Of a stretch of DNA of 64,000 bases, positions 1 through 64,000 are shown piece after piece; position 1 is the first letter of the stretch; each line of letters begins with the position of its first letter. The translations under genes and the position numbers were made by a program. A model generated the notes under the pieces. The model was not told the DNA's origin and ran no database searches. It was given only the letters and a program-made list of their open reading frames with translations. The DNA is from Spirochaetota bacterium (GTDB lineage Bacteria > Spirochaetota > UBA12135 > COTS27 > CBDBHE01): positions 224,001 to 288,000 of the forward strand of contig CBDBHE010000006.1 in NCBI GenBank assembly GCA_965205605.1. Direction: 5' to 3'.

Positions 1-162
1 TATTCAGCAGCTCCTTTTTTTTTATCTTTACTTAAAGAAAAAATTAAAATTAAATATTTGCCTAATCTTAAATTTTTTTATGATGACGCAACTGATAAAG
101 GAAATAAAGTCCTTAACCTTATTGATGAACTAACCAAACAAAAATCTAAAGATATCAAGTGA
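1..162 (+). CDS. rbfA: Ribosome-binding factor A, C-terminal part (runs in from the left edge)
   Basis: Frame 1 reads YSAAPFFLSLLKEKIKIKYLPNLKFFYDDATDKGNKVLNLIDEL, fitting the RbfA KH-fold end (lr..P.L.F.yD.s...g). TGA at 160-162 overlaps the next GTG. Confidence 0.75.
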   Translation, partial: YSAAPFFLSLLKEKIKIKYLPNLKFFYDDATDKGNKVLNLIDELTKQKSKDIK

Positions 163-2282
163 AATCTTTTCTTCTTTTATTCCTATTTTTCTTTTCATTT
201 CAACTTTATTCTAAAAGTTATTTTTTTGACATTAAAAAAGAAAAGGCTCGGGAAGTCTTTAATCAAGGAATGGTTTATTATAATAATAGAAGTTATGAGC
301 TCGCTATTAATAAGTTTTTTGAATCTCTTGGTTTTGATAGTCGTAACAATCTTTTTCGTTATTATTTGGGGATGAGTTTTTATAAAGCTGGGTACACAAA
401 AAATGCCATTGAACAGTGGGAAAATATTATTAAATTAGGAGAACAAGATACATATCTTATAGAAAAAATTAATAATATCTTTTACTTAAAAGGGAATTTA
501 AATCAACCAAAAACACTTTATGAAAATTATGTTTTTTTAAGAAACATTCCAAAAGAAGATAGTAAAAATATTTTTAAAGATAATTTGCTTAAGATGCCAA
601 CGGGACTTTTTGTTGATAATAATAATGATGTTTTTGTCGTTGATTTTGTTAATAGTAGCTTTGTTGTTATTAATCCTAATGGTTATTTAGATCGTAAAAT
701 TTATTGGAAAGGTAAGCGGACTCTTAAGTTGCCTTTTCATAAAGAATCTATTAAGAATCCTTATGAAATCACTAAGGGAAAAGACGATCTTTTCTATATT
801 AGTGATTTTGGGAATAATCGAGTGGTTGCGATGAAGCCTTCTGGGAAAATCATCAAGACTTTTGGTAAAGAATTTGCTAATGAAAATGGATTTATTTTAG
901 GGCCCCAAGGGATTGCTTTTGATTCTAAAGACAATGTTTTTATTTCAGATACAGGCAATTGTTTAATTCATTATTATAATAGTAAGGGAGAACATTTGTA
1001 TTCTTTTTCTAAAAGAGGCAATGACGATGGGGAGCTTTTATTTCCATCGGGTATTGATTATGATCTTAACAAAGATTTACTTTATGTTTGTGATCGAGCA
1101 AATAATCGTATTAGTATTTTTTCTCCTTCAGGTAGTTTTATTAAAAATATAGGGAATGACTTTTTAAAACAACCTAGAAAAATCTTGCTTAGAAAAGATC
1201 ATCAAAATGTTATGAGTATTTTAGATGATAATAATGTTTATATTTATAATGAATCAACACAGAAGTATCAGTCTATTTTTCATAAAAATGAATTTACTAA
1301 ATTAAAAGATGATCAACATTTATCAATGGCTTATGACAAAATGGGGATCTTATATATAGGCAGTCGTCGAGACCATAAAATAAAAATTTATAGCCCAATG
1401 AAGCTTTTATATGTTAATTTGTTTGTTCAGCTTGAAAATGTTTATCTTAGAGAGTTTCCCAAAGTGGTTTTAACTGTTTCTGTTAAAAATAAAGAAGGTA
1501 AACCATTACCTAAATTAGATAATAGTAACTTTGAAATAAAAGAGAATGGGATTATTAAACCTTTTAGAATTAAGCCTAAAAAAAAAGAACATCATTATTT
1601 ACGACCTATTATTTTATTTGAAGCTTCTCAGGAAGCTAAAAAAAGAAAAGCTTTATCTAAAGCGATTTTACAAGATTTATTTGAATCGTTTGCTTTAGAA
1701 GATGAAACAAAGGTTTATCGTTATGGGGGGGGAATCCCTGGAAGATCGGGAACCTTTGAATTAGCAGATAATTATGATAATTCTATTTTAAAAAAAATTC
1801 ATCGTACACTTGGACAAAAATATTATTCAGATTTTTATGTTGGGACTGTTTTAAAAAAAGCTATCGGCGAAAACCTTAAGCTTAATTATAAAAAAGGAAT
1901 TATTATTGTTTGTTTTCAAGCGTATGATAATAAGCGTTTTTTCCCAGAAGACTTTGATGTTCTCATTGATTATGCAAGTCATAATAATATTCCTATTTAC
2001 GTTATTTATGCAGGGGAAGAGATTCGTAGGGAAGATGAATCTTTTTATTATCTAAATTATTTAACCAAATCAACTAAGGGAAAAATAGTTGTTTATAAAA
2101 ATAGAGAAAGTATTGAAAATCTTATAGAACATATGCGAAGTTACCAATCAAGTTTTTATGAGTTAGTTTATCTTTCTTTTAAAAATGATTTAAAAAAAAG
2201 TTACTACAGGCCTTTAGACATTATCGTCAAATATAAAGGAATGGTCGGTAAAGATAATAGAGGGGGGTACCCGATTCCTTAA
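159..2282 (+). CDS. Exported TPR + NHL beta-propeller + VWA-like protein, resembling the spirochaetal flagellar collar protein BB0236 (FlcD)/TP0421
   Basis: Signal peptide; N-terminal TPRs (YYLGMSFYKAG..NAIEQW); NHL repeats (GPQGIAFD..VFISDTGN, FPSGI..LYVCDRANNRI); FPKVVLTVSV..G.P...L...NF.I.E followed by a VWA-like region. Confidence 0.75.
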   Translation: MKSFLLLFLFFFSFQLYSKSYFFDIKKEKAREVFNQGMVYYNNRSYELAINKFFESLGFDSRNNLFRYYLGMSFYKAGYTKNAIEQWENIIKLGEQDTYLIEKINNIFYLKGNLNQPKTLYENYVFLRNIPKEDSKNIFKDNLLKMPTGLFVDNNNDVFVVDFVNSSFVVINPNGYLDRKIYWKGKRTLKLPFHKESIKNPYEITKGKDDLFYISDFGNNRVVAMKPSGKIIKTFGKEFANENGFILGPQGIAFDSKDNVFISDTGNCLIHYYNSKGEHLYSFSKRGNDDGELLFPSGIDYDLNKDLLYVCDRANNRISIFSPSGSFIKNIGNDFLKQPRKILLRKDHQNVMSILDDNNVYIYNESTQKYQSIFHKNEFTKLKDDQHLSMAYDKMGILYIGSRRDHKIKIYSPMKLLYVNLFVQLENVYLREFPKVVLTVSVKNKEGKPLPKLDNSNFEIKENGIIKPFRIKPKKKEHHYLRPIILFEASQEAKKRKALSKAILQDLFESFALEDETKVYRYGGGIPGRSGTFELADNYDNSILKKIHRTLGQKYYSDFYVGTVLKKAIGENLKLNYKKGIIIVCFQAYDNKRFFPEDFDVLIDYASHNNIPIYVIYAGEEIRREDESFYYLNYLTKSTKGKIVVYKNRESIENLIEHMRSYQSSFYELVYLSFKNDLKKSYYRPLDIIVKYKGMVGKDNRGGYPIP

Positions 2283-3385
2283 GTAATTTGTTGATTGCTG
2301 TAGGCTTCTTTAAGCTTTTTTGTCATCTTTTCTAAAGTAAATCGTTTTCCAATCGTTGTTGGTCCTTTTTCTTTTATTTTTTTCATTAATGTTTTGTTGT
2401 TCATCAATGTTTTGATTGCTTTTATAATGGATGAAGGATGGTTATTTTTTATTAAAAAAGCATTTTCTTGATGGGAGAGAAGTTCTTTTAAAGCTCCATA
2501 GGCAGTGGCAATAATTGCAGTTTTTTTAGAAAGAGCTTCAAGAGCTGTTAAACAAAAAGGTTCTTCCCACTTTTGGCTACTTGGAATCACTAGAATATCA
2601 AGTAATTGAAGATAGGCAAACTTTTCTTCAATAAAATCTAAATAATAAATTGTTTCTTTTGAAAAAGCAGAAATCATGTTTTTAATTTTCTTATCATAAG
2701 AAGAAATATCTGCTTTTCCTGCAATTAAAAATTGGATTTTTTTTGAGGAGTTTTTAAATAAAGTAGCTGTTTTAATAAAAGATTCAATTCCTTTTTCAGG
2801 GTGTATCCTTCCTAAGTAGCCAATTTTAAAACTGTTTTTAAGGATTAAAGGGTTTCGATTAAAGGCATTCACTTGTTTTTGATAAGATGATGGATCTTCT
2901 TTTGAAAGAGCGTTATAAATAACGATGATTTTTTTTGAAACTATTTTTTGTTTGATCATTTCTGCTTTTATAAATTTTGAAACGGCAATCCATTGATCAA
3001 CAAAAAAATTAGAAAAAAACCTTATTGAGTAATTTAGCTTGAAACTATTGTGTCTTGAAAAAATAAGCTTTATTTTTGGAAAAAATATTTTAAAAAAAAA
3101 ACCATAAGGATAATCTTTGGCAGTGTGAATGTGTAAAATAGGTTGTTTTATTTTTTTAATGAGATTAATTAATTTAAACAAGGTATAAAAATCAATGGGT
3201 TGTTTAAAAGGAAATGAATAAAACAAAAGGTTTTTTTTTTTTAATTTGAAGTAAATATCACTTTTAGATTTAACAATAGGAATTATTTTGAAATTTTTAG
3301 TGTTTGGAATGTTTAAAGAATCTATTAAAACCTGGTCTACTCCACACCATTTTTTACTACTGTTGATCATGAGAATAGTAATCAT
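2279..3385 (-). CDS. Glycosyltransferase family 4 (GT-B)
   Basis: GYLGRIHPEKG and EEPFCLTALEAL motifs. Start moved to ATG 3385 (MITILMIN) to avoid overlap with der. Confidence 0.85.
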   Translation of the reverse strand: MITILMINSSKKWCGVDQVLIDSLNIPNTKNFKIIPIVKSKSDIYFKLKKKNLLFYSFPFKQPIDFYTLFKLINLIKKIKQPILHIHTAKDYPYGFFFKIFFPKIKLIFSRHNSFKLNYSIRFFSNFFVDQWIAVSKFIKAEMIKQKIVSKKIIVIYNALSKEDPSSYQKQVNAFNRNPLILKNSFKIGYLGRIHPEKGIESFIKTATLFKNSSKKIQFLIAGKADISSYDKKIKNMISAFSKETIYYLDFIEEKFAYLQLLDILVIPSSQKWEEPFCLTALEALSKKTAIIATAYGALKELLSHQENAFLIKNNHPSSIIKAIKTLMNNKTLMKKIKEKGPTTIGKRFTLEKMTKKLKEAYSNQQIT

Positions 3386-3485
3386 TTTATGATTGTATTC
3401 TTTTAATTCTTTTTTTAAAATAGTATAATAGATTTTTTTAAAATCCAATAATATTTTTAATATAGATAAAAGTTTATTTTTTGTT

Positions 3486-4817
3486 TTGGTAGTTAGTGTG
3501 CAAAAAGCAATTCTTTTAGGCAAAACAAATGTTGGTAAATCAACCCTTTTTAACCTTTTAACAAATAAAAAAGAAGCAATTATTTCACAAAAACAACATA
3601 CTACACGTGATTTAAAAGAAGGGTTTGTTAGAAGAGATTCTAAACCTTATGTTCTTGTTGATAGCAGTGGGTTTGATGAAAGTGAAGAGCTTTTGGGAGT
3701 AGCGAGTAAGAAGGTCATTGATTATATTAAAGAATGTGATCTTGTTATTTTTCTCGTTGATATCAAATCAATTACAGATGAAGACATTGCATTGGCTAAA
3801 CTTGTTAGAAAAAAACATTCTAATATTCTTTTTTGTGCTAATAAAGTGGATCATGATTTAGAAAATGAAACTCTTTTAAAAAGAGCTTTTCTTTTAAAAT
3901 TAGGTGCTCCTCATTTTGTTTCTTGTCTTTCTTTTAGAGGTTTAGAAGAGCTTCATCAGAGGATATTTGTTGCTTTAAAAACAAATCAAGATTCAATTTT
4001 AAAATCAAAAAATCATTATTTTTTTCAAAATAATGATATAACGATTGTAATTGTTGGTAGGCCTAATGTTGGAAAATCTTCTTTAATGAATGCTTTATTA
4101 AAAAAAGAGCATGCCTTGACTTCTGCTTTAAGTGGCACGACAAGAGATACGGTGATTCGTTTTTTTCGATATCAAAATAAAAAGATTCGTTTAATGGACA
4201 CTTCGGGAATGAGAAGACGAAGTCGAAAAAAGGAAGAATTAGAAATTTTTTCTCTTCAAAAAACAATTGACTCTATTAATAAAAGTGATTTTGCTATATT
4301 GGTGATAGAGCCTTTAGAAGGCATTACAGACCAAGATAAAAAGATTGCTTCTGTTTTAAGGAGTCGTCATAAACCTTTTTTTATTGTTGTTAATAAGTGG
4401 GATTTAGCTCAAGAGACAACTTGGAAAAAGTTTGAAGACAGGGTTCGTTTTCGATTTCCACATATTCATCAAGTCCCTATTATGAAAGCTTCTTGTTTGG
4501 ATCAAAAGAATGTTCATTTAATCTTTAAAAAATGTTTAACTCTTTTTAAAGAAAAAGGGAAAGTACTTAAAACGAGTCAAATAAATCAAATGTTACAAAA
4601 AGCAGTTGAACATAACCCAAGCACAAAAAGTAAAAAAAAAGGATTAAAGATTTATTATGGGCTTCAAATTGAAAAAGACCCTTTAATAATACGGGTTTAT
4701 ATTAATTACAAAAAATTTTTAACAGCAGAGTATATAAAATATTTAAAAAATTCTTTAATGAAAGAAGCTGGTTTTAAAGCATCTGAAATTGAGTTTGAGT
4801 TTATGGAGAAAAAATGA
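3486..4817 (+). CDS. der: Ribosome biogenesis GTPase Der (EngA)
   Basis: Two tandem G domains (GKTNVGKS..TTRD..NKVD; GRPNVGKSS..GTTRD..NKWD); canonical der-plsY-gpsA order. Confidence 0.95.
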   Translation: MVVSVQKAILLGKTNVGKSTLFNLLTNKKEAIISQKQHTTRDLKEGFVRRDSKPYVLVDSSGFDESEELLGVASKKVIDYIKECDLVIFLVDIKSITDEDIALAKLVRKKHSNILFCANKVDHDLENETLLKRAFLLKLGAPHFVSCLSFRGLEELHQRIFVALKTNQDSILKSKNHYFFQNNDITIVIVGRPNVGKSSLMNALLKKEHALTSALSGTTRDTVIRFFRYQNKKIRLMDTSGMRRRSRKKEELEIFSLQKTIDSINKSDFAILVIEPLEGITDQDKKIASVLRSRHKPFFIVVNKWDLAQETTWKKFEDRVRFRFPHIHQVPIMKASCLDQKNVHLIFKKCLTLFKEKGKVLKTSQINQMLQKAVEHNPSTKSKKKGLKIYYGLQIEKDPLIIRVYINYKKFLTAEYIKYLKNSLMKEAGFKASEIEFEFMEKK

Positions 4818-5491
4818 GTTTAATTTTATTAATAATAAGTTATTTAATCGCTTATTTAATAGGAGCGATTCCGTTTTCGTTTATGATATCCAAATTTTTT
4901 TATGGAATAGATATTAGAAAAATGGGAAGTGGTAATGTGGGGGCGACTAATGTGATTCGTTTTTGTGGCAAGAAAGCAGGAGCTTGGGCGTATTTTTTAG
5001 ATATTTCAAAAGGAATTGTGGCAGCTTATGTGTTGAGTTTATTTTCTCAAGTTTTTTTTTTAGATAGAGAAATCCAAAGTTGGATAATCCTTACTGCTTA
5101 TTTTTTCCCTATTATAGGTCATATGTACCCGGTCTTTTTAAGATTTAAAGGGGGAAAAGGGGTCGCTGTTTCAGTGGGAATTTTTTTATATTTATTACCA
5201 ATTGCGACTTTAAGTGCGATTATTATTTTTTTATTTCTTTTTTTTATCACTAAAATTATTTCACTTTGTTCAATTGTTGCTGCTTTTTTATTTCCTTTTT
5301 TTGTTTACTTTTATCAAAAAAACAAATTAGGTTTTGTTTTAGATTATCAAAGTTTTTTGGAAAAAAATTCTAATTTTCTTTTTTTAGTGTCTATTATTAT
5401 AGCTTGTTTTATTATTGTTAAACATCGTGGTAATATTAAAAGACTGTTAAAAGGCAAAGAATATTCTTTTAAAAATAATAATAATTTATAA
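4814..5491 (+). CDS. plsY: Glycerol-3-phosphate acyltransferase PlsY
   Basis: DIRKMGSGNVGATN, GHMYPVFLRFKGGKGVA, KHRGNIKRL. Confidence 0.97.
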   Translation: MSLILLIISYLIAYLIGAIPFSFMISKFFYGIDIRKMGSGNVGATNVIRFCGKKAGAWAYFLDISKGIVAAYVLSLFSQVFFLDREIQSWIILTAYFFPIIGHMYPVFLRFKGGKGVAVSVGIFLYLLPIATLSAIIIFLFLFFITKIISLCSIVAAFLFPFFVYFYQKNKLGFVLDYQSFLEKNSNFLFLVSIIIACFIIVKHRGNIKRLLKGKEYSFKNNNNL

Positions 5492-5500
5492 TTTTATTAA

Positions 5501-6499
5501 ATGAAACCAAATGTAATTAGTGTTATTGGAAGTGGTAGTTGGGGTACTGCTTTAGCCGTTGCTTTAAGTGAAAATCACAAGGTTTTACTTTGGTCTAGAG
5601 AAGAGAAGAAAGCTAAAGTGATAGAAGAAGCTAATGAAAATAAAAATTATCTTCCTGGCATTTCTTTGGATAAAATTGAAATTACTTGTGATTTAAAAAA
5701 AGCAGTTGAAGAAAGTCTTTTTTTGGTGATTGCGGTGCCTCTTAAATATGTAAGAGAAATTTTGAAAAAAATTAAAAAATTGACTTCAAAAGCTCATATT
5801 TTAATTAGTGTGATTAAGGGCATTGAGCAAGATACTTTTCAGTTTGCTTCTGAAGTTATCGATAAAGTCGTTCCTATTAAAAAATCTATTGTGGTTCTTT
5901 CAGGGCCCTCACATGCAGAAGAACTTGCAAAAAAAATGCCTACAATTGTTGTTGCTTCTGGAAACAATCAAAAAGATACAGAGCTTATTCAAAAACTTTT
6001 CACTACAAATTATTTACGAATTTATACCAATATGGATACAGTCGGTGTTGAAATAGGGGGGGCTTTGAAAAATGTTATTTCAATTGCATCAGGGATTGCC
6101 ACTGGTTTAGGGTTTGGTATTAATACGACTTCTGCTATTATTACAAGGGGTTGTGTGGAAATATGTCGTTTAGGTTTACATTTAGGAGCAAAGGAAAAAA
6201 CTTTTTTTGGACTTACAGGGGTAGGTGACTTGATAGCTACTTGTCATTCTCGTTACTCTAGAAATAATTTTGTTGGTAGAGAAATCGCAACAGGAAAGAC
6301 AATTAGTACAATAGAAGGGTCTATGAAAATGGTAGCAGAAGGAGTGGGGACAACTAAAGCGGTTTTTAATTATATTTCTAAATATCAAATTGATATGCCT
6401 ATTACAGAATGTGTTTATAAAATTCTTTTTGAAAATTTAAATACTAGACAAGCCTTTAACGAAATTATGAGCCGCTTACCTAAAGAAGAATTTGATTGA
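5501..6499 (+). CDS. gpsA: NAD(P)H-dependent glycerol-3-phosphate dehydrogenase
   Basis: GSGSWGTALA, SGPSHAEE, GGALKNV, GVGDLIATC, SRN. Confidence 0.97.
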   Translation: MKPNVISVIGSGSWGTALAVALSENHKVLLWSREEKKAKVIEEANENKNYLPGISLDKIEITCDLKKAVEESLFLVIAVPLKYVREILKKIKKLTSKAHILISVIKGIEQDTFQFASEVIDKVVPIKKSIVVLSGPSHAEELAKKMPTIVVASGNNQKDTELIQKLFTTNYLRIYTNMDTVGVEIGGALKNVISIASGIATGLGFGINTTSAIITRGCVEICRLGLHLGAKEKTFFGLTGVGDLIATCHSRYSRNNFVGREIATGKTISTIEGSMKMVAEGVGTTKAVFNYISKYQIDMPITECVYKILFENLNTRQAFNEIMSRLPKEEFD

Positions 6500-6506
6500 A
6501 ATATTT

Positions 6507-8027
6507 TTATTTTTTCCAAAAAGCAGGGTGAAAGATAGCTAAAAAGGTAAAAAACTCTAGTCTTCCCATAATCATTAAAAAAGAACATAAAATTTTCGAA
6601 CTCGATTTTAGTTGAAAAAAATTGTCTGTTGGTCCAAACTGATTTAAAGCAGGCCCTACGTTTGAAACAAAAGAAGTCACTGCTGAAAAACATGATAAAA
6701 AATCTATTTGATTTTGATGATATTCAATATTAAATAAAATTAATGTCCCTATGCCAATTGTAAGAATATACACAAAACAAAAAATAAAAACTCTTTGAAT
6801 AAAACTTTCAGAAATAAGATGACCACTAATTTTTGTAGCAGTTATTAAATCTTGTATTAAAAGCCTTTTTATTTCTGAAGACACAGAACGATAGGCTGTA
6901 ATAACTCTATAGAGTTTAATCCCTCCAGAAGTAGACCCAGAGCAACCTCCTATAAACATTAAAACAAGAATAATTGATTGTATCATCATTGGAAAAATTT
7001 CATAATCTGAATTAATAAAGCCTGTTGTTGTAATAATAGAAGTAACTGTAAAAAAAGAGTTTCTTAAATTTTTTTCAATGCTTGAGGAATCACTAATAAA
7101 TAAAATAAGAAATACAAATAAACTCATTGTAATAATAACGATTAAATAGCTTCTTAGTTCTGTGTTTTTAATAAGAACCTTTAGGTTTTCTTTTAATTTC
7201 CTTTTCATATAAAAAGTAGAAAGGTATAATCCAAAGTTAATTCCCCCCATAATCATAAACAAAGAAACCACCCATTGTATTTCTTTAGAATACCCCATGA
7301 AACTATTATTTTTAGTTGAAAAACCACCTGTTGAAATAGAAGTGAGCGCATGACAAATCGCATCAAAAAGAGGCATTTTCATTAAAACAAGAATAATAAA
7401 AAAAATAACGGTTAAAACAAAATAAATAATCCATAGCTTTCTCCCTGTATCTCTAATATGAGGCGTCATACTTTCTTTTGAAGCTCCTGGTGCTTCAGAA
7501 CGATAAAGGTTTCTTCCAGCTAGTCCTAATGTGGGAATAATCGAAATAAAAAAAACAATAATTCCCATTCCCCCTATCCATTGTGTTAATGATCGCCAAA
7601 ATAAAAGTGTTTTTGGTAAGCTTTCAACATCGGTAAAGATGGTTGCTCCTGTTGTTGAAAATCCAGATGCTGATTCAAAAATAGCATTTACAAAAGAAAT
7701 TGTTTCTAAAGCATACGCCCAATAAGGAATGCTTCCTATAAAAATCATTGAAAGCCAACCAATACACACAACACTTAAAGCTTCTTTAGGGGTACTTTTT
7801 TCAAACGTGCTTGTTTTAATGAGAATCATTAAAATAGATAAAAAAAGAAAACCAATAGTAAAGATACTGGCAGCATAAATCTTTGTTTTACTATAAAAGT
7901 AAAATAAATCTTTATCTAAATGATTATGAGTAGATAAAAAATAAATAATAAGAATAAATCCTATTAAAATCAAGCTTAAAACAAACCATAAATAGCCTGT
8001 CATTTTTAAAACTACTTTGTAGTGCAT
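6507..8027 (-). CDS. trkH: Trk potassium uptake membrane protein
   Basis: Four pore-loop motifs: FSTTGAT, ISTGGFS, ITTTGF, SNVGP; GGCSGSTSGGIK; GRLE. Confidence 0.95.
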   Translation of the reverse strand: MHYKVVLKMTGYLWFVLSLILIGFILIIYFLSTHNHLDKDLFYFYSKTKIYAASIFTIGFLFLSILMILIKTSTFEKSTPKEALSVVCIGWLSMIFIGSIPYWAYALETISFVNAIFESASGFSTTGATIFTDVESLPKTLLFWRSLTQWIGGMGIIVFFISIIPTLGLAGRNLYRSEAPGASKESMTPHIRDTGRKLWIIYFVLTVIFFIILVLMKMPLFDAICHALTSISTGGFSTKNNSFMGYSKEIQWVVSLFMIMGGINFGLYLSTFYMKRKLKENLKVLIKNTELRSYLIVIITMSLFVFLILFISDSSSIEKNLRNSFFTVTSIITTTGFINSDYEIFPMMIQSIILVLMFIGGCSGSTSGGIKLYRVITAYRSVSSEIKRLLIQDLITATKISGHLISESFIQRVFIFCFVYILTIGIGTLILFNIEYHQNQIDFLSCFSAVTSFVSNVGPALNQFGPTDNFFQLKSSSKILCSFLMIMGRLEFFTFLAIFHPAFWKK

Positions 8028-8036
8028 ATGGGTAAG

Positions 8037-9404
8037 TTATAGTTTAATAATTTTTTTTAAAGCTTTTGAGTTTCCTTCTAAAGAGATGACAAGAATTCGG
8101 TCTTTTTCTTTAATTTCTATTTTTTTTTCTTCAGAATTGAGAAGAATACTGCTATTTCTCCAAATAGCAATTACTTCAATATCAGGGCTAATGTTATGAA
8201 AGACAGCATTGGCATCTTGATTAATAAGAGGTGAGCTGTGATCAATAAATTTATTAATGGCTCTTATGTTGGTTCCAGGGATAAACTCAGAATCTTCTTT
8301 TAAATTTAAATTAAAATATCTAGACAATTCGATAGCGACTAATTCATTTGGCATAATGACTTCGATGTTCATGCGTTTAAAAATAAAGTATTTGTCGGTG
8401 TGAGAAAGGACGGAAATAATATTAGGGATTTCTAGTTCTTGTGCATTAAGAGCTGAAATTAAGTTTTCAGCATCATCTTTACTACCACAAATAAAAGTTT
8501 TACAATTCTCTATATTTTGATTTCTTAAATTTTCAATATCTGTAAAATCACAGTGAATAACGGTGCCTCTAAATTTAGCTTGAAGTTTTTCACAAACTAC
8601 TCTACTTTTTTCAAAAATAGTTATTCTATGATGAAGCTCAGTGGTACGAGAAATCATTGAAATAATGACTCTATTGACACCAGCGATATAAATAGTGTGT
8701 CGATGATTGTAATGTTTTTGTTTTTTATTTTCTATTTTTCAGAAAATAATTTTAAGAGTACCTTCTCTTGAAGAACATATGATTGCTTTTTCTCCAGAAA
8801 GTAAGATGTGATTTGGGTTATTTTTAACCAATCCTTCTCTAGTGGAATAAGCAATGATTTTGGTTTTTGGAGGAATTTTAATTTTTTTTAAAGGCTTTTT
8901 ATACCAATTAGATTGCTTTAAAGGGGAGATTTGAGCAACATTTAATCTTCCTGAAAAATAATTTTCAATTTCTCGATAGGTATCACTTTGAATCCAATAA
9001 ATTAATTTTGAAGCAGAGAGCTTGTTAGGAGAAATAAGCCAGTCAATTCCGAGATGAGATTGGAGTTCTAAAATATCTTCTGGAAAAATTTCATCTGAAA
9101 TTAATTTTGAAACACAATATTTAGCTCCGATTCTTTTTGCTAATTGACACGATAAAATGTTAACGCTATCAGACATTGTCGTAGCAATAAAAATATCGCA
9201 AGTTGTTACATTAGAGCTTCTTAAAACATAATGCGAAAGACAATCTCCTTGAATCGACAAAACATCAAAGTGTTCTTTAAAATATTGTATTTTTTCTTCA
9301 TCTGTATCGATGACAGTAATATTGACATTTTGTTTTGAAAGAACTTCAACTAAAAATTGACCCGTAGTTCCAGCTCCAGCAATGACGATTTCAAAATGTG
9401 ACAT
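8037..9404 (-). pseudogene. trkA: TrkA (double RCK) interrupted by one in-frame TGA at 8739-8741
   Basis: ORFs 8739..9404 and 8037..8657 are in the same frame. Read-through gives TLKIIF*KIENKKQKHYNHRHTIYIAGVNRVIISMISR. GAGTTG Rossmann motif in the first half. Confidence 0.8.
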
Positions 9405-9413
9405 TTATTTATC

Positions 9414-9955
9414 TTATAACAAAACCACCTCTAATTTTGAGTCATATTCATCTTTTAAAATACTTTGAATCGCCATTAAAGTCCCTCCCACTGCACTAGG
9501 GCAAGTCCCACAGGCTCCTTCATAGTGTACTGTTAAAACATGATCTTCTAAACTAACGACTTCAATATCTCCCCCATCTCCTTGAAGTCCGGGTCTAACG
9601 GTATGGTCTAAAATTTCATCAATTTTTTGAAGTTCTGGAGATAAAGATTTTTTGAATGTTTGATTAGAAGTCATTTTAAAATTAGGATCGTGTTCACTGC
9701 CTTTTTCTAAGATAAAGTTTTTAATCATAATTTCTAAATCATCCCAAGGAGTTTCTTCTGATTTGGTGACAGTGATCGTATTTTGAAAAAATAAAGTTGA
9801 TGGACTCCTTCTAAATCAAAAAGACAGCTCGCTAAAGGGACATGTAAGCACTCTTCTTTAGTAGTGATGGTAATCTTGCCATCTATGAGCAAATCTTTAT
9901 CTACAATAAATTTTAAAGCATTGGGGTTAGGGGTTTGTTGGGTAATAACTTTCAT
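9414..9955 (-). pseudogene. Nfu/NifU-family Fe-S carrier (Nfu_N + NifU C-terminal), split by a 1-nt deletion
   Basis: TPNPNALKF, then VRPGLQGDGGD and GACGTC. Adding one base to the A6 run at 9786-9791 gives YFFQNTITVTKSEETPWDDLEIMIK and joins the two ORFs. Confidence 0.8.
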
Positions 9956-9979
9956 TAATTTAATTCCTAAGTTTAATTC

Positions 9980-10441
9980 TTAATAATTATTTTCTGTTGA
10001 AATATTTTTTTGTTTTTTTTCAATGGCACTTTTAAGAGTATACCAAGGTAGTATAGCACATTTAACTCTTGAGGGGTATTGGCAAATACCAGAAAAAATA
10101 CAGAGCTTTTCTAAATGATTTTTTTCTTGATTTTCTTTTAATTCTCCTTTAATAAGAGCTTTAAAAATACTAAAGAGTTTATAAAAATCTTTAGTATTCA
10201 TTCCTTTGACTCTTTGGCTCATTAAAGAAGCCGATGCTTTTGAAATAGCGCAACCATTGGATTGATAAGCGATATTTTCAATTGAGTCTTCGTTTTTTAT
10301 TTTAAGAGTAATAAAAATGGTGTCACCACATAGAGGATTATTACCTTCTGCTTGGTGGGAGGGATTTTGGAGGAGACCGGTATTTCTTGGATTTTTATTA
10401 TGATCTAAAATCGTTTGTTGATAAAGTTCGTTTGAGTTCAT
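9980..10441 (-). CDS. sufU: SUF system sulfur-transfer/scaffold protein SufU
   Basis: NPLCGD, GCAISKASAS, RVKCA; directly after sufS. Confidence 0.93.
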   Translation of the reverse strand: MNSNELYQQTILDHNKNPRNTGLLQNPSHQAEGNNPLCGDTIFITLKIKNEDSIENIAYQSNGCAISKASASLMSQRVKGMNTKDFYKLFSIFKALIKGELKENQEKNHLEKLCIFSGICQYPSRVKCAILPWYTLKSAIEKKQKNISTENNY

Positions 10442-10447
10442 TTTATT

Positions 10448-11666
10448 TTATGAAAAAATTTTTTTAACTTTTTCAATCCCTTTAACTAAAATATCGATGT
10501 CTTCTTTTGTATTGTAAAGACTAAGAGAAGCCCTTGCAGTAGCGGGTATTTTATAGTACTTCATAATAGGTTGTGTGCAATGATGTCCTGTGCGAATAGC
10601 AATGCCTTCTTGATCTAAAACACTCCCAATGTCGTGAGGGTGGATGTCTTTTAAAGTAAAAGAAAATACAGAGCTTTTATTTTTAGCTTCACCGATTATT
10701 TCCAGATCTTTTATTTTTTTTAATTTTTTTTGGGTGTAGTCAAACAACTCTTTTTCACGAGATGAAATTGTTTCCCAAGAAAATTGTTGGATAAAGTCAA
10801 TGGCGGCTCCAAAACCGATCACTTGTGCAATAGGGGGAGTGCCTGCTTCAAATTTATAAGGGAGATCATTAAAAATAGTTTTTTCAAAATCAACACTTAG
10901 AATCATGTCTCCACCACCCTTGTAAGGAGGCATTTTGTCTAAAAAAGATTCCTTTGCGTATAAAACGCCCAGTCCATTAGGCCCAAACATTTTGTGAGCT
11001 GAAAAAACTAAAAAATCAATGTCTAATGCTTGTACATCAATGCTCGTATGTAACATTGCTTGAGCGGCATCAATCAAAACAGGAATGTTTTTTTCGTGAG
11101 CAATGTGAATCATTTTTTTTATAGGGTTAATCGTACCTAAGGAGTTAGAATAATAAACAACAGAAATAAGCTTTGTTTGATTAGAAATTTTTTTTTCAAA
11201 TGTTTCTAGATTAATGTCACCCATTTGGTTAATAGGAATGACATCAAGATTTGTTTCATTTTGTTTTTTAAGTAATTGCCAAGGAACAATATTAGAGTGA
11301 TGTTCCATATGAGTGATCAAAACAGCATCTCCTTTTTTTAAAAAACTTCTCCCATAACTTTGAGCAACTAAATTAATAGAATCAGTCGTACCACTAGTAA
11401 AGATAATTTCGTGGTGATGTTTGGCATTAATAAAGTCTTTTATTTTTTCTCTAGTTTTTTCATAAGCAATCAGTTGCTTGCTGTGAAAGTGTATGAACGC
11501 CTCGGTGAATGTTAGAAGTTTCTAATAAGTAATGCTTGGAAATAGCTTCAACAACAGGTTTTGGTTTGAGTGTTGTTGCTGCACTGTCTAAATAAGTAAG
11601 AGATTTTCCATTAATTTTTCTATTTAATATAGGAAAATATTGCTTAATATTTTCAATTGGGTTCAT
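10448..11666 (-). pseudogene. sufS: Cysteine desulfurase SufS with a 1-nt insertion near 11465-11470
   Basis: YLDSAATT..NIHRG in ORF 11460..11666. Removing one T from GAT-TGC-TTA-TGA gives YEKTREKIKDFINA..IIFTSGTT, in frame with EHHSN, FSAHK and RTGHHC. Confidence 0.88.
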
Positions 11667-11679
11667 GGTAAGATTTTTT

Positions 11680-12987
11680 TTAGTTTTTAAAAAAGTCTTT
11701 AATGCTTTTTTCCAATCGTTTTTTTATTTCTGGATTTTCATTTAAAAGGACAATTTCCTCAATAAATCCATAAGCTAATAGTTCAGTGGCGTCTTTTTTT
11801 GAAAGCCCTCTACTTTGGAGGTAAAAGACCTCTTCTAAGCTAGGTTGACCTAAAGTGGCCCCATGAGTGCATTTAACGTCATCGGCGTGAATTTCTAATT
11901 GAGGTCTTGCATTGACTTGAGCTTTTGGACTTAAAAGCAAATTTTTATTTAACTTATTAGCGTTTGTTTTTTGAGCATCTTTAAAAACAACGATTTTCCC
12001 TGTGAAGTTACAAACACACCGATCTTTTAAAATATTTCTATATTGCTGCATGCTTTCACAATCTCTAAATTGATGTTCGACGGTTGTTCTTTGGTCAAGG
12101 TTTTGAGTTTCTTTTCCAAGTGAAATTCCATTTAAAAAAGCTTTGGCATTTTGTTTTGAAAAAGTAACTTGCACATCACTGACTACATTTTTTCCTCCAT
12201 TTTGAAAGAAAAAACTATTAACTACACTTTCTTCTCCTAAATGAACTCGTAAAAAATTAACGTGATTAGTCGTTTTAGCTTCTAATTCTAAGTTTGTGTA
12301 GTGGACTTTTGCTTTATCTCTAATGATTAAATCTGTGGCATGGTTTGTAAAATGTTTTGAATTGGTGGAATAATAAGTTTCTATAACCTCACAACTGGCT
12401 TCTTGTTGTATATAAAATATATTTTTTTTAACAAGCATCATTTGATCTTCTAAATTTTCTGAAACATAAAGAAAATGAATTGGTTTTTCAAGTTTTGTTT
12501 TTTTAGCAATAGAAATCGCAACGCCTTCTTCAAAAAGAGCCTCATTAAGGCTTTCAAAAGGATCTTTGTTTTCAAAAAGAGAAGAGGAATTTTTAATAAA
12601 AAATAAATCTTCTTTAAAAGCATCTTTAATTGGAAATAATGTTAATTTTTCTTTTTCTAAAATTCTTGATTGGTTTTTTTGATAAATTCCATTGTAAAAG
12701 ACTAATAAATTTTCTTCTTTATGAGTGAGTGACTTGATGGCTTCATTAACCTTAGGGTTTTTTTCTTCATTTTCTTTACTTAAAGTTGTTTGTAATGTTT
12801 TATTTTCAATAGAAGCCACCAAATTGTTATAACGCCATAGTTCGCTTTTTTCTTTAGTAGGAAGATCTTGGTTTGAAAGGGCATCTAAAGCTTTTAATTT
12901 TTTTTCTTGAAACCATCTTGGGGTAGTAGAAGATAGGATGCCATTTTTTATTTTATTAATACCTTCTAATAATTCAATCATCATCAT
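11680..12987 (-). CDS. sufD: Fe-S cluster assembly protein SufD
   Basis: PQLEIHADDVKCTHGAT, FYLQSRG; operon context. Confidence 0.95.
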   Translation of the reverse strand: MMMIELLEGINKIKNGILSSTTPRWFQEKKLKALDALSNQDLPTKEKSELWRYNNLVASIENKTLQTTLSKENEEKNPKVNEAIKSLTHKEENLLVFYNGIYQKNQSRILEKEKLTLFPIKDAFKEDLFFIKNSSSLFENKDPFESLNEALFEEGVAISIAKKTKLEKPIHFLYVSENLEDQMMLVKKNIFYIQQEASCEVIETYYSTNSKHFTNHATDLIIRDKAKVHYTNLELEAKTTNHVNFLRVHLGEESVVNSFFFQNGGKNVVSDVQVTFSKQNAKAFLNGISLGKETQNLDQRTTVEHQFRDCESMQQYRNILKDRCVCNFTGKIVVFKDAQKTNANKLNKNLLLSPKAQVNARPQLEIHADDVKCTHGATLGQPSLEEVFYLQSRGLSKKDATELLAYGFIEEIVLLNENPEIKKRLEKSIKDFFKN

Positions 12988-13028
12988 TTTTCATGTTTCC
13001 TTTTTTTAAATACTTATAGTTGATATGA

Positions 13029-13778
13029 CTAAGCAATCCAATCATATCCTTTTTTTTCAACTTCAAGAGCAAGATTTTTATCTCCTGATTTAATAATTTT
13101 CCCATCTTGTAAGATATGAATGTAGTCGGGGACAACATAATTTAAAAGTCTTTGATAATGTGTAATTAAAACAATAACATTTTTAGATGACTTTAATTTA
13201 TTAATCCCCTCTGCTACAGTTCGAAGAGAATCAATATCAAGACCGGAGTCTGTTTCATCTAAAAAAGACACTTTTGGAGTTAGAATAGCCATTTGAAGAA
13301 TTTCATTTCTTTTTTTTTCTCCTCCAGAAAAATCAACATTAAGTTGTCTGTTAATAAAAGACTCGGGGATATTTAAGAGATTCATTTTTTCTTTAACAAA
13401 TTTCTCAAAATCAATTGGATCTAATTCTTCACTTCCTTGATGCTTACATATTTCATTAAAAGATTTTCTTAAAAACTCAATATTAGAAACGCCTGGAATT
13501 TCTATAGGGTATTGAAAACTCATAAAGATTCCTTCCTTAGCTCTCTCATCGACTTCCATTTCTAAAAGGTTTTTTTTTTTAAGATTGACTTCATAATCAA
13601 TAGAGCCTTCTGTTACTTCATAATCTGGATGCCCTGAAATAATTTTAGATAAAGTACTTTTCCCCGATCCATTGGGTCCCATAATAGCGTGAATTTCACC
13701 TTCTTTGACGTCTAAATTAATTCCTTTTAGAATAGGGTTTCCTTCAACAGTTGCATGTAAATTTTTAATCGTTAACAT
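13029..13778 (-). CDS. sufC: Fe-S cluster assembly ATPase SufC
   Basis: [35 protein letters not shown]. Confidence 0.97.
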
Positions 13779-13837
13779 AATAATTTTTCTCCTTATTTCT
13801 CTTATCTTTAAATACTTAAATGAATCAAATGTTTTTT

Positions 13838-15292
13838 TTAACCAACACTGCCTTCTAATTTCATTTCTAAAAGTCTCACTGCTTCCACTGAAAACTCTAA
13901 TGGTAGCTTATTAAAAACATCTTTACAAAATCCATTGATTAAAAGAGATACAGCCCCCTCGGCGTCGATACCTCTAGTTTGAAGATAATGAATTTGTTCA
14001 GCTGATATTTTAGAAGTTGAGGCTTCGTGTTCAATAACGGCCGTATTATTTTTACTTTCAATGTAAGGAAAAGTATTGGCTGTACACTGATCTCCAACCA
14101 ACATAGAATCACACTGAGTGTAGTTTCTAGCATGGTCTGCTTTGCTGCCAACGCGTACGAGTCCACGATAACAATTTTTTGATTTATCAGCTGAAATTCC
14201 TTTGGAAACAATGGTTGAACGAGTATTTTTTCCAATATGAATCATTTTAGTCCCTGTGTCAGCTTGCATTTTGTTATTGGTTAAAGCAACAGAATAAAAC
14301 TCTCCAATGGATTCATCCCCTTGAAGGATAACCGATGGGTATTTCCAAGTAATTGAAGAACCAGCTTCTACTTGAGTCCAAGAAATCTTGCTTTTTTTTC
14401 CAAGGCATTTTCCTCTTTTGGTTACAAAGTTGTAAATCCCACCGACCCCTTCTTCATTACCGGCATACCAGTTTTGGACGGTTGAATAATTAATCGTTGC
14501 ATTTTCTAAAGCAACAAGCTCAACAACAGCTGCGTGTAATTGATTTTCATCTCTCATAGGAGCGGTACACCCTTCTAGATAATTCACAAAACTGCCTTCT
14601 TCTGCAATAATGAGAGTCCTTTCAAATTGTCCTGTGCCAGCATCGTTTATTCTAAAATACGTCGACAAATCCAAAGGACATTTCACTCCTTTAGGGATAT
14701 AACAAAAAGATCCGTCTGAAAAAACAGCCGCATTTAAAGAAGCGTAAAAATTATCTGTATGAGGGACAACAGAACCAATATATTTTTTAATAAGATCAGG
14801 GTGCTTTTGAAGTGCTTCTGAAAAAGAACAAAAAATAATTCCAAAAGATTCTAATTTTTCTTGATGCGTCGTCCCAACAGAAACACTATCAAAAACAGCA
14901 TCCACAGCAACACCAGAAAGTCGCTTTTGCTCTGAAAGAGGAATCCCTAATTTTTCGAAGGTTTGTAATAACTTGGGGTCCACTTCATCCAAACTTTTTT
15001 TTAAAGCCTTTTCCTTAGGTGCAGAATAATAACGAATGTCTTGATAATCAATCGGTGGATAAGAAACATCTGCCCATATTGGTTGTTGCATTTTTTTCCA
15101 AGTATGAAACGCTTTTAAACGAAACTCTGTCATGAAACTAGGTTCTTTTTTGATGCTTGAAATCTTTTTAATCACTTCTTCATTAAGTCCTTTTTCAATT
15201 CTTTCTGTTTCAATTTCAGTATGAAATCCATATTTATACTGACGATTTTTAAACTCTTCGCTTGTTGTTATTTCTTCGCTTGTTTTTTCCAT
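13838..15292 (-). CDS. sufB: Fe-S cluster assembly protein SufB
   Basis: [38 protein letters not shown]-terminus. Confidence 0.97.
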
Positions 15293-15315
15293 CTTTTATT
15301 TCCTTGTAATGTTTT

Positions 15316-15765
15316 TTAATAAATTTCTTTTTTTGAAGAAGCGGTAATTAAATTAATAAGATCAATCTTTTTAAAAAATTCTTTAAAAAGATGATCTATT
15401 TCTTTCATAGGGTCAATGATATTACAGGTGGATTCCATAGAGCAGCTGGTTGTTTCAAGTTTTTTACTCTTTAGGCATTTTACAATCTCTAAAGGACCTA
15501 AAAGAGCTTCGTTTAAATCATAAAGGCTTAATTCTTTTAGATTATCTTCTAAAAAATAACCTCCATAAATTCCTTGCTCAGATTTTAAAATTTTTTTTTT
15601 CGCCATTTTTTGCATTACTTTTGCAATTGTCTCATAAGGTATCTGATAACTTTTAGCAATGTCTTTAGCTGTAATACGTTTGTTTTGTTTTGTTTCTTTT
15701 TGTTCTTTGTACATGTGCCTTAATGTAATTAAGGCATATTCTACAATCTTGTTAATTTTAACCAA
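15316..15765 (-). CDS. Rrf2-family transcriptional regulator heading the suf operon
   Basis: EYAL..L, SEQGIYGGY wHTH wing, three C-terminal Cys (VKC..SC....TC). Confidence 0.9.
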   Translation of the reverse strand: MVKINKIVEYALITLRHMYKEQKETKQNKRITAKDIAKSYQIPYETIAKVMQKMAKKKILKSEQGIYGGYFLEDNLKELSLYDLNEALLGPLEIVKCLKSKKLETTSCSMESTCNIIDPMKEIDHLFKEFFKKIDLINLITASSKKEIY

Positions 15766-15781
15766 GTACTCTCAAAAATTC

Positions 15782-15808
15782 AAAATACGATTTTTTATTT
15801 CGTATTTT
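15782..15808. promoter_or_regulatory. Palindromic operator, probably for the Rrf2 regulator
   Basis: AAAATACGA-N9-TCGTATTTT perfect 9-bp inverted repeat lying between the predicted promoter and the Rrf2 start codon. Confidence 0.6.
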
Positions 15809-15812
15809 AAAA

Positions 15813-15843
15813 ATAATACAATCTTTTTAAAAAAAAGTGTCAA
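15813..15843 (-). promoter_or_regulatory. Sigma-70-type promoter of the suf operon
   Basis: TTGACA-N19-TATTAT on the minus strand. The spacer is long and contains a T8 run. Confidence 0.4.
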
Positions 15844-15907
15844 ATTTTAGCTTTGTTTTTTTAAATTTTTTACTTTTTAATTCAAACCTTCGATTCATTG
15901 ATGACTT

Positions 15908-16591
15908 TTATACCAAGTAAGGAGATAAGGTTTTTAAAAACATAGAGGTTTTTTGGAAACTTTCAATGACCCCTTGGTTTAAAGTAATTATTTTCTGACA
16001 AAATTTTTTAAAATCTTTTGGATTTTGAGAAATATACAAAATAATAATTTTTTTTTTTTTTTGAGTTTCTTTTAAAAATGAAAAAATTTTTGTTTTTATT
16101 TTAATATTAATGCAATTTAAAGCTTCATCTAAAAGTAAAAGATTAAACTCAGAAAGTAACGCTCTTGCCAAAGCAACTCGTTGTTTTTCTCCATCAGAAA
16201 TTTCATTAGGCATTTGATTAAGAAAACTTTCTAAATTTAAATGAAACACCATTTCTTCCATTTCTTTTTTAGTAGAAATACTTTTTTTTAACCCGTACCT
16301 TATATTTTCTTCAATAGAAAGATGCGGAAACAAACTATTTTCTTGAGGAATATAAGCAATTTTTCTTTTTTGAATCATCAGGTTTGTTTGAGTTTTACTA
16401 TTAAAAAGGCAGTGATCTTTTATTTGGATCAATCCTTTTTTAGGGGTTTTAATTCCACACAATGTTTCAAATAAAGATGTTTTTCCTGCTCCATTAGGGC
16501 CCCATATCCCAATGGAAGAGGCTTTTGTTGTGAGATTTATATTGAGGATGAAATCTCTTAAAGGGAGTTTAAGATTTTTAATGATAATCAT
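15908..16591 (-). CDS. modC: Molybdate ABC transporter ATPase (degenerate motifs)
   Basis: GPNGAGKT, LFPHLSIEENI; follows modAB. Signature reads ISDGE and H-loop reads ISQ. Confidence 0.8.
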   Translation of the reverse strand: MIIIKNLKLPLRDFILNINLTTKASSIGIWGPNGAGKTSLFETLCGIKTPKKGLIQIKDHCLFNSKTQTNLMIQKRKIAYIPQENSLFPHLSIEENIRYGLKKSISTKKEMEEMVFHLNLESFLNQMPNEISDGEKQRVALARALLSEFNLLLLDEALNCINIKIKTKIFSFLKETQKKKKIIILYISQNPKDFKKFCQKIITLNQGVIESFQKTSMFLKTLSPYLV

Positions 16592-17249
16592 AATTTTTTT
16601 TTAAAAGCCACCTTTGAATCAAAGTACAAATAAAACCTAAAATAAAAGCCCAAAGTAACAGTCGATAAGCACTAGTGTCCTTCCCTATTAAAAAATGATG
16701 ATAAATTGATAAAGATAACGTAGATGTTTTTTCGGGAATATTGCCTGCTATCATCATTGTCGTACCAAACTCACCGATAGCTTTTACAAATGAAATAAGA
16801 AGTGCTGAGAGAAAATGTCTAAGGCAAAGAGGAAATGTAATGGTTAAAAAAACTTTTAAATTACTTGCCCCTAGTGTTTTTGCAATCATTTCTAGTTTTA
16901 AAGGAGTGTTTTCAAAGCCTGTTTTCATGATTTGAACAAAAAAAGGAAACGAAGTGATACTCATCGCAATTACAATTGCTTTCCAAGTAAAAATAATTTC
17001 TATATTATTTCTTGCTAATAATTTTCCTATAAAACCTTCTTGACTCAGTAAGAGTAAAAGCAAAAAACCTGTGGCCACAGGAGGAAAGACAATGGGTAAA
17101 TAAAAAAAAGATTCTATAACGCTTTTCCCAAACCAAGATTTTTTTGCTAGAATCCAACTAATGAAAACACCTCCAGGAATAATTAAAATAGTGCTTAAAA
17201 AAGCCATCTTAAAAGTAAATAAAATAATCTTTAGTTCTTCTTGATGCAT
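16578..17249 (-). CDS. modB: Molybdate ABC transporter permease
   Basis: LPIVFPPVATG, AKTLGA, GEFGTTMMIAGNIP. Confidence 0.92.
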   Translation of the reverse strand: MHQEELKIILFTFKMAFLSTILIIPGGVFISWILAKKSWFGKSVIESFFYLPIVFPPVATGFLLLLLLSQEGFIGKLLARNNIEIIFTWKAIVIAMSITSFPFFVQIMKTGFENTPLKLEMIAKTLGASNLKVFLTITFPLCLRHFLSALLISFVKAIGEFGTTMMIAGNIPEKTSTLSLSIYHHFLIGKDTSAYRLLLWAFILGFICTLIQRWLLKKNYDYH

Positions 17250-17252
17250 GTT

Positions 17253-17990
17253 TTAAGGAATTAAAAAGCCATATTTTTTAAAAATATTTTGACTTGTTTT
17301 TGAAACAATGAAATTTAAAAAAGCATGACTATTTTCATTGATGTTTTTTTTTTGGATAAGAGCTATAGAATAAGCAATTTCTACTTTGGGGTTATTTTTA
17401 AATTGATAAATTGTTTTTATGGATGGTTCTAAAAAAATATCGCTTTGATAACAAATCCCTACAGGAGTGTTTTTTAATTTTACAGCAAGGATTACATTTC
17501 TGGCATTTAAAGTAAGAATCATTTTTTTTTTTAAACTACCCCAAAGACTTAAATGATTTAATATTTTTTTGGTATAATCTCCACAAGGAGAAAAATGATA
17601 ATTAGCAATCGCTATTTTATTAATGAAAGCATCTAAAAGAAAAGCAGGACTTGTTTGTTGGCCCATCATATTTTTAATTGTGATAATAACGAGTTTGTTT
17701 TTTAAGATTTTTTTTTTAGTGTTTTTTATGATTCTGTTTTCAAGGATAGAAAACGGTTTTTCACCTGCAGAAATAAAAAGATCTACAGGAGCACCTGTTT
17801 TAATTTGTTTTGCTAAAATACCCGAAGCTTGAAAATGATAATTAATGGTAATTTGATTCGTTTTCTCGTAAATTTTTTTGACTTCCTCTAAGGCTTCTGT
17901 AAGGCTAATTGCAGCATAAATCAAGATTTTTTCTTTGGGGAAAATAGAAGAAAAAGTAAAAAAAATGATTAAAAATGTTTTTTGAAACAA
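17253..17990 (-). CDS. modA: Molybdate-binding periplasmic protein
   Basis: AAISL.EA, ASGILAKQI..GAP.DLFISA, NKLV, YQSD. Confidence 0.88.
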   Translation of the reverse strand: MFQKTFLIIFFTFSSIFPKEKILIYAAISLTEALEEVKKIYEKTNQITINYHFQASGILAKQIKTGAPVDLFISAGEKPFSILENRIIKNTKKKILKNKLVIITIKNMMGQQTSPAFLLDAFINKIAIANYHFSPCGDYTKKILNHLSLWGSLKKKMILTLNARNVILAVKLKNTPVGICYQSDIFLEPSIKTIYQFKNNPKVEIAYSIALIQKKNINENSHAFLNFIVSKTSQNIFKKYGFLIP

Positions 17991-18030
17991 TTTTTATTTA
18001 TATAAGATTTGTCTTATCTTTTTGTAAGGA

Positions 18031-19008
18031 TTAATTATTGAGCTTAATACCAACAGAGAGATTAAAACGATAATTTAGTGTATTTTCAAAATTTTTAAAT
18101 GTATCAACAGTCCTGATATTACTTCCGAAATGAAACTTATAATAAGTTAAGACAATCCCGCCTTCTGTAATCAGTAAAAGCCCTTCTTGATAAGATCCAT
18201 TAAAAAAATTTTTTAAACCAAGACCCAGTCCAAAATAAGAATAAACTTCTATATTTTCTTTACTGTAAACGGGTATAATAATGTCACTAGTAGTAGATAA
18301 AATATAATCAACCGATTTGGCATGATAAAGTGTTGTTTCTAAGTTTTCATTGATTTCATAAGTAGGTCGATAATACAAAATAGATCCTATAGAAAAACGT
18401 AATCCTGTAAAAAAAGGTTTGATTCGAATGAGAAGATCCAAACTATCAATGGAAAGACCAAAATAATTGTTTTCTGTAGTTGTTCCTGAGAAGATATTAA
18501 AAGGAGGAACTACTTTTTCCCCTTCACTAATCTCTAAAAGACCACTATTCCCAATAGGCATCACAGCAAATCCTCCATTAATTAAAAGACTGCTTTCTAT
18601 AAGATTGCCTTTTTGATTTCTAAAAAATTTCTTTTTATTAATGAATTCTAATCCTTTTGTTTGTTTTAGGAGTCTTTTTGTTGATGCAAGAAAATATCCT
18701 TTTTTTAAAACAGATATCTCTCCTTTCCATACGCTTTTTAAAATAAGCTTGTCCTTTTCTATTTTTACTAAATGAACACTGTCAATAAAGCCGATGTAAA
18801 CCGAACGTTTATTGATCATTTCTTTATTGGCATAAACATCAAAAATTTCTCTTTTTTTATAAGATTGTGATTTTCCTTTTGTTGCATAAATAAGGTCGTT
18901 TTGTATGTCTTCAATAATGATATCTCCAAAAATCAATGAAGTGATTGTTGAAATAAAAAAAATAAAAATAACTTTTATTTTCAATTTTTTTTTATAAAAT
19001 AAATTCAT
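18031..19008 (-). CDS. Hypothetical exported protein, possible C-terminal outer-membrane beta-barrel
   Basis: Signal-like MNLFYKKKLKIKVIFIFFIST from ATG 19008; amphipathic strands YSYFGLGLG, FHFGSN, YRFNLSVGIKL. Confidence 0.5.
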   Translation of the reverse strand: MNLFYKKKLKIKVIFIFFISTITSLIFGDIIIEDIQNDLIYATKGKSQSYKKREIFDVYANKEMINKRSVYIGFIDSVHLVKIEKDKLILKSVWKGEISVLKKGYFLASTKRLLKQTKGLEFINKKKFFRNQKGNLIESSLLINGGFAVMPIGNSGLLEISEGEKVVPPFNIFSGTTTENNYFGLSIDSLDLLIRIKPFFTGLRFSIGSILYYRPTYEINENLETTLYHAKSVDYILSTTSDIIIPVYSKENIEVYSYFGLGLGLKNFFNGSYQEGLLLITEGGIVLTYYKFHFGSNIRTVDTFKNFENTLNYRFNLSVGIKLNN

Positions 19009-20107
19009 TGTCTGAAAGAGCTTTGACTTCATAAAGGTAATCTTTTTTTTGTTTTTTTTTGTCAAGCTCCTTTTTCCCTTTTTTAATAGGGAGATGAATT
19101 ATTTTTAATAAGTTTTGTTTATTATTAACCTTATTTTCAATAATACCCAAGAGGTCTTCTTTCTCCACGCCTTTTTTATGAAGGGAAGAAGTTTTTTTGA
19201 TTTTGGTTACTTTAAATAAGTTAATTATTTTTTTTTCAAATGTGTAATTTTTTTTAATAGGTTTTAAAGCAATTCCAAAAAAAGGATAAAAAGTTTCTAT
19301 TTTGGGTGTCTTTGGATTTGTAATTAAGGTTGTGTAAAGAGGGGAAGAAGGTCTTTTATTTAAAACAATATAGTAATTTTTTTTTTTAAGATTGGATTCA
19401 AATTCAAGTAAAATTGCATTTCCTGCTTGTAAATTATTAATAATATAATTTGCTTTTTTGATACTATTAATAGGAATATGATTAATTTTGATTAAAAAGT
19501 CTCCTTGATAAACGTCTTGATTGTGAATAATTGAAGAAGGGAAGACATAATCTATTTCAAGTTTTTTTTCGCTAGTAAAATTTATTAAAAGACCAATCCA
19601 TGGTCGATTAATGACAATACTTTTATTACTTGAGTCTGGGTTAAAGGGAAGAAGCAATTCTTCATCAGTATCAGTGACGATTTTGTTATATCGATTAATT
19701 GTTTGTCTAATGTATTTTTGTTTTGAAATTAAAAGATTATTAAGATAAAAAAGACTATTAGTGTAGTCTTTTTTATTAAAAAAATGATAAAAAAATTGCT
19801 TTTGTTCAAATAAAAATTCATTAATAGCATGATCGATTTTTTTAGGTTGAAATTGTTTATTTTTATTCACGAATTCAAAGAATTCGTGATAAGTTTCTTT
19901 TTTAAGAAACGTTGTAACTTGTGTTTTGTTAGGTTTTTTAATAAGAAGAGGAGCTGTATTTTTTACTTTTTTTTTACTTTTTTTATTATTCGAAAATGAA
20001 GGAATGATTAAAATTGTTCCGAGAATTAAAATGTAATAAAACCATTTTTTTAATAAAAATATTTTTATTTTTGAAAAATTTTTATTGAATGTAATAATTA
20101 ATTTCAT
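18992..20107 (-). CDS. PDZ-domain membrane/exported protein
   Basis: N-terminal hydrophobic segment; RPWIGL..IDYVFPSS....DVYQGDFLIKINHIPI (PDZ) and a second PDZ-like FFGI..SSL.KKGVEKEDL. Confidence 0.6.
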   Translation of the reverse strand: MKLIITFNKNFSKIKIFLLKKWFYYILILGTILIIPSFSNNKKSKKKVKNTAPLLIKKPNKTQVTTFLKKETYHEFFEFVNKNKQFQPKKIDHAINEFLFEQKQFFYHFFNKKDYTNSLFYLNNLLISKQKYIRQTINRYNKIVTDTDEELLLPFNPDSSNKSIVINRPWIGLLINFTSEKKLEIDYVFPSSIIHNQDVYQGDFLIKINHIPINSIKKANYIINNLQAGNAILLEFESNLKKKNYYIVLNKRPSSPLYTTLITNPKTPKIETFYPFFGIALKPIKKNYTFEKKIINLFKVTKIKKTSSLHKKGVEKEDLLGIIENKVNNKQNLLKIIHLPIKKGKKELDKKKQKKDYLYEVKALSDNEFIL

Positions 20108-20130
20108 TATAATATTTCTATAGTTTAAAT

Positions 20131-20445
20131 ATGTTTTTTTTTCAATTTTTATTTTTTATCGTTTTTTATTTATTTATTATCATCGGTTGTGGGCTTGAGA
20201 AGATTGAATTTGAAGATGAGTCTATTACTTTATTTGAAAATGAAACGAGGGTTCTTAAATATCGAGAAGTTGGTCTTAAAAGAATTAATGAACAAGTTTT
20301 TTTTAGCTCAGATGATGAAGAGATTGTCAAAGTGACAGAAGGTGGAAGAGTTGTAGGAAAAGGAGTGGGGGAAGCGAAAGTTTCTGCTTTTTCTAGTTAT
20401 AATGTAGAAATTAAAGACATGATCAGTATTCGTGTTACAAATTAA
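20131..20445 (+). CDS. Small lipoprotein with one bacterial Ig-like (Big_2) domain
   Basis: Hydrophobic leader ending IIGC; FSSDDEEIVKVTEGGRVVGKGVGEAKVSA matches the Big_2 pattern. Confidence 0.75.
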   Translation: MFFFQFLFFIVFYLFIIIGCGLEKIEFEDESITLFENETRVLKYREVGLKRINEQVFFSSDDEEIVKVTEGGRVVGKGVGEAKVSAFSSYNVEIKDMISIRVTN

Positions 20446-20492
20446 TATTAAATTGGAGTTTAAACATTTAATTATTTTTAATTTTTTCAAAG

Positions 20493-21587
20493 ATGCTCTT
20501 TGAAAACAAGTCGGTTTTTCGTCTTGTTAAGCGACATCAATATATTGATGATTGGTTTCCTTTTCGCTATTCTTTAGATTTAGAAAGTGGTTGTGCTTAC
20601 AAATGTGTTTTTTGTCGTGTTAATTGGCGTGAAGAAAAAACGCTTATTAAAAAAGAGAATGCTTTAGAGATTTTTGAAAAAGAAGTTAAAGGGATTCCTA
20701 AAAATCAATTAATTGGGTTAGGAGGTGGTTATAATGAACTTTTTTCAAAGCCACTTGATAATAGTAGTTTTAGTAAACGCTTTATTCATCTTTTGATCAA
20801 AAACGAATTAACTCCTTTCATTTTAACACGTAGCCAAGGAGTTTCTATTTTACTTTCCACAGCACAACTTTTTTCTAAAGAACAATTGCCTGTTATTGCG
20901 ATGAGTATTTCTTCTGTTGATAATGCCTCTTCGCAATTAATTGAGCCTGATAGCTGTTTACCTAGTGAACGTTTAGAAGCTTTGATAAAACTTGTTGAGG
21001 AAGGATTTAAAATAGGCATTTGTTATATGCCTGTGATTCCTTTTTTTAATGACTCAAAAGAAGAAATTGAAATTACGGTTGTAAAAGCAAAGGAAATTAA
21101 AAGTTCGTTTATTTTATTTAATATGTTGGATAAAGAAGCTCTTTTGTACTTATGGGAGCGTGATTTTTTTTCTAAAAATAAAACGCAACGTCAAAAGGTA
21201 AAAGAACTTTTAGACGAAAAAGAAACTTTGAAAGCTTATTACTTGGAGAAGGAATTTTTTTTTATTGAATGCTGTAAAAAACATAAAATACTCCCTAGAA
21301 TTGAACGTTCTCTTTTTTCTGGAAAAATTTCGCTTAAAGATGAAATTACGGTTGTTTTAGCAAGACTTTATTATTATTTTTTTTATCTCAAGACGAAGAA
21401 AGATGGGTTTCGTTTTGCAGCTTATTCTTTAAATAAGTTAAGTGAAGAGGAATTTGAAAAGCATTTAAAAAATTATTCTTTAGATCAGTTAAGTGGTTTT
21501 GGAAAATATATTAGTGAAATTGTTTATAAAATGGTGTATCAAAAAAATTTTGATTATTATGAAAAAAATATAAATGCTTTTTTTTAA
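20493..21587 (+). CDS. SPL-like radical SAM protein with a C-terminal helix-hairpin-helix domain
   Basis: GCAYKCVFC (CxxxCxxC), ILTRS, IEP..LPSERL, MPVIPF; C-terminal FRFAAYSL...LDQLSGFGKYISEIV. Confidence 0.75.
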   Translation: MLFENKSVFRLVKRHQYIDDWFPFRYSLDLESGCAYKCVFCRVNWREEKTLIKKENALEIFEKEVKGIPKNQLIGLGGGYNELFSKPLDNSSFSKRFIHLLIKNELTPFILTRSQGVSILLSTAQLFSKEQLPVIAMSISSVDNASSQLIEPDSCLPSERLEALIKLVEEGFKIGICYMPVIPFFNDSKEEIEITVVKAKEIKSSFILFNMLDKEALLYLWERDFFSKNKTQRQKVKELLDEKETLKAYYLEKEFFFIECCKKHKILPRIERSLFSGKISLKDEITVVLARLYYYFFYLKTKKDGFRFAAYSLNKLSEEEFEKHLKNYSLDQLSGFGKYISEIVYKMVYQKNFDYYEKNINAFF

Positions 21588-21683
21588 TTTTTTATTTTTG
21601 TTTAATTAACTATAATTATACTAAGAGTTTTAAGACTTGAGTTTTTATTAATTTTAAAAACATCAAAAAAGGAATTATAAAAA

Positions 21684-22976
21684 ATGAAAGAAAAAATAGC
21701 GATTATTAATGGGGTAAGGACTCCTATGGGAAAAGCGGGTAGTATGTTAAAAAATATACCCGCGGATGTCTTAGGAGCGTATGCTCTTAAAGAAGTTCTT
21801 CGGATTTCTAATGTTTCTTCTAATCAAATTGATGAAGTTATTTTTGGGAATGTAGCTCAACCACATAATGCAGCTAATATTGCTAGAGTGATTGCTTTAA
21901 AATCAGCTTTACCAATAGAGGTACCGGCTTATACGGTGCACCGCAACTGTGCTTCTGGAATGGAAGCCATTACTTCAGCGGCTGATAAGATTATAGCAGG
22001 TCGTTCAAGGATTTTAGCGGTTGGAGGGAGTGAATCGATGAGTCATATTCCTCTTTTATTTGGAGAAGAGATGAGTTTTTTTTTTGAAAAACTAATTCGA
22101 GCGAAAACATTTAGCCGTAAATTGCTGACGTTTTTTAGTTTTCGTTTGAGTCATTTGAAGCCTGTTGTTGGGCTTGTTGAAGGATTAACCGACCCTGTTT
22201 GTGGGATGATTATGGGAATGACGGCTGAAGTGTTAGCAAAAGAGTTTAAGATTTCTAGAGTAGAGCAAGATCAATATGCGCTGAGGAGTCATCAAAGAGC
22301 TTGTAATGCGATTGAAAAAAATATTTTTAAAGAAGAAATAGTGCCTGTTTATGATCCTAAAGATTATTCTAAAGTTTTAAGTATCGATGAAGGTCCAAGA
22401 AAAGAACAGTCAAGAGAATCTCTTGAAAAATTAAGACCATATTTTGATAGAAAAAATGGGACAGTGACAATTGGTAATTCTTGTCCTGTTAGTGATGGAG
22501 CTTGTGCGTTAGTTTTGATGAGTGAGAAAAGAGCGAAAAGTATGAAATTAAAACCTTTGGGGTATCTTAGAGACTATGCTTACGTTTCTTTGGATCCTCA
22601 TAGAATGGGACTAGGTCCTGTGTATGCAACCAATAAATTATTAAATCAAACAGGTGGAGCAATGAAGGATTTTGATTTAATTGAGATGAATGAAGCGTTT
22701 GCTGCTCAAGTGATTGCAAATGAAAAAGCTTTTGATTCGAGCTTGTTTGCAAAAAAATATTTAGATAAAAGTAAAGCCTTAGGAGCTTTAAATAGAAATC
22801 GTATCAATGTTAATGGAGGGGCGATTGCTTTAGGTCATCCTGTAGGAATGACAGGTGCTAGGTTGGTACTTCACCTTTTAAAAGAGCTTAAAAGAAAAAA
22901 GAAGTCAAGAGGGCTTGCAACTCTTTGTGTAGGTGGTGGACAAGGAGCTGCTTTAGATTTAGAAGTAGCAGCATGA
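21684..22976 (+). CDS. fadI: 3-ketoacyl-CoA thiolase (FadI type)
   Basis: RNCASG, NEAFAAQ, GHPVGMTG, LCVGGGQG. Confidence 0.9.
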   Translation: MKEKIAIINGVRTPMGKAGSMLKNIPADVLGAYALKEVLRISNVSSNQIDEVIFGNVAQPHNAANIARVIALKSALPIEVPAYTVHRNCASGMEAITSAADKIIAGRSRILAVGGSESMSHIPLLFGEEMSFFFEKLIRAKTFSRKLLTFFSFRLSHLKPVVGLVEGLTDPVCGMIMGMTAEVLAKEFKISRVEQDQYALRSHQRACNAIEKNIFKEEIVPVYDPKDYSKVLSIDEGPRKEQSRESLEKLRPYFDRKNGTVTIGNSCPVSDGACALVLMSEKRAKSMKLKPLGYLRDYAYVSLDPHRMGLGPVYATNKLLNQTGGAMKDFDLIEMNEAFAAQVIANEKAFDSSLFAKKYLDKSKALGALNRNRINVNGGAIALGHPVGMTGARLVLHLLKELKRKKKSRGLATLCVGGGQGAALDLEVAA

Positions 22977-25102
22977 TAAAACTTAAAACTGAAAAACAAG
23001 GCATTAAAAGACTTGTTTTTGATCTTCAAAATGAAAAAGTTAATAAGCTTAGTTTAAAAGTCCTTTTAAAGCTTGATGAAACACTTGATCAGTTATCAAA
23101 AAATAAGGAAACAAAGTTACTAACTATTGAGAGTGGTAAAGAAAAAATCTTTATTGCTGGTGCAGATATTAGTGAAATCCAAAGTATTCAAAATCCAAAA
23201 GAAGCTGAAGAAAAATCAAAACAAGGTCAAGAAATTTTATCTAAAATAGAAAATTTACCTTTTTCAACGGTTGCTGTTATTCATGGGGCTTGTTTAGGAG
23301 GTGGTCTTGAGCTTGCTTTGTGTTGTGATTATCGAGTGGTTACTGATGCGGCTGAAACAAAGATAGGTCTACCTGAAGTTAATCTTGGTATTATTCCTGG
23401 ATTTGGAGGTTGTTACCGATTGCCTAAAGTGATCGGTTTAGAGAAATCTTTGGAAATGATCACTACAGGTAAAATCATTGATGGTCGTAAAGCTTTTAAA
23501 ATAGGTTTGGCGGATGCTTGTTATCACGTAGAGTATTTGGAAATGTTTCTCCCTTCTTTTTTAGAAAAAATTAAAAACTCTAAAAAGAAAAAAAAGAAAC
23601 CTTCTTTTTTAATGCGTCAGTTTTTATTAGAAAAAAATATTTTTGGAAGAAAACTTCTTTTTTCTATGGCAAAATCTCAGCTTTTAAAAAAGACAAAAGG
23701 CTTTTATCCCGCTCCTCTTAAGGCGATCCAGGCGATTTCAAAAATTCAGGGCAAAAGAAGAAAAAAAGCTCTTAAAATAGAAAGAAAAATTTTTTCTATT
23801 TTAGCAACAACTGAAATTAGCAAAAATCTTATTAATCTTTTTTACACTTCTGAAGCCTTAAAAAAAGATACAGGTGTTAATAAAAAAAATAACGTGTCTC
23901 CAAAAAAAATCAATACCTTAGGTGTTTTGGGAGCAGGAATTATGGGAGGGGGAATTGCTTGGCTTTTTAGTTATAAAGATTTTCGAGTATTGATGAAAGA
24001 TATGGTTTTAGAATTTCTACAAAAAGGATTTGATTCTTGTTATAAAATTTACAAAAATTTATATAAAAGGAGAAAAATTACTTCTAGAGAGATTGAGCTT
24101 AAAATGCTTAAAATTAATGGAGTGCTAGATTATCAAGGAATGGATAAAGCAGAGGTGATTGTTGAAGCTATTGTGGAAGATCTTCAAATTAAAAATAAAG
24201 TTTTTAAAGAACTTGAAACTCATATTTCAAAAGAAGCCATTGTCGCTAGTAACACCTCTTCGCTTTCTATTACCGAAATGGCAAAAGCTTTTAAGGCACC
24301 AAAACGATTTTTAGGAATGCACTTTTTTAACCCTGTTAATCGGATGCTTTTAGTTGAAATTATTGCTGGAAAAGAAACAAGCGATCAAGCCATTGTTACC
24401 CTTGTTTTTCTTTCAAAGAAGCTTGGAAAAGTGCCTGTTGTTGTTAAAGATTGCCCTGGTTTTTTAGTTAATCGAATTTTATTTCCTTATCTAAACGAAG
24501 CCTTATATCTTTTGATAGAAGGTTGCCCTATAGAAAAAATTGATCAAGCGATTGTTTCTTATGGGATGCCAATGGGACCGTTGACTCTTTTAGATGAAGT
24601 GGGTCTTGATACAGCTAATAAAGTAGGGAAAATTTTAGAAAATGGTTATGGAAAGAGAATGGAAGCGTCGATCTTTTTAAAAGAAATGGTTGAAGAAAAA
24701 AAATTACTTGGAAAAAAAAATAAAAAAGGTTTTTATCTCTATGAATCAAAAAACCCTTTGGTTAATTCTGAAATTTTTAAAATCGTTAAGCGTTATAGAA
24801 AAAGTAAAAAGAAAAACTTTTCTTCTGAAGAAATTGTAGAACGATGTTTTTTAGCGATGATTAATGAATCAGCTAAGTGTTTAGAAGAAGGCATTATTTC
24901 AAAAGCTTGTTATTTGGATATGGCAACGATTATGGGTATTGGTTTTCCTCCATTTAGAGGAGGGATTCTTCGGTATGCTGATGCTTTTGGAATTGAAAAA
25001 ATTTCTAAAAGGCTTACTTTTTTTTATGATACTTATGGTAAACGTTATGAAGTAGCTCGTTTGCTTTTAGAGATGTCAGCGAAAAAAAAGAAATTTTATT
25101 AA
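22973..25102 (+). CDS. fadJ: Fatty acid oxidation complex alpha subunit (enoyl-CoA hydratase/3-hydroxyacyl-CoA dehydrogenase)
   Basis: FIAGADI, LGGGLE, GLPEV, GAGIMGGGIA, SNTSSL, HFFNP. ATG 22973 overlaps the fadI TGA. Confidence 0.92.
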   Translation: MIKLKTEKQGIKRLVFDLQNEKVNKLSLKVLLKLDETLDQLSKNKETKLLTIESGKEKIFIAGADISEIQSIQNPKEAEEKSKQGQEILSKIENLPFSTVAVIHGACLGGGLELALCCDYRVVTDAAETKIGLPEVNLGIIPGFGGCYRLPKVIGLEKSLEMITTGKIIDGRKAFKIGLADACYHVEYLEMFLPSFLEKIKNSKKKKKKPSFLMRQFLLEKNIFGRKLLFSMAKSQLLKKTKGFYPAPLKAIQAISKIQGKRRKKALKIERKIFSILATTEISKNLINLFYTSEALKKDTGVNKKNNVSPKKINTLGVLGAGIMGGGIAWLFSYKDFRVLMKDMVLEFLQKGFDSCYKIYKNLYKRRKITSREIELKMLKINGVLDYQGMDKAEVIVEAIVEDLQIKNKVFKELETHISKEAIVASNTSSLSITEMAKAFKAPKRFLGMHFFNPVNRMLLVEIIAGKETSDQAIVTLVFLSKKLGKVPVVVKDCPGFLVNRILFPYLNEALYLLIEGCPIEKIDQAIVSYGMPMGPLTLLDEVGLDTANKVGKILENGYGKRMEASIFLKEMVEEKKLLGKKNKKGFYLYESKNPLVNSEIFKIVKRYRKSKKKNFSSEEIVERCFLAMINESAKCLEEGIISKACYLDMATIMGIGFPPFRGGILRYADAFGIEKISKRLTFFYDTYGKRYEVARLLLEMSAKKKKFY

Positions 25103-25123
25103 ATTATAAAAAAGGAAATTAAA

Positions 25124-27007
25124 GTGAAAAAAATTAAATCATTAGATCAAAAGCAGATCGATGAAAAAAAAGAAGCCATGGATATTGCTGAAGATTCACG
25201 TCAAAAAGATTGGCATTACCCTAGTTTTATGGCAGAGCTTTTTAAAGGTAATTTTAGATGGGATTTAATGTGCTCGTATCCAAAGCAAGATCCAAAAGAT
25301 AAAAAAGAAGGCGATCTCTTTATTGTTAAGCTTGAAAAATGTCTTAAAAAAAATATTGATCCTGCAGAAGTGGATAAAAATGGAAAATTACCCCCCCAAG
25401 CCCTTAAAGAACTTGCTAAAATAGGGGCTTTTGGGATGAAAATTTCAAAAACTTATGGAGGACTTGGACTTTCGGTGGTTAATTATACTAGAGCCGTTGC
25501 TTTTACTAGTACTTATTGTGCTTCGACAGCGGTTTGGCTTTCTGCTCACCAAAGTATTGGAGTCCCTCAGCCACTGAAGCTTTTTGGTACAGCAGCTCAA
25601 AAGAAAAAATACTTGCCTCAATTTGCAAAAGGAGCTATTTCTGCTTTTGCTCTCACAGAACCAAATGTTGGTTCTGATCCTGCAAAGATGATGACAACAG
25701 CAAAGTTTTCAAAAGATGACAAATTTTATCTTTTAAATGGTATTAAGCAGTGGTGTACCAATGGGCCTTCGGCAGATATTATTATTGTGATGGCTTTAAC
25801 AGCTCCTAAGATTATTAGAGGAAAGGAAAAAAAGCAAATCTCTGCTTTTATTGTTGAAACAAAAACACCTGGTTTTAAAGTGCTGCATCGATGTCAGTTT
25901 ATGGGGATACGGGGTATTTCTAATGGGCTTTTAAGTTTTAAAAATGTTAAAGTCCCTGTTGAAAACCGAATTGGAAAAGAAGGAGAAGGGCTTAAAATAT
26001 CCTTTGTTACTTTAAATGCAGGTCGATTGGCTATTCCTGCTTGTTCAGCAGCAGCTGGAAAATGGTGTATGAATGTTAGTCGTAATTGGGCAAACAATCG
26101 CGTCCAGTGGGGGAATCCTATTGGAAAACACCAGGCAATAGCTAAGAAATTAGCTAATATGTCAGCGGATACGTTTGCGATGGAAAGTATGGCGTTTTGG
26201 ACTGCTTTTATGGCAGATAAAGAAAAGGTAGATATTCGTCTTGAGGCCGCTTGTGCCAAATATTATGCTTCTGAAGCCGCTTGGAATATTGTAGATGAAA
26301 CACTTCAAATTAGAGGTGGCAGGGGATTTGAAACAGACTCTTCTCTTAAAGCAAGAGGTGAGGAAGGGATCCCTGTTGAGCGTGTTTTAAGAGACATTCG
26401 TATTAATCGTATTATTGAAGGGACTAGTGAAATTATGCAACTTTTTATTGCAAGAGAAGCAGTTGATATGCATTTCCGTATGGCAAAACCTCTTTTAACC
26501 CCTCACAATGTTTTTAGCTCTAAAATCACCGCACTCATTAAGATGGGGTTCTTTTATTTTTTCTGGTATCCAAGACAATGGATCTGTCTTCCTTTTTTTA
26601 AGAGAGTAAAAATGCTTAATGGAGAAAACAAAAAACATTTGTCTTATATCAAAAAAATATCAAAAAAGTTGGCTAAAAGTGTTTTTCATTCAATGGTTCG
26701 CTTTGGTCCTTCTTTAGAACGTCAACAACTCATCTTAGCTAATCATGTCGATATAGGCGTGAATCTTTTTACAATGGCAACCATGCTTTCAAAAACCGAG
26801 TATGAATGCCATCAGCAAAAAAAAAATAAACAAAGTATCCAGTCTCTTTGTGATTTTTACTGTATCAATGCAAGAGAGAGAATCAAAAATAGTTTTCATC
26901 AAATTCGATTTAAAAATTATAAGAAAATGGAAAAAGTGAACCATTCTTTCTTAAAAGGAGATTTTAAGTGGCTAGAAGAAGGTATTTTAAAATATAGCTC
27001 TAAATAA
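25124..27007 (+). CDS. Long-chain acyl-CoA dehydrogenase (VLCAD/ACAD9-like)
   Basis: AHQSIG, FALTEPNVGSD, NGIKQWCTNG, RINRIIEGTSEI, extended C-terminal domain. Confidence 0.92.
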   Translation: MKKIKSLDQKQIDEKKEAMDIAEDSRQKDWHYPSFMAELFKGNFRWDLMCSYPKQDPKDKKEGDLFIVKLEKCLKKNIDPAEVDKNGKLPPQALKELAKIGAFGMKISKTYGGLGLSVVNYTRAVAFTSTYCASTAVWLSAHQSIGVPQPLKLFGTAAQKKKYLPQFAKGAISAFALTEPNVGSDPAKMMTTAKFSKDDKFYLLNGIKQWCTNGPSADIIIVMALTAPKIIRGKEKKQISAFIVETKTPGFKVLHRCQFMGIRGISNGLLSFKNVKVPVENRIGKEGEGLKISFVTLNAGRLAIPACSAAAGKWCMNVSRNWANNRVQWGNPIGKHQAIAKKLANMSADTFAMESMAFWTAFMADKEKVDIRLEAACAKYYASEAAWNIVDETLQIRGGRGFETDSSLKARGEEGIPVERVLRDIRINRIIEGTSEIMQLFIAREAVDMHFRMAKPLLTPHNVFSSKITALIKMGFFYFFWYPRQWICLPFFKRVKMLNGENKKHLSYIKKISKKLAKSVFHSMVRFGPSLERQQLILANHVDIGVNLFTMATMLSKTEYECHQQKKNKQSIQSLCDFYCINARERIKNSFHQIRFKNYKKMEKVNHSFLKGDFKWLEEGILKYSSK

Positions 27008-27045
27008 TAAAAAAACAAATATCTTTTAAGTGATAAATAATTAAT

Positions 27046-29139
27046 TTGAAACCGAGCCCCACTTATAAAGCAACAAGTATTGTTATTAAGATGCTTCAAA
27101 AAATCTTTGGAACAAGTATTGTTGTTGAAGGGATTAAGGATGTGCCTGATAAACAAGTGATGTTTGTTTCTAATCATTTTACTCGTTTTGAGACTTTTGT
27201 TTTACCTTATATTATTCATTTACATAAAAATTATAGTGTAAGAAGCTTGTCTCATAGTGGCTTTTTTAAAGGTTTATTTGGAACTTATTTATCAGCCTTA
27301 GGCGCCATTGCTGAAAATGATCCCATGCGAAATAAAATCATTATTCGTGACCTTATGGAAGCCAAATCTAATTGGCTTATTTATCCAGAAGGAATGTTAG
27401 TTAAAAATAAAAAAATTTATAAAAAAGGAAAATTTATTTTAGAATCTCCTGAATATAAAGGGTTTCCTCATACAGGGGCTGCTTTACTTGCCCTTAAAGC
27501 ACAACTTAAAAAAAGAGAGATGCTTGTAAAAAAAGAAAAAACAGTTTCGCTTCAAGAAGATTTAGCAAAAGCGTCTATTAAAATTGTTCCTGTTTATATT
27601 TCTTATTATCCAATTAGACCCGAAGACAATTATATCAAGTCACTTGCTCAAAAATTAGTTAAAAAACTCCCTGCTCGATTGGAAGAAGAGCTCCAAGTAG
27701 AAGGGAGCCTTCTTTTAAAATCCAATATTCATATTCATTTTCAAAAACCAATTGATGTTTGGAAATTTACTGAAAAAAGGACCAAAGTATTAAGAAATCT
27801 TTTTTTTCTTCCTTTAAAAATAAGACGGGGGCTTATGTATCAAAAGATTCGTTTCTCTTTAACGAGATTTTATATGAAGCGTCTTTATGAAGGCATGGAT
27901 ATTAATATGGATCATTTGTTTTTAGCTTTGATCAAAATGGGAAAAAAAAGTGTGACAATCGAGCACTTGAAAAAAATGATTATTCTTTTGTATTTAATGA
28001 TTAAAAACGAAGAAAAATATTCAGCACATCTTTTATTAAAAAAGGAAATTGCTTTTCTTTTGGAGAATCAAAAAAGTAAAGCTTTCGATTCTATTTTAAA
28101 TTTGGCTTTATCAGAAAATCTCGTTAAAAAAAAAGAATCGATTCTTTTGATAGATAAAACTAAGTTAGTGGAAAAGGTTGCTTTTCATCAAATAAGACTT
28201 GTTAATGTTTGTCAGGTTATTTTTAATGAATTGATGCCTTTGCGTTATTTTTTTAAATATATTCAAAAAATTCCTTTTAAAAGTTATGATCAAACTTTAA
28301 AAAAAATATCTTATGAAATAAGACGTTTTGATGAAAAAGAATACGAAAAAGATTATCAAAAAACTTATCAAAAAAAAATTAGCAAGCCAAAAGAAATAGG
28401 GAGTCCTTTTTTTCTAAAAGGTTCTAAAAAAACAGGGGTTGTTTTGTCACATGGTTATGGAGCTTCTCCGGGAGAAGTTTTAAATTTAGCAAAATATCTT
28501 CATAAACAAAAAGGATATAGTGTTTATGGGGTCCGACTTAAAGGTCATGGGACTGTCGCTGAAAATATGCTAGAAGTGAGTTGGAAAGATTGGTATAACA
28601 ATTATCAAAAGGGATATCAAATTATTAAACATTATTGTTCAGAAGTTGTTTTAATGGGTTTTTCTACAGGGGGTGTTTTGGCGATGTTGTCTGCTAGTAA
28701 AATAAAAGACAATATTAAAAAGGTGGTTTCTATTAATGCTCCTATTGTTTTAATGAATAAAAAAAATCAATTAGTTCCTGCTATTAGTTGGTGGAATGAC
28801 TTGATGGATAAATTTAATTTAAAAAATATTAAATATGAATATATCAATACTAATCCAGAATATCCAATTACTAATTATTCTAAAAACTATATTAAAGGTG
28901 TTTTACAATTAAGATTGCTAATAGAAAAATGTACTCGATCTCTAAAAAAAATAAAAACTCCTATTTTGATTATTCAATCAAATGAAGACCCAGTCGTTGA
29001 TCCTAAAAGTGCTCGTATTATTTTAGATAAGATAGGGGCTTTGAGTAAAGAATTTTATGAATTTTATAGTAAACGACATGTCATTATTAGAGGAAAACAT
29101 AGTTTGGATATTTTTGAAAAAATAGCTGATTTTATTTAG
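27046..29139 (+). CDS. Fusion of a PlsB/PlsC-type acyltransferase domain and an alpha/beta-hydrolase (lipase/esterase)
   Basis: NHFTRFE and YPEG in the N-terminal domain; SHGY, GHG, GFSTGG, DPVV and RH triad in the C-terminal domain. Confidence 0.8.
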   Translation: MKPSPTYKATSIVIKMLQKIFGTSIVVEGIKDVPDKQVMFVSNHFTRFETFVLPYIIHLHKNYSVRSLSHSGFFKGLFGTYLSALGAIAENDPMRNKIIIRDLMEAKSNWLIYPEGMLVKNKKIYKKGKFILESPEYKGFPHTGAALLALKAQLKKREMLVKKEKTVSLQEDLAKASIKIVPVYISYYPIRPEDNYIKSLAQKLVKKLPARLEEELQVEGSLLLKSNIHIHFQKPIDVWKFTEKRTKVLRNLFFLPLKIRRGLMYQKIRFSLTRFYMKRLYEGMDINMDHLFLALIKMGKKSVTIEHLKKMIILLYLMIKNEEKYSAHLLLKKEIAFLLENQKSKAFDSILNLALSENLVKKKESILLIDKTKLVEKVAFHQIRLVNVCQVIFNELMPLRYFFKYIQKIPFKSYDQTLKKISYEIRRFDEKEYEKDYQKTYQKKISKPKEIGSPFFLKGSKKTGVVLSHGYGASPGEVLNLAKYLHKQKGYSVYGVRLKGHGTVAENMLEVSWKDWYNNYQKGYQIIKHYCSEVVLMGFSTGGVLAMLSASKIKDNIKKVVSINAPIVLMNKKNQLVPAISWWNDLMDKFNLKNIKYEYINTNPEYPITNYSKNYIKGVLQLRLLIEKCTRSLKKIKTPILIIQSNEDPVVDPKSARIILDKIGALSKEFYEFYSKRHVIIRGKHSLDIFEKIADFI

Positions 29140-29265
29140 TTTTATCTTTAAATTTTAATTAATGCAATAATTTACATATTATATTAATATATTAAGATTC
29201 TTTCATTTGTTCTAAAGGTAAAAATCAAACTAACTTAAACAATAATAAAAAGAGGATTAAACCAC

Positions 29266-30453
29266 TTGAGTAAAATAAAATCAAATCATGTTTTTACTTC
29301 CGAATCTGTTTCAGAAGGTCACCCTGATAAAATTTGTGATTGTGTTTCTGATGCTATTTTAGATGCTTGTCTTGAAAAAGATAAATTGAGTCGAGTTGCT
29401 TGTGAAACGATGGTATCAACTAATTTCTTAGTTAATTCGGGTGAGATTACTTGTTCGAAATGGAATGAAATTAATCCTGAAGTAATTGCCAGAAAAGTAG
29501 TTGAAGACATTGGTTATAATAAAGAAGAATATTGTTTTTCTCATAATAGTTTTGAGTATTTAAATCGTCTTCATGGACAATCTCCTGATATTTCTCAGGG
29601 GGTTACAAAAAATGAAGGGCTTGACAAAGAGCAAGGAGCCGGAGATCAAGGAATGGTTTTTGGTTATGCAACCAATGAAACAGAAACATTGATGCCTGCT
29701 CCCATTGCTTATAGTCATAAACTTCTCCTAGGGTTTACAGAGTCTAGGAATAAAAAAGAAATTGCTTATTTAAGACCTGATAGTAAAGGACAAGTTTCTA
29801 TTCGTTACATTAATGGAAAACCTAGTGAAATTACAAGTGTTGTTGTTTCCCATCAAACAGATGATGTTTCATTAGAAATGATACGAAAAGATTTTATTTT
29901 AAAAATCAAGGATATTTTAGGCAATACAGGTTTATTAACAAATGATACTAAGTATTATGTCAATCCCACAGGAAGGTTTGTGATTGGGGGACCTCATGGA
30001 GATGCGGGGCTTACGGGTAGGAAAGTTATTGTGGATACTTATGGTGGTATTGGAAGTCATGGAGGAGGGGCTTTTTCAGGGAAAGACCCTTCAAAAGTCG
30101 ATCGATCTGCAGCTTATTATGCTCGGTATGTTGCTAAAAATATTGTTGCTGCGGGCCTAGCGGATAAGTGTGAGATACAAGCTTCTTATGTGATTGGGGT
30201 GAGTGATCCTGTCAGTATTAATATTGATACGTATGGGACTGCAAAAGTAGCAGAGGCTAAAATAGAGTCTATTTTAAACTCAAAAGAAATTTTTAATTTT
30301 AGACCAGCTGATCTAATCAAAAATTTAGGTTTACTCAAATTTAATCAAAACTGGTCCTACAAACAAACCTCAAGTTATGGTCATTTTGGAAGAGATTTTT
30401 TTCCTTGGGAAAAAACAGATAAAATTGAAGCACTGAGAAGCATCATAAAATAA
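29266..30453 (+). CDS. metK: S-adenosylmethionine synthetase
   Basis: FTSESVSEGHPDK, GAGDQG, GGGAFSGKDPSKVDRSAAY. Confidence 0.98.
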   Translation: MSKIKSNHVFTSESVSEGHPDKICDCVSDAILDACLEKDKLSRVACETMVSTNFLVNSGEITCSKWNEINPEVIARKVVEDIGYNKEEYCFSHNSFEYLNRLHGQSPDISQGVTKNEGLDKEQGAGDQGMVFGYATNETETLMPAPIAYSHKLLLGFTESRNKKEIAYLRPDSKGQVSIRYINGKPSEITSVVVSHQTDDVSLEMIRKDFILKIKDILGNTGLLTNDTKYYVNPTGRFVIGGPHGDAGLTGRKVIVDTYGGIGSHGGGAFSGKDPSKVDRSAAYYARYVAKNIVAAGLADKCEIQASYVIGVSDPVSINIDTYGTAKVAEAKIESILNSKEIFNFRPADLIKNLGLLKFNQNWSYKQTSSYGHFGRDFFPWEKTDKIEALRSIIK

Positions 30454-30487
30454 AGATTTAAATTAATTTAAAAAAAAGGAAATAAAT

Positions 30488-31891
30488 ATGAATGATGATT
30501 TTAAAGTAGCGGATCTTTCATTGGCTGATTTTGGTCGAAAAGAAATTGAGATTGCTGAAAAAGAAATGCCTGGACTAATGGCCATTAGAGAAAAGTACCA
30601 AAAAACACTTCCTTTAAAAGATGTGAAAATAACAGGAAGTCTTCATATGACAGTCCAAACGGCTGTTTTAATGGAAACTTTAGTTTGTCTTGGGGCTAGA
30701 TTAAGGTGGGCTTCGTGTAATATTTTTTCTACTCAAGACCACGCAGCAGCAGCAATGGCTAAAGCAGGCATTCCTGTTTTTGCTTGGAAAGGGGAAACTT
30801 TGGAAGAATATTGGTATTGTTTAGAGAAAGCTTTTGATTTTAAAGAAGGCGGGCCTGATCTGATAGTTGATGATGGAGGAGATGCCACTTTACTAGTGCA
30901 TAAAGGAGTGGAAGCTGAAAAAAATCCTACTATTTTAGAAAAAAACGATGCTTCTCATGGGGAAGATTTTATCGAACTTATTAAAATTCTTAAAAAAACA
31001 GTTAATTCTGAAAACCAAAAATGGACAAAAATAGCCAGTAACATTAAAGGCGTTAGTGAAGAAACCACTACAGGCGTCCACCGACTTTACCAAATGTTAG
31101 AAGCAGGTAAACTATCATTTCCGGCAATTAACGTCAATGATTCAGTAACAAAATCAAAATTTGACAATCTGTATGGGTGTAAAGAAAGTTTAGCTGACGG
31201 GATTAAAAGAGCAACCGATGTTATGGTAGCAGGTAAAATAGTTGTTGTTTGTGGCTATGGGGATGTAGGAAAAGGGTGTGCGGCTTCTGTAAGAGGGCTA
31301 GGGGCGAGAGTGATTATTACAGAAATTGATCCTATTTGCGCTCTTCAAGCTTCTATGGAAGGGTATGAAGTCACTACTCTAGAAAATACTTTAGAGGAAG
31401 GAAATATTTTTGTAACTGCCACAGGTAATTATAATATTATTAGAATAGAGCATATGAGAAAAATGAAAGATCAGGCCATTATTTGCAATATTGGTCACTT
31501 TGATAATGAAATACAAGTTTCTTTATTAGAAAAAGAAGTAGGGGTTGAAAAAATTAATATTAAGTCTCAAGTAGATAAATATCGTTTTTCAGATGGCCAT
31601 GAAATTATTCTTTTAGCAGAAGGACGACTTGTAAATTTAGGTTGTGCAACAGGGCATCCAAGCTTTGTGATGTCAAACTCTTTTACCAATCAAGTCTTAG
31701 CTCAAATAGAGCTTTGGCAAAAAGATTATCAATTAGGCGTTTATACTTTGCCTAAAAAATTAGATGAAGAGGTCGCAAGACTTCATTTAAGCAAACTAGG
31801 GGTACAGCTTACAAAGCTAAGCAAAGAACAAGCAGAATATATTAATGTGGACCCACAAGGGCCCTACAAACCGGACCACTATCGATATTAG
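30488..31891 (+). CDS. ahcY: Adenosylhomocysteinase
   Basis: [41 protein letters not shown]. Confidence 0.98.
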
Positions 31892-31902
31892 TCAAAAGGG
31901 AA

Positions 31903-31924
31903 AAACATAAGGCAAACATAAGGC
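31903..31924 (+). repeat. 11-bp tandem duplication AAACATAAGGC x2
   Basis: Exact copies at 31903-31913 and 31914-31924, just after the ahcY stop. Confidence 0.8.
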
Positions 31925-32035
31925 CTGAAGTTGTAGAGATAATAATGGGTAAAAAGGTTGATAAAATTAGTCTAAATAATTATCTAAAAAATTAAAAACT
32001 ATTTTTAGAATCAAATTGCTTTTCTTAAGAGTACC

Positions 32036-32092
32036 ATCACCTTTGACAACTAAATTAATCCCCAGTAATGAATGTTGTCTTCGTCTAAATTG
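32036..32092. repeat. Left arm of a 57-bp imperfect inverted repeat (partner 34447-34503)
   Basis: Reverse complement CAATTTAGACGAAGACAACATTCATTACTGGGGATTAATTTAGTTGTCAAAGGTGAT matches the partner at 50/57 positions without gaps. Confidence 0.9.
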
Positions 32093-32340
32093 ACTTTAAT
32101 AGGGTATTCTTTTTTCCTAAATTAAAGCTGCTTGATCAAATAATTATTTTATTGAAGAGACCTCTTTTGGATCAATTGAGTTGGGTCTTTTTAAAATAAG
32201 TTTAATGTCCTCAATTTCTTCTTCCAAAATTTCCTTAAGTAGTTAAGTAGGTTAGTCATAAACAAATTTTATTTCTATTTTTCCTCCTATAATTTTTTCA
32301 ATATAACAAAGTAAAAAAACTCAAAACTTTTAATTTTTAT

Positions 32341-34258
32341 CTAAGATATAAATTGGTTAGAATGGAAAAAAAGATTTTTCTCATCATCAATTGGATCATA
32401 ATTTGTTGTTCGGTGCTTATCTTTTGATCGAATGAGTGGGATAGGAGATTCTTCTCCTTGAAATTTTAATGGATCAATGGAGTAAAACTTTTTAACAATG
32501 TCCCTATACATATATTTTATAGTCTTACAGGGAGTGCTTTCGTCTAAAAAAGTATAGCTTATTAGGTTAATTCCTGTAAAGTCATCGACGTTCTGAATGT
32601 TTTCTTCTTTTTCTTTGGTAGGATCTTCTTTTTCAATTTGAATGTGAGTTGGACAAGGCCAGATTTCTATAAAACGGGCATAAAGACTTTCCAAGCGTTT
32701 GTTCATGTTTTCTTTATTCCACTCATCAATGGTTTTTAAATACTCATTGAGGTATAAACGACTTTCGCTATAGATGATTTTTTTTTCTCTGAAAATTTGA
32801 TTAGAAAGCTCGGAGTTGTGCCCTGTATACGTGAGATTGGCTAGGGTGTGTTGATGTTCTTCTAGGTATTTAAAATCGTCTTGGGAAAGGTCTTCTTTCC
32901 ATTTATCGGATCTTTGAGGGAAAATATGCTCGATGGTGATCGCATCACTTTTTACATTGCTTTTTTCTTTTCGTCCATAGTTTTCCAAATTATCTAAAAT
33001 GTAATCTTTATTTATTTTTGATTTATAGATATTTTTAGTTTCAAGGGCTTTTTTAATTGCCTCATCCTTGGGGAAATATTCTTTGCCACTAGGAATAAGC
33101 AAGATTTCTTGTAGACACTCGAGGGGTGACTTGTTGTTGTTTTCCTTTTTATTTTCTATCTTTTTATATAAACTCATGAACATTTGACTTAATCCACCAG
33201 GAGGTGTATCACAAATAAAACGGCGAAGAAGATAAGATTGGAGGGTTTGTAACAGATCAATAAACTCCGTTTCCGAGAGTTTTTTTTCTGTATAATCATC
33301 ATAAATTTGCATCAAAAAAGGATAATAAACAGTCCTTTCTAAACGTTTGATATTTTCTACAGCCTCTTGTAGGTTTCGATTTTCTTCATTTTTAGGGTTA
33401 ATGAGCTTGTTGTAATAAGCAGAAAATCTTTTCATTTCTGCTAAAACTTCTTCTAAAACAATGGGTGTTTTTTCGTCAATAGGGTATTTTTTTTTAAAAG
33501 TTTCGTAAACCTTGTTCTTATTGGAGACAGTCTTGTGCTTCATGGTTAGAAAATCACGGATAAAAAGGCTCGTGTTGTCTTCATTCTTCGCATCATCCTT
33601 GCAATTTTTTTCGATACCTATCCAATAGTCGTTGTAGAGCTCTTTTTGTTGATCGTAAGACTTTTGAGACATCAAAACATAGTTGCGGATCAAATCAGCC
33701 TGAGTCAGGGGGAGGCCAGTAGAGTTTAGGGTTTCAAAGATTTTTTGAGGAGAATCTTTATTAGTGTCTAGCGAAACATCAATGATTAATAGCTGTTCGA
33801 TACCATCACAGACTTTCTCATAATTCTTTTCATTAATTTTTCCTTTAAAAAACTTATAGTTAATAATAAGCTGGTTGTTAATGTCCAGTAATTTTTGTTG
33901 TTCAGAAAAATCTAAAAGTGTGTTTAAGGTGTCTTTATTATTTTCTGTTACTTTTAGTTTGAGTTTTGGGGGCGCCTTTTCGTCTAAAGCATTAGAATCA
34001 CTAAAAAGCAAACTCTTTATTTTTTCTTGTTCTTTTTTAAAGGGTTTTTGGAGCTTTTCATTGGATTCGTTTTCAATAAGCTTTTGGAGAATTTGATAAA
34101 TAACGATGTAAATGAGTGTAATAGTGGTCAGTCTTTGTTGGCCCGTCAATAATGGTTAGTTTTTCGCCCCTGTCTTCTTCTGTGTAAACGAAGCTTCCTG
34201 TAAAGTGTTCTTTTTCAGTTTCAGCTCCTTTTTTTTGACTCCGTATTTTTTTAGGTAA
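32341..34258 (-). pseudogene. GmrSD-like type IV restriction protein (DUF262 + DUF1524 HNH), frameshifted and N-terminally eroded
   Basis: EHFTGSFVY..IIDG(+1 nt)QQRLTT, IFETLNSTGLPL..ADLIRN, TIEHIFPQ..HTLANLT..NSELSN. No intact YQR.Y.W motif or start found. Confidence 0.85.
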
Positions 34259-34446
34259 CTAGATAACAAACTCATCTAAAGTATCATTTTTTTGATGCTA
34301 TCTATGTTTGATAAGCTCACTTACGATCCATTTTATAATGATTGCACTTAAAGCATTAAGGGATTAACAATGAAATCATTTACTTAAGTCTATAGGGTAT
34401 TTTAAAGGTAACAAGGCTTGTAATAGATTATTTCATAATTCAGATA

Positions 34447-34503
34447 CAATTTAGACGAAGACAATATTTATTGCATGGGATTAATTTATTTGTCAGAGGT
34501 GAT
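34447..34503. repeat. Right arm of the 57-bp imperfect inverted repeat (partner 32036-32092)
   Basis: CAATTTAGACGAAGACAATATTTATTGCATGGGATTAATTTATTTGTCAGAGGTGAT. Confidence 0.9.
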
Positions 34504-34679
34504 AATTTTTTAAAGTATAGATTATAAAAATGTCATTGGTCAAAAAAAGAAATTTGAGTTTAAAAATAATTTGCTAACTTTTCAAACTGGTTTTGTGAAA
34601 GCAGGTTATTTTTAATTGTTCAATGGTTGATCATTTAAAATAATTTTATCAATCTTTTTATCTATTGTTACCTTTAATT

Positions 34680-35513
34680 TTAAACCTTAGGCCCTGTATT
34701 AATTACTTTTGGATTTTTTTCCAAAGATTCGTATTTTTTGAAATTGTCTTGAAAAAGTTTTGCTAATTTTTTTGCTTCTTGAGCATATTCGTTCTTATTT
34801 GCCCAAGTGCTTTTAGGCATTAGAATTTCGCCTGGTATATTTTCACAATTTATAGGGACTTCAAAATTGAAAATAGAGTCTTTTTCTAAAGAGCTTTTAT
34901 TTAGAGACCCATTATGAATCGCATCTAAAATCGCTCTTGTGTATTTCAAATCAATTCGTTCTCCTTTTTGGCACCTACCTCCGATCCACCTTGTGCTGAC
35001 TAGCCATGTATTGGTATTAAACTGTTTCATTTTTTTAGCAAGTCAATCACTATATTTTTTAGTTGGGTACCAAACCATAAAAGCAGCCCCAAAACAAGGT
35101 GAAAAGATTGCTTCCGGTTCGGTTATTTTCATTTCTGTTTCTGCAATTTTTGCTGTATAACCACTGATGAAATGATAGCTTGTTTAGCTTAGAAGTCAGT
35201 TTGGCTACAGGAGGTAAAACCCCAAAAAACAAACTCGTATCTCTTTTTTTCTTTCATTAGCAGAGCAATGCATTGAAAGAATATTTTTTTTAAGCATGAA
35301 TGTAATTCATAATTGTAAAAACTCCTTTCTTCATTTCTCCGGTTGTACTCTGTGCCCAAAATAATCATTTCTTTTTTCTCAAAACAAACACCAACAGAGG
35401 TTGTAGAAGTCATTTTAGTTGTGCATTTATTAGCTGGAAAACATCTTGTATTATTTAGAAGAATTTCTAATAATATCCTTAGTTTTTACTTCATATTTTT
35501 TTAAAATATTCAT
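34680..35513 (-). pseudogene. pckA: ATP-dependent PEP carboxykinase remnant with large internal deletions and frameshifts
   Basis: Fragments [74 protein letters not shown] fit in about 830 bp, roughly half of a normal gene. Confidence 0.92.
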
Positions 35514-35577
35514 TATGCTCCTTTTTTTTACAATCAATTCTTTATAAAAAAATAAAATCAAACAAGGCAAAGATAAT

Positions 35578-36564
35578 TTATTTTAATAGATTAATTTTTT
35601 GAAGTTGTTTTTTTTTGATTTCTCCAAAGTCATCATCTACTTGACGGGTATGAAATAAAGCGGATATAGGATAATGATCACTAATTCTTTTTTGAATTCG
35701 CTCAAGAGAATATTCTAATTTAAGGTTTGTTTTTAACTGTTTAGATTCGTTTTCAAATAAATAAATTTCTTTTACTTTGATGTATTCTTTTTTAGTATGT
35801 TTGGAATGAATCCATATATTATCAATGGCATGCTTTCCCCTTAAGGTTGTTTTTGTTTCAAAAGGGATGATTGGTTGGTATTCTTTTTTAATTTCTTTCC
35901 AAGCTTTATGGTGGCTGACTAGGTTAAAATCCCCTAAAAGGATCAAGTCTTTTTCATCTCCCTTAATCGTGTCTATAATTTTTTTTAAAGCATTGATTTC
36001 ATTGATTCTTTTTTCAAAGCCTCTTTTTCCTTTGCCTCGAATTGCATGAAAGTTGATTAACACAAAATCAAAATTACCAACCACAAAACAACCAATAAAA
36101 GGCTCTCTATGAAAAATATTTTTTGTATCTTTAAAAAGAAAAATTTCTTTCAAAGTAACGTTATCTCGATAAAAGAAAGCATATCTTTCTCTTAATAGAT
36201 TCCCTCCTAAAGAAGGAGAATACTGATATTGATAATTTGGTAAGTATTGTTTTAGTTTTTTTAAAATAAAAACATCTAAAACTTCTTGAATGGCAATAAG
36301 ATCATAACGAGATAAAATCGTTGCGATTACTTTTATTTCTTCTTTGTTTCGTGGTTTCCACCAATTGAATTGCTCTTCAAAGCTTTTATGATTAGGATCC
36401 ATGTAGAGCCATTTGATATTCCAGCTAGCAAGAGAAAAAGAAGCGTTTGTTGTTTGTAATTGGTTTTCATTTGCTTTGATAGAGTTTCCTATGAAAGCAA
36501 ATGAAAAAGATAAAAAAAGATAAAATTTAATCTTAATTAAAGCGACCTTTTTAAAAGAAATCAT
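35578..36564 (-). CDS. Secreted DNase I-like endonuclease/exonuclease/phosphatase
   Basis: Signal peptide; ASWNI, IAIQE, ERYAFFYR, FHREPF, GDFN, ISDHYPI. Confidence 0.88.
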   Translation of the reverse strand: MISFKKVALIKIKFYLFLSFSFAFIGNSIKANENQLQTTNASFSLASWNIKWLYMDPNHKSFEEQFNWWKPRNKEEIKVIATILSRYDLIAIQEVLDVFILKKLKQYLPNYQYQYSPSLGGNLLRERYAFFYRDNVTLKEIFLFKDTKNIFHREPFIGCFVVGNFDFVLINFHAIRGKGKRGFEKRINEINALKKIIDTIKGDEKDLILLGDFNLVSHHKAWKEIKKEYQPIIPFETKTTLRGKHAIDNIWIHSKHTKKEYIKVKEIYLFENESKQLKTNLKLEYSLERIQKRISDHYPISALFHTRQVDDDFGEIKKKQLQKINLLK

Positions 36565-37116
36565 TTATTTAATGATTTTTGCAACGACCAAACCTACTAA
36601 CAACCAAGATACAAGATAATCAAAAACATAAGCAAGCTCATAATTAAGGGGTGTTTGCCACCAATTCCACTGTGTAATTGGATCTAGTAATGAAGCAAAT
36701 ACCCCAAATAAAACCACAAAGCCACATTTTTTTAAATAACTATTGAGTTTTTCTTTTGATAAAGAAACACAAAAGGCAACAATAAAAGTACAAATCATAT
36801 TAATAAAAAAATAGATTATAAAAGGCCCTGCTGACATAGAAGCTCCTTTAGGACTAATAAACATTAAATTAATGTTGGGGCCTTTTTTATAACGTTTTTG
36901 CCATTCTTCTAAGGTTTTACTGGATGTTTCTGGCATCCCTGGATAGTGATAAGCTCCTTTTGGAAGAGAGTTTAGAGACATGGCAGCAATTGCTTTTTCT
37001 CCATCAGGAAGTGGTGTGATTGTTTTTTGATGAAATGGCAAGACTCTCCAAGCAATATTTGAATACATAAAGAGAATGATGCCACCTATAACACTAGTAA
37101 TAATAATTTTTTTCAT
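36565..37116 (-). CDS. Hypothetical membrane protein (~4 TM)
   Basis: Four hydrophobic segments; its stop directly abuts the DNase start. Confidence 0.7.
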   Translation of the reverse strand: MKKIIITSVIGGIILFMYSNIAWRVLPFHQKTITPLPDGEKAIAAMSLNSLPKGAYHYPGMPETSSKTLEEWQKRYKKGPNINLMFISPKGASMSAGPFIIYFFINMICTFIVAFCVSLSKEKLNSYLKKCGFVVLFGVFASLLDPITQWNWWQTPLNYELAYVFDYLVSWLLVGLVVAKIIK

Positions 37117-37321
37117 GAAAGTAGCTCCGTGTGAGTTTTTTTACTTATCATTTTAATCGATTTTTTTTTTTTTGGAAATGCTTGATCGATTTTAATTTTT
37201 TTATCACTTTTATAAATCATTTATTACACCAATAAATGTCTTTTAGTGTATTGTGAGGTGTCATTTTTAGTAAATGCTTAAGTGATCTATTTTTTGTTTA
37301 TTAATAAAAAAGCAGGAGAAA

Positions 37322-38084
37322 ATGAAAAATTATTTTAAGCATTTTTTTTCGATTTATTTTTTTGCTAAATCTTCATGGATTAGTGATTGTTATTTTTTTA
37401 GTAGGTTTGTTTTCACAAAAAAAATAGAAGTTTTTGCATGAAATGTTTCTTACTTGATGGGCAAAGAAATTGAATACAGTTTTTGGTGTTAAGGTCATGA
37501 TTGAATGTGGGGGAGTAGATTTTACAAAAAAAAAATCTATTTTTTTTGTTGGCAATCATGTTAGTTATCTTGATATTTTTGTTTATTGTTCTCTTGTGTT
37601 AGGGAGCTTTGTGGCTAAAATAGAAATTAGTCGCTGGCCTATTGTAGGTTTTTTTGTCAAACTTGGAAAAACTTATTTTATTGATCGGAGCAAAAAAACA
37701 GAGGTCAAAAGAGTATATCAATCTTTAAAAGCTCATTTTAATTTAGGCAATAGCGTTATTTTGTTTCCAGAAGGAAAAACTTCTGATGGCACAGAAATCA
37801 AGCCTTTAAAATCTTCGTTTTTGGAAGTTTGTTGTCAAAGTCAATTGCCTGTTTATTATGGAGTGGTGCGTTACATTAGTTTAGATAAAGCTTATGAAGC
37901 TAAAAGAGACATTGCTTGGTGTGATGGACGTTCTTTTTTCTTTCATTTTATAAGGCTTCTTGGTAATTTTGGCATTGAAGCGAGAGTGTCTTTTGGAAAA
38001 GAAGCGTTGTTTTTTAAAGAATGAAAAACCCTTAGTCAAGAACTTGAAAAAAAAATGAAGATGCTTTTATCTCAAATTGATTAG
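37322..38084 (+). pseudogene. Lysophospholipid acyltransferase (PlsC-like) pseudogene
   Basis: RBS GGAG and ATG 37322; early frameshift; in-frame TAG 37425, TGA 37455 and TGA 38022; NHVSYLD and FPEG intact; reads on to TAG 38084. Confidence 0.8.
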
Positions 38085-38245
38085 AATTTTAGTATATTTT
38101 ATTTTTGAATTAGGACAAAAGAACATTTTTTTTAGATAAATTTTTTAATGTTGATTATACTTTTTAATATTGATGGTACTTCAAAAGAAGTATATTTTTA
38201 GTATGTTACAATCAGAAGCTACTATTTGATCAAGGAGAATTTAAA

Positions 38246-39685
38246 ATGATTCAAAAATATTCTTTAAAAATATTAGATAATCCTTCAAATGAAGGGAAGA
38301 TTGAAGTTAAGGCTCCTTATAGTGGGGATGTCATTGGTCAAGTAGAAGCAGCGAGCGAAGCTTCTGTTGATAAGGCATTAGATACAGCGTATCGTTTGTT
38401 TCAAAATAAAAACAAATGGCTTAATCCTTTTGAGCGAATTGCTATTTTAGAAAAGACAGCGTTGATTATGGAAAAAAGAGTTGATGAGCTTGCATTAGAA
38501 TCTGCTAGAGAAGGGGGGAAACCTTTTATTGATTCGAAAGTGGAAGCGATGAGAGCTATTGAAGGAGTGAAAGCTTGTATTGAAACTTTGAAAACAAAAT
38601 CCGGTAAAGAGATTCCTATGAATCTGACAGATGCTTCAAAAAATAAAATAGCTTTTACGCATTTAGAGCCTATTGGAGTTGTGGTGGCAGTCAGTGCTTT
38701 TAATCATCCACTTAATTTGATTATTCATCAAGTGGTGCCTGCAGTTGCAACAGGATGCCCTGTGATTGTCAAGCCAGCTGAAGACACCCCACTTTCTTGC
38801 TTTCGTTTTGTTGAAATTTTGCATGAAGCGGGCTTGCCTGAAGAATGGTGCCAGGCTTTGGTAGCCAAGTCTATTCATGTTGCCGAAAAATTAGTGACAG
38901 ATAAGAGAGTTGGATTTTTTTCTTTTATTGGCAGCGGAAAAGTTGGATGGATGCTTCGTTCTAAATTAGCACCTGGGGCTAGGTGTGCTTTAGAGCATGG
39001 AGGAGCAGCCCCTTTACTTGCTTTTGCAGATGCGGATATGAAGGAGATGGTTGCTAAGATTTTAAAAGGGGGTTTTTATCATGCAGGTCAAGTTTGTGTT
39101 TCTGTTCAACGGGTTTTTGCTGATGAAAAAATAGCAGCACAACTGGCAAATGATCTCGCAAGTCAAGCTAAAAATCTTATTGTAGGAGATCCTACAGATA
39201 AAACCACTCAAGTAGGGCCTCTTATTCGCCCTCAAGAAGTTGATCGGATTGAAAGTTGGGTCAAAGAAGCTGTTGATGCAGGTGCTAAGATTCTTTGTGG
39301 AGGTAAAAAAATATCAGATTTTTGTTATGAACCGACGGTTCTTTTTAACCCCCCAGCTAATACGAAAGTAAGTCAAATGGAAATTTTTGGCCCTGTTGTT
39401 TGTGTTTATTCATGTAAGGATATGAACGAAGCCATCCATTTAGCCAACCGTGTTCCTTTTGCTTTTCAAGCTTCTGTTTTCACAAACCATCTTGATGAAG
39501 CGATGAATGCTTATAAAATGCTTAATGCTTCAGCTATTATGATTAATGATCATACAGCTTTTAGAGTCGATTGGATGCCTTTTGCAGGTCTTAGAGAATC
39601 AGGTCTTGGCACAGGTGGTATCCCGCATACAATGAAAGATATGCAAATTGAAAAAATGATGGTTATTCATTCCAAGGGTCTTTAG
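38246..39685 (+). CDS. Aldehyde dehydrogenase family protein
   Basis: AFNHPLN, KPAEDTP, FIGS, LEHGG, GQVCVS, EIFGPV. Confidence 0.93.
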   Translation: MIQKYSLKILDNPSNEGKIEVKAPYSGDVIGQVEAASEASVDKALDTAYRLFQNKNKWLNPFERIAILEKTALIMEKRVDELALESAREGGKPFIDSKVEAMRAIEGVKACIETLKTKSGKEIPMNLTDASKNKIAFTHLEPIGVVVAVSAFNHPLNLIIHQVVPAVATGCPVIVKPAEDTPLSCFRFVEILHEAGLPEEWCQALVAKSIHVAEKLVTDKRVGFFSFIGSGKVGWMLRSKLAPGARCALEHGGAAPLLAFADADMKEMVAKILKGGFYHAGQVCVSVQRVFADEKIAAQLANDLASQAKNLIVGDPTDKTTQVGPLIRPQEVDRIESWVKEAVDAGAKILCGGKKISDFCYEPTVLFNPPANTKVSQMEIFGPVVCVYSCKDMNEAIHLANRVPFAFQASVFTNHLDEAMNAYKMLNASAIMINDHTAFRVDWMPFAGLRESGLGTGGIPHTMKDMQIEKMMVIHSKGL

Positions 39686-39687
39686 CC

Positions 39688-41790
39688 TTGTTTTATAATA
39701 GCATTCGTTTTTTTTTATCGTTTGCTTTTTTATTTTTTTCCCCTTTCTTTCTTCAAGCAGCTGACTTAGAGAAAAAAAATGAAGAAAAATGGTTTTATAA
39801 ATGGGAGAGCCTTCTGTCAGATTTTCAAAGAAAAAGTATTGAAGATTTGATAGATTATCAAAAACTTCATTTCGTTTTCAAAGGAAGTAATATCAATGAA
39901 TTTGAACGAAATATAAAAATTTATAAAAAAAAATACCCTACTTCCCCTTTAACAAAGTCTCTAAATAAGTATCAAATTTTTTTTGATTACAAAAAATTTG
40001 GTATTGAAAAAATTTCTTTAGATAAATATTCAAGCAACGATCTTCTTTTTTTGATTGATTTCACTTCAGATTTATCCACTGAAAATAAAATTGCTTTATT
40101 TGAAAGAATGATCTTACAAAAAGGGAAAGCTAGCTTGCTTTTACCAATTGTTAATCCGCTTTCAAAACTTTATAAAAAACTTTATAAAAAAATAAACTAT
40201 GTTCCAGATTTTTTAAAAGCCAATAAAAAAAATAATTTTTATGAAACCTATGCTTGGTTACTGTTTAAAAATAAACATTATCGAGATAGTCAAGCGTTGT
40301 TTACGTACCTTGATCAAAAAAAACAAAAGGATCATTACTTATATTATATGGGTTACAATCACTATAAGCTACGAAAATATACTCAATCAGTTTTGTTATA
40401 CGAAACATTAATTTCAAAAATTCGTCAAAAAAAAACCAATGAAGTGATTACTAGTTATATGTACCATAACGCTTGTTATTATTATGTAAAAGCTCTTAGA
40501 AGAAATGAAGAGCATCATAAAGCTTTTTTTTTTCTTGAAGACATTATTTATTCTATGAAAATAGAGTTGGAATCTTTTTATAGAGAATATCTTTCTTTAT
40601 CTAAAAAATATTATAAAGAACGCTTTCCTTCTATTTTAATTAAATTTTTAAAAGCTTATCCTAAATCAAAAACAGCTTATCGATATTCAAGATTAAAAGG
40701 AATCGAACATTTGATGAAAGGAGATTTAATTAATAGTTTTTTTTATTTTGATAGGGCTTATGGAGGTTCTAGGGAAAAAGATTTATTGTTTATTAAAAAC
40801 TATTTTTCATCCCCTTCTAATATGAATGGTTTTTATGAAACCAATAAAAGCCCTTTTTATGATCATTTTTTAATTAGTGAATTAATCAATCGAAATGAAA
40901 AACTTAATTTTTTTTATCAAAAAAAGCTTTCCAATGATTCTTTAATTATTTCTAATCTGCTTAAAGGAAATCAAACGGCACTTAATAATATTCGTTTTTC
41001 TTTACACCAAGATAACTTGGAGTCTTATAAAAAAAAGTATTGGGTTAAAAGAGACTTTTTTTTAAAAAAGTATTTATCTAAAGAAACAGGCAATGAAAAT
41101 TATTTTTTTAGAGTTTATGGGTTTTCTGCTTTTGGGCTTCATAAAGAAATTTTAAATGAATTGAAAAAAAAATATAAACCTTATTCTTATGAAATGTTTG
41201 TTTATGAAAAAGTTTTAAGAAATATTAATAAAACTTCTTATCGAAATATTAAAAAATCTATTATTAAAATGCTTTCTTATAAAGAAGAAGTCCATTTATT
41301 TCCAAATGAATTTTTAACAAAAGGGTACCCTTTGTATCGGTATACTTATATTTCATATTTATCAGAGCTTTATCAAGTCCCCGTTTCTCTTATTTATGCC
41401 ATTATTAGAGAAGAAAGCCATTTTCAACCTAGAGCTCTTTCATTTGCAGGAGCTAAGGGTTTAATGCAAATTATTCCAAGTACCGCTAAATATTTAATGA
41501 AAAAAAGTGGGTTAAAAAAGTATTATGCTTTAGATCTTTATAATGAAGAGCTTAATTTACATTTAGGGGTTTATTATCTTTCCAACCTTTTAAAGCGTTT
41601 TAAAGGGAATTATTATCATGTGGTTGCTTCTTATAACGCAGGTGAATCAGCGATTAATCACTGGCTTAAAGAAGATAAAAGAAGTGATAATGTGATTTTT
41701 TCTTTAACGATTCCCTACCATGAAACAGATAAATATGTCAAAAGAGTGATGAGCACTTATTACATTTATAAAAATCTTTATTTCTTTTAA
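39688..41790 (+). CDS. Soluble lytic transglycosylase (Slt70-like, TPR/alpha-helical N-terminus)
   Basis: IIREESHF, GAKGLMQIIPSTA, SYNAG, ETDKYV. Confidence 0.9.
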   Translation: MFYNSIRFFLSFAFLFFSPFFLQAADLEKKNEEKWFYKWESLLSDFQRKSIEDLIDYQKLHFVFKGSNINEFERNIKIYKKKYPTSPLTKSLNKYQIFFDYKKFGIEKISLDKYSSNDLLFLIDFTSDLSTENKIALFERMILQKGKASLLLPIVNPLSKLYKKLYKKINYVPDFLKANKKNNFYETYAWLLFKNKHYRDSQALFTYLDQKKQKDHYLYYMGYNHYKLRKYTQSVLLYETLISKIRQKKTNEVITSYMYHNACYYYVKALRRNEEHHKAFFFLEDIIYSMKIELESFYREYLSLSKKYYKERFPSILIKFLKAYPKSKTAYRYSRLKGIEHLMKGDLINSFFYFDRAYGGSREKDLLFIKNYFSSPSNMNGFYETNKSPFYDHFLISELINRNEKLNFFYQKKLSNDSLIISNLLKGNQTALNNIRFSLHQDNLESYKKKYWVKRDFFLKKYLSKETGNENYFFRVYGFSAFGLHKEILNELKKKYKPYSYEMFVYEKVLRNINKTSYRNIKKSIIKMLSYKEEVHLFPNEFLTKGYPLYRYTYISYLSELYQVPVSLIYAIIREESHFQPRALSFAGAKGLMQIIPSTAKYLMKKSGLKKYYALDLYNEELNLHLGVYYLSNLLKRFKGNYYHVVASYNAGESAINHWLKEDKRSDNVIFSLTIPYHETDKYVKRVMSTYYIYKNLYFF

Positions 41791-41799
41791 AAAAAAATA

Positions 41800-41826
41800 T
41801 TAAGTAATTTTTAATTGTACCGATAT
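41800..41826 (+). promoter_or_regulatory. Sigma-28 (FliA) promoter of flaB
   Basis: TTAA-N15-ACCGATAT versus consensus TAAA-N15-GCCGATAA, about 50 nt upstream of the flagellin. Confidence 0.8.
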
Positions 41827-41842
41827 TTTGTTTAAATAATAA

Positions 41843-41875
41843 CAAGGAAGTTATTTAATTAATCAAGGAGGATTG
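41843..41875 (+). promoter_or_regulatory. Two putative CsrA sites in the flaB leader
   Basis: CAAGGAAG at 41843 and CAAGGAGGATTG overlapping the RBS (ANGGA motifs), as known for hag/flaB leaders. Confidence 0.55.
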
Positions 41876-41876
41876 T

Positions 41877-42749
41877 ATGATAATTAACCACAATTTATCT
41901 TCGATGAACGCTAATAGGGTTTTGTCGATAAATAATGATCGAGTTTCTAAAAGTATGGAAAAAGTTTCATCTGGATATCGTATTAATAGAGCTGGTGATG
42001 ACGCCTCAGGCTTAGCTGTCTCTGAAAAAATGCGTACACAAATAAGAGGACTTTCTCAAGCAGCTAGAAACGCTCAAGATGGGATTTCACTTATTCAAAC
42101 AGCAGAAGGGTATCTTTCTGAATCAACAGCTATTTTGCAAAGAATTCGTGAATTAGCTATTCAAGCTTCTAATGGATCTTATACTTCTGAAGATAGAATG
42201 CAAATTCAAGTTGAAGTGAGTCAATTGATTGACGAAGTTGATCGTATTGCCTCTCATGCAAATTTTAATAACATTAATTTATTGACTGGTAAGTTCGCTG
42301 TTCCAGTAGGAGAAAATCGACCAACGGCTTCTATGTGGTTTCATGTAGGTGCGAATATGGATCAAATAGAATATATCTATATTGGCACTATGAACTCACA
42401 AGGGCTGGGTTTAAAATCAGCTAATAACACAGCTGAAGCAGCTACTTTTATTTCTGTTTCGACTCCTGAAAATGCAAATAATGTTATTTCTATGATGGAT
42501 CAAGCGCTTCAAAAAATTACGAAACAAAGAGCAGATTTAGGTGCTTATCAAAACAGATTAGAGCATGTTTTTAATAGTGTTAAGATAGGTGAAGAAAATC
42601 TACAAGCTGCTGAAAGTCGTATTCGAGATGCCAATATAGCTGAAGAAGTTTCTAAACTTGTAAGAGATCAGATACTCTCTCAAACAGGGCAGTCTATGTT
42701 AGCTCAAGCTAATATGAAAACTCAACAAGTGTTATCACTTCTTCAATAA
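41877..42749 (+). CDS. flaB: Periplasmic flagellar filament core protein FlaB
   Basis: MIINHN start, [46 protein letters not shown]; 290 aa without a large variable domain. Confidence 0.95.
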
Positions 42750-42771
42750 AGTTTTACACTTTAAACTTTAT

Positions 42772-42818
42772 TTAACAAAAGGAAGTTTTTTTAAAAAGCT
42801 TTCTTTTGTTAAGTTTTT
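42772..42818 (+). terminator. Rho-independent terminator after flaB
   Basis: TTAACAAAAGGAAGTTTTT / AAAAAGCTTTCTTTTGTTAA hairpin followed by GTTTTT. Confidence 0.75.
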
Positions 42819-42851
42819 CTCAAGTATTTTTCTTAATCATTATCTTAATTA

Positions 42852-43979
42852 GTGGCCAGTCTTTATTTTCATATTCCTTTTTGTAAAAAAGCTTGTCATT
42901 ATTGTGATTTTTACTTTACTACCAAATCAGGCTTAATCTCAGTATTGGTACAATCTCTTAAAAAAGAAATTGTTTTAAGAAAAGAAGAAATACAAAAAGA
43001 ATCAATTGATAGTATTTATTTTGGAGGTGGGACGCCTTCTTTGCTTTCTTTGCTTGAAATTGATTCTATTTTAAATCTTATTTTTAAATTATTTTCTGTC
43101 AATAAAAATCCTGAAATTACTCTTGAAGCCAATCCAGAAGATATTACTTTAAAAAAAGCAAAGTTGTTTTCAAAAAGTAGAGTTAATCGATTTTCATTAG
43201 GAGTACAATCTTTTTTTGAAGACGATTTAAACTATTTACATCGGCTTCACACAAAAAATCATTCTGAAAAAGTTATTAAACTTTTGCAAGATGTTGGTTT
43301 AGAAAATATTTCAATTGATCTAATGTATTCGATGCCTACTTTAACAAGTGAAAAGTGGAAAAAAAATCTTCAAAAAATAAAAGATTACCAACTCCCTCAT
43401 TTTTCAGCTTACTCTTTAACCGTTGAGAAAAACACACCTCTTGCGATTGCAATTGAAAAAAATAAAGCATGCTCTCCCAAAGAAGAAGATTTTAAAAAAC
43501 AATTTTTTCTGTTGCTTAATTTTAGTAAAGAAAATAATTATGTTCATTATGAAATATCAAATTTTTCTAAAGAAGATGCGTTTGGAAAGTATAATCTTTC
43601 TTGTTGGTTGGGTAAGACTTATTTTGGTATTGGGCCTTCTGCACATTCTTATTTGGGTAGATTAAGAAAGTCTAATGTTTCTAACCTTTTAGAATATATT
43701 AAAAAAATCAACTTAGAACAGTTGCCTCAATTGAAGCAAGACTTAACAACTAAAGAGCTTTTTAATGAATATATTATGACTCACTTGAGAACAAAGTGGG
43801 GAGTTTCTTTGGAAAAATTAAAGGTTTCTTTTGGGGATTTTTTTTCAAAATATTTTGTTTCCAAAGCAATCTATTGGGTAGACAATGAAATGCTTTTTTT
43901 AAAAGAAAATATTTTTATATTAAGCGATCTTGGGAAATGTTTTGTAGATCGTATTTTATTAGATTTATTTTTTGACTAA
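42852..43979 (+). CDS. hemW: Radical SAM heme chaperone HemW-like
   Basis: LYFHIPFCKKACHYCDF, YFGGGTPS, EANP, SLGVQSF, YEISNF. Confidence 0.88.
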   Translation: MASLYFHIPFCKKACHYCDFYFTTKSGLISVLVQSLKKEIVLRKEEIQKESIDSIYFGGGTPSLLSLLEIDSILNLIFKLFSVNKNPEITLEANPEDITLKKAKLFSKSRVNRFSLGVQSFFEDDLNYLHRLHTKNHSEKVIKLLQDVGLENISIDLMYSMPTLTSEKWKKNLQKIKDYQLPHFSAYSLTVEKNTPLAIAIEKNKACSPKEEDFKKQFFLLLNFSKENNYVHYEISNFSKEDAFGKYNLSCWLGKTYFGIGPSAHSYLGRLRKSNVSNLLEYIKKINLEQLPQLKQDLTTKELFNEYIMTHLRTKWGVSLEKLKVSFGDFFSKYFVSKAIYWVDNEMLFLKENIFILSDLGKCFVDRILLDLFFD

Positions 43980-44094
43980 AACTAAAATTAAGTTATTTTA
44001 ATTTAGATTTTTTATGTTAAACTTATTTAAGAAGTAAAGGGTAATTATTTTAACTTTTTTGAAATGATTTTATGATTTTTTTAGATTAAAAAAA

Positions 44095-46848
44095 ATGGAT
44101 TTTTCTTTTCCTATCATTGATAGTAATAATATTGGTTATTTAGAAAATCTTTACTCAAAATACAAAAACAACCCTAATTCAGTTGATTATTCTTGGCAAC
44201 TTTTTTTTGAGAAAACTGATTTTCAAAATGAAAATAATTATCATTTAAATTCTTTCTCTAATGGAACAGCTGTCTCTAAAAACGATATAGAGGTTGCTGT
44301 TGTCAAACTAATTAAAGGTTATAGAGAGCGAGGTCATTTAGTAGCAGATACCAACCCAATTGATATTGAATTAAAACATCGAGCTGATTTAGAACTTGAA
44401 TATTTTAATTTATCTAAAGAAGATTTAAAAACTCGTTGTATGTCTGCAAGAGAGATAGGAATGAAACCGAGTACTTTAGAAACGATTTTATTTTATTTAA
44501 ATAAAACTTATTGTTCTAAAATCGGTTGTGAGTTTGTTTATTGTCAAGATGAGAGAGTGCGTCATTGGCTTTATAAAGAAATGGAAAAAAGTGCTAACGA
44601 TCCTCAGTTTTCTAGAGACGAAAAAATTAATGCGTTTAAAAAAATTAATGAGACGTATCTTTTGGAGCAATTTTTACAAAAAAAATATATGGGAGAAAAG
44701 CGTTTTTCTATAGAAGGGATTGAGGTTTTAATACCAGCTCTTTTTGAATTAATTGATGTAGGAGCGGAGCTTGGGGTTAAGGAGTTTGTCTTTGGAATGT
44801 CTCATCGAGGTCGGTTAAATGTTTTAGTGAATATTTTTAATAAAACATTTAAGAGCTTGTTTGTTGAGTTTGAAGGAGGGAATTTACCTGAAGGGATTTC
44901 AGCTGATGCAGATGTTAAATATCATTTAGGACAGTCTGCTGATATTAAAACGGTTAATGGTAAAGATGTGCATCTTAGTTTAACGTTTAACCCTTCTCAT
45001 TTAGAAGCGATTAACCCTGTTGTTGAGGGAATTGTTTATGGCAAATGTGAGAAGTATTATAAAGGCAATAAAAATGAGATTGTTCCTCTTTTAATTCATG
45101 GAGATGCGGCTGTAGCAGGGCAAGGAGTTGTTTATGAAACGATTAATATGTCTAGGCTTAAAGGATATGATAATAAAGGGACGATTCATATTGTTTTAAA
45201 TAATCAAATTGGATTTACAGCTGATAAAACAGAAGCTCGATCAAGTCATTATTGTACTGATATTGCAAAAGTTGTTGAGTCACCTATTTTTCATGTAAAT
45301 GCAGATGAACCACTTGCTGTTTTGCATGTCACTCGTTTGGCGATTAAGCTTAGACAAGCTTTTAATATTGATGTTTGGATTGATATTATTGGCTATCGCA
45401 GGCATGGTCATAATGAAACAGACGAACCCCGTTTTACACAACCCATTTTGTATCAAAAAATTGATAAGCATCTTAATGTTAGAGATTTTTTTTTAAAAAA
45501 GCTTTTAAAAGAAAATGTTTTGAGTGAAAATGAAGCAAGAGAAATTTCTGAAGATTACAAAAAATCGTTAATGAATCATTTAGAAAATTTAAAACAAAGT
45601 GAAAACCGAGAATTAAATATTGATCATCTCAAACGTCATTGGATAGGGATTCGATTTTCTGCAGATGAAGATTTTAAAAAGTCAATAAAAACGGGGATCA
45701 AAAGAGAAGTTTTAAATAATATTCATAAGAAAATTTTAGAAGTTCCAAAATCTTTTTCTCTTTTTAAGAAGATGGAAAAGCTTCTTAAACAACGAAGAGA
45801 TCGGTACTTAAAACAAAATAAAATTGACTGGGCCATGGCAGAGCAGTTGGCTTATGGATCGCTTTTAGTGGAAGGGTATAGTGTGAGGCTTTCTGGTCAA
45901 GATTGTAAAAGAGGTACTTTTGCTCATCGACATGCAGTCATTAAAGATATGGACACAGAGGAAGAATATATTCCTTTAAATCATATTCAAGAAGATCAAC
46001 GAAAAATCAGTATTTATAATTCCCTTCTTTCTGAATATGGAGTGCTTGGGTTTGAATATGGGTATTCTTTAGCACGGCCTAAGGCACTAACGATTTGGGA
46101 AGCTCAATTTGGCGATTTTGCTAATGGAGCTCAAATTGTTATTGATCAATTTATTATCTCAGCTAAAAGAAAATGGCTTCGTTTAAGTGGGATTGTTTTA
46201 TATTTACCCCATGGATATGAAGGTCAAGGGCCTGAGCATTCAAGTGCTCGTTTGGAACGGTTTTTAAGTATGTGTGCTAATAATAATATATATGTGGTTG
46301 TTCCTACTTCTGCAGATAATTTTTTTCATCTTATTAGAAGGCAAATTTTAAATGAGTTTCGTATTCCTTTAGTTGTTTTTACACCAAAAAGTTTATTAAG
46401 GCATGAGTGTATTATGGCTTCAGTGGATTGTTTTATTAAAGGAAATTTTTTAGAAGTCATTGATGACAAAACAGCCAATCGAAGTGCAATAGAAAGAGTC
46501 TTACTATGTACTGGAAAAATTTATTATGAATTGCTTAGTTTTCAAAAAGAAAATAAAAATGTTGGGAAGACAGTTGCTATTATTAGAATAGAACAATTGT
46601 ATCCTTTAAATATTGAATTTTTAAAAAAAATTAAAGATAAATATAAAAAAGCAACCAAATGGATTTGGGTTCAAGAAGAACCTAGTAATATGGGTGCTTG
46701 GTCTTATATTAAAAATGCCTTGGGGGATCTATTGTTGCTTAAGTGTATCTCTAGAAAAGAAAGTGCTAGTACGGCTACAGGTATTGCTAAAAGGCATCAT
46801 TTAAATCAAAAGATGATTATTGAAAAAGCTTTTTTAAGTAAAAATTAA
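44095..46848 (+). CDS. sucA: 2-oxoglutarate dehydrogenase E1
   Basis: [48 protein letters not shown]. Confidence 0.97.
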
Positions 46849-46889
46849 TCTTAATTTTTTTAAATATAAATTTTTTGAATGAGAGCAAT

Positions 46890-48062
46890 ATGAAAATAAA
46901 TGTCGTTGTCCCTAAAGTAGGTGAATCAGTTAGTGAAGCTGATATTGGTACTTGGTATAAAAAAGATGGGGAATATGTTGAAATAGATGAAGAAATTGTT
47001 GAAATAGAAACAGAAAAAGCAACCATGAGTGTTGCTGCTGAAAAATCTGGTACTTTAAAAATCTTAGTAAAAGAAGCAGAGACGGTTAAGATTGGAGATG
47101 TGATTGCTGAAATTGATACAATCAATCATGTTAAAAAAGATCAAGCTTCTTTAAATGTTTCTAAAAAAAAAGAAGATCATCAAGTTTCCTCTCAAAATAA
47201 AGAATATACTAAAGGTTTAGCCAGTCCTGCAGCAGAAAAAATGATCAGAGAAAAAAATATTGATTCTTCAGAAATAAGAGGTACCGGCAAAGCAGAACGA
47301 ATTACAAAGCAAGATGTTAATCATTTTTCTCAGACAGTAAAAGAGGAAGAAAATGGATCTTCTAGAGTGATTAGAAGAGAAAAAATGACGCGTCTTAGAA
47401 AAACCATTGCGAGTAGACTTAAGGAAGTAAAAACACAATCTGCTTTGTTAACAACTTTTAATGAAGTGGATATGTCAGCTGTCACTGAAATAAGAAAAAA
47501 ATATAAAGAAATTTTTAAGAAAAAATATCAAGTTAATTTAGGGTTTATGTCTTTTTTTACAAAAGCAGTCTGTTTGGCATTAAAGCGTTATCCGATTGTT
47601 AATGCTTTTATTGAGAATAATGACATTGTTTATCATGATTATGTTGATGTGAGTATTGCTGTTTCTACCCCAAAGGGCTTGGTTGTACCGGTTTTAAAGA
47701 ATGCTGATAAAAAGAGTTTTCAGGAAATTGAAAAAATGATTAGTTTGATGGCTCAAAAGGGAAAAGAAGGGACTCTTAGTTTAGATGACATGAGTGGGGG
47801 GACATTTACTATTACAAATGGAGGTGTTTTTGGATCCATGTTGTCCACCCCCATTATCAATTACCCACAATCGGCTATTTTAGGGATGCATAGTATTGTT
47901 AAAAGACCGGTTGCTAAAAATGATGAAATTGTGATTGCTCCTGTAATGTATTTGGCTGTAACTTATGATCATCGTTTAATTGATGGTTTAGATGCCGTTC
48001 GTTTTTTAGTTTCCATTAAAGAGCAAATAGAAGATCCTACTCGTCTTTTAATTGATATTTAA
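46890..48062 (+). CDS. sucB: Dihydrolipoyl succinyltransferase E2
   Basis: Lipoyl domain [31 protein letters not shown]. Confidence 0.96.
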
Positions 48063-48091
48063 AGTGTAATTTTAAGAATTGTTTAAGTCTA

Positions 48092-49498
48092 ATGAGTTTT
48101 GATTATGATCTTTTGGTAATTGGCACAGGACCAGGGGGTTATGTTGCTGCTATTAGAGCTTCTCAACTAGGGATGAAAGTCGCTTGTATTGAAAAAAGAA
48201 ACACGTTAGGGGGGACTTGTCTTAATGTAGGGTGTATTCCTTCTAAAGCTCTTTTAGAATCTTCAGAATATTATTATCAAGCAAAAAATAAATTTAAACA
48301 TCACGGTATTAATCTTCCTAATATCAATCTTGATTTTCCTAAAATGATGGATAGAAAACAAAAAGTTGTCACTGAAACGGTTAATGGGATTAATTATCTT
48401 TTCAAGAAAAATAAGATTAATCTTTTTAGTGGGATTGCTTCTTTTAAAGATACGCAGACAGTTGTAGTAGTCAGTGGAAAAGAAGAAATTTATATTAAAG
48501 CAAAGAATATTATTATTGCAACAGGTTCTTCAGTTGTTTCACTTCCTTTTTTACCTTTTGACGGCAAGTGTGTGATTTCTTCAACAGAAGCTCTTTCTTT
48601 AAAAAAAGTTCCAAATCATCTTCTTTTAATTGGGGGAGGGGTTATTGGAGTGGAGATTGGGTCTGTTTATGCTCGATTAGGTTGTAAGGTTAGTATTATA
48701 GAGTTTCTTGATAGGTTGATTTTTCCTATGGATAAAGAACTTGCAAAAACTTTAGAAAAAACATTAAGTGAAATGGGAAATATTGATTATCATTTTCAAA
48801 CCAAAGTCATTTCAGGAGAAGTTAAAAACAATCAAGTTGCAATTATAGGGGAGGAGAAAAACGGGAAAAAGCTAACCTTAAAAGGAGATTGTGCACTTGT
48901 TTGTATTGGTCGAAAACCTTGTACGAATCAATTAAATCTTGAAAATATTGGAGTGCAATTAGACGAGAAAGGAAGAATTAAAACAGATGATTGTTTTAAA
49001 ACATCTGTAAGTCATATTTTTGCCATTGGAGATGTGAAAGAAGGGGCAATGTTAGCACATAAGGCTTCAGAAGAAGGAGTGGTTTGTGTGGAAAACATGC
49101 TTGGGCAAAAATCAAAATTAAATTATCGTTCATTGCCATCTGTTGTGTATACTTGGCCTGAGGTTGCATCTGTTGGTAAAAGTGAGGAAGAGCTTACAGA
49201 CTTAAAAATTGCGTATAAAGTTGGCAAATATCCTTTTAAAGCCAATGCAAAAGCTAGAGCAAGTGATGATACAAAGGGATTTGTTAAAATTTTAGCGTCT
49301 AAAGAAACAGATGAGATTTTAGGAGTGCATATTATTGGTCCTAGGGCTTCTGATTTGATTGGGGAGGCGGTTATGGCCATGGAATATCGTTCGTCTGCAG
49401 AAGACATTGCAATGGCTTTTCATGCCCATCCTACTTACTTAGAAGCTTTTAAAGAAGCTGCTTTAATGGCTTCAGCGGGAAGACCGATTCATTTGTAA
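48092..49498 (+). CDS. lpdA: Dihydrolipoamide dehydrogenase E3
   Basis: GTGPGGY, GGTCLNVGCIPSKAL, HAHPT. Confidence 0.97.
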   Translation: MSFDYDLLVIGTGPGGYVAAIRASQLGMKVACIEKRNTLGGTCLNVGCIPSKALLESSEYYYQAKNKFKHHGINLPNINLDFPKMMDRKQKVVTETVNGINYLFKKNKINLFSGIASFKDTQTVVVVSGKEEIYIKAKNIIIATGSSVVSLPFLPFDGKCVISSTEALSLKKVPNHLLLIGGGVIGVEIGSVYARLGCKVSIIEFLDRLIFPMDKELAKTLEKTLSEMGNIDYHFQTKVISGEVKNNQVAIIGEEKNGKKLTLKGDCALVCIGRKPCTNQLNLENIGVQLDEKGRIKTDDCFKTSVSHIFAIGDVKEGAMLAHKASEEGVVCVENMLGQKSKLNYRSLPSVVYTWPEVASVGKSEEELTDLKIAYKVGKYPFKANAKARASDDTKGFVKILASKETDEILGVHIIGPRASDLIGEAVMAMEYRSSAEDIAMAFHAHPTYLEAFKEAALMASAGRPIHL

Positions 49499-49560
49499 TC
49501 GATTTAAAAAAACAACTTAGTATCATCATTTAACTTAGTTTTATTTTTTTAATGAATTTA

Positions 49561-49590
49561 TTGAAATATCAAAAAAAAAAATAGTATAAT
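49561..49590 (+). promoter_or_regulatory. Sigma-70 promoter of the ferredoxin gene
   Basis: TTGAAA-N18-TATAAT with an A11 run in the spacer. Confidence 0.6.
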
Positions 49591-49625
49591 AATAGCGCAT
49601 TTATTTTTTTAAATAAGGAAAAAAA

Positions 49626-49916
49626 ATGGCTTATGTTGTTGGAGAAGCTTGTGTTAATTGTAAATATGGGGACTGTGTAGAGGTTTGCCCTGTTACTTGT
49701 TTTTATGAAGGGGAAAATATGTTATACATCAATCCCGATGAGTGTATTGATTGTGATGCGTGTGTACCAGAGTGTCCAGTAGATGCAATTACAACAGAAG
49801 CTGAAGCAGATCCAAGCTATACCCAAAAAAATGCTGATTTTGATTTTTTAGAAGAAACTCGCCGTACTCAAAAAGATCAGGTAACGAATGGACCTGATTA
49901 TGATCCTAATAAATAA
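49626..49916 (+). CDS. fdxA: 7Fe ferredoxin (FdxA type)
   Basis: [15 protein letters not shown] and [12 protein letters not shown]. Confidence 0.88.
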
Positions 49917-49979
49917 TATTTTTAATCATTTTTTTAGAAAAGTTATTTTTTTATTTAACTTTATTTCAATTAAAAAAAA

Positions 49980-51338
49980 TTGAAGCAATTTTCTATTTTT
50001 GTTGACGCCCAAGAAAGCCTTCAATTTCTTTCTCAAACGGAAGTAGTAGAATTGCTTGAAAACAAAATAAAGAAGCATGATTTTTTTGATCTTTTTAAAA
50101 ATTGTGCTTTAGCTGTATTGCATTGTGGTAAAAAAAAAAGAGGTGAAATGATCAAAAATGATCAGAATTTCGAAATTGATATTTTACAACAAGTCAAAGG
50201 AATTCAGTTAAAGTTAAGCAATATTCCAAAAGAAGCGTTAGTGGATAATTTGCTTATTGAAGGAGTAAAGGAATTTTTATTTTCTGTTTTAAGAGATTTG
50301 TTTTATTTTTATTCAAAACTCAAGCAAAGGACTCAATTTCACTTAAAGGATTCGGCTAATATTACTAATTTTGTTTTTCATTTTCTTCGCAATGCCAATT
50401 TTTTTAAACCACAAACAACCTCACCTATTATTACTTGTTGGGGAGGAAGTTTGATTAATTTAGAAGAGTATAATTATTGTAAATTGGTGGGGTATGAACT
50501 GGGAATTCGAAAATTTAATATCTGTACAGGTTGTGGACCAGGGAGTATGAAAGGCCCTATGAAAGGAGCTTCTATCGCTCATGTTAAACAAAGAATTAAA
50601 ACAGGACGTTACATAGGAATTAGTGAAATCGCTATTATCACAGAAGAGCCTCCCAATCCTATTGTTAACGAACTTATTGTAATGCCTGATATTGAAAAGA
50701 GGCTTGAAGCTTTTGTGCGTGTCGGCCATGGGTTTATTGTTTTTCCTGGGGGCGTGGGTACTTTGGAAGAACTTTTGTATTTATTAGTGATTCGTTTAAG
50801 TCCTAAAAATAAAAATATTTCTTTTCCTTTAATTTTAACAGGACCTTCTTCAAGTAAAGATTATTTTAAATCTATTGAAAATTTTTTAGAAAAAATGTTT
50901 GGTCAAGAAATTAAACAGTACTATCAAGTGATTGTAGGAGATGCTGAGGAAGTCTCTTATAAAATCAAAAAAGAAATTAATCAAACTTTAGAATTTAGAA
51001 AATCAAATGAAGACTCCTTTAGTTTTAATTGGTCTCTTTATGTCCCTTATGGTCTTCAAGAAACTTTTCATCCTAGCTATGATGAAATAGAAAAAATATT
51101 TATTCATTCTAAGCAAAATAAAATGGAGCTTGCAATTGATCTTAGAAAAATTATTTCTTCTATTGTTGCTGGTAATGTTAAAAGAAATTTTGTTAAAATA
51201 ATATCTGAAAAAGGACCTTTTAAAATTAAAGGAGAAAAAACTTATTTACTTGCGATCAATGAAATCTTAGAAATGTTTACTTTACAAAAAAGGATGCCAA
51301 CTCAAAATAAGACTTTAAGCTATCAATTTGTTTTTTAA
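49980..51338 (+). CDS. ppnN: Nucleotide 5'-monophosphate nucleosidase PpnN (YgdH, LOG family)
   Basis: CWGG, ICTGCGPGSMKGPMKGA, MPDIEKRLEAFVR, PGGVGTLEE, IVAGNVK. Confidence 0.92.
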   Translation: MKQFSIFVDAQESLQFLSQTEVVELLENKIKKHDFFDLFKNCALAVLHCGKKKRGEMIKNDQNFEIDILQQVKGIQLKLSNIPKEALVDNLLIEGVKEFLFSVLRDLFYFYSKLKQRTQFHLKDSANITNFVFHFLRNANFFKPQTTSPIITCWGGSLINLEEYNYCKLVGYELGIRKFNICTGCGPGSMKGPMKGASIAHVKQRIKTGRYIGISEIAIITEEPPNPIVNELIVMPDIEKRLEAFVRVGHGFIVFPGGVGTLEELLYLLVIRLSPKNKNISFPLILTGPSSSKDYFKSIENFLEKMFGQEIKQYYQVIVGDAEEVSYKIKKEINQTLEFRKSNEDSFSFNWSLYVPYGLQETFHPSYDEIEKIFIHSKQNKMELAIDLRKIISSIVAGNVKRNFVKIISEKGPFKIKGEKTYLLAINEILEMFTLQKRMPTQNKTLSYQFVF

Positions 51339-51344
51339 CTTTCT

Positions 51345-52304
51345 ATGATGGATAAAAATTATTTATTGATTACTAAAGTTAAGCGTTCTTTTCTTTATAC
51401 TCAAAAAGAAAAATATTTTGATTTTTCTTCTTCGTATTCGAGTCATCTTTTTGGTTATCAAAATTCTTTTATTAAGTCTAAAATCAAGCAATCAATTCAT
51501 TTATCTTTTCCTTACCGTTTTTATTTTTTTAATAAAGCAACAAGTCTTTTAAAAGGTCTTTTTATAAGACACCCCTTTTTAAAAAATTATCACCTTTCTA
51601 TGTTTTCGAAAGTAAAACTTCAAAATTTAATTTTGAAAAATAGCTTTAATTTTTATAAAGAATCCATTGACTTGGATGAAGATTTTTTGTTTAAACAAAA
51701 TAAGTCTTCAAGCCATCACTATGAAAAAAATAATTTATACACAGATAGTTATTTTTTTTTTAACAGACCTTTGTTAAAAGGAATCAAAGGAATTCAAGTA
51801 TTATGGATAAATGCATTTTTTCCTTTTATTTTTAATTGTTTAGAGAAAGCTGATTTTGATTTCATTGTTGTAGGGGGCAAGCATCCCTTTGGTTTTAATC
51901 AAGAGAAACTTGTTTTTAGTAAAAAAAAGTTGAATGTAGATGAGCAAATTTATAAGTGGAGCTTGTTTGTTTATCAAGAAGGACTGGGTTATTTTTACAG
52001 AAAGATCAAACAAAAACAATATGAAACTCTAACTAACTTTTTAATTTTTCAAATTGAAACACTACAAAAAAAAAAATTAATTAAATCGTACGTAGGCGAA
52101 GGTCTTTATTACCGATTAAAACTTGGCAAGGATGTTTTGAAAACAAAGCAAGTCACTTCTAATTTAAAAAATAGATTTTATTTCAAAACGATTTCTTTTT
52201 TAGCAAAGGATTCTTTTTTATATATTGCTTTGAGTTTTAATGCAGAAATTCAACATCTTAAAAATTGTTTTAAACAACTGGAGTCTTTTATTAAAGATGC
52301 TTAA
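51345..52304 (+). CDS. Degenerate class-III aminotransferase-like protein
   Basis: KYFDFSSSYSSHLFGY and YVGEGLY resemble class-III N- and C-terminal motifs; no DE.QTG motif. Confidence 0.4.
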   Translation: MMDKNYLLITKVKRSFLYTQKEKYFDFSSSYSSHLFGYQNSFIKSKIKQSIHLSFPYRFYFFNKATSLLKGLFIRHPFLKNYHLSMFSKVKLQNLILKNSFNFYKESIDLDEDFLFKQNKSSSHHYEKNNLYTDSYFFFNRPLLKGIKGIQVLWINAFFPFIFNCLEKADFDFIVVGGKHPFGFNQEKLVFSKKKLNVDEQIYKWSLFVYQEGLGYFYRKIKQKQYETLTNFLIFQIETLQKKKLIKSYVGEGLYYRLKLGKDVLKTKQVTSNLKNRFYFKTISFLAKDSFLYIALSFNAEIQHLKNCFKQLESFIKDA

Positions 52305-52314
52305 TTTTTTTAAA

Positions 52315-54810
52315 TTAAAAAGTAAGCTTCAAGCCAAATATAGGTAACAAAGGAAAGTCATTAACATCTGTAAAAGGAGCCTCTTGACCTGGCCTTAAAG
52401 AAGCAATATATTTTTCACTATCTGGATTGAAAACTCCTTCATCATAAATGTAGTTATTTTTGTTTTTGTAAAAAGGAAATTGAAGGTTCCAAAAATCTAA
52501 ATAAAAAGAAGCTTTCATTCTTTTATTAATATTAATGGTGTATTCAATACGCACATCAAAGGTGTATTTTATAGGGAGGTATTCAGTATTGGCTGTGTTT
52601 TTATTTTTAGGCTCGAAGCGAAGTTGGTCAGTCCCTTGTTCGTAAGAGCCATTATTATTGACATCTTCATACCCAACTTCTTGTTCTTCAAAAGGTTCTC
52701 CAGTAACAAGGCTCATCCTTGCTCCTAAAATAAGCCCTTTCATTAATGGAAAGACTAAAACACTGCTGAAAATATGTTCTCTTTCATATGTATAGACTTG
52801 CTCGAATCTTTTATTTTCTAAAAATTTATAATCAAGTCCATTATTATTAGGATCCTGAGAAGCAGTAAAAGAATCATAAAAAGGGTATTCATTCCTAGAA
52901 GATTTTGAATAGGTATAACTGATCCAACCAAAGATACCATTAATGATTTTTCTTTTTAAAAATAATTCAAGTCCATAAGTATAGCCTGTACCATTATCTA
53001 AATATTTAGGATTTTTTTTAGCCGTACTATCAAATGCTTGATCAAAAGTTGGATTGAGAATGATTTGATTGAAAAGATTGTTAAAGTAGCCTTCTGCTCT
53101 AAAGTCAAAGCCAAAAAAACTTGTTTTACTTCCTAAGACATAATGGTGAGCTTCACTATTTTTAAGACTAGGGATTCCGTATAGACTATTAATTTGTTGA
53201 AGCCTTGGTAATTGAGAATAGCGACCTGTTTTAAAATAAAATTTCAACGTGTCAGTTAGTGAATATTCAATAATTAATCTTGGATCTAGAGTAAAAAACT
53301 GAGGGGTAATATCATTCCATAGAGTGTTAACACCTAGTTGGGCTTTAAATGAACCTAGTACAAAATCCAACTCCCCATAACTTTCAATAATTTGTCTTCT
53401 TGTTTCTTGAGATTTTGAGTCTTTTCTATCTTCTGCTATTTGCTTAAATTTATCTTCTGGGGAAAGTCCGTTATCAAAATAGTCAAAAGTGTGATCAATG
53501 TAATCTTCTAAAACAAAAGGATATGATTGATAGGTGTACTTAATCCCATGAATCAATAAAAAATCACTATTTAGTTGCCATTTTAGTTGATTGCCAATGG
53601 CATAATCTAAAGTATTGTTAATAAAACTTTGCCACCCTAAAGCAGCATTAGCAATATTAAAATCACTTTTATTTTCAAAATGATATAAAACCAATCTATT
53701 TTCTAAGAGTTTGCTTTCATATTCATATACCAACCCTTGTACGTTCCAATCATCTTTAAATGAAACCCCTTTTTCAGAAGTCCCATCTTGATTTTTAAAA
53801 TTGAGAGATAAAACATCTTGAGAAGCAATATTAATAAAATAAAGCTTATGTCTTTTATTGATATTCCAATCGAGTTTAATATTGTAGTCATAAAAAAAAG
53901 GAGAAATTTCAAAAACATCGAAAATATCTGTTGCAAAATCAAGCCCTTCTAAGTTTTCTAAAGCATTAATATAGCTTTCATAAAAAGTCCGCCTTCCTCC
54001 AAATGAAAGATAAAGTTGGTCCCCGATAGGGATGCTCATTTGAAACCCTGCTGAAGCAACATTAAGGTCTATTTCTCCTGTGGCTTTTGTTTGATTAAAC
54101 GTTTTTTTAGAATGAATGTCCATCACCGATCCTTGAGTATTGCCAAAAAGTGCTGGAAAAGCTCCTGGATAAAAACTTAAGCCTTCAATTGAACTAGAAG
54201 GAAATGCTGAATAAAAACCTAAAGCATGAAAAGGGTTCCCCGTTCTAATCCCATCAAAGCCATAGTTAACATCAAAGCGACTCATCCCTCTAACATATAG
54301 ACTAGGTGTAAACGTTGAAGTACTTGAAACCCCTGGAAGATTAACCACGCTTTTTAGAATATCTCCCCCACTACCAGGAATTAATTTTGCTTCATTGGCA
54401 GTTAAAGTAGAAATAGAACTATCAGTAACTTTTGATTTTGAGGTAATAATAAACTCATCTAACTTTTCAAAAGTTTCATTCTTATTAATAGTATTTTTAA
54501 CTTTGATTTTAATTATTTTTGGAGATTGTTCATTAATAACCACTTTTTGCTTTTCAATGCTTTCTCCTTGAATGATTTCAAAAGTATAAGTTCCTTCTTT
54601 TAAAAAAAAAGTTTCTTTAGATTTTTCAATAGGGGAAGATAACAGTCCTTTTTTGTCTGAAATAAGAAAAATATCTTCTTCTTTAATAATAACAGTATAA
54701 TTATCTAATTTATTACTACCACTTAAAATAAATTGATGCTCTGCGGAAAAGAGACTTGAATAAAAACAAATAATAAGTAAAAATTTAAAATTATTAAAAG
54801 CTTTCTTCAT
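52315..54810 (-). CDS. TonB-dependent outer-membrane receptor
   Basis: Signal peptide; plug GDILKSVVNLPGV..LYVRG; DPRL; GTGYTYGLELFL; GWISYTYS; terminal Phe. Confidence 0.9.
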   Translation of the reverse strand: MKKAFNNFKFLLIICFYSSLFSAEHQFILSGSNKLDNYTVIIKEEDIFLISDKKGLLSSPIEKSKETFFLKEGTYTFEIIQGESIEKQKVVINEQSPKIIKIKVKNTINKNETFEKLDEFIITSKSKVTDSSISTLTANEAKLIPGSGGDILKSVVNLPGVSSTSTFTPSLYVRGMSRFDVNYGFDGIRTGNPFHALGFYSAFPSSSIEGLSFYPGAFPALFGNTQGSVMDIHSKKTFNQTKATGEIDLNVASAGFQMSIPIGDQLYLSFGGRRTFYESYINALENLEGLDFATDIFDVFEISPFFYDYNIKLDWNINKRHKLYFINIASQDVLSLNFKNQDGTSEKGVSFKDDWNVQGLVYEYESKLLENRLVLYHFENKSDFNIANAALGWQSFINNTLDYAIGNQLKWQLNSDFLLIHGIKYTYQSYPFVLEDYIDHTFDYFDNGLSPEDKFKQIAEDRKDSKSQETRRQIIESYGELDFVLGSFKAQLGVNTLWNDITPQFFTLDPRLIIEYSLTDTLKFYFKTGRYSQLPRLQQINSLYGIPSLKNSEAHHYVLGSKTSFFGFDFRAEGYFNNLFNQIILNPTFDQAFDSTAKKNPKYLDNGTGYTYGLELFLKRKIINGIFGWISYTYSKSSRNEYPFYDSFTASQDPNNNGLDYKFLENKRFEQVYTYEREHIFSSVLVFPLMKGLILGARMSLVTGEPFEEQEVGYEDVNNNGSYEQGTDQLRFEPKNKNTANTEYLPIKYTFDVRIEYTININKRMKASFYLDFWNLQFPFYKNKNNYIYDEGVFNPDSEKYIASLRPGQEAPFTDVNDFPLLPIFGLKLTF

Positions 54811-54830
54811 TAATATAATGTTGTTCTACT

Positions 54831-54845
54831 TGAGAATGATTATTT
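54831..54845. promoter_or_regulatory. Possible Fur box upstream of the TonB receptor
   Basis: TGAGAAT-G-ATTATTT versus 7-1-7 consensus TGATAAT-N-ATTATCA (11/14), about 20 nt upstream of the start. Confidence 0.45.
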
Positions 54846-54912
54846 TTAAGTCATAACCTTTTTATAGTATAGTATAGTATTCTAAAATTTAAAAAAAAAG
54901 TAGTTTTACTCT

Positions 54913-56787
54913 ATGCGATTTTTATTTCCTTATCTTTTAAAAGAAAAATTTTGGTTTTTAATAGCAACCACTTTTATTTTAGGGGCAGCTCTTTTAACGA
55001 TGGTGCAAGCAGGTATTGTGGCAAATATGATTTCATTTGCCCTTAATCTGGAGAAAATTCCTAAAAAAGAAAAGACTTCTTTTTCTTTAGAAAAAACTCA
55101 GACTTCACAACAGAAAGTAAAACAAAAAACAAATTTAAAAACAATATGGACACTTTATAAAGAAAAAGGCAATATCGGTGTGACTAAATATCTCATTGAT
55201 CAAAAAAATATTTGGTTAATTGCTAAAGTTGTTTTGCTTTGTTTTTTTTTAGTGATGCTCAATCAATTGTTTGTATTTTTTAGAGATTTTTCTTCTAATT
55301 ATCTCTCGATGCTCACGACAACTCGAATAAGAGAACAATTATTTAGTCGAATGATTTATTTCCCAAGTTCTTATTTTCATCATCAATCTAGAGGGGATCT
55401 TATTTCAAAGTCTTTAAATGATGTTTTAAGATTGCAAGAATGTTTTTATAGCTTTATGGAAGCGGCTTTATTTGGACCAACGATGGTTTTGGTTGGTTTT
55501 TTGGTGCTTGTTTATTTAAATATGAAGATGACTTTTGCTATTTTAGGGTTTGTTTTACTTTTATTTTTTATTTTATATTTACTATCGTTGTTTCTTAAAA
55601 AAATTGTTTATAAGATTCAAAGTAATTTATCAAATATTTCAGAATATATTCAAAAAATATTTTTTGGGATTGATATTATTAAAATTTTTCAAAGAGAAGA
55701 ATATGAAAAACGGAAATTTAAAGTTTTATTAAAAAGACACATCGCTTCGAGTCGTTTAGAACGAATTTTAACAAAATTAAACACCCCTTTTACCGAGATT
55801 TCAGGGACTCTTATTGTCTTTGGCATTATTTTCTACGGAGCCAATCTTATTTGGAAAGAAGAAATTGTTATGGAAGATATTTTTCAATTTGTTATTATGA
55901 TGATTTATGTAGCTCCGTATATTCGTAAAATTAGTAGTGCTATTTTAATTCATAAAGAAATGACTGTGTATACAGAACGATTGGAAGGTATTTTAAAGCA
56001 GAAAGTAGAGAAAGTTAATGTGAAGCGATACTCTAAAGAATTTGTTAATTACAAAGGAAATATCGAATTTAAAAATATTTTTTATCGATACCCTAATTGT
56101 AATGAATGGACTTTAAATGATGTTTCTTTTTCAGTTAAAACAGGAGAGTTTATTGCTTTTGTTGGGCCTTCTGGAGGGGGGAAAACTACTTTAATGAAAT
56201 TAATTCCTGCTCTTATTCAAGCTCAAAAAGGCTCCATTCTTTTTGATGGTCTTAATACGAATAAGCTTTCTTTGGCTTTTATAAGGAGTCAAACAGCGTA
56301 TGTGAGTCAAGATAGTATTCTTTTTAATGAAAGTATTAAAAAGAATATTGCTTATGGGAATTTATCGGCAAATTTTAAAGAAATTGTTCAAGCTGCTAAA
56401 AAAGCACATATTCATGATTTTATTCTTTCACAAAAAAAAGGATATGAAACCATCGTAGGAGAAGGAGGGGTCACGCTTTCAGGAGGTCAGAGACAACGTC
56501 TTTGTATCGCAAGAGCTATTTTAAAAAAGCCCTGTATTTTACTTTTGGATGAAGCAACATCCGCGTTAGATGCTAGTTCAGAAAAAGCGGTCCAAAAAGC
56601 GATGGAATCTCTTGTAAAAAAACAAACAATCTTTGTCATCGCCCACCGTTTTTCAACCATTATGAATGCTGATAAAATTTTTGTTATTGAAAAAGGAAAA
56701 ATTATTGAACAAGGTTCTCATCAAGAACTTTCTAAAAAAGGAGCCTTGTATCAAAAATTGCACAAATTACAATTCTATTCTTCTTAA
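54913..56787 (+). CDS. MsbA-like ABC exporter (TMD + NBD)
   Basis: TM domain; GPSGGGKT, LSGGQRQR, LDEATSALD, IAHR. Confidence 0.93.
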   Translation: MRFLFPYLLKEKFWFLIATTFILGAALLTMVQAGIVANMISFALNLEKIPKKEKTSFSLEKTQTSQQKVKQKTNLKTIWTLYKEKGNIGVTKYLIDQKNIWLIAKVVLLCFFLVMLNQLFVFFRDFSSNYLSMLTTTRIREQLFSRMIYFPSSYFHHQSRGDLISKSLNDVLRLQECFYSFMEAALFGPTMVLVGFLVLVYLNMKMTFAILGFVLLLFFILYLLSLFLKKIVYKIQSNLSNISEYIQKIFFGIDIIKIFQREEYEKRKFKVLLKRHIASSRLERILTKLNTPFTEISGTLIVFGIIFYGANLIWKEEIVMEDIFQFVIMMIYVAPYIRKISSAILIHKEMTVYTERLEGILKQKVEKVNVKRYSKEFVNYKGNIEFKNIFYRYPNCNEWTLNDVSFSVKTGEFIAFVGPSGGGKTTLMKLIPALIQAQKGSILFDGLNTNKLSLAFIRSQTAYVSQDSILFNESIKKNIAYGNLSANFKEIVQAAKKAHIHDFILSQKKGYETIVGEGGVTLSGGQRQRLCIARAILKKPCILLLDEATSALDASSEKAVQKAMESLVKKQTIFVIAHRFSTIMNADKIFVIEKGKIIEQGSHQELSKKGALYQKLHKLQFYSS

Positions 56788-56853
56788 AGTGGTTTGCTTT
56801 TATCAATGGTTTAATTGTATACTAAAACAACTTTATTACTCAAGTGAGGTGTC

Positions 56854-57420
56854 ATGCATTTATTTCAAATTATTATTTTAATCGTTGCTATTTTATTTAC
56901 TAGTGTTTTTTCTTATCTTGCTTTTTTAGGTCTTTTTAAAAAAGTAGAAATCACAGAAAGTACAAAAGGGCCTTATTATATGGTGTATAAAAAAATGCAG
57001 GGTAGCTATAGTGGGATCGGTAATATTTTTTCGTATGTGAAAAAACATCTTGATGAAAAACAAATTTCTGTATTAGCTTATGTTGGAGTTTATTATGATG
57101 ATCCTAAAGAGGTGCCTAAAGATCAATTAAAAAGTGAAGGTGGATTTGCTATTTCAAAAAAAGTTTATGATCAATTACCTTTCCTTTCTAAAGATATTGA
57201 AAAAAAAATGATTCAAAAACAAGATTATATCACTGCAGAGTTTCCTTATAAAAATATGCTTTCTGTTTTTTTAAGTCTTGTCAAAGTTTATCCTAAAATG
57301 GGTAAGCATCACACTAATAAAGGTTATAAAAAACCAGAGTATTGTTTAGAAGTTACCCCTGATCCTAAAAAAAGCAAAACAGCCGTTAATACTCTTTTTT
57401 TGATGCAAATCGTTAAATAA
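56854..57420 (+). CDS. Membrane-anchored GyrI-like domain protein (TEX264-like)
   Basis: N-terminal TM; YK..QGSY, GVYYDDP..VP...L, AEFPYK..LSVFL...KVYP. Confidence 0.75.
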   Translation: MHLFQIIILIVAILFTSVFSYLAFLGLFKKVEITESTKGPYYMVYKKMQGSYSGIGNIFSYVKKHLDEKQISVLAYVGVYYDDPKEVPKDQLKSEGGFAISKKVYDQLPFLSKDIEKKMIQKQDYITAEFPYKNMLSVFLSLVKVYPKMGKHHTNKGYKKPEYCLEVTPDPKKSKTAVNTLFLMQIVK

Positions 57421-57458
57421 CTTTATTTAGCATTTTTCGTTTCGTTGTTTTATTTTTT

Positions 57459-59990
57459 TTAAAAAACAGCTTGGATAGCAATATGAAATTGGTTTTCATA
57501 CTCTAGCGAAAGATTAAAACCAATAATAGTCTGATAATCTACTAAACTAAAAGGAAAATTAATCAAAAAAGCACTTGAAAATTCAAGCCCTTTAAATGAA
57601 TGAGAAAGTCCTGATAAGATTTCCATATTTTCAAAAAAACCATACCGAGCGCCTATCCCTAGTTTAAAATTATGGAAATAAGAATATCCATAATTGTTGT
57701 AAAGAATGATATATCGATGATGATTTTTATAAAGAGTGTAATTAATATCAAATCCAAATTCGATGGGAAGGGGCTCATCAATAGATTGTATTTTTATAGG
57801 GAAGCCTAGATTTTTAATAAAAAACCCTGTCGCTAATGAATCTATTTCTTGAGTAGAACCTAGATAAATCAAGTCATTAAAATAAATTTCTGATTTTATT
57901 TTAGAAATGATTTGTGAATGCAGTAGCTTTTTTTTTTCTAGAGCGTTTTCTTTCTCTTTTTTAACAAGTTGTTTTTCTTTATTTTTATTTTCATTTAACT
58001 GTTCGGTAGCTTCTTTTGCAGAGCTTTGATTTTTTATGTAATGAGAAAGAACGTATTCTTTTTTTATTGCATTGATTTTGTCTTGATAAGATTTTTGAAT
58101 AAAAAAATCATCTGTTTTTTTTGTTATTAAAGCTTCTTGAAAAACCCAATTTAAAGATTTTTTCTGTACGTCGTGAATGTTTACGAAAAATTTTTCTAAC
58201 AATTGATTTTCTTCTTTTTTATAAGCTCTTTTATTAATTTCTTTTTCTTTTTTGGAAATAGAATTGAGGATATTGTATTGTTTTTTTAATTTTTTTTTTT
58301 TTAATTTTTTATAAAATTGTTTGGCGTAATTTTCAAGATTTTTAATCTTAACTTGTTTTTTTTTTTCAAAAGATTTTTGTTTATTTTCATAGGTAGTAGA
58401 AAATTCCTCTAATAAAAAATAATTTTTTTTTTTTTTTTGATAAAAACTAATAATATTTTTTAAATAAGCTTCTTGTAATGAATTTAAAAGCGAATTTTTT
58501 CTTATTTTATGTAGTGTTTTTTGAATATTTTGCGTCATTTCTTGTTCTTTTTTTTTTTGTTTTAGCATGAGTTGTTTAAGGAAGATTTTAATTTTTTGTC
58601 CTGGATTGATTTTTTTAAATAGTAAGTCTTTGTTTTCTTCTACAACAAGAGAATATACTAGACGACTTTTAAAATACTTTTTAATAATATTTTTAATGGT
58701 TTCTTTTTTTTTTACTTCGTGAAATAAAAAACCTTGCCTTGAAGCTCGATTAATTTTGATCTTTAAAAAATATATTTCCCAATCTTCAATGAAATTTTTT
58801 TGAGTGATTTTAATTTTTTTTTTAGAGTTTTGATATTTTTTAATGATTTTTTCCTCTGTTTGATTATTTTCTTTTTCTGAAAAACTATTTTGATACAATT
58901 GAAACAGAGTATTGATATTATTTTTTTCTTTATTAGTAATAGAGGAAAGGAGATTGCTTTTATGTTTTTCGATATATCTTTCATTGGTTACTATCATAGA
59001 AATAATTTTATAAATATATGCTTTGTATGTTTTTTCAATATTTTTTTGAAGATTTTGGGTTCTTTGAGAAAATTCTTCTTTAGCTTTTTTTGCATAGTTT
59101 GAAATATCTTCATCTTGGATTTCGTCATTTAGAGAAACCCTAGTGGAATAGATTTTTTTTCTTATTTGATAAATTTTTTCAAGATTATTTTGAGATTTTT
59201 TTAATTCTTGTTTTAAGGTATTAATTTTTTGTTTTGTTTCTTTTTGTAATTGAAGCTTTAGCTTTAAGATTTCATTTTCTTCATTGATCAATTTTCTTTG
59301 TGTTTGAGCTATTTCATAAATACTTTTGTTTTCTATTTTTGATTGTTGTTCTAAGAATTTTTGTTTGAGATCATCTTTTGTAATAAGCTTAGCTGGTTTC
59401 CCTAGATAAGGGACTTGAAAACGACTTGAAGCATTAAGATCAAAAAAGATAGTTTGAGAAGTGATGCCTTCAAATTGAGCTTGATAATAATTCACATTAA
59501 TAGCAGTATTAAATTTTTTTAAGAAAGTACTATTAAAAGATTGATTGGGATTATTGAAATTATTGATAGCAGAAACAATTTGATCATAGTCAACAATAAT
59601 TGGAGCTCCGACATATAAATCAGAAAAATTACCAAGAGAACCTTTCGCCTTTGATTCATTAAAAGATCTAATATTTCCAAAGTTAATAAAGTAGCCATAA
59701 GCTCCAAATAAAAAATAATCCAAAAAAGGTCTCGGCCATCCAAAAGAAAATCCTTGAGTACTTAAATTATTAAAAGGCAAGGTATTATAAAAAAAATTAA
59801 TTTCTGTTTTTTCTTTTAAAGAATATTGAGAGGTGTAATTTCGGTTAAAAAAACGATTGAAGCCTAAAATCTCATTTCCACCCCCTAATGAATTCGACAA
59901 AGGATCTTTTTCAAAAACTAGAAAATCAACAGTACTTTTTAAATAAGAAAGTGATAAAAAAAACAGAAAAATAATTTTGAATTTTATCAT
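57459..59990 (-). CDS. PorV/PorQ (UPF0164, FadL-superfamily) outer-membrane barrel with a ~520-aa coiled-coil insertion
   Basis: Signal peptide; FLVFEKDPLSNSLGG, INFGNIRSF, IFFDLN; after a K/E/Q-rich insert GFFIKNLG.PIK...EPLP..FGFDINY; terminal Phe. Confidence 0.65.
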   Translation of the reverse strand: MIKFKIIFLFFLSLSYLKSTVDFLVFEKDPLSNSLGGGNEILGFNRFFNRNYTSQYSLKEKTEINFFYNTLPFNNLSTQGFSFGWPRPFLDYFLFGAYGYFINFGNIRSFNESKAKGSLGNFSDLYVGAPIIVDYDQIVSAINNFNNPNQSFNSTFLKKFNTAINVNYYQAQFEGITSQTIFFDLNASSRFQVPYLGKPAKLITKDDLKQKFLEQQSKIENKSIYEIAQTQRKLINEENEILKLKLQLQKETKQKINTLKQELKKSQNNLEKIYQIRKKIYSTRVSLNDEIQDEDISNYAKKAKEEFSQRTQNLQKNIEKTYKAYIYKIISMIVTNERYIEKHKSNLLSSITNKEKNNINTLFQLYQNSFSEKENNQTEEKIIKKYQNSKKKIKITQKNFIEDWEIYFLKIKINRASRQGFLFHEVKKKETIKNIIKKYFKSRLVYSLVVEENKDLLFKKINPGQKIKIFLKQLMLKQKKKEQEMTQNIQKTLHKIRKNSLLNSLQEAYLKNIISFYQKKKKNYFLLEEFSTTYENKQKSFEKKKQVKIKNLENYAKQFYKKLKKKKLKKQYNILNSISKKEKEINKRAYKKEENQLLEKFFVNIHDVQKKSLNWVFQEALITKKTDDFFIQKSYQDKINAIKKEYVLSHYIKNQSSAKEATEQLNENKNKEKQLVKKEKENALEKKKLLHSQIISKIKSEIYFNDLIYLGSTQEIDSLATGFFIKNLGFPIKIQSIDEPLPIEFGFDINYTLYKNHHRYIILYNNYGYSYFHNFKLGIGARYGFFENMEILSGLSHSFKGLEFSSAFLINFPFSLVDYQTIIGFNLSLEYENQFHIAIQAVF

Positions 59991-62915
59991 TTTTTACACT
60001 TCGTTAAAATAATAGGAATTTATTTTTTGTAATTATTTTTTCCTTTTACAACAAGCAAGTAAAATCCAGAGAATGTGTATTCTCCATTTTTTTTTCTATC
60101 CCAAAACAAGCCTCTATTTTGAAAGAAAATTTCTTTGATTTTAAACCCTAAAATACTGTAAATATAAGCTTTGTAGTTATTAGCATTTTGGTTTTTTTTT
60201 AGATAAATTTTCATTATGGTTTTTTTACAAGTATCAATTTTGGTGTTAACAGCAACAATCTGTTCATTTTCACTAAATATGACACCTGGTTCTATAATAA
60301 AATCCTTAGTTTCTTGGAGACTGTATTCACTAGGCAAAGGGTAATAGTTTTTATTGGCTAATAAGATGGGATTTAGGGCTTTGTTTTGTTTATCTTTTGG
60401 AAAAATTAATTTAAATTGATTACCAATTTTTGCACTTTGGTCAATAGAAACCAAAGCATAAAGGATCGTTTTATTAGTCGTAATTGGTAATGAAGCATTA
60501 AAGGAAATATTAACTGTATTATTTGAAGTAAAAATCGCTGTACCTCCTTTGATAGGGATGTTATCTAAAGTAAACCCTTGTTGGTTATCTACTTCTTTAT
60601 ATAGTATTATAGAAGCAAATTGAGGTTTGTTTTGTTTATCTTTAATTTGAAACAACAGTTTTTCATCTTGATATAATTTGAAAAACCCTAAATTATCTGG
60701 CGTTGTGCTACCTTGATTGGTGAGCTTAAGAGATTGTAAATAAAAAACAGCATCATATCTTCTTTGGTTAAAATTAATTTAAAAGATTGGTTGTTAAAAG
60801 AGCCTTGCAAAACATTATTGGGATTATTATAAACGGCGTTAACTGTAATAGAATCATTATCAACACGATTTTGATTGGTTGAAATATTAGTCAATACTTC
60901 TTTGTTATCCACAACGCCTTCATTAGGGCCATTGCCTAAAATATCAGTAATATACTTGCTACTTAAATTGGCATCACTAGGATTAATTAACATGGTAAGC
61001 CAAAAACGACTTGTATTTTGAGCTTCTCCACTCAATGAAAAATTATTTTTATTGATAGCAATTGAGTTAGTTTTTGCTGATAATGGGCTAAAGAGAGTAA
61101 TATTAAAACCAGGCAAGTAAATGTCATCCGACAAAGAGAAATTTGAAATGTTATTTCCATCCCTATAAAGCTTAAATTTAAAATCAACATTATTTAAATT
61201 GCCATCAACAACAAACTTAATATTAGTGATGTATTGTGCTGGGCTTGATTTGGTGTTATCAGCGATAATGTCTACATAAGCCATTACATATTCATTATTT
61301 GTAGTAATGAATAAAGGAGGCACATTAAACCCAAATACTTCATTTGTAATTTTTAGCCCAAAATTTTTGCCAATCACACTCAAACCACTACTTACACCAT
61401 AAGCAATATATGATACTTTCTCATTCGTTCTAATAAGGCTAATTGGAGGAGATAACGTTAATCTAGATCCATTGGATAAAAGTGTATTGAAAGTAAAAGA
61501 CATTTTCTGATTCATCTAAAATTTTGACGTAACTAATATGCCCTATCTCTAAATTAACAGTTGAAAGACTATTTGTTATGACATCAATATGTGACAAATA
61601 ATTAGTTGTACTTTGAACATTTCCAGATAGACTTATTTTTAGATAGTCGTTATTAAAAGAAGATTGGCTTGTTTGAGGATCTTCGATATTATTGGAAATC
61701 AAGGTTACCTCTAGTAAAACAACATCAAGAGCAACCCCTTGTAGCATAATAGGGGTAGTAGACAACCCGTTATAAACATTGAAATCTTCCATCATCCATA
61801 TTAGCTGAAATGACTATCGTATCATCTTTAATGTTATAAATTTCATCGTCATTATTTTGATAAATTTTTAAATCTTCCAAATCATTTTTGTCAGCATTAT
61901 CCAAATTACTAATTTTAATGGCTGAAAGGTGATTTGTTGCATCTGGATTAGAGTTTGATAAACTAAAGCTAAAAACTAAACTATCAAAAGAACCTTGTTG
62001 AAGGTTATTAGATAAAAGGTATTTTGTAGAAAAATCAATTTGGTTTGAATCTACATTGGCTAAACGATCACTTATGTTTTTAATCACATCTAAATTAGCA
62101 ATCAATCCATTATTAATTCCTTTTGCTAAAATTTGCTCTATAAACAGTCTTACTTTTTTGGTAAAAATACCATCTTTTTTATTAATAATATTAAGCGTAA
62201 CCCAATAGCAAGTAGGATTTAGAAAATTAGTTGATTGATTTTTTTCTATCAATAAAATTGAAGAATAATCAATTAAAATAAGATTAGTAATCATTGTATT
62301 TGTAAAAGGATCAGAGATTAAAATAGCTACTCTAGAAATTTTTTCTCGATTATTATCATTAAAAGATTTTAAATAATAAGTAAACGTATAAGGAAATTTT
62401 CCTAATGAAATGAATGGAAGCAATACTACTAGCTGATAATAGTTTTCTAGATAGAGTGCCATTTCCAAGTAGTAATTGAGGGCATGTAGTAGCGTTAAGT
62501 CTTTTTTGGTATTTGGCATTTGGTTATATTGTTTTGTGTCAATGAAGATTTCAAAGTCTTCAGAAGTAAACTCTTTGGAAATCACTAAATTGAGATCAAT
62601 GCTAACTATTTCTCTACTAGCTTCTGGGTAATGAGTAGTTTAATCACCGAGATAAATCGTTAAAAAATCGCCATTTATTTTAATAGCCACTTCATTATCA
62701 TTAAATCGCCAAGTATTTGAAAAAACTATGGTTGAATTGATTATTTGTGTGGTTTCATTTTGAAAAGGCCTAATTGTCACATTATTAATAAGAGGCGTTG
62801 TGATATTTAACGAAGGGGGAGGAATAGAAAATGTACTTTGAGAATAGGTAAAATTAAAACAATTTAGAAAAACAACTGAGAAAAAATTGATATAATAAAA
62901 AAGCCTTTTAATCAA
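59987..62915 (-). pseudogene. Large secreted repeat protein (~970 aa reconstructed) with a T9SS-CTD/FlgD-Ig-like C-terminus, broken into five ORFs
   Basis: Signal peptide; in-frame TAA at 62640 and 60020; frameshifts near 61790, 61500 and 60755; C-terminal YIYSILG.KIK..FWD..NG....SGFYLLVVK; natural TGA 59987-59989 overlaps the next ATG. Confidence 0.7.
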
Positions 62916-63130
62916 ATATTAAATTTCCTAACTAGTGATTTGTTAATCTATAGTTTAGATAATTTTTTTTTAAGTTTTTTAAAAAAATTAATATTAATAA
63001 CTGTTTAAAAAAAGTTATTAGCTCTTTTTATAAAGTTAAGAGTTTGGTTTTTCGATATTTTAATTAAGTCTTGAATTTTAAAAATAAATTTTAACGATTT
63101 GTTTTTAAAATTGATGATTAATTAAATCAA

Positions 63131-63811
63131 ATGTTTTTTTTTAACAAAGTCTTTTTACTAATATTGCTTCTTTTATTCAATGCTTTTTGTAATGACAAAG
63201 CTTCTAAATTTCAGAAAAATAAAAATTCTTTTAAAAAAAATCACGAAAAAACTCGTTTAAATACGGACCATGTTTATCACTTAGTGAAAGCAGGTGATAC
63301 GTGGATTCATTTATCTATCAAGTATAAAGTTTCTATTAAAGAATTTTTAAAAATCAATCATGAAAAAAAATTAAAAATTGGAGTGCTAATCAAATTGCCT
63401 TTTAAAAAAAAAATTGCTCTAAAAAAACCTGAAACTACTTTTAAAAATCTCAACTTCATAATCCCTACTCAAAAAGGAAGCATTATTCAAAACTATGGGA
63501 AGAAAAAAGCAATTATGAATTACGGGATTTTTTTTAAATCAAAAAATAATCAAAATCAAGTCTATGCCAGTGAAAAAGGGATTATTAACTATGTTGGTTT
63601 CTTAAGAGGATATGGCAAGAGTCTTTTTTTAGTCCATTCAAATGGATGGGTTTCTGTTTATTCAGGATTTAAAAAATTATACAAACAAGCAGGAGAGAAA
63701 GTTTTTAAAGGAGAAATAATAGGCATTTATAACAAACAACTATTTTTTTCTATCTTTCAAAAAGGAGAGCCTTTTAATCCTAATAAAGTAATTCGGTTGG
63801 AAAAAAATTAA
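63131..63811 (+). CDS. LysM + degenerate M23 (NlpD/EnvC-like) protein
   Basis: YHLVKAGDTW..LS.KY.V LysM; M23-like VYASEKG..GYGK..H; the HxxxD and HxH zinc ligands are absent. Confidence 0.8.
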   Translation: MFFFNKVFLLILLLLFNAFCNDKASKFQKNKNSFKKNHEKTRLNTDHVYHLVKAGDTWIHLSIKYKVSIKEFLKINHEKKLKIGVLIKLPFKKKIALKKPETTFKNLNFIIPTQKGSIIQNYGKKKAIMNYGIFFKSKNNQNQVYASEKGIINYVGFLRGYGKSLFLVHSNGWVSVYSGFKKLYKQAGEKVFKGEIIGIYNKQLFFSIFQKGEPFNPNKVIRLEKN

Positions 63812-64000
63812 TGGATTTAAACGAAGCTTTAAAACACTTTTATCATTTTTCTTTTTTTGAAAAAGGTTTGAGTGAAAGTAGTGTAAAGGCTTACTTGTCA
63901 GATTTAAAACAATTTTTTGATTTCTTTAAACAAAAAGCATTAAATAAAATTACCCTTGAAGATTTTTATTTTTTTTTGAGTTTTTGTAAAAAACAGAATA
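63811..64000 (+). CDS. xerD: Tyrosine recombinase XerD/XerC, N-terminal part (runs off the right edge)
   Basis: MDLNEALKHFYHFLFFEKGLSESSVKAYLSDLKQF matches the Xer N-terminal SAM-like domain (EKGLS.NT..AY..DL). Confidence 0.75.
   Translation, partial: MDLNEALKHFYHFSFFEKGLSESSVKAYLSDLKQFFDFFKQKALNKITLEDFYFFLSFCKKQN

Follow-up and report, generated by a model that had tools for sequence, protein, structure and literature searches.

A gene in a 64,000-nucleotide stretch of Spirochaetota DNA (the window) encodes a protein, P0001, that is predicted to be a PorV/PorQ-type outer-membrane barrel carrying an inserted module of helices and LysM sequence. We lean towards the interpretation that P0001 is a cargo carrier or anchor barrel for a surface protein encoded upstream and that the insert tethers this barrel to the cell wall. 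In silico support is provided by the barrel fold, the site of insertion, its periplasmic side, conservation, the LysM modules of relatives, synteny and a predicted interface with a sorting domain; we infer the binding of peptidoglycan, the length and geometry of the rod and the anchoring role. Table 1 presents the coordinates of the features discussed below.

Table 1. Features of the P0001 gene and of the broken gene upstream of it, in positions of the window.
Feature	Positions	Strand	Basis or remarks
Whole gene P0001, 843 aa and stop	57459..59990	minus	ORF list and translation; AlphaFold2 model
Signal peptide, Sec-type, residues 1-20, MIKFKIIFLFFLSLSYLKST...	59931..59990	minus	read from sequence
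Residues 21-191	59418..59930	minus	plug 21-60 and barrel strands 1-6 (DSSP)
Insert, residues 192-717, 526 aa	57840..59417	minus	turn 3 (predicted periplasmic), joining strands 6 and 7
Residues 718-843	57462..57839	minus	strands 7-14, end ...IQAVF (DSSP)
LysM1 remnant, residues ~372-396	58803..58877	minus	aligned to first LysM-like block of P0005, P0007-9 and P0003
Degenerate LysM (LysM2), residues 421-470	58581..58730	minus	aligned to Pfam-positive LysM of relatives
Best-conserved insert stretch, residues 563-602	58185..58304	minus	column counts, 28 members
Broken presumed-cargo gene	60020..62915	minus	collinear with 2154-aa protein of relative G004 (tblastn)
C-terminal domain of broken cargo gene	59999..60271	minus	type-IX-like / FlgD-Ig-like sorting domain

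An earlier note on this DNA placed a long helical insert at 57848-59408. This span corresponds to residues ~195-714 of P0001 and lies within a single ORF, and the edges of the insert lie slightly further out: residue 191 is the last of the motif IFFDLNASSRF, and residue 718 is the first of SLATGFFIKNLG. The frame of 843 codons is uninterrupted although the DNA is only 23-29% G+C. Positions 57300-58270 and 58319-63000 are matched letter for letter by Logan contigs from two runs of a single sample; the depths are only ~5x and ~3x, and this sample is possibly the source of the window assembly itself. The uncovered positions, 58271-58318, are a repeat within the insert. These contigs therefore bridge both insert junctions (~57839 and ~59417), which answers the worry of the earlier note about coverage there, and together with the presence of an insert at the same site in 26 members of the family they rule out a chimeric assembly. 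One letter, at 57633, is missing from the contig of one run (depth 4.3) but is present in the other run, so that this deletion is likely to be an error.

The structure of P0001 was predicted with AlphaFold2 on a 40-sequence alignment (pLDDT 85.1, pTM 0.74). This model replaced one from an earlier 6-sequence run, in which the N half had a pLDDT below 50. It contains 14 strands, six before the insert (63-71, 76-90, 93-110, 116-133, 160-173 and 176-191 by DSSP, thus spanning 63-191) and eight after it (719-842), and the predicted structure has both the 14-stranded FadL-type barrel and the N-terminal plug. The signal peptide is modelled as a helix (5-15) of low pLDDT. When compared by VIA-align with solved structures, the model matches PorV chains 8gl6_F (Z 29.0, 286 aligned residues, rmsd 4.7) and 6h3i_F (Z 28.5). 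These PorV alignments, of 277-286 residues, start at residue 13 or 17 and reach 843, that is, they cross the insert. Foldseek alone returned nothing at E≤0.001 for the same model. As the earlier note had supposed from the letters, residues 21-191 and 718-843 are thus predicted to make one barrel of the PorV/FadL type.

Family membership was assessed through relatives. A word-indexed homologue search seeded with P0001 returned only P0001 itself, swamped by Lys-rich words, and the search worked when seeded with the high-G+C relative P0002. P0001 has no Pfam or NCBIfam PorV match at E≤1 and reaches no curated family threshold, and the NCBIfam PorV_fam model matches 15 of the 28 family members at E≤0.01 (best E 4.9e-39). 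A second line of evidence is provided by P0004, an insert-less spirochaete PorV/PorQ protein (134 bits, cut-off 90), to which the two halves of the barrel align separately with hhalign. The N halves of nine members align with a probability of 90.8% (E 1.2e-6; P0001 17-189 with P0004 21-171) and the C-half family profile with 96.7% (E 4.2e-10; P0001 719-828 with P0004 180-286). A C-terminal Phe is found in 25 of the 28 members, and P0001 keeps the near-invariant residues of the family: D184, G197, R277, L568, Y590, E594, N727, G729, P742, Y751 and the terminal F.

Of the 28 aligned members having both barrel halves, 26 carry an insert of 488-659 aa at this position, so the homologues sought in the earlier note do exist. 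The corresponding turn comprises 8 residues in P0004 and ~12 in the PorV of F. johnsoniae, in agreement with the expectation that ordinary PorV-like proteins have a short turn at this point. Profile alignments map the displaced turn to residues ~190-201 of F. johnsoniae PorV, and the legend of Extended Data Fig. 6 in PMC10994853 names residues 193-199 of that protein the "PorV periplasmic loop", contacting SkpA. The insertion turn, which joins strands 6 and 7, is accordingly placed in the periplasm by three predictions that agree: the parity of strands (6+8, with the chain ending in Phe), the mapping of the PorV loop and the position of the cargo domain, which is predicted on the opposite face. 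The same three points rule out an extracellular insert and favour the earlier assignment of this turn to the periplasm.

The composition of the insert is quite different from that of the barrel. It contains 20.9% K, 9.7% E, 8.4% Q and 8.7% N, with 4 Gly and 3 Pro in all (1.3%), versus 7.7% Gly, 3.4% Pro and 14% Phe in the barrel parts. This composition and the AlphaFold2 helices (205-285, 293-371, 377-390, 397-419, 472-499, 504-575, 580-654 and 659-709 by DSSP of the model) agree with the earlier description of a helical insert, rich in K, E and Q and nearly free of Gly and Pro. The further proposal of a single long antiparallel coiled coil fared less well, since the AlphaFold2 model does not show one. 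Helices 580-654 and 659-709 instead fold back on each other as a tight hairpin, to which the designed hairpin 5izs_A aligns over 77 residues (617-696, rmsd 1.4), and the helices have matched lengths of 81/79, 72/75 and 23+28/51 residues. Based on these matched lengths we infer that the insert is an up-and-down helical bundle of roughly 11-12 nm. An SMC-like two-stranded arm of ~30 nm with LysM at its tip was also considered and is ruled out because 580-654 and 659-709 pair as a hairpin. Hydrophobic periodicity of 3.5 residues is patchy (232-294 and 505-553), and canonical coiled coils are not established. The best-conserved stretch of the insert, residues 563-602, flanks the turn 576-579 that joins helices 504-575 and 580-654. 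Within it L568 and Y590 are present in all 28 members, L563 and E594 in 26 and K591 in 23, and position 602 is L in 27 of the 28, the exception being P0001, which has F.

Between helices 397-419 and 472-499 lies a segment that resembles LysM. In P0001 the region 410-480 aligns with Pfam LysM (PF01476) over positions 1-42 of 43 with 14.4 bits (E 0.037) and misses the cut-off of 20.9; a LysM scan of the whole host genome did not pick up the segment, and its best PDB match is the LysM of Kbp at E 0.23. A beta-alpha-alpha-beta order is nevertheless predicted (strands 421-425 and 466-470, helices 432-439 and 444-452 by DSSP; pLDDT 70-84), and the conserved D/E-T, N and G positions are occupied by E430, T431, N453 and G464. 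Across the family the T is found in 17, the N in 19 and the G in 17 of the 28 members, of which 7-8 are gapped at the module. Among relatives, P0002 (23.4 bits) and P0003 (26.1 bits) exceed the Pfam LysM cut-off, 12 of the 28 members are matched at E≤0.01, and the family profile finds Kbp LysM (7pvc_A, E 1.4e-6). P0005 and P0013 are also members whose LysM is intact. Since the relatives pass and P0001 does not, we classify its LysM2, from sequence, as a degenerate LysM derivative and not as a certified member. The LysM1 remnant is modelled with low confidence (pLDDT 47-57) and gave no match in the family search. Of the 18 members that bear LysM, 9 have exactly 244 aa between LysM2 and the barrel. 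LysM2 is wholly absent from the alignment columns of 10 of the 28 members, so that the constant feature is the rod and not the LysM. The ESM Atlas contains no model of P0001, and its feature matches (0.93 and 0.90) are to clusters from other phyla that mix PorV/PorQ or PorP-type annotation with LysM; we treat these as leads only.

The gene upstream provides the second part of the argument. Directly upstream, on the same strand, each of the 10 loci examined (G009:C346, G263:C16:175-2586 and G042 are not among these 10) encodes a large protein whose C-terminal domain is conserved, which is to say that the barrel is genetically associated with proteins bearing type-IX-type sorting domains. No other conserved neighbour was found beside the barrel gene in the loci examined. 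In relatives the upstream cargo reaches more than 2651 aa. In the PDB a profile of its C-terminal domain matches that of PorU best (6za2_A, E 1e-5) and matches PorZ weakly (5m11_A, E 0.049), and among 13 such domains the Pfam families CHU_C (8), FlgD_ig (7) and Por_Secre_tail (7) are found at E≤0.1. Matches of upstream ORF pieces to Anthrax-tox_M, PPDK_N and DUF3318 were sub-threshold and were set aside as due to chance. In the host genome itself the cargo gene is a pseudogene. Its coding sequence is spread over frames -1, -2, -3 and -2 (tblastn and junction translations), with three or more frame changes and two TAA stops in frame, and the letters are the same in the contigs of the two runs. 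The sorting-domain profile detects it with E 2.2e-16 over positions 3-101 of 101 with one TAA inside, the last strand of the domain lying behind that in-frame stop, and this broken gene is the sole clear sorting-domain cargo gene that the profile search found in the host genome. The earlier note was silent on this pairing, as it was on the LysM module and the shape of the bundle.

The interaction between barrel and cargo was modelled for the pair of relative G004, consisting of barrel P0005 and the last 100 aa of its neighbour, using alignments that we built ourselves. The complex score was 0.72, with 0.00 for the best control; 116 of the 157 solved complexes and 2 of the 215 mismatched pairs reach 0.72. 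The runs share at least 83% of contacts and the pLDDT of the partner is at least 79. The predicted contacts are made by loops 1-2, 3-4, 5-6, 7-8, 9-10 and 13-14, which form the face opposite the insert; in P0005 they include residues 106-114, 167-174 and 756-765. In solved PorV complexes, as presented in PMC10994853, the sorting domain likewise sits on the outer loops of the barrel, and the score may in part reflect the model's memory of such complexes, e.g. 8GL6. With that reservation, binding of the sorting domain by the outer loops is the interface predicted in silico.

These observations suggest the following mechanism. Barrels of the PorV/PorQ family (FadL fold, 14 strands) serve in type IX secretion, where their outer loops bind the C-terminal sorting domain of cargo and the cargo is carried or retained at the surface. 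In this spirochaete family the turn joining strands 6 and 7 has been exchanged for ~500-650 residues, which would form a rigid helical bundle and, in the subfamily that includes P0001, one or two LysM modules. The outer loops of the barrel would bind the sorting domain of the giant surface protein whose gene lies directly upstream, and the periplasmic rod would extend ~11-12 nm beneath the barrel, offering LysM to the sacculus. The barrel and its cargo, and hence the outer membrane, would then be pinned non-covalently to the cell wall rather than diffusing freely. Since in the host genome the cargo gene is a pseudogene and the LysM is degenerate, P0001 itself may have kept no more than a part of this role.

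A simpler possibility is that the protein is a general strut between outer membrane and cell wall, analogous to OmpA, Pal or Lpp, in which the barrel is merely a membrane anchor and has no role for the neighbouring protein. The survival of an intact barrel gene beside a broken cargo gene in the host genome would be understandable on this basis, as would the LysM modules of relatives, and the recurrent spacing of 244 aa fits a ruler-like strut. We nevertheless judge it unlikely. Against it stand the sorting-domain gene that accompanies the barrel in 10 of 10 loci, the sequence matches of relatives to the cargo-binding PorV/PorQ family, the predicted interface and the lack of LysM2 in 10 of 28 members.

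The lesions in the cargo gene, recorded in the contigs of both runs, raise the question of whether P0001 is itself a decaying, non-functional leftover of a cargo-barrel module that this genome has lost. The sub-threshold LysM2, the mere remnant of LysM1 and the size of the host genome (1.69 Mb, versus 4.5-5.4 Mb in relatives with the module) all point in this direction. We consider it quite improbable given that 843 codons stay open at such a low G+C content, that the near-invariant residues are kept from D184 through the terminal F and that the fold is predicted confidently.

Another reading treats the rod as a periplasm-spanning connector to an inner-membrane or periplasmic machine, serving energy supply or signalling, with LysM as a secondary addition. 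The conservation of the rod in the 10 members that have no LysM2 would fit, the invariant L568 and Y590 flank one hairpin tip as a docking site might, and the homologous loop of F. johnsoniae PorV touches the periplasmic SkpA (PMC10994853, figure legend). Helix bookkeeping, however, would put this conserved tip beside the barrel and not at the far end, and the cargo is the sole conserved partner beside the gene. GldM was found in none of the five genomes searched, and GldL in one (G243), as a weak sub-threshold match; since no control genome matched either model, these negatives are weak evidence. Nothing in the analysis supports the suggestion in the earlier note that the insert might energise the barrel, and we regard a connector as having a small chance of being correct.

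The remainder of the type IX machinery is represented unevenly. In 4 of 5 genomes, and in none of 14 controls, the SprA model TIGR04189 gave sub-threshold, partly collinear matches to ORFs of 2125-2296 aa. The match in G000 scored 39.8 bits (E 4.1e-11), the cut-off being 200, and a profile of these ORFs found no SprA chain among its PDB sequence matches. The sortase core of PorU was not found in the genomes searched, where its C-terminal domain alone was matched. Matches to GldK were generic and occurred also in controls such as B. subtilis, and these candidates were dismissed. A wider scheme, which we put forward as rather doubtful, is that some Spirochaetota possess a pared-down type-IX-like display system, with a divergent SprA-sized translocon, PorV-type barrels and giant sorting-domain cargo, and with no recognisable GldLM or PorU. 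The carrier would be a fixed post pinned by LysM, with a ruler-like rod whose conserved hairpin tip docks at the periplasmic mouth of the barrel, so that giant adhesins would be coupled to the sacculus; such a principle of wall anchoring may have arisen repeatedly in uncultivated phyla.

Finally, a FadL-type channel for the uptake of hydrophobic compounds, with the helical rod passing substrate on, as proposed for T. pallidum FadL-like proteins with helical C-terminal extensions, is improbable: FadL, TodX and related chains do align closely behind PorV (Z 23.5-27.3, as against 29.0, with rmsd 2.7-3.1 over 256-267 residues), but no FadL/Toluene_X Pfam match is found among the 28 members (E≤0.01) or for P0001 (E≤1), in contrast to PorV_fam in 15 of 28, and neither the synteny with sorting-domain genes nor the LysM would be explained.

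Comparison with known systems places the carrier reading in context. P0001 shares with PorV (LptO) of F. johnsoniae and P. gingivalis (6H3I, 8GL6 chain F; NF033709/NF033710; PF19572) the predicted 14-stranded FadL fold with plug and, judging by its relatives, probably the sequence family; the predictions for P0005 place the sorting domain on the outer loops as in PorV. The differences are that a turn of ~12 residues in PorV is replaced in P0001 by 526 residues of helices and LysM, that PorV, by published accounts, is a carrier which the translocon releases and a P0001-type barrel would be pinned, and that neither the PorU core nor a GldLM motor was found in the spirochaete genomes searched. 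PorU and PorZ retain their C-terminal domains, and in the attachment complex of P. gingivalis (PorQ-PorZ and PorV-PorU) a PorV/PorQ-type barrel likewise holds a surface protein by an uncleaved C-terminal domain. PorQ and PorV have no periplasmic module, however, and the cargo of the P0001 family is a giant protein, not a sortase or sortase partner.

OmpA, Pal and Lpp tether the outer membrane to peptidoglycan, and the helical rod of Lpp sets the spacing. P0001 would work alike, as a membrane anchor with a peptidoglycan-binding element at a set distance; there is no homology, and the barrel fold, the wall binder (LysM versus OmpA_C or a covalent link) and the order of domains differ. A like arrangement is seen in PorP-PorE-PG1035 and SprF-SprB, which combine a barrel, a surface protein held by its C-terminal domain and a periplasmic element that binds peptidoglycan (PMC9143113; PMC7192894). 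PorE binds peptidoglycan, and type B cargo is anchored by PorP-like barrels. There the wall binder is a separate, OmpA_C-like lipoprotein and the barrel is of the PorP/SprF type, whereas in P0001 the LysM would be borne on a rod fused inside a PorV/PorQ-type barrel. The T. pallidum proteins TP0548, TP0859 and TP0865, called "PorV/FadL-like" in PMC13749626, are also spirochaete 14-stranded FadL/PorV-like barrels with an added helical, presumptively periplasmic part (PMC8407342). Their helices form a C-terminal extension with TPR motifs and not a turn insertion, the descriptions in PMC8407342 report no LysM, and the role proposed there for the FadL-like proteins of T. pallidum is nutrient uptake.

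Our literature search found no description of a PorV-type barrel with a helical-LysM insert, in line with the statement of the earlier note that this architecture is not known from a characterised protein. PorV-type barrels are described as mobile carriers, and their secretion system is regarded as specific to Bacteroidota and the FCB group. The spirochaete family presents the same barrel with a built-in rod and wall-binding modules, beside the gene of a giant surface protein in each of the loci examined. To our knowledge spirochaetes have no Braun lipoprotein. If the carrier reading is true, the family would offer one possible explanation of how surface structures and the outer membrane of spirochaetes are linked to the sacculus, across a periplasm in which the flagella lie, and it would be evidence of type-IX-like cargo handling in Spirochaetota. 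It would also mean that a barrel assembled by BAM tolerates a folded domain within a periplasmic turn, which would be useful for barrel engineering.

P0001 is encoded within DNA of 23-29% G+C, in a Spirochaetota genome (G000) of 1.69 Mb in 8 contigs that is 91% complete; the window lies on its contig C6. A first barrel-like part of the protein ends with IFFDLNASSRF at residue 191 and a second begins with SLATGFFIKNLG at 718, leaving 526 aa between them. This insert contains 20.9% Lys, 9.7% Glu and 8.4% Gln with only four Gly and three Pro residues, and the barrel parts that flank it contain 7.7% Gly, 3.4% Pro and 14% Phe. From these limits and this composition, the earlier note was correct in describing about 520 aa of K/E/Q-rich, Gly/Pro-poor sequence within a barrel; its span of 57848..59408 corresponds to residues ~195-714.

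The same note took the two flanks to be halves of one PorV-like barrel, and modeling bears this out. With 6 sequences AlphaFold2 did not model the N half well; the model used here, made with 40 sequences, has a pLDDT of 85.1, a pTM of 0.74 and 14 predicted strands. Foldseek alone gave weak matches to it. VIA-align matched it to PorV (8gl6_F, Z 29.0, 286 residues aligned, rmsd 4.7; 6h3i_F, Z 28.5), with FadL-type channels next (Z 23.5-27.3), and all of these alignments extend from residue ~13-29 to 843. The alignment of both halves to PorV-like proteins, which the note had proposed, was also positive. P0004, a 301-aa spirochaete protein that has no insert and scores 134 bits as PorV/PorQ (cut-off 90), is matched by the family's N halves with 90.8% probability (P0001 17-189 onto P0004 21-171) and by its C halves with 96.7% (719-828 onto 180-286).

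Coordinates and occurrence of the features discussed
Feature	Position or genomes	Strand	Remark
P0001 gene	57459..59990	(-)	single unbroken ORF, 843 codons
Broken cargo gene	60020-62915	(-)	collinear with 2154-aa G004 protein
SprA-like ORF P0156, 2285 aa	L015:2459-9316 = G000:C6:40459-47315	(-)	outside window; TIGR04189 sub-threshold
P0001 strands before insert	63-71, 76-90, 93-110, 116-133, 160-173, 176-191		AlphaFold2
P0001 strands after insert	719-729, 744-755, 759-770, 774-785, 789-798, 801-814, 817-828, 834-842		AlphaFold2
P0001 helices, first part	A 205-233/238-285; B 293-350/353-371; 377-390; C' 397-419		AlphaFold2
P0001 beta-alpha-alpha-beta unit (LysM2)	421-470, between C' and D'		AlphaFold2
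P0001 helices, second part	D' 472-499; C 504-575; D 580-654; E 659-709		AlphaFold2
Predicted contacts in G004 barrel P0005	71-75, 101-121, 167-174, 756-765, 797-798, 853-862, plus 19-26		complex prediction
Genomes with halves and insert	G000, G004, G009, G042 (in pieces), G064, G112, G126, G243, G263		among matches listed
Loci examined for upstream gene	window; G004; G009:C654; G263 (two); G243 (two); G126; G112; G064
ORFs of 1334-1419 aa	G053:C7, G064:C1, G110:C8, G112:C102, G119:C108, G140:C203, G147:C3

At E<=1 P0001 had no match among the Pfam and NCBIfam families, and a word-indexed homologue search returned only P0001 itself. Whole-genome searches of relatives found the layout of N half, insert and C half in G004 (same order; 877 aa) and, in two copies, in G009 (same class). 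A six-protein profile run against 1.84 billion representatives gave 23 matches below an E of 1e-30; the family numbers about 35 members altogether, and the matches beyond these are ordinary LysM proteins. PorV_fam (NCBIfam) is matched by 15 of the 28 aligned members (best E 4.9e-39), PorQ by 8/28 and PorV by 7/28, and one homologue of the same architecture from a same-order genome is annotated by NCBI as a 'LysM peptidoglycan-binding domain-containing protein'. The full layout occurs in at least 9 of 301 sampled Spirochaetota genomes, which belong, among the matches listed, to families f1, f5, f6, f12 and f55; six genomes of the same order, from families f2 and f4 and 75-89% complete, yielded nothing at E<=1e-5. 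Many of the 301 encode barrels of 300-400 aa that lack the insert. Runs of N, which appear as X in the protein, interrupt both G009 copies (L007, G009:C346; L006, G009:C654); the splits seen in them therefore reflect masking or gaps in the assembly rather than genuine breaks in the genes. In some ORFs of 1334-1419 aa the profile matches through its C-terminal barrel half alone (positions ~688-814), which suggests a further large PorV-like architecture in f12 and other families.

An assembly artefact as the origin of the insert is rejected. Homologues with an insert at the same site, which the earlier note had advised seeking, were found: in 26 of the 28 aligned members, those with both halves, it lies at an identical alignment position (488-659 aa). 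Both junctions, where the note had advised checking read coverage, are bridged: Logan contigs from one sample, sequenced in two runs at only ~5x and 3x depth and perhaps the very source of the window, cover 57300-58270 and 58319-63000 with 0 differing letters; the 48 unbridged bases are a repeat within the insert. At 57633, in the barrel C half, one base is missing from one run's contig (depth 4.3); the second run reads as the window does, and a low-depth assembly error is the probable cause.

On which side of the membrane does the insert lie? Eight strands follow it, and the chain ends in ...AVF, as in 25/28 members. The C terminus of BAM-assembled barrels is periplasmic, so the insert should exit and re-enter on the periplasmic side. 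Connections on the opposite face of the P0001 barrel are short (2-14 residues). In P0004 only residues 172-179 stand in place of the insert, the short PorV turn that the earlier note had described, and the P0004-PorV alignment places them at F. johnsoniae PorV ~190-201 (...YQSEEIAYSDFNGRW...). Lauber et al. 2024 (PMC10994853, Extended Data Fig. 6) name PorV 193-199 the periplasmic loop, which contacts SkpA; the mapping assumes that the 402-residue PorV PDB chain is numbered as in that paper. Predicted contacts with the cargo domain fall on the barrel face opposite the insert. Strand parity, loop mapping and the cargo-domain face thus agree in pointing to a periplasmic insert, as the note had proposed.

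Its proposal of a long stalk, an antiparallel coiled coil, probably has the wrong shape. The insert is modeled mostly at a pLDDT of 85-96 (except 371-420), a two-stranded single stalk of 30-40 nm is not seen, and the heptad-type periodicity signal is patchy. The designed helical hairpin 5izs_A superposes on residues 617-696 with an rmsd of 1.4 over 77 residues, as do 5j2l_A and 3udc_A on this region, so that D and E would form a tight antiparallel hairpin. Because residue 709 is only nine residues from strand 7, E should run toward the barrel, D therefore away from it, and C toward it by way of a confident 4-residue turn. Helix lengths pair (A/B 81/79; C/D 72/75; C'+D' against E, 23+28 against 51), and helices rise 0.15 nm per residue; the model fits an up-and-down bundle ~11-12 nm long. 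In such a bundle the conserved C/D tip would adjoin the periplasmic mouth of the barrel, and LysM2 would bud from the third segment a few nm beneath the barrel. The top-conserved insert residues are R277, L568 and Y590 (28/28 each), together with L563, K591, E594 and L602; all of these except R277 flank the turn 576-579. The interpretation in the earlier note stands for the barrel and the periplasmic side and is probably wrong for the stalk; LysM and cargo pairing were absent from it.

LysM2 aligns with the Pfam-positive LysM of two relatives, P0002 (23.4 bits) and P0003 (26.1 bits; cut-off 20.9). Pfam LysM is found at E<=0.01 in 12/28 family members, and the family profile matches the LysM of Kbp (7pvc_A) with an E of 1.4e-6. 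LysM2 of P0001 itself scores 14.4 bits (E 0.037; LysM positions 1-42 of 43), below the cut-off of 20.9; its best PDB match is again Kbp (E 0.23), and the genome-wide LysM scan of G000 did not pick it up. It retains E430-T431, N453 and G464 and, judged by its sequence, is degenerate. Relatives carry a second LysM-like block upstream, of which P0001 has a low-confidence remnant at ~372-396. Two subfamilies can be distinguished, with LysM2 present (18/28) or absent (10/28). LysM2 and the barrel are separated by 244 aa in 9 of these 18 and by 239-264 aa in 17; on the N side the spacing varies (194-292 aa).

At all 10 loci examined (of 13), a large gene on the same strand lies directly upstream of the barrel gene, abutting or overlapping it. 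The products range from a 221-aa fragment to >2651 aa and can be aligned over their last ~100 residues. Thirteen such sorting domains (the 10 neighbors, two more from L018 and the P0004 neighbor) matched CHU_C (8/13), FlgD_ig (7/13) and Por_Secre_tail (7/13) in Pfam at E<=0.1. In the PDB their profile best matches the PorU C-terminal domain (6za2_A, E 1e-5); FlgD Ig-like domains rank next, and PorZ (E 0.049) and a cargo domain bound to the translocon (8glk_D, E 0.09) match more weakly. The G004 pair, P0005 (873-aa barrel) and the last 100 aa of its neighbor, gave a complex-prediction score of 0.72 against 0.00 for the best control, a value reached by 116/157 solved complexes and 2/215 mismatched pairs, counts that are rough because our own alignments were used. 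Between runs at least 83% of contacts were shared, with a partner pLDDT of at least 79, and the predicted contacts map to the connections of strands 1-2, 3-4, 5-6, 7-8, 9-10 and 13-14. Since solved PorV-sorting-domain complexes exist (8GL6 and others), the pass may stem from model memory, and the predicted score is a measure of likeness to such complexes, not of binding. In L018 (G243:C167), at 9992-17663 (+), two more sorting-domain proteins (702 and 672 aa) lie downstream of the cargo-barrel pair; this larger surface-protein cluster also holds a 1176-aa protein with a barrel-like C terminus.

With the SprA model TIGR04189, four of the five carrier genomes gave sub-threshold matches, in ORFs 2125-2296 aa long, and 0 of 14 control genomes did; the G000 match has an E of 4.1e-11 (39.8 bits, cut-off 200) and that in G004 is in three collinear pieces. 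P0156 has homologues of matching size (2205-2289 aa) in G004 and G263, and the three full-length proteins align with one another. P0156 had no Pfam or PDB sequence match, and a profile of the SprA-like proteins found no SprA chain in the PDB. P0156 may represent a highly diverged translocon of type-IX-like kind in Spirochaetota. PorU matches were limited to its C-terminal domain and GldK matches were generic; in carrier genomes GldM had no match and GldL one weak match, and control genomes were likewise without a match.

On balance, we lean toward P0001 as a putative barrel of PorV/PorQ type that carries or anchors the adjacent sorting-domain cargo, in which the periplasmic rod, through its LysM, would pin the cargo-holding barrel to peptidoglycan. 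The closest published work is in PMC10994853 (structures of PorV with sorting domains), PMC9143113 (the PorE-PorP-PG1035 complex) and PMC7192894 (a peptidoglycan fragment bound by PorE). The FadL-like proteins of T. pallidum carry helical periplasmic extensions at the C terminus, according to PMC8407342, whereas in P0001 the helical part is inserted between strands. In the accessible portions of the literature outside subscription journals, those of PMC13749626 included, no PorV-type barrel was found into which a LysM or helical module is inserted. As leads, the ESM Atlas offers clusters from Eiseniibacteriota and Elusimicrobiota in which LysM occurs together with PorV/PorQ or PorP annotation; if real, they would make wall-tying of such barrels a recurrent solution, of which the P0001 family is the spirochaete version, distinct in its insertion site and with a helical rod.

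In G000 this cargo-barrel module is partly decayed. The cargo region is spread over frames -1, -2, -3 and -2; its frame changes at least three times, and it contains two in-frame TAA codons, one of them directly ahead of the final strand of the sorting domain, which is thereby cut off. These lesions are identical in the contigs of both runs, and the sorting-domain profile found no further clear copy in the G000 genome. The barrel ORF of P0001 is intact and retains the conserved residues of the family. Divergent from the broken cargo gene, at 63131-63811 (+), is a gene for a 226-aa secreted LysM + M23 peptidase (Peptidase_M23, E 1.9e-12; LIC_10271-family cell wall hydrolase, E 9.4e-16). This is a second gene directed at the cell wall, adjacent to the module.
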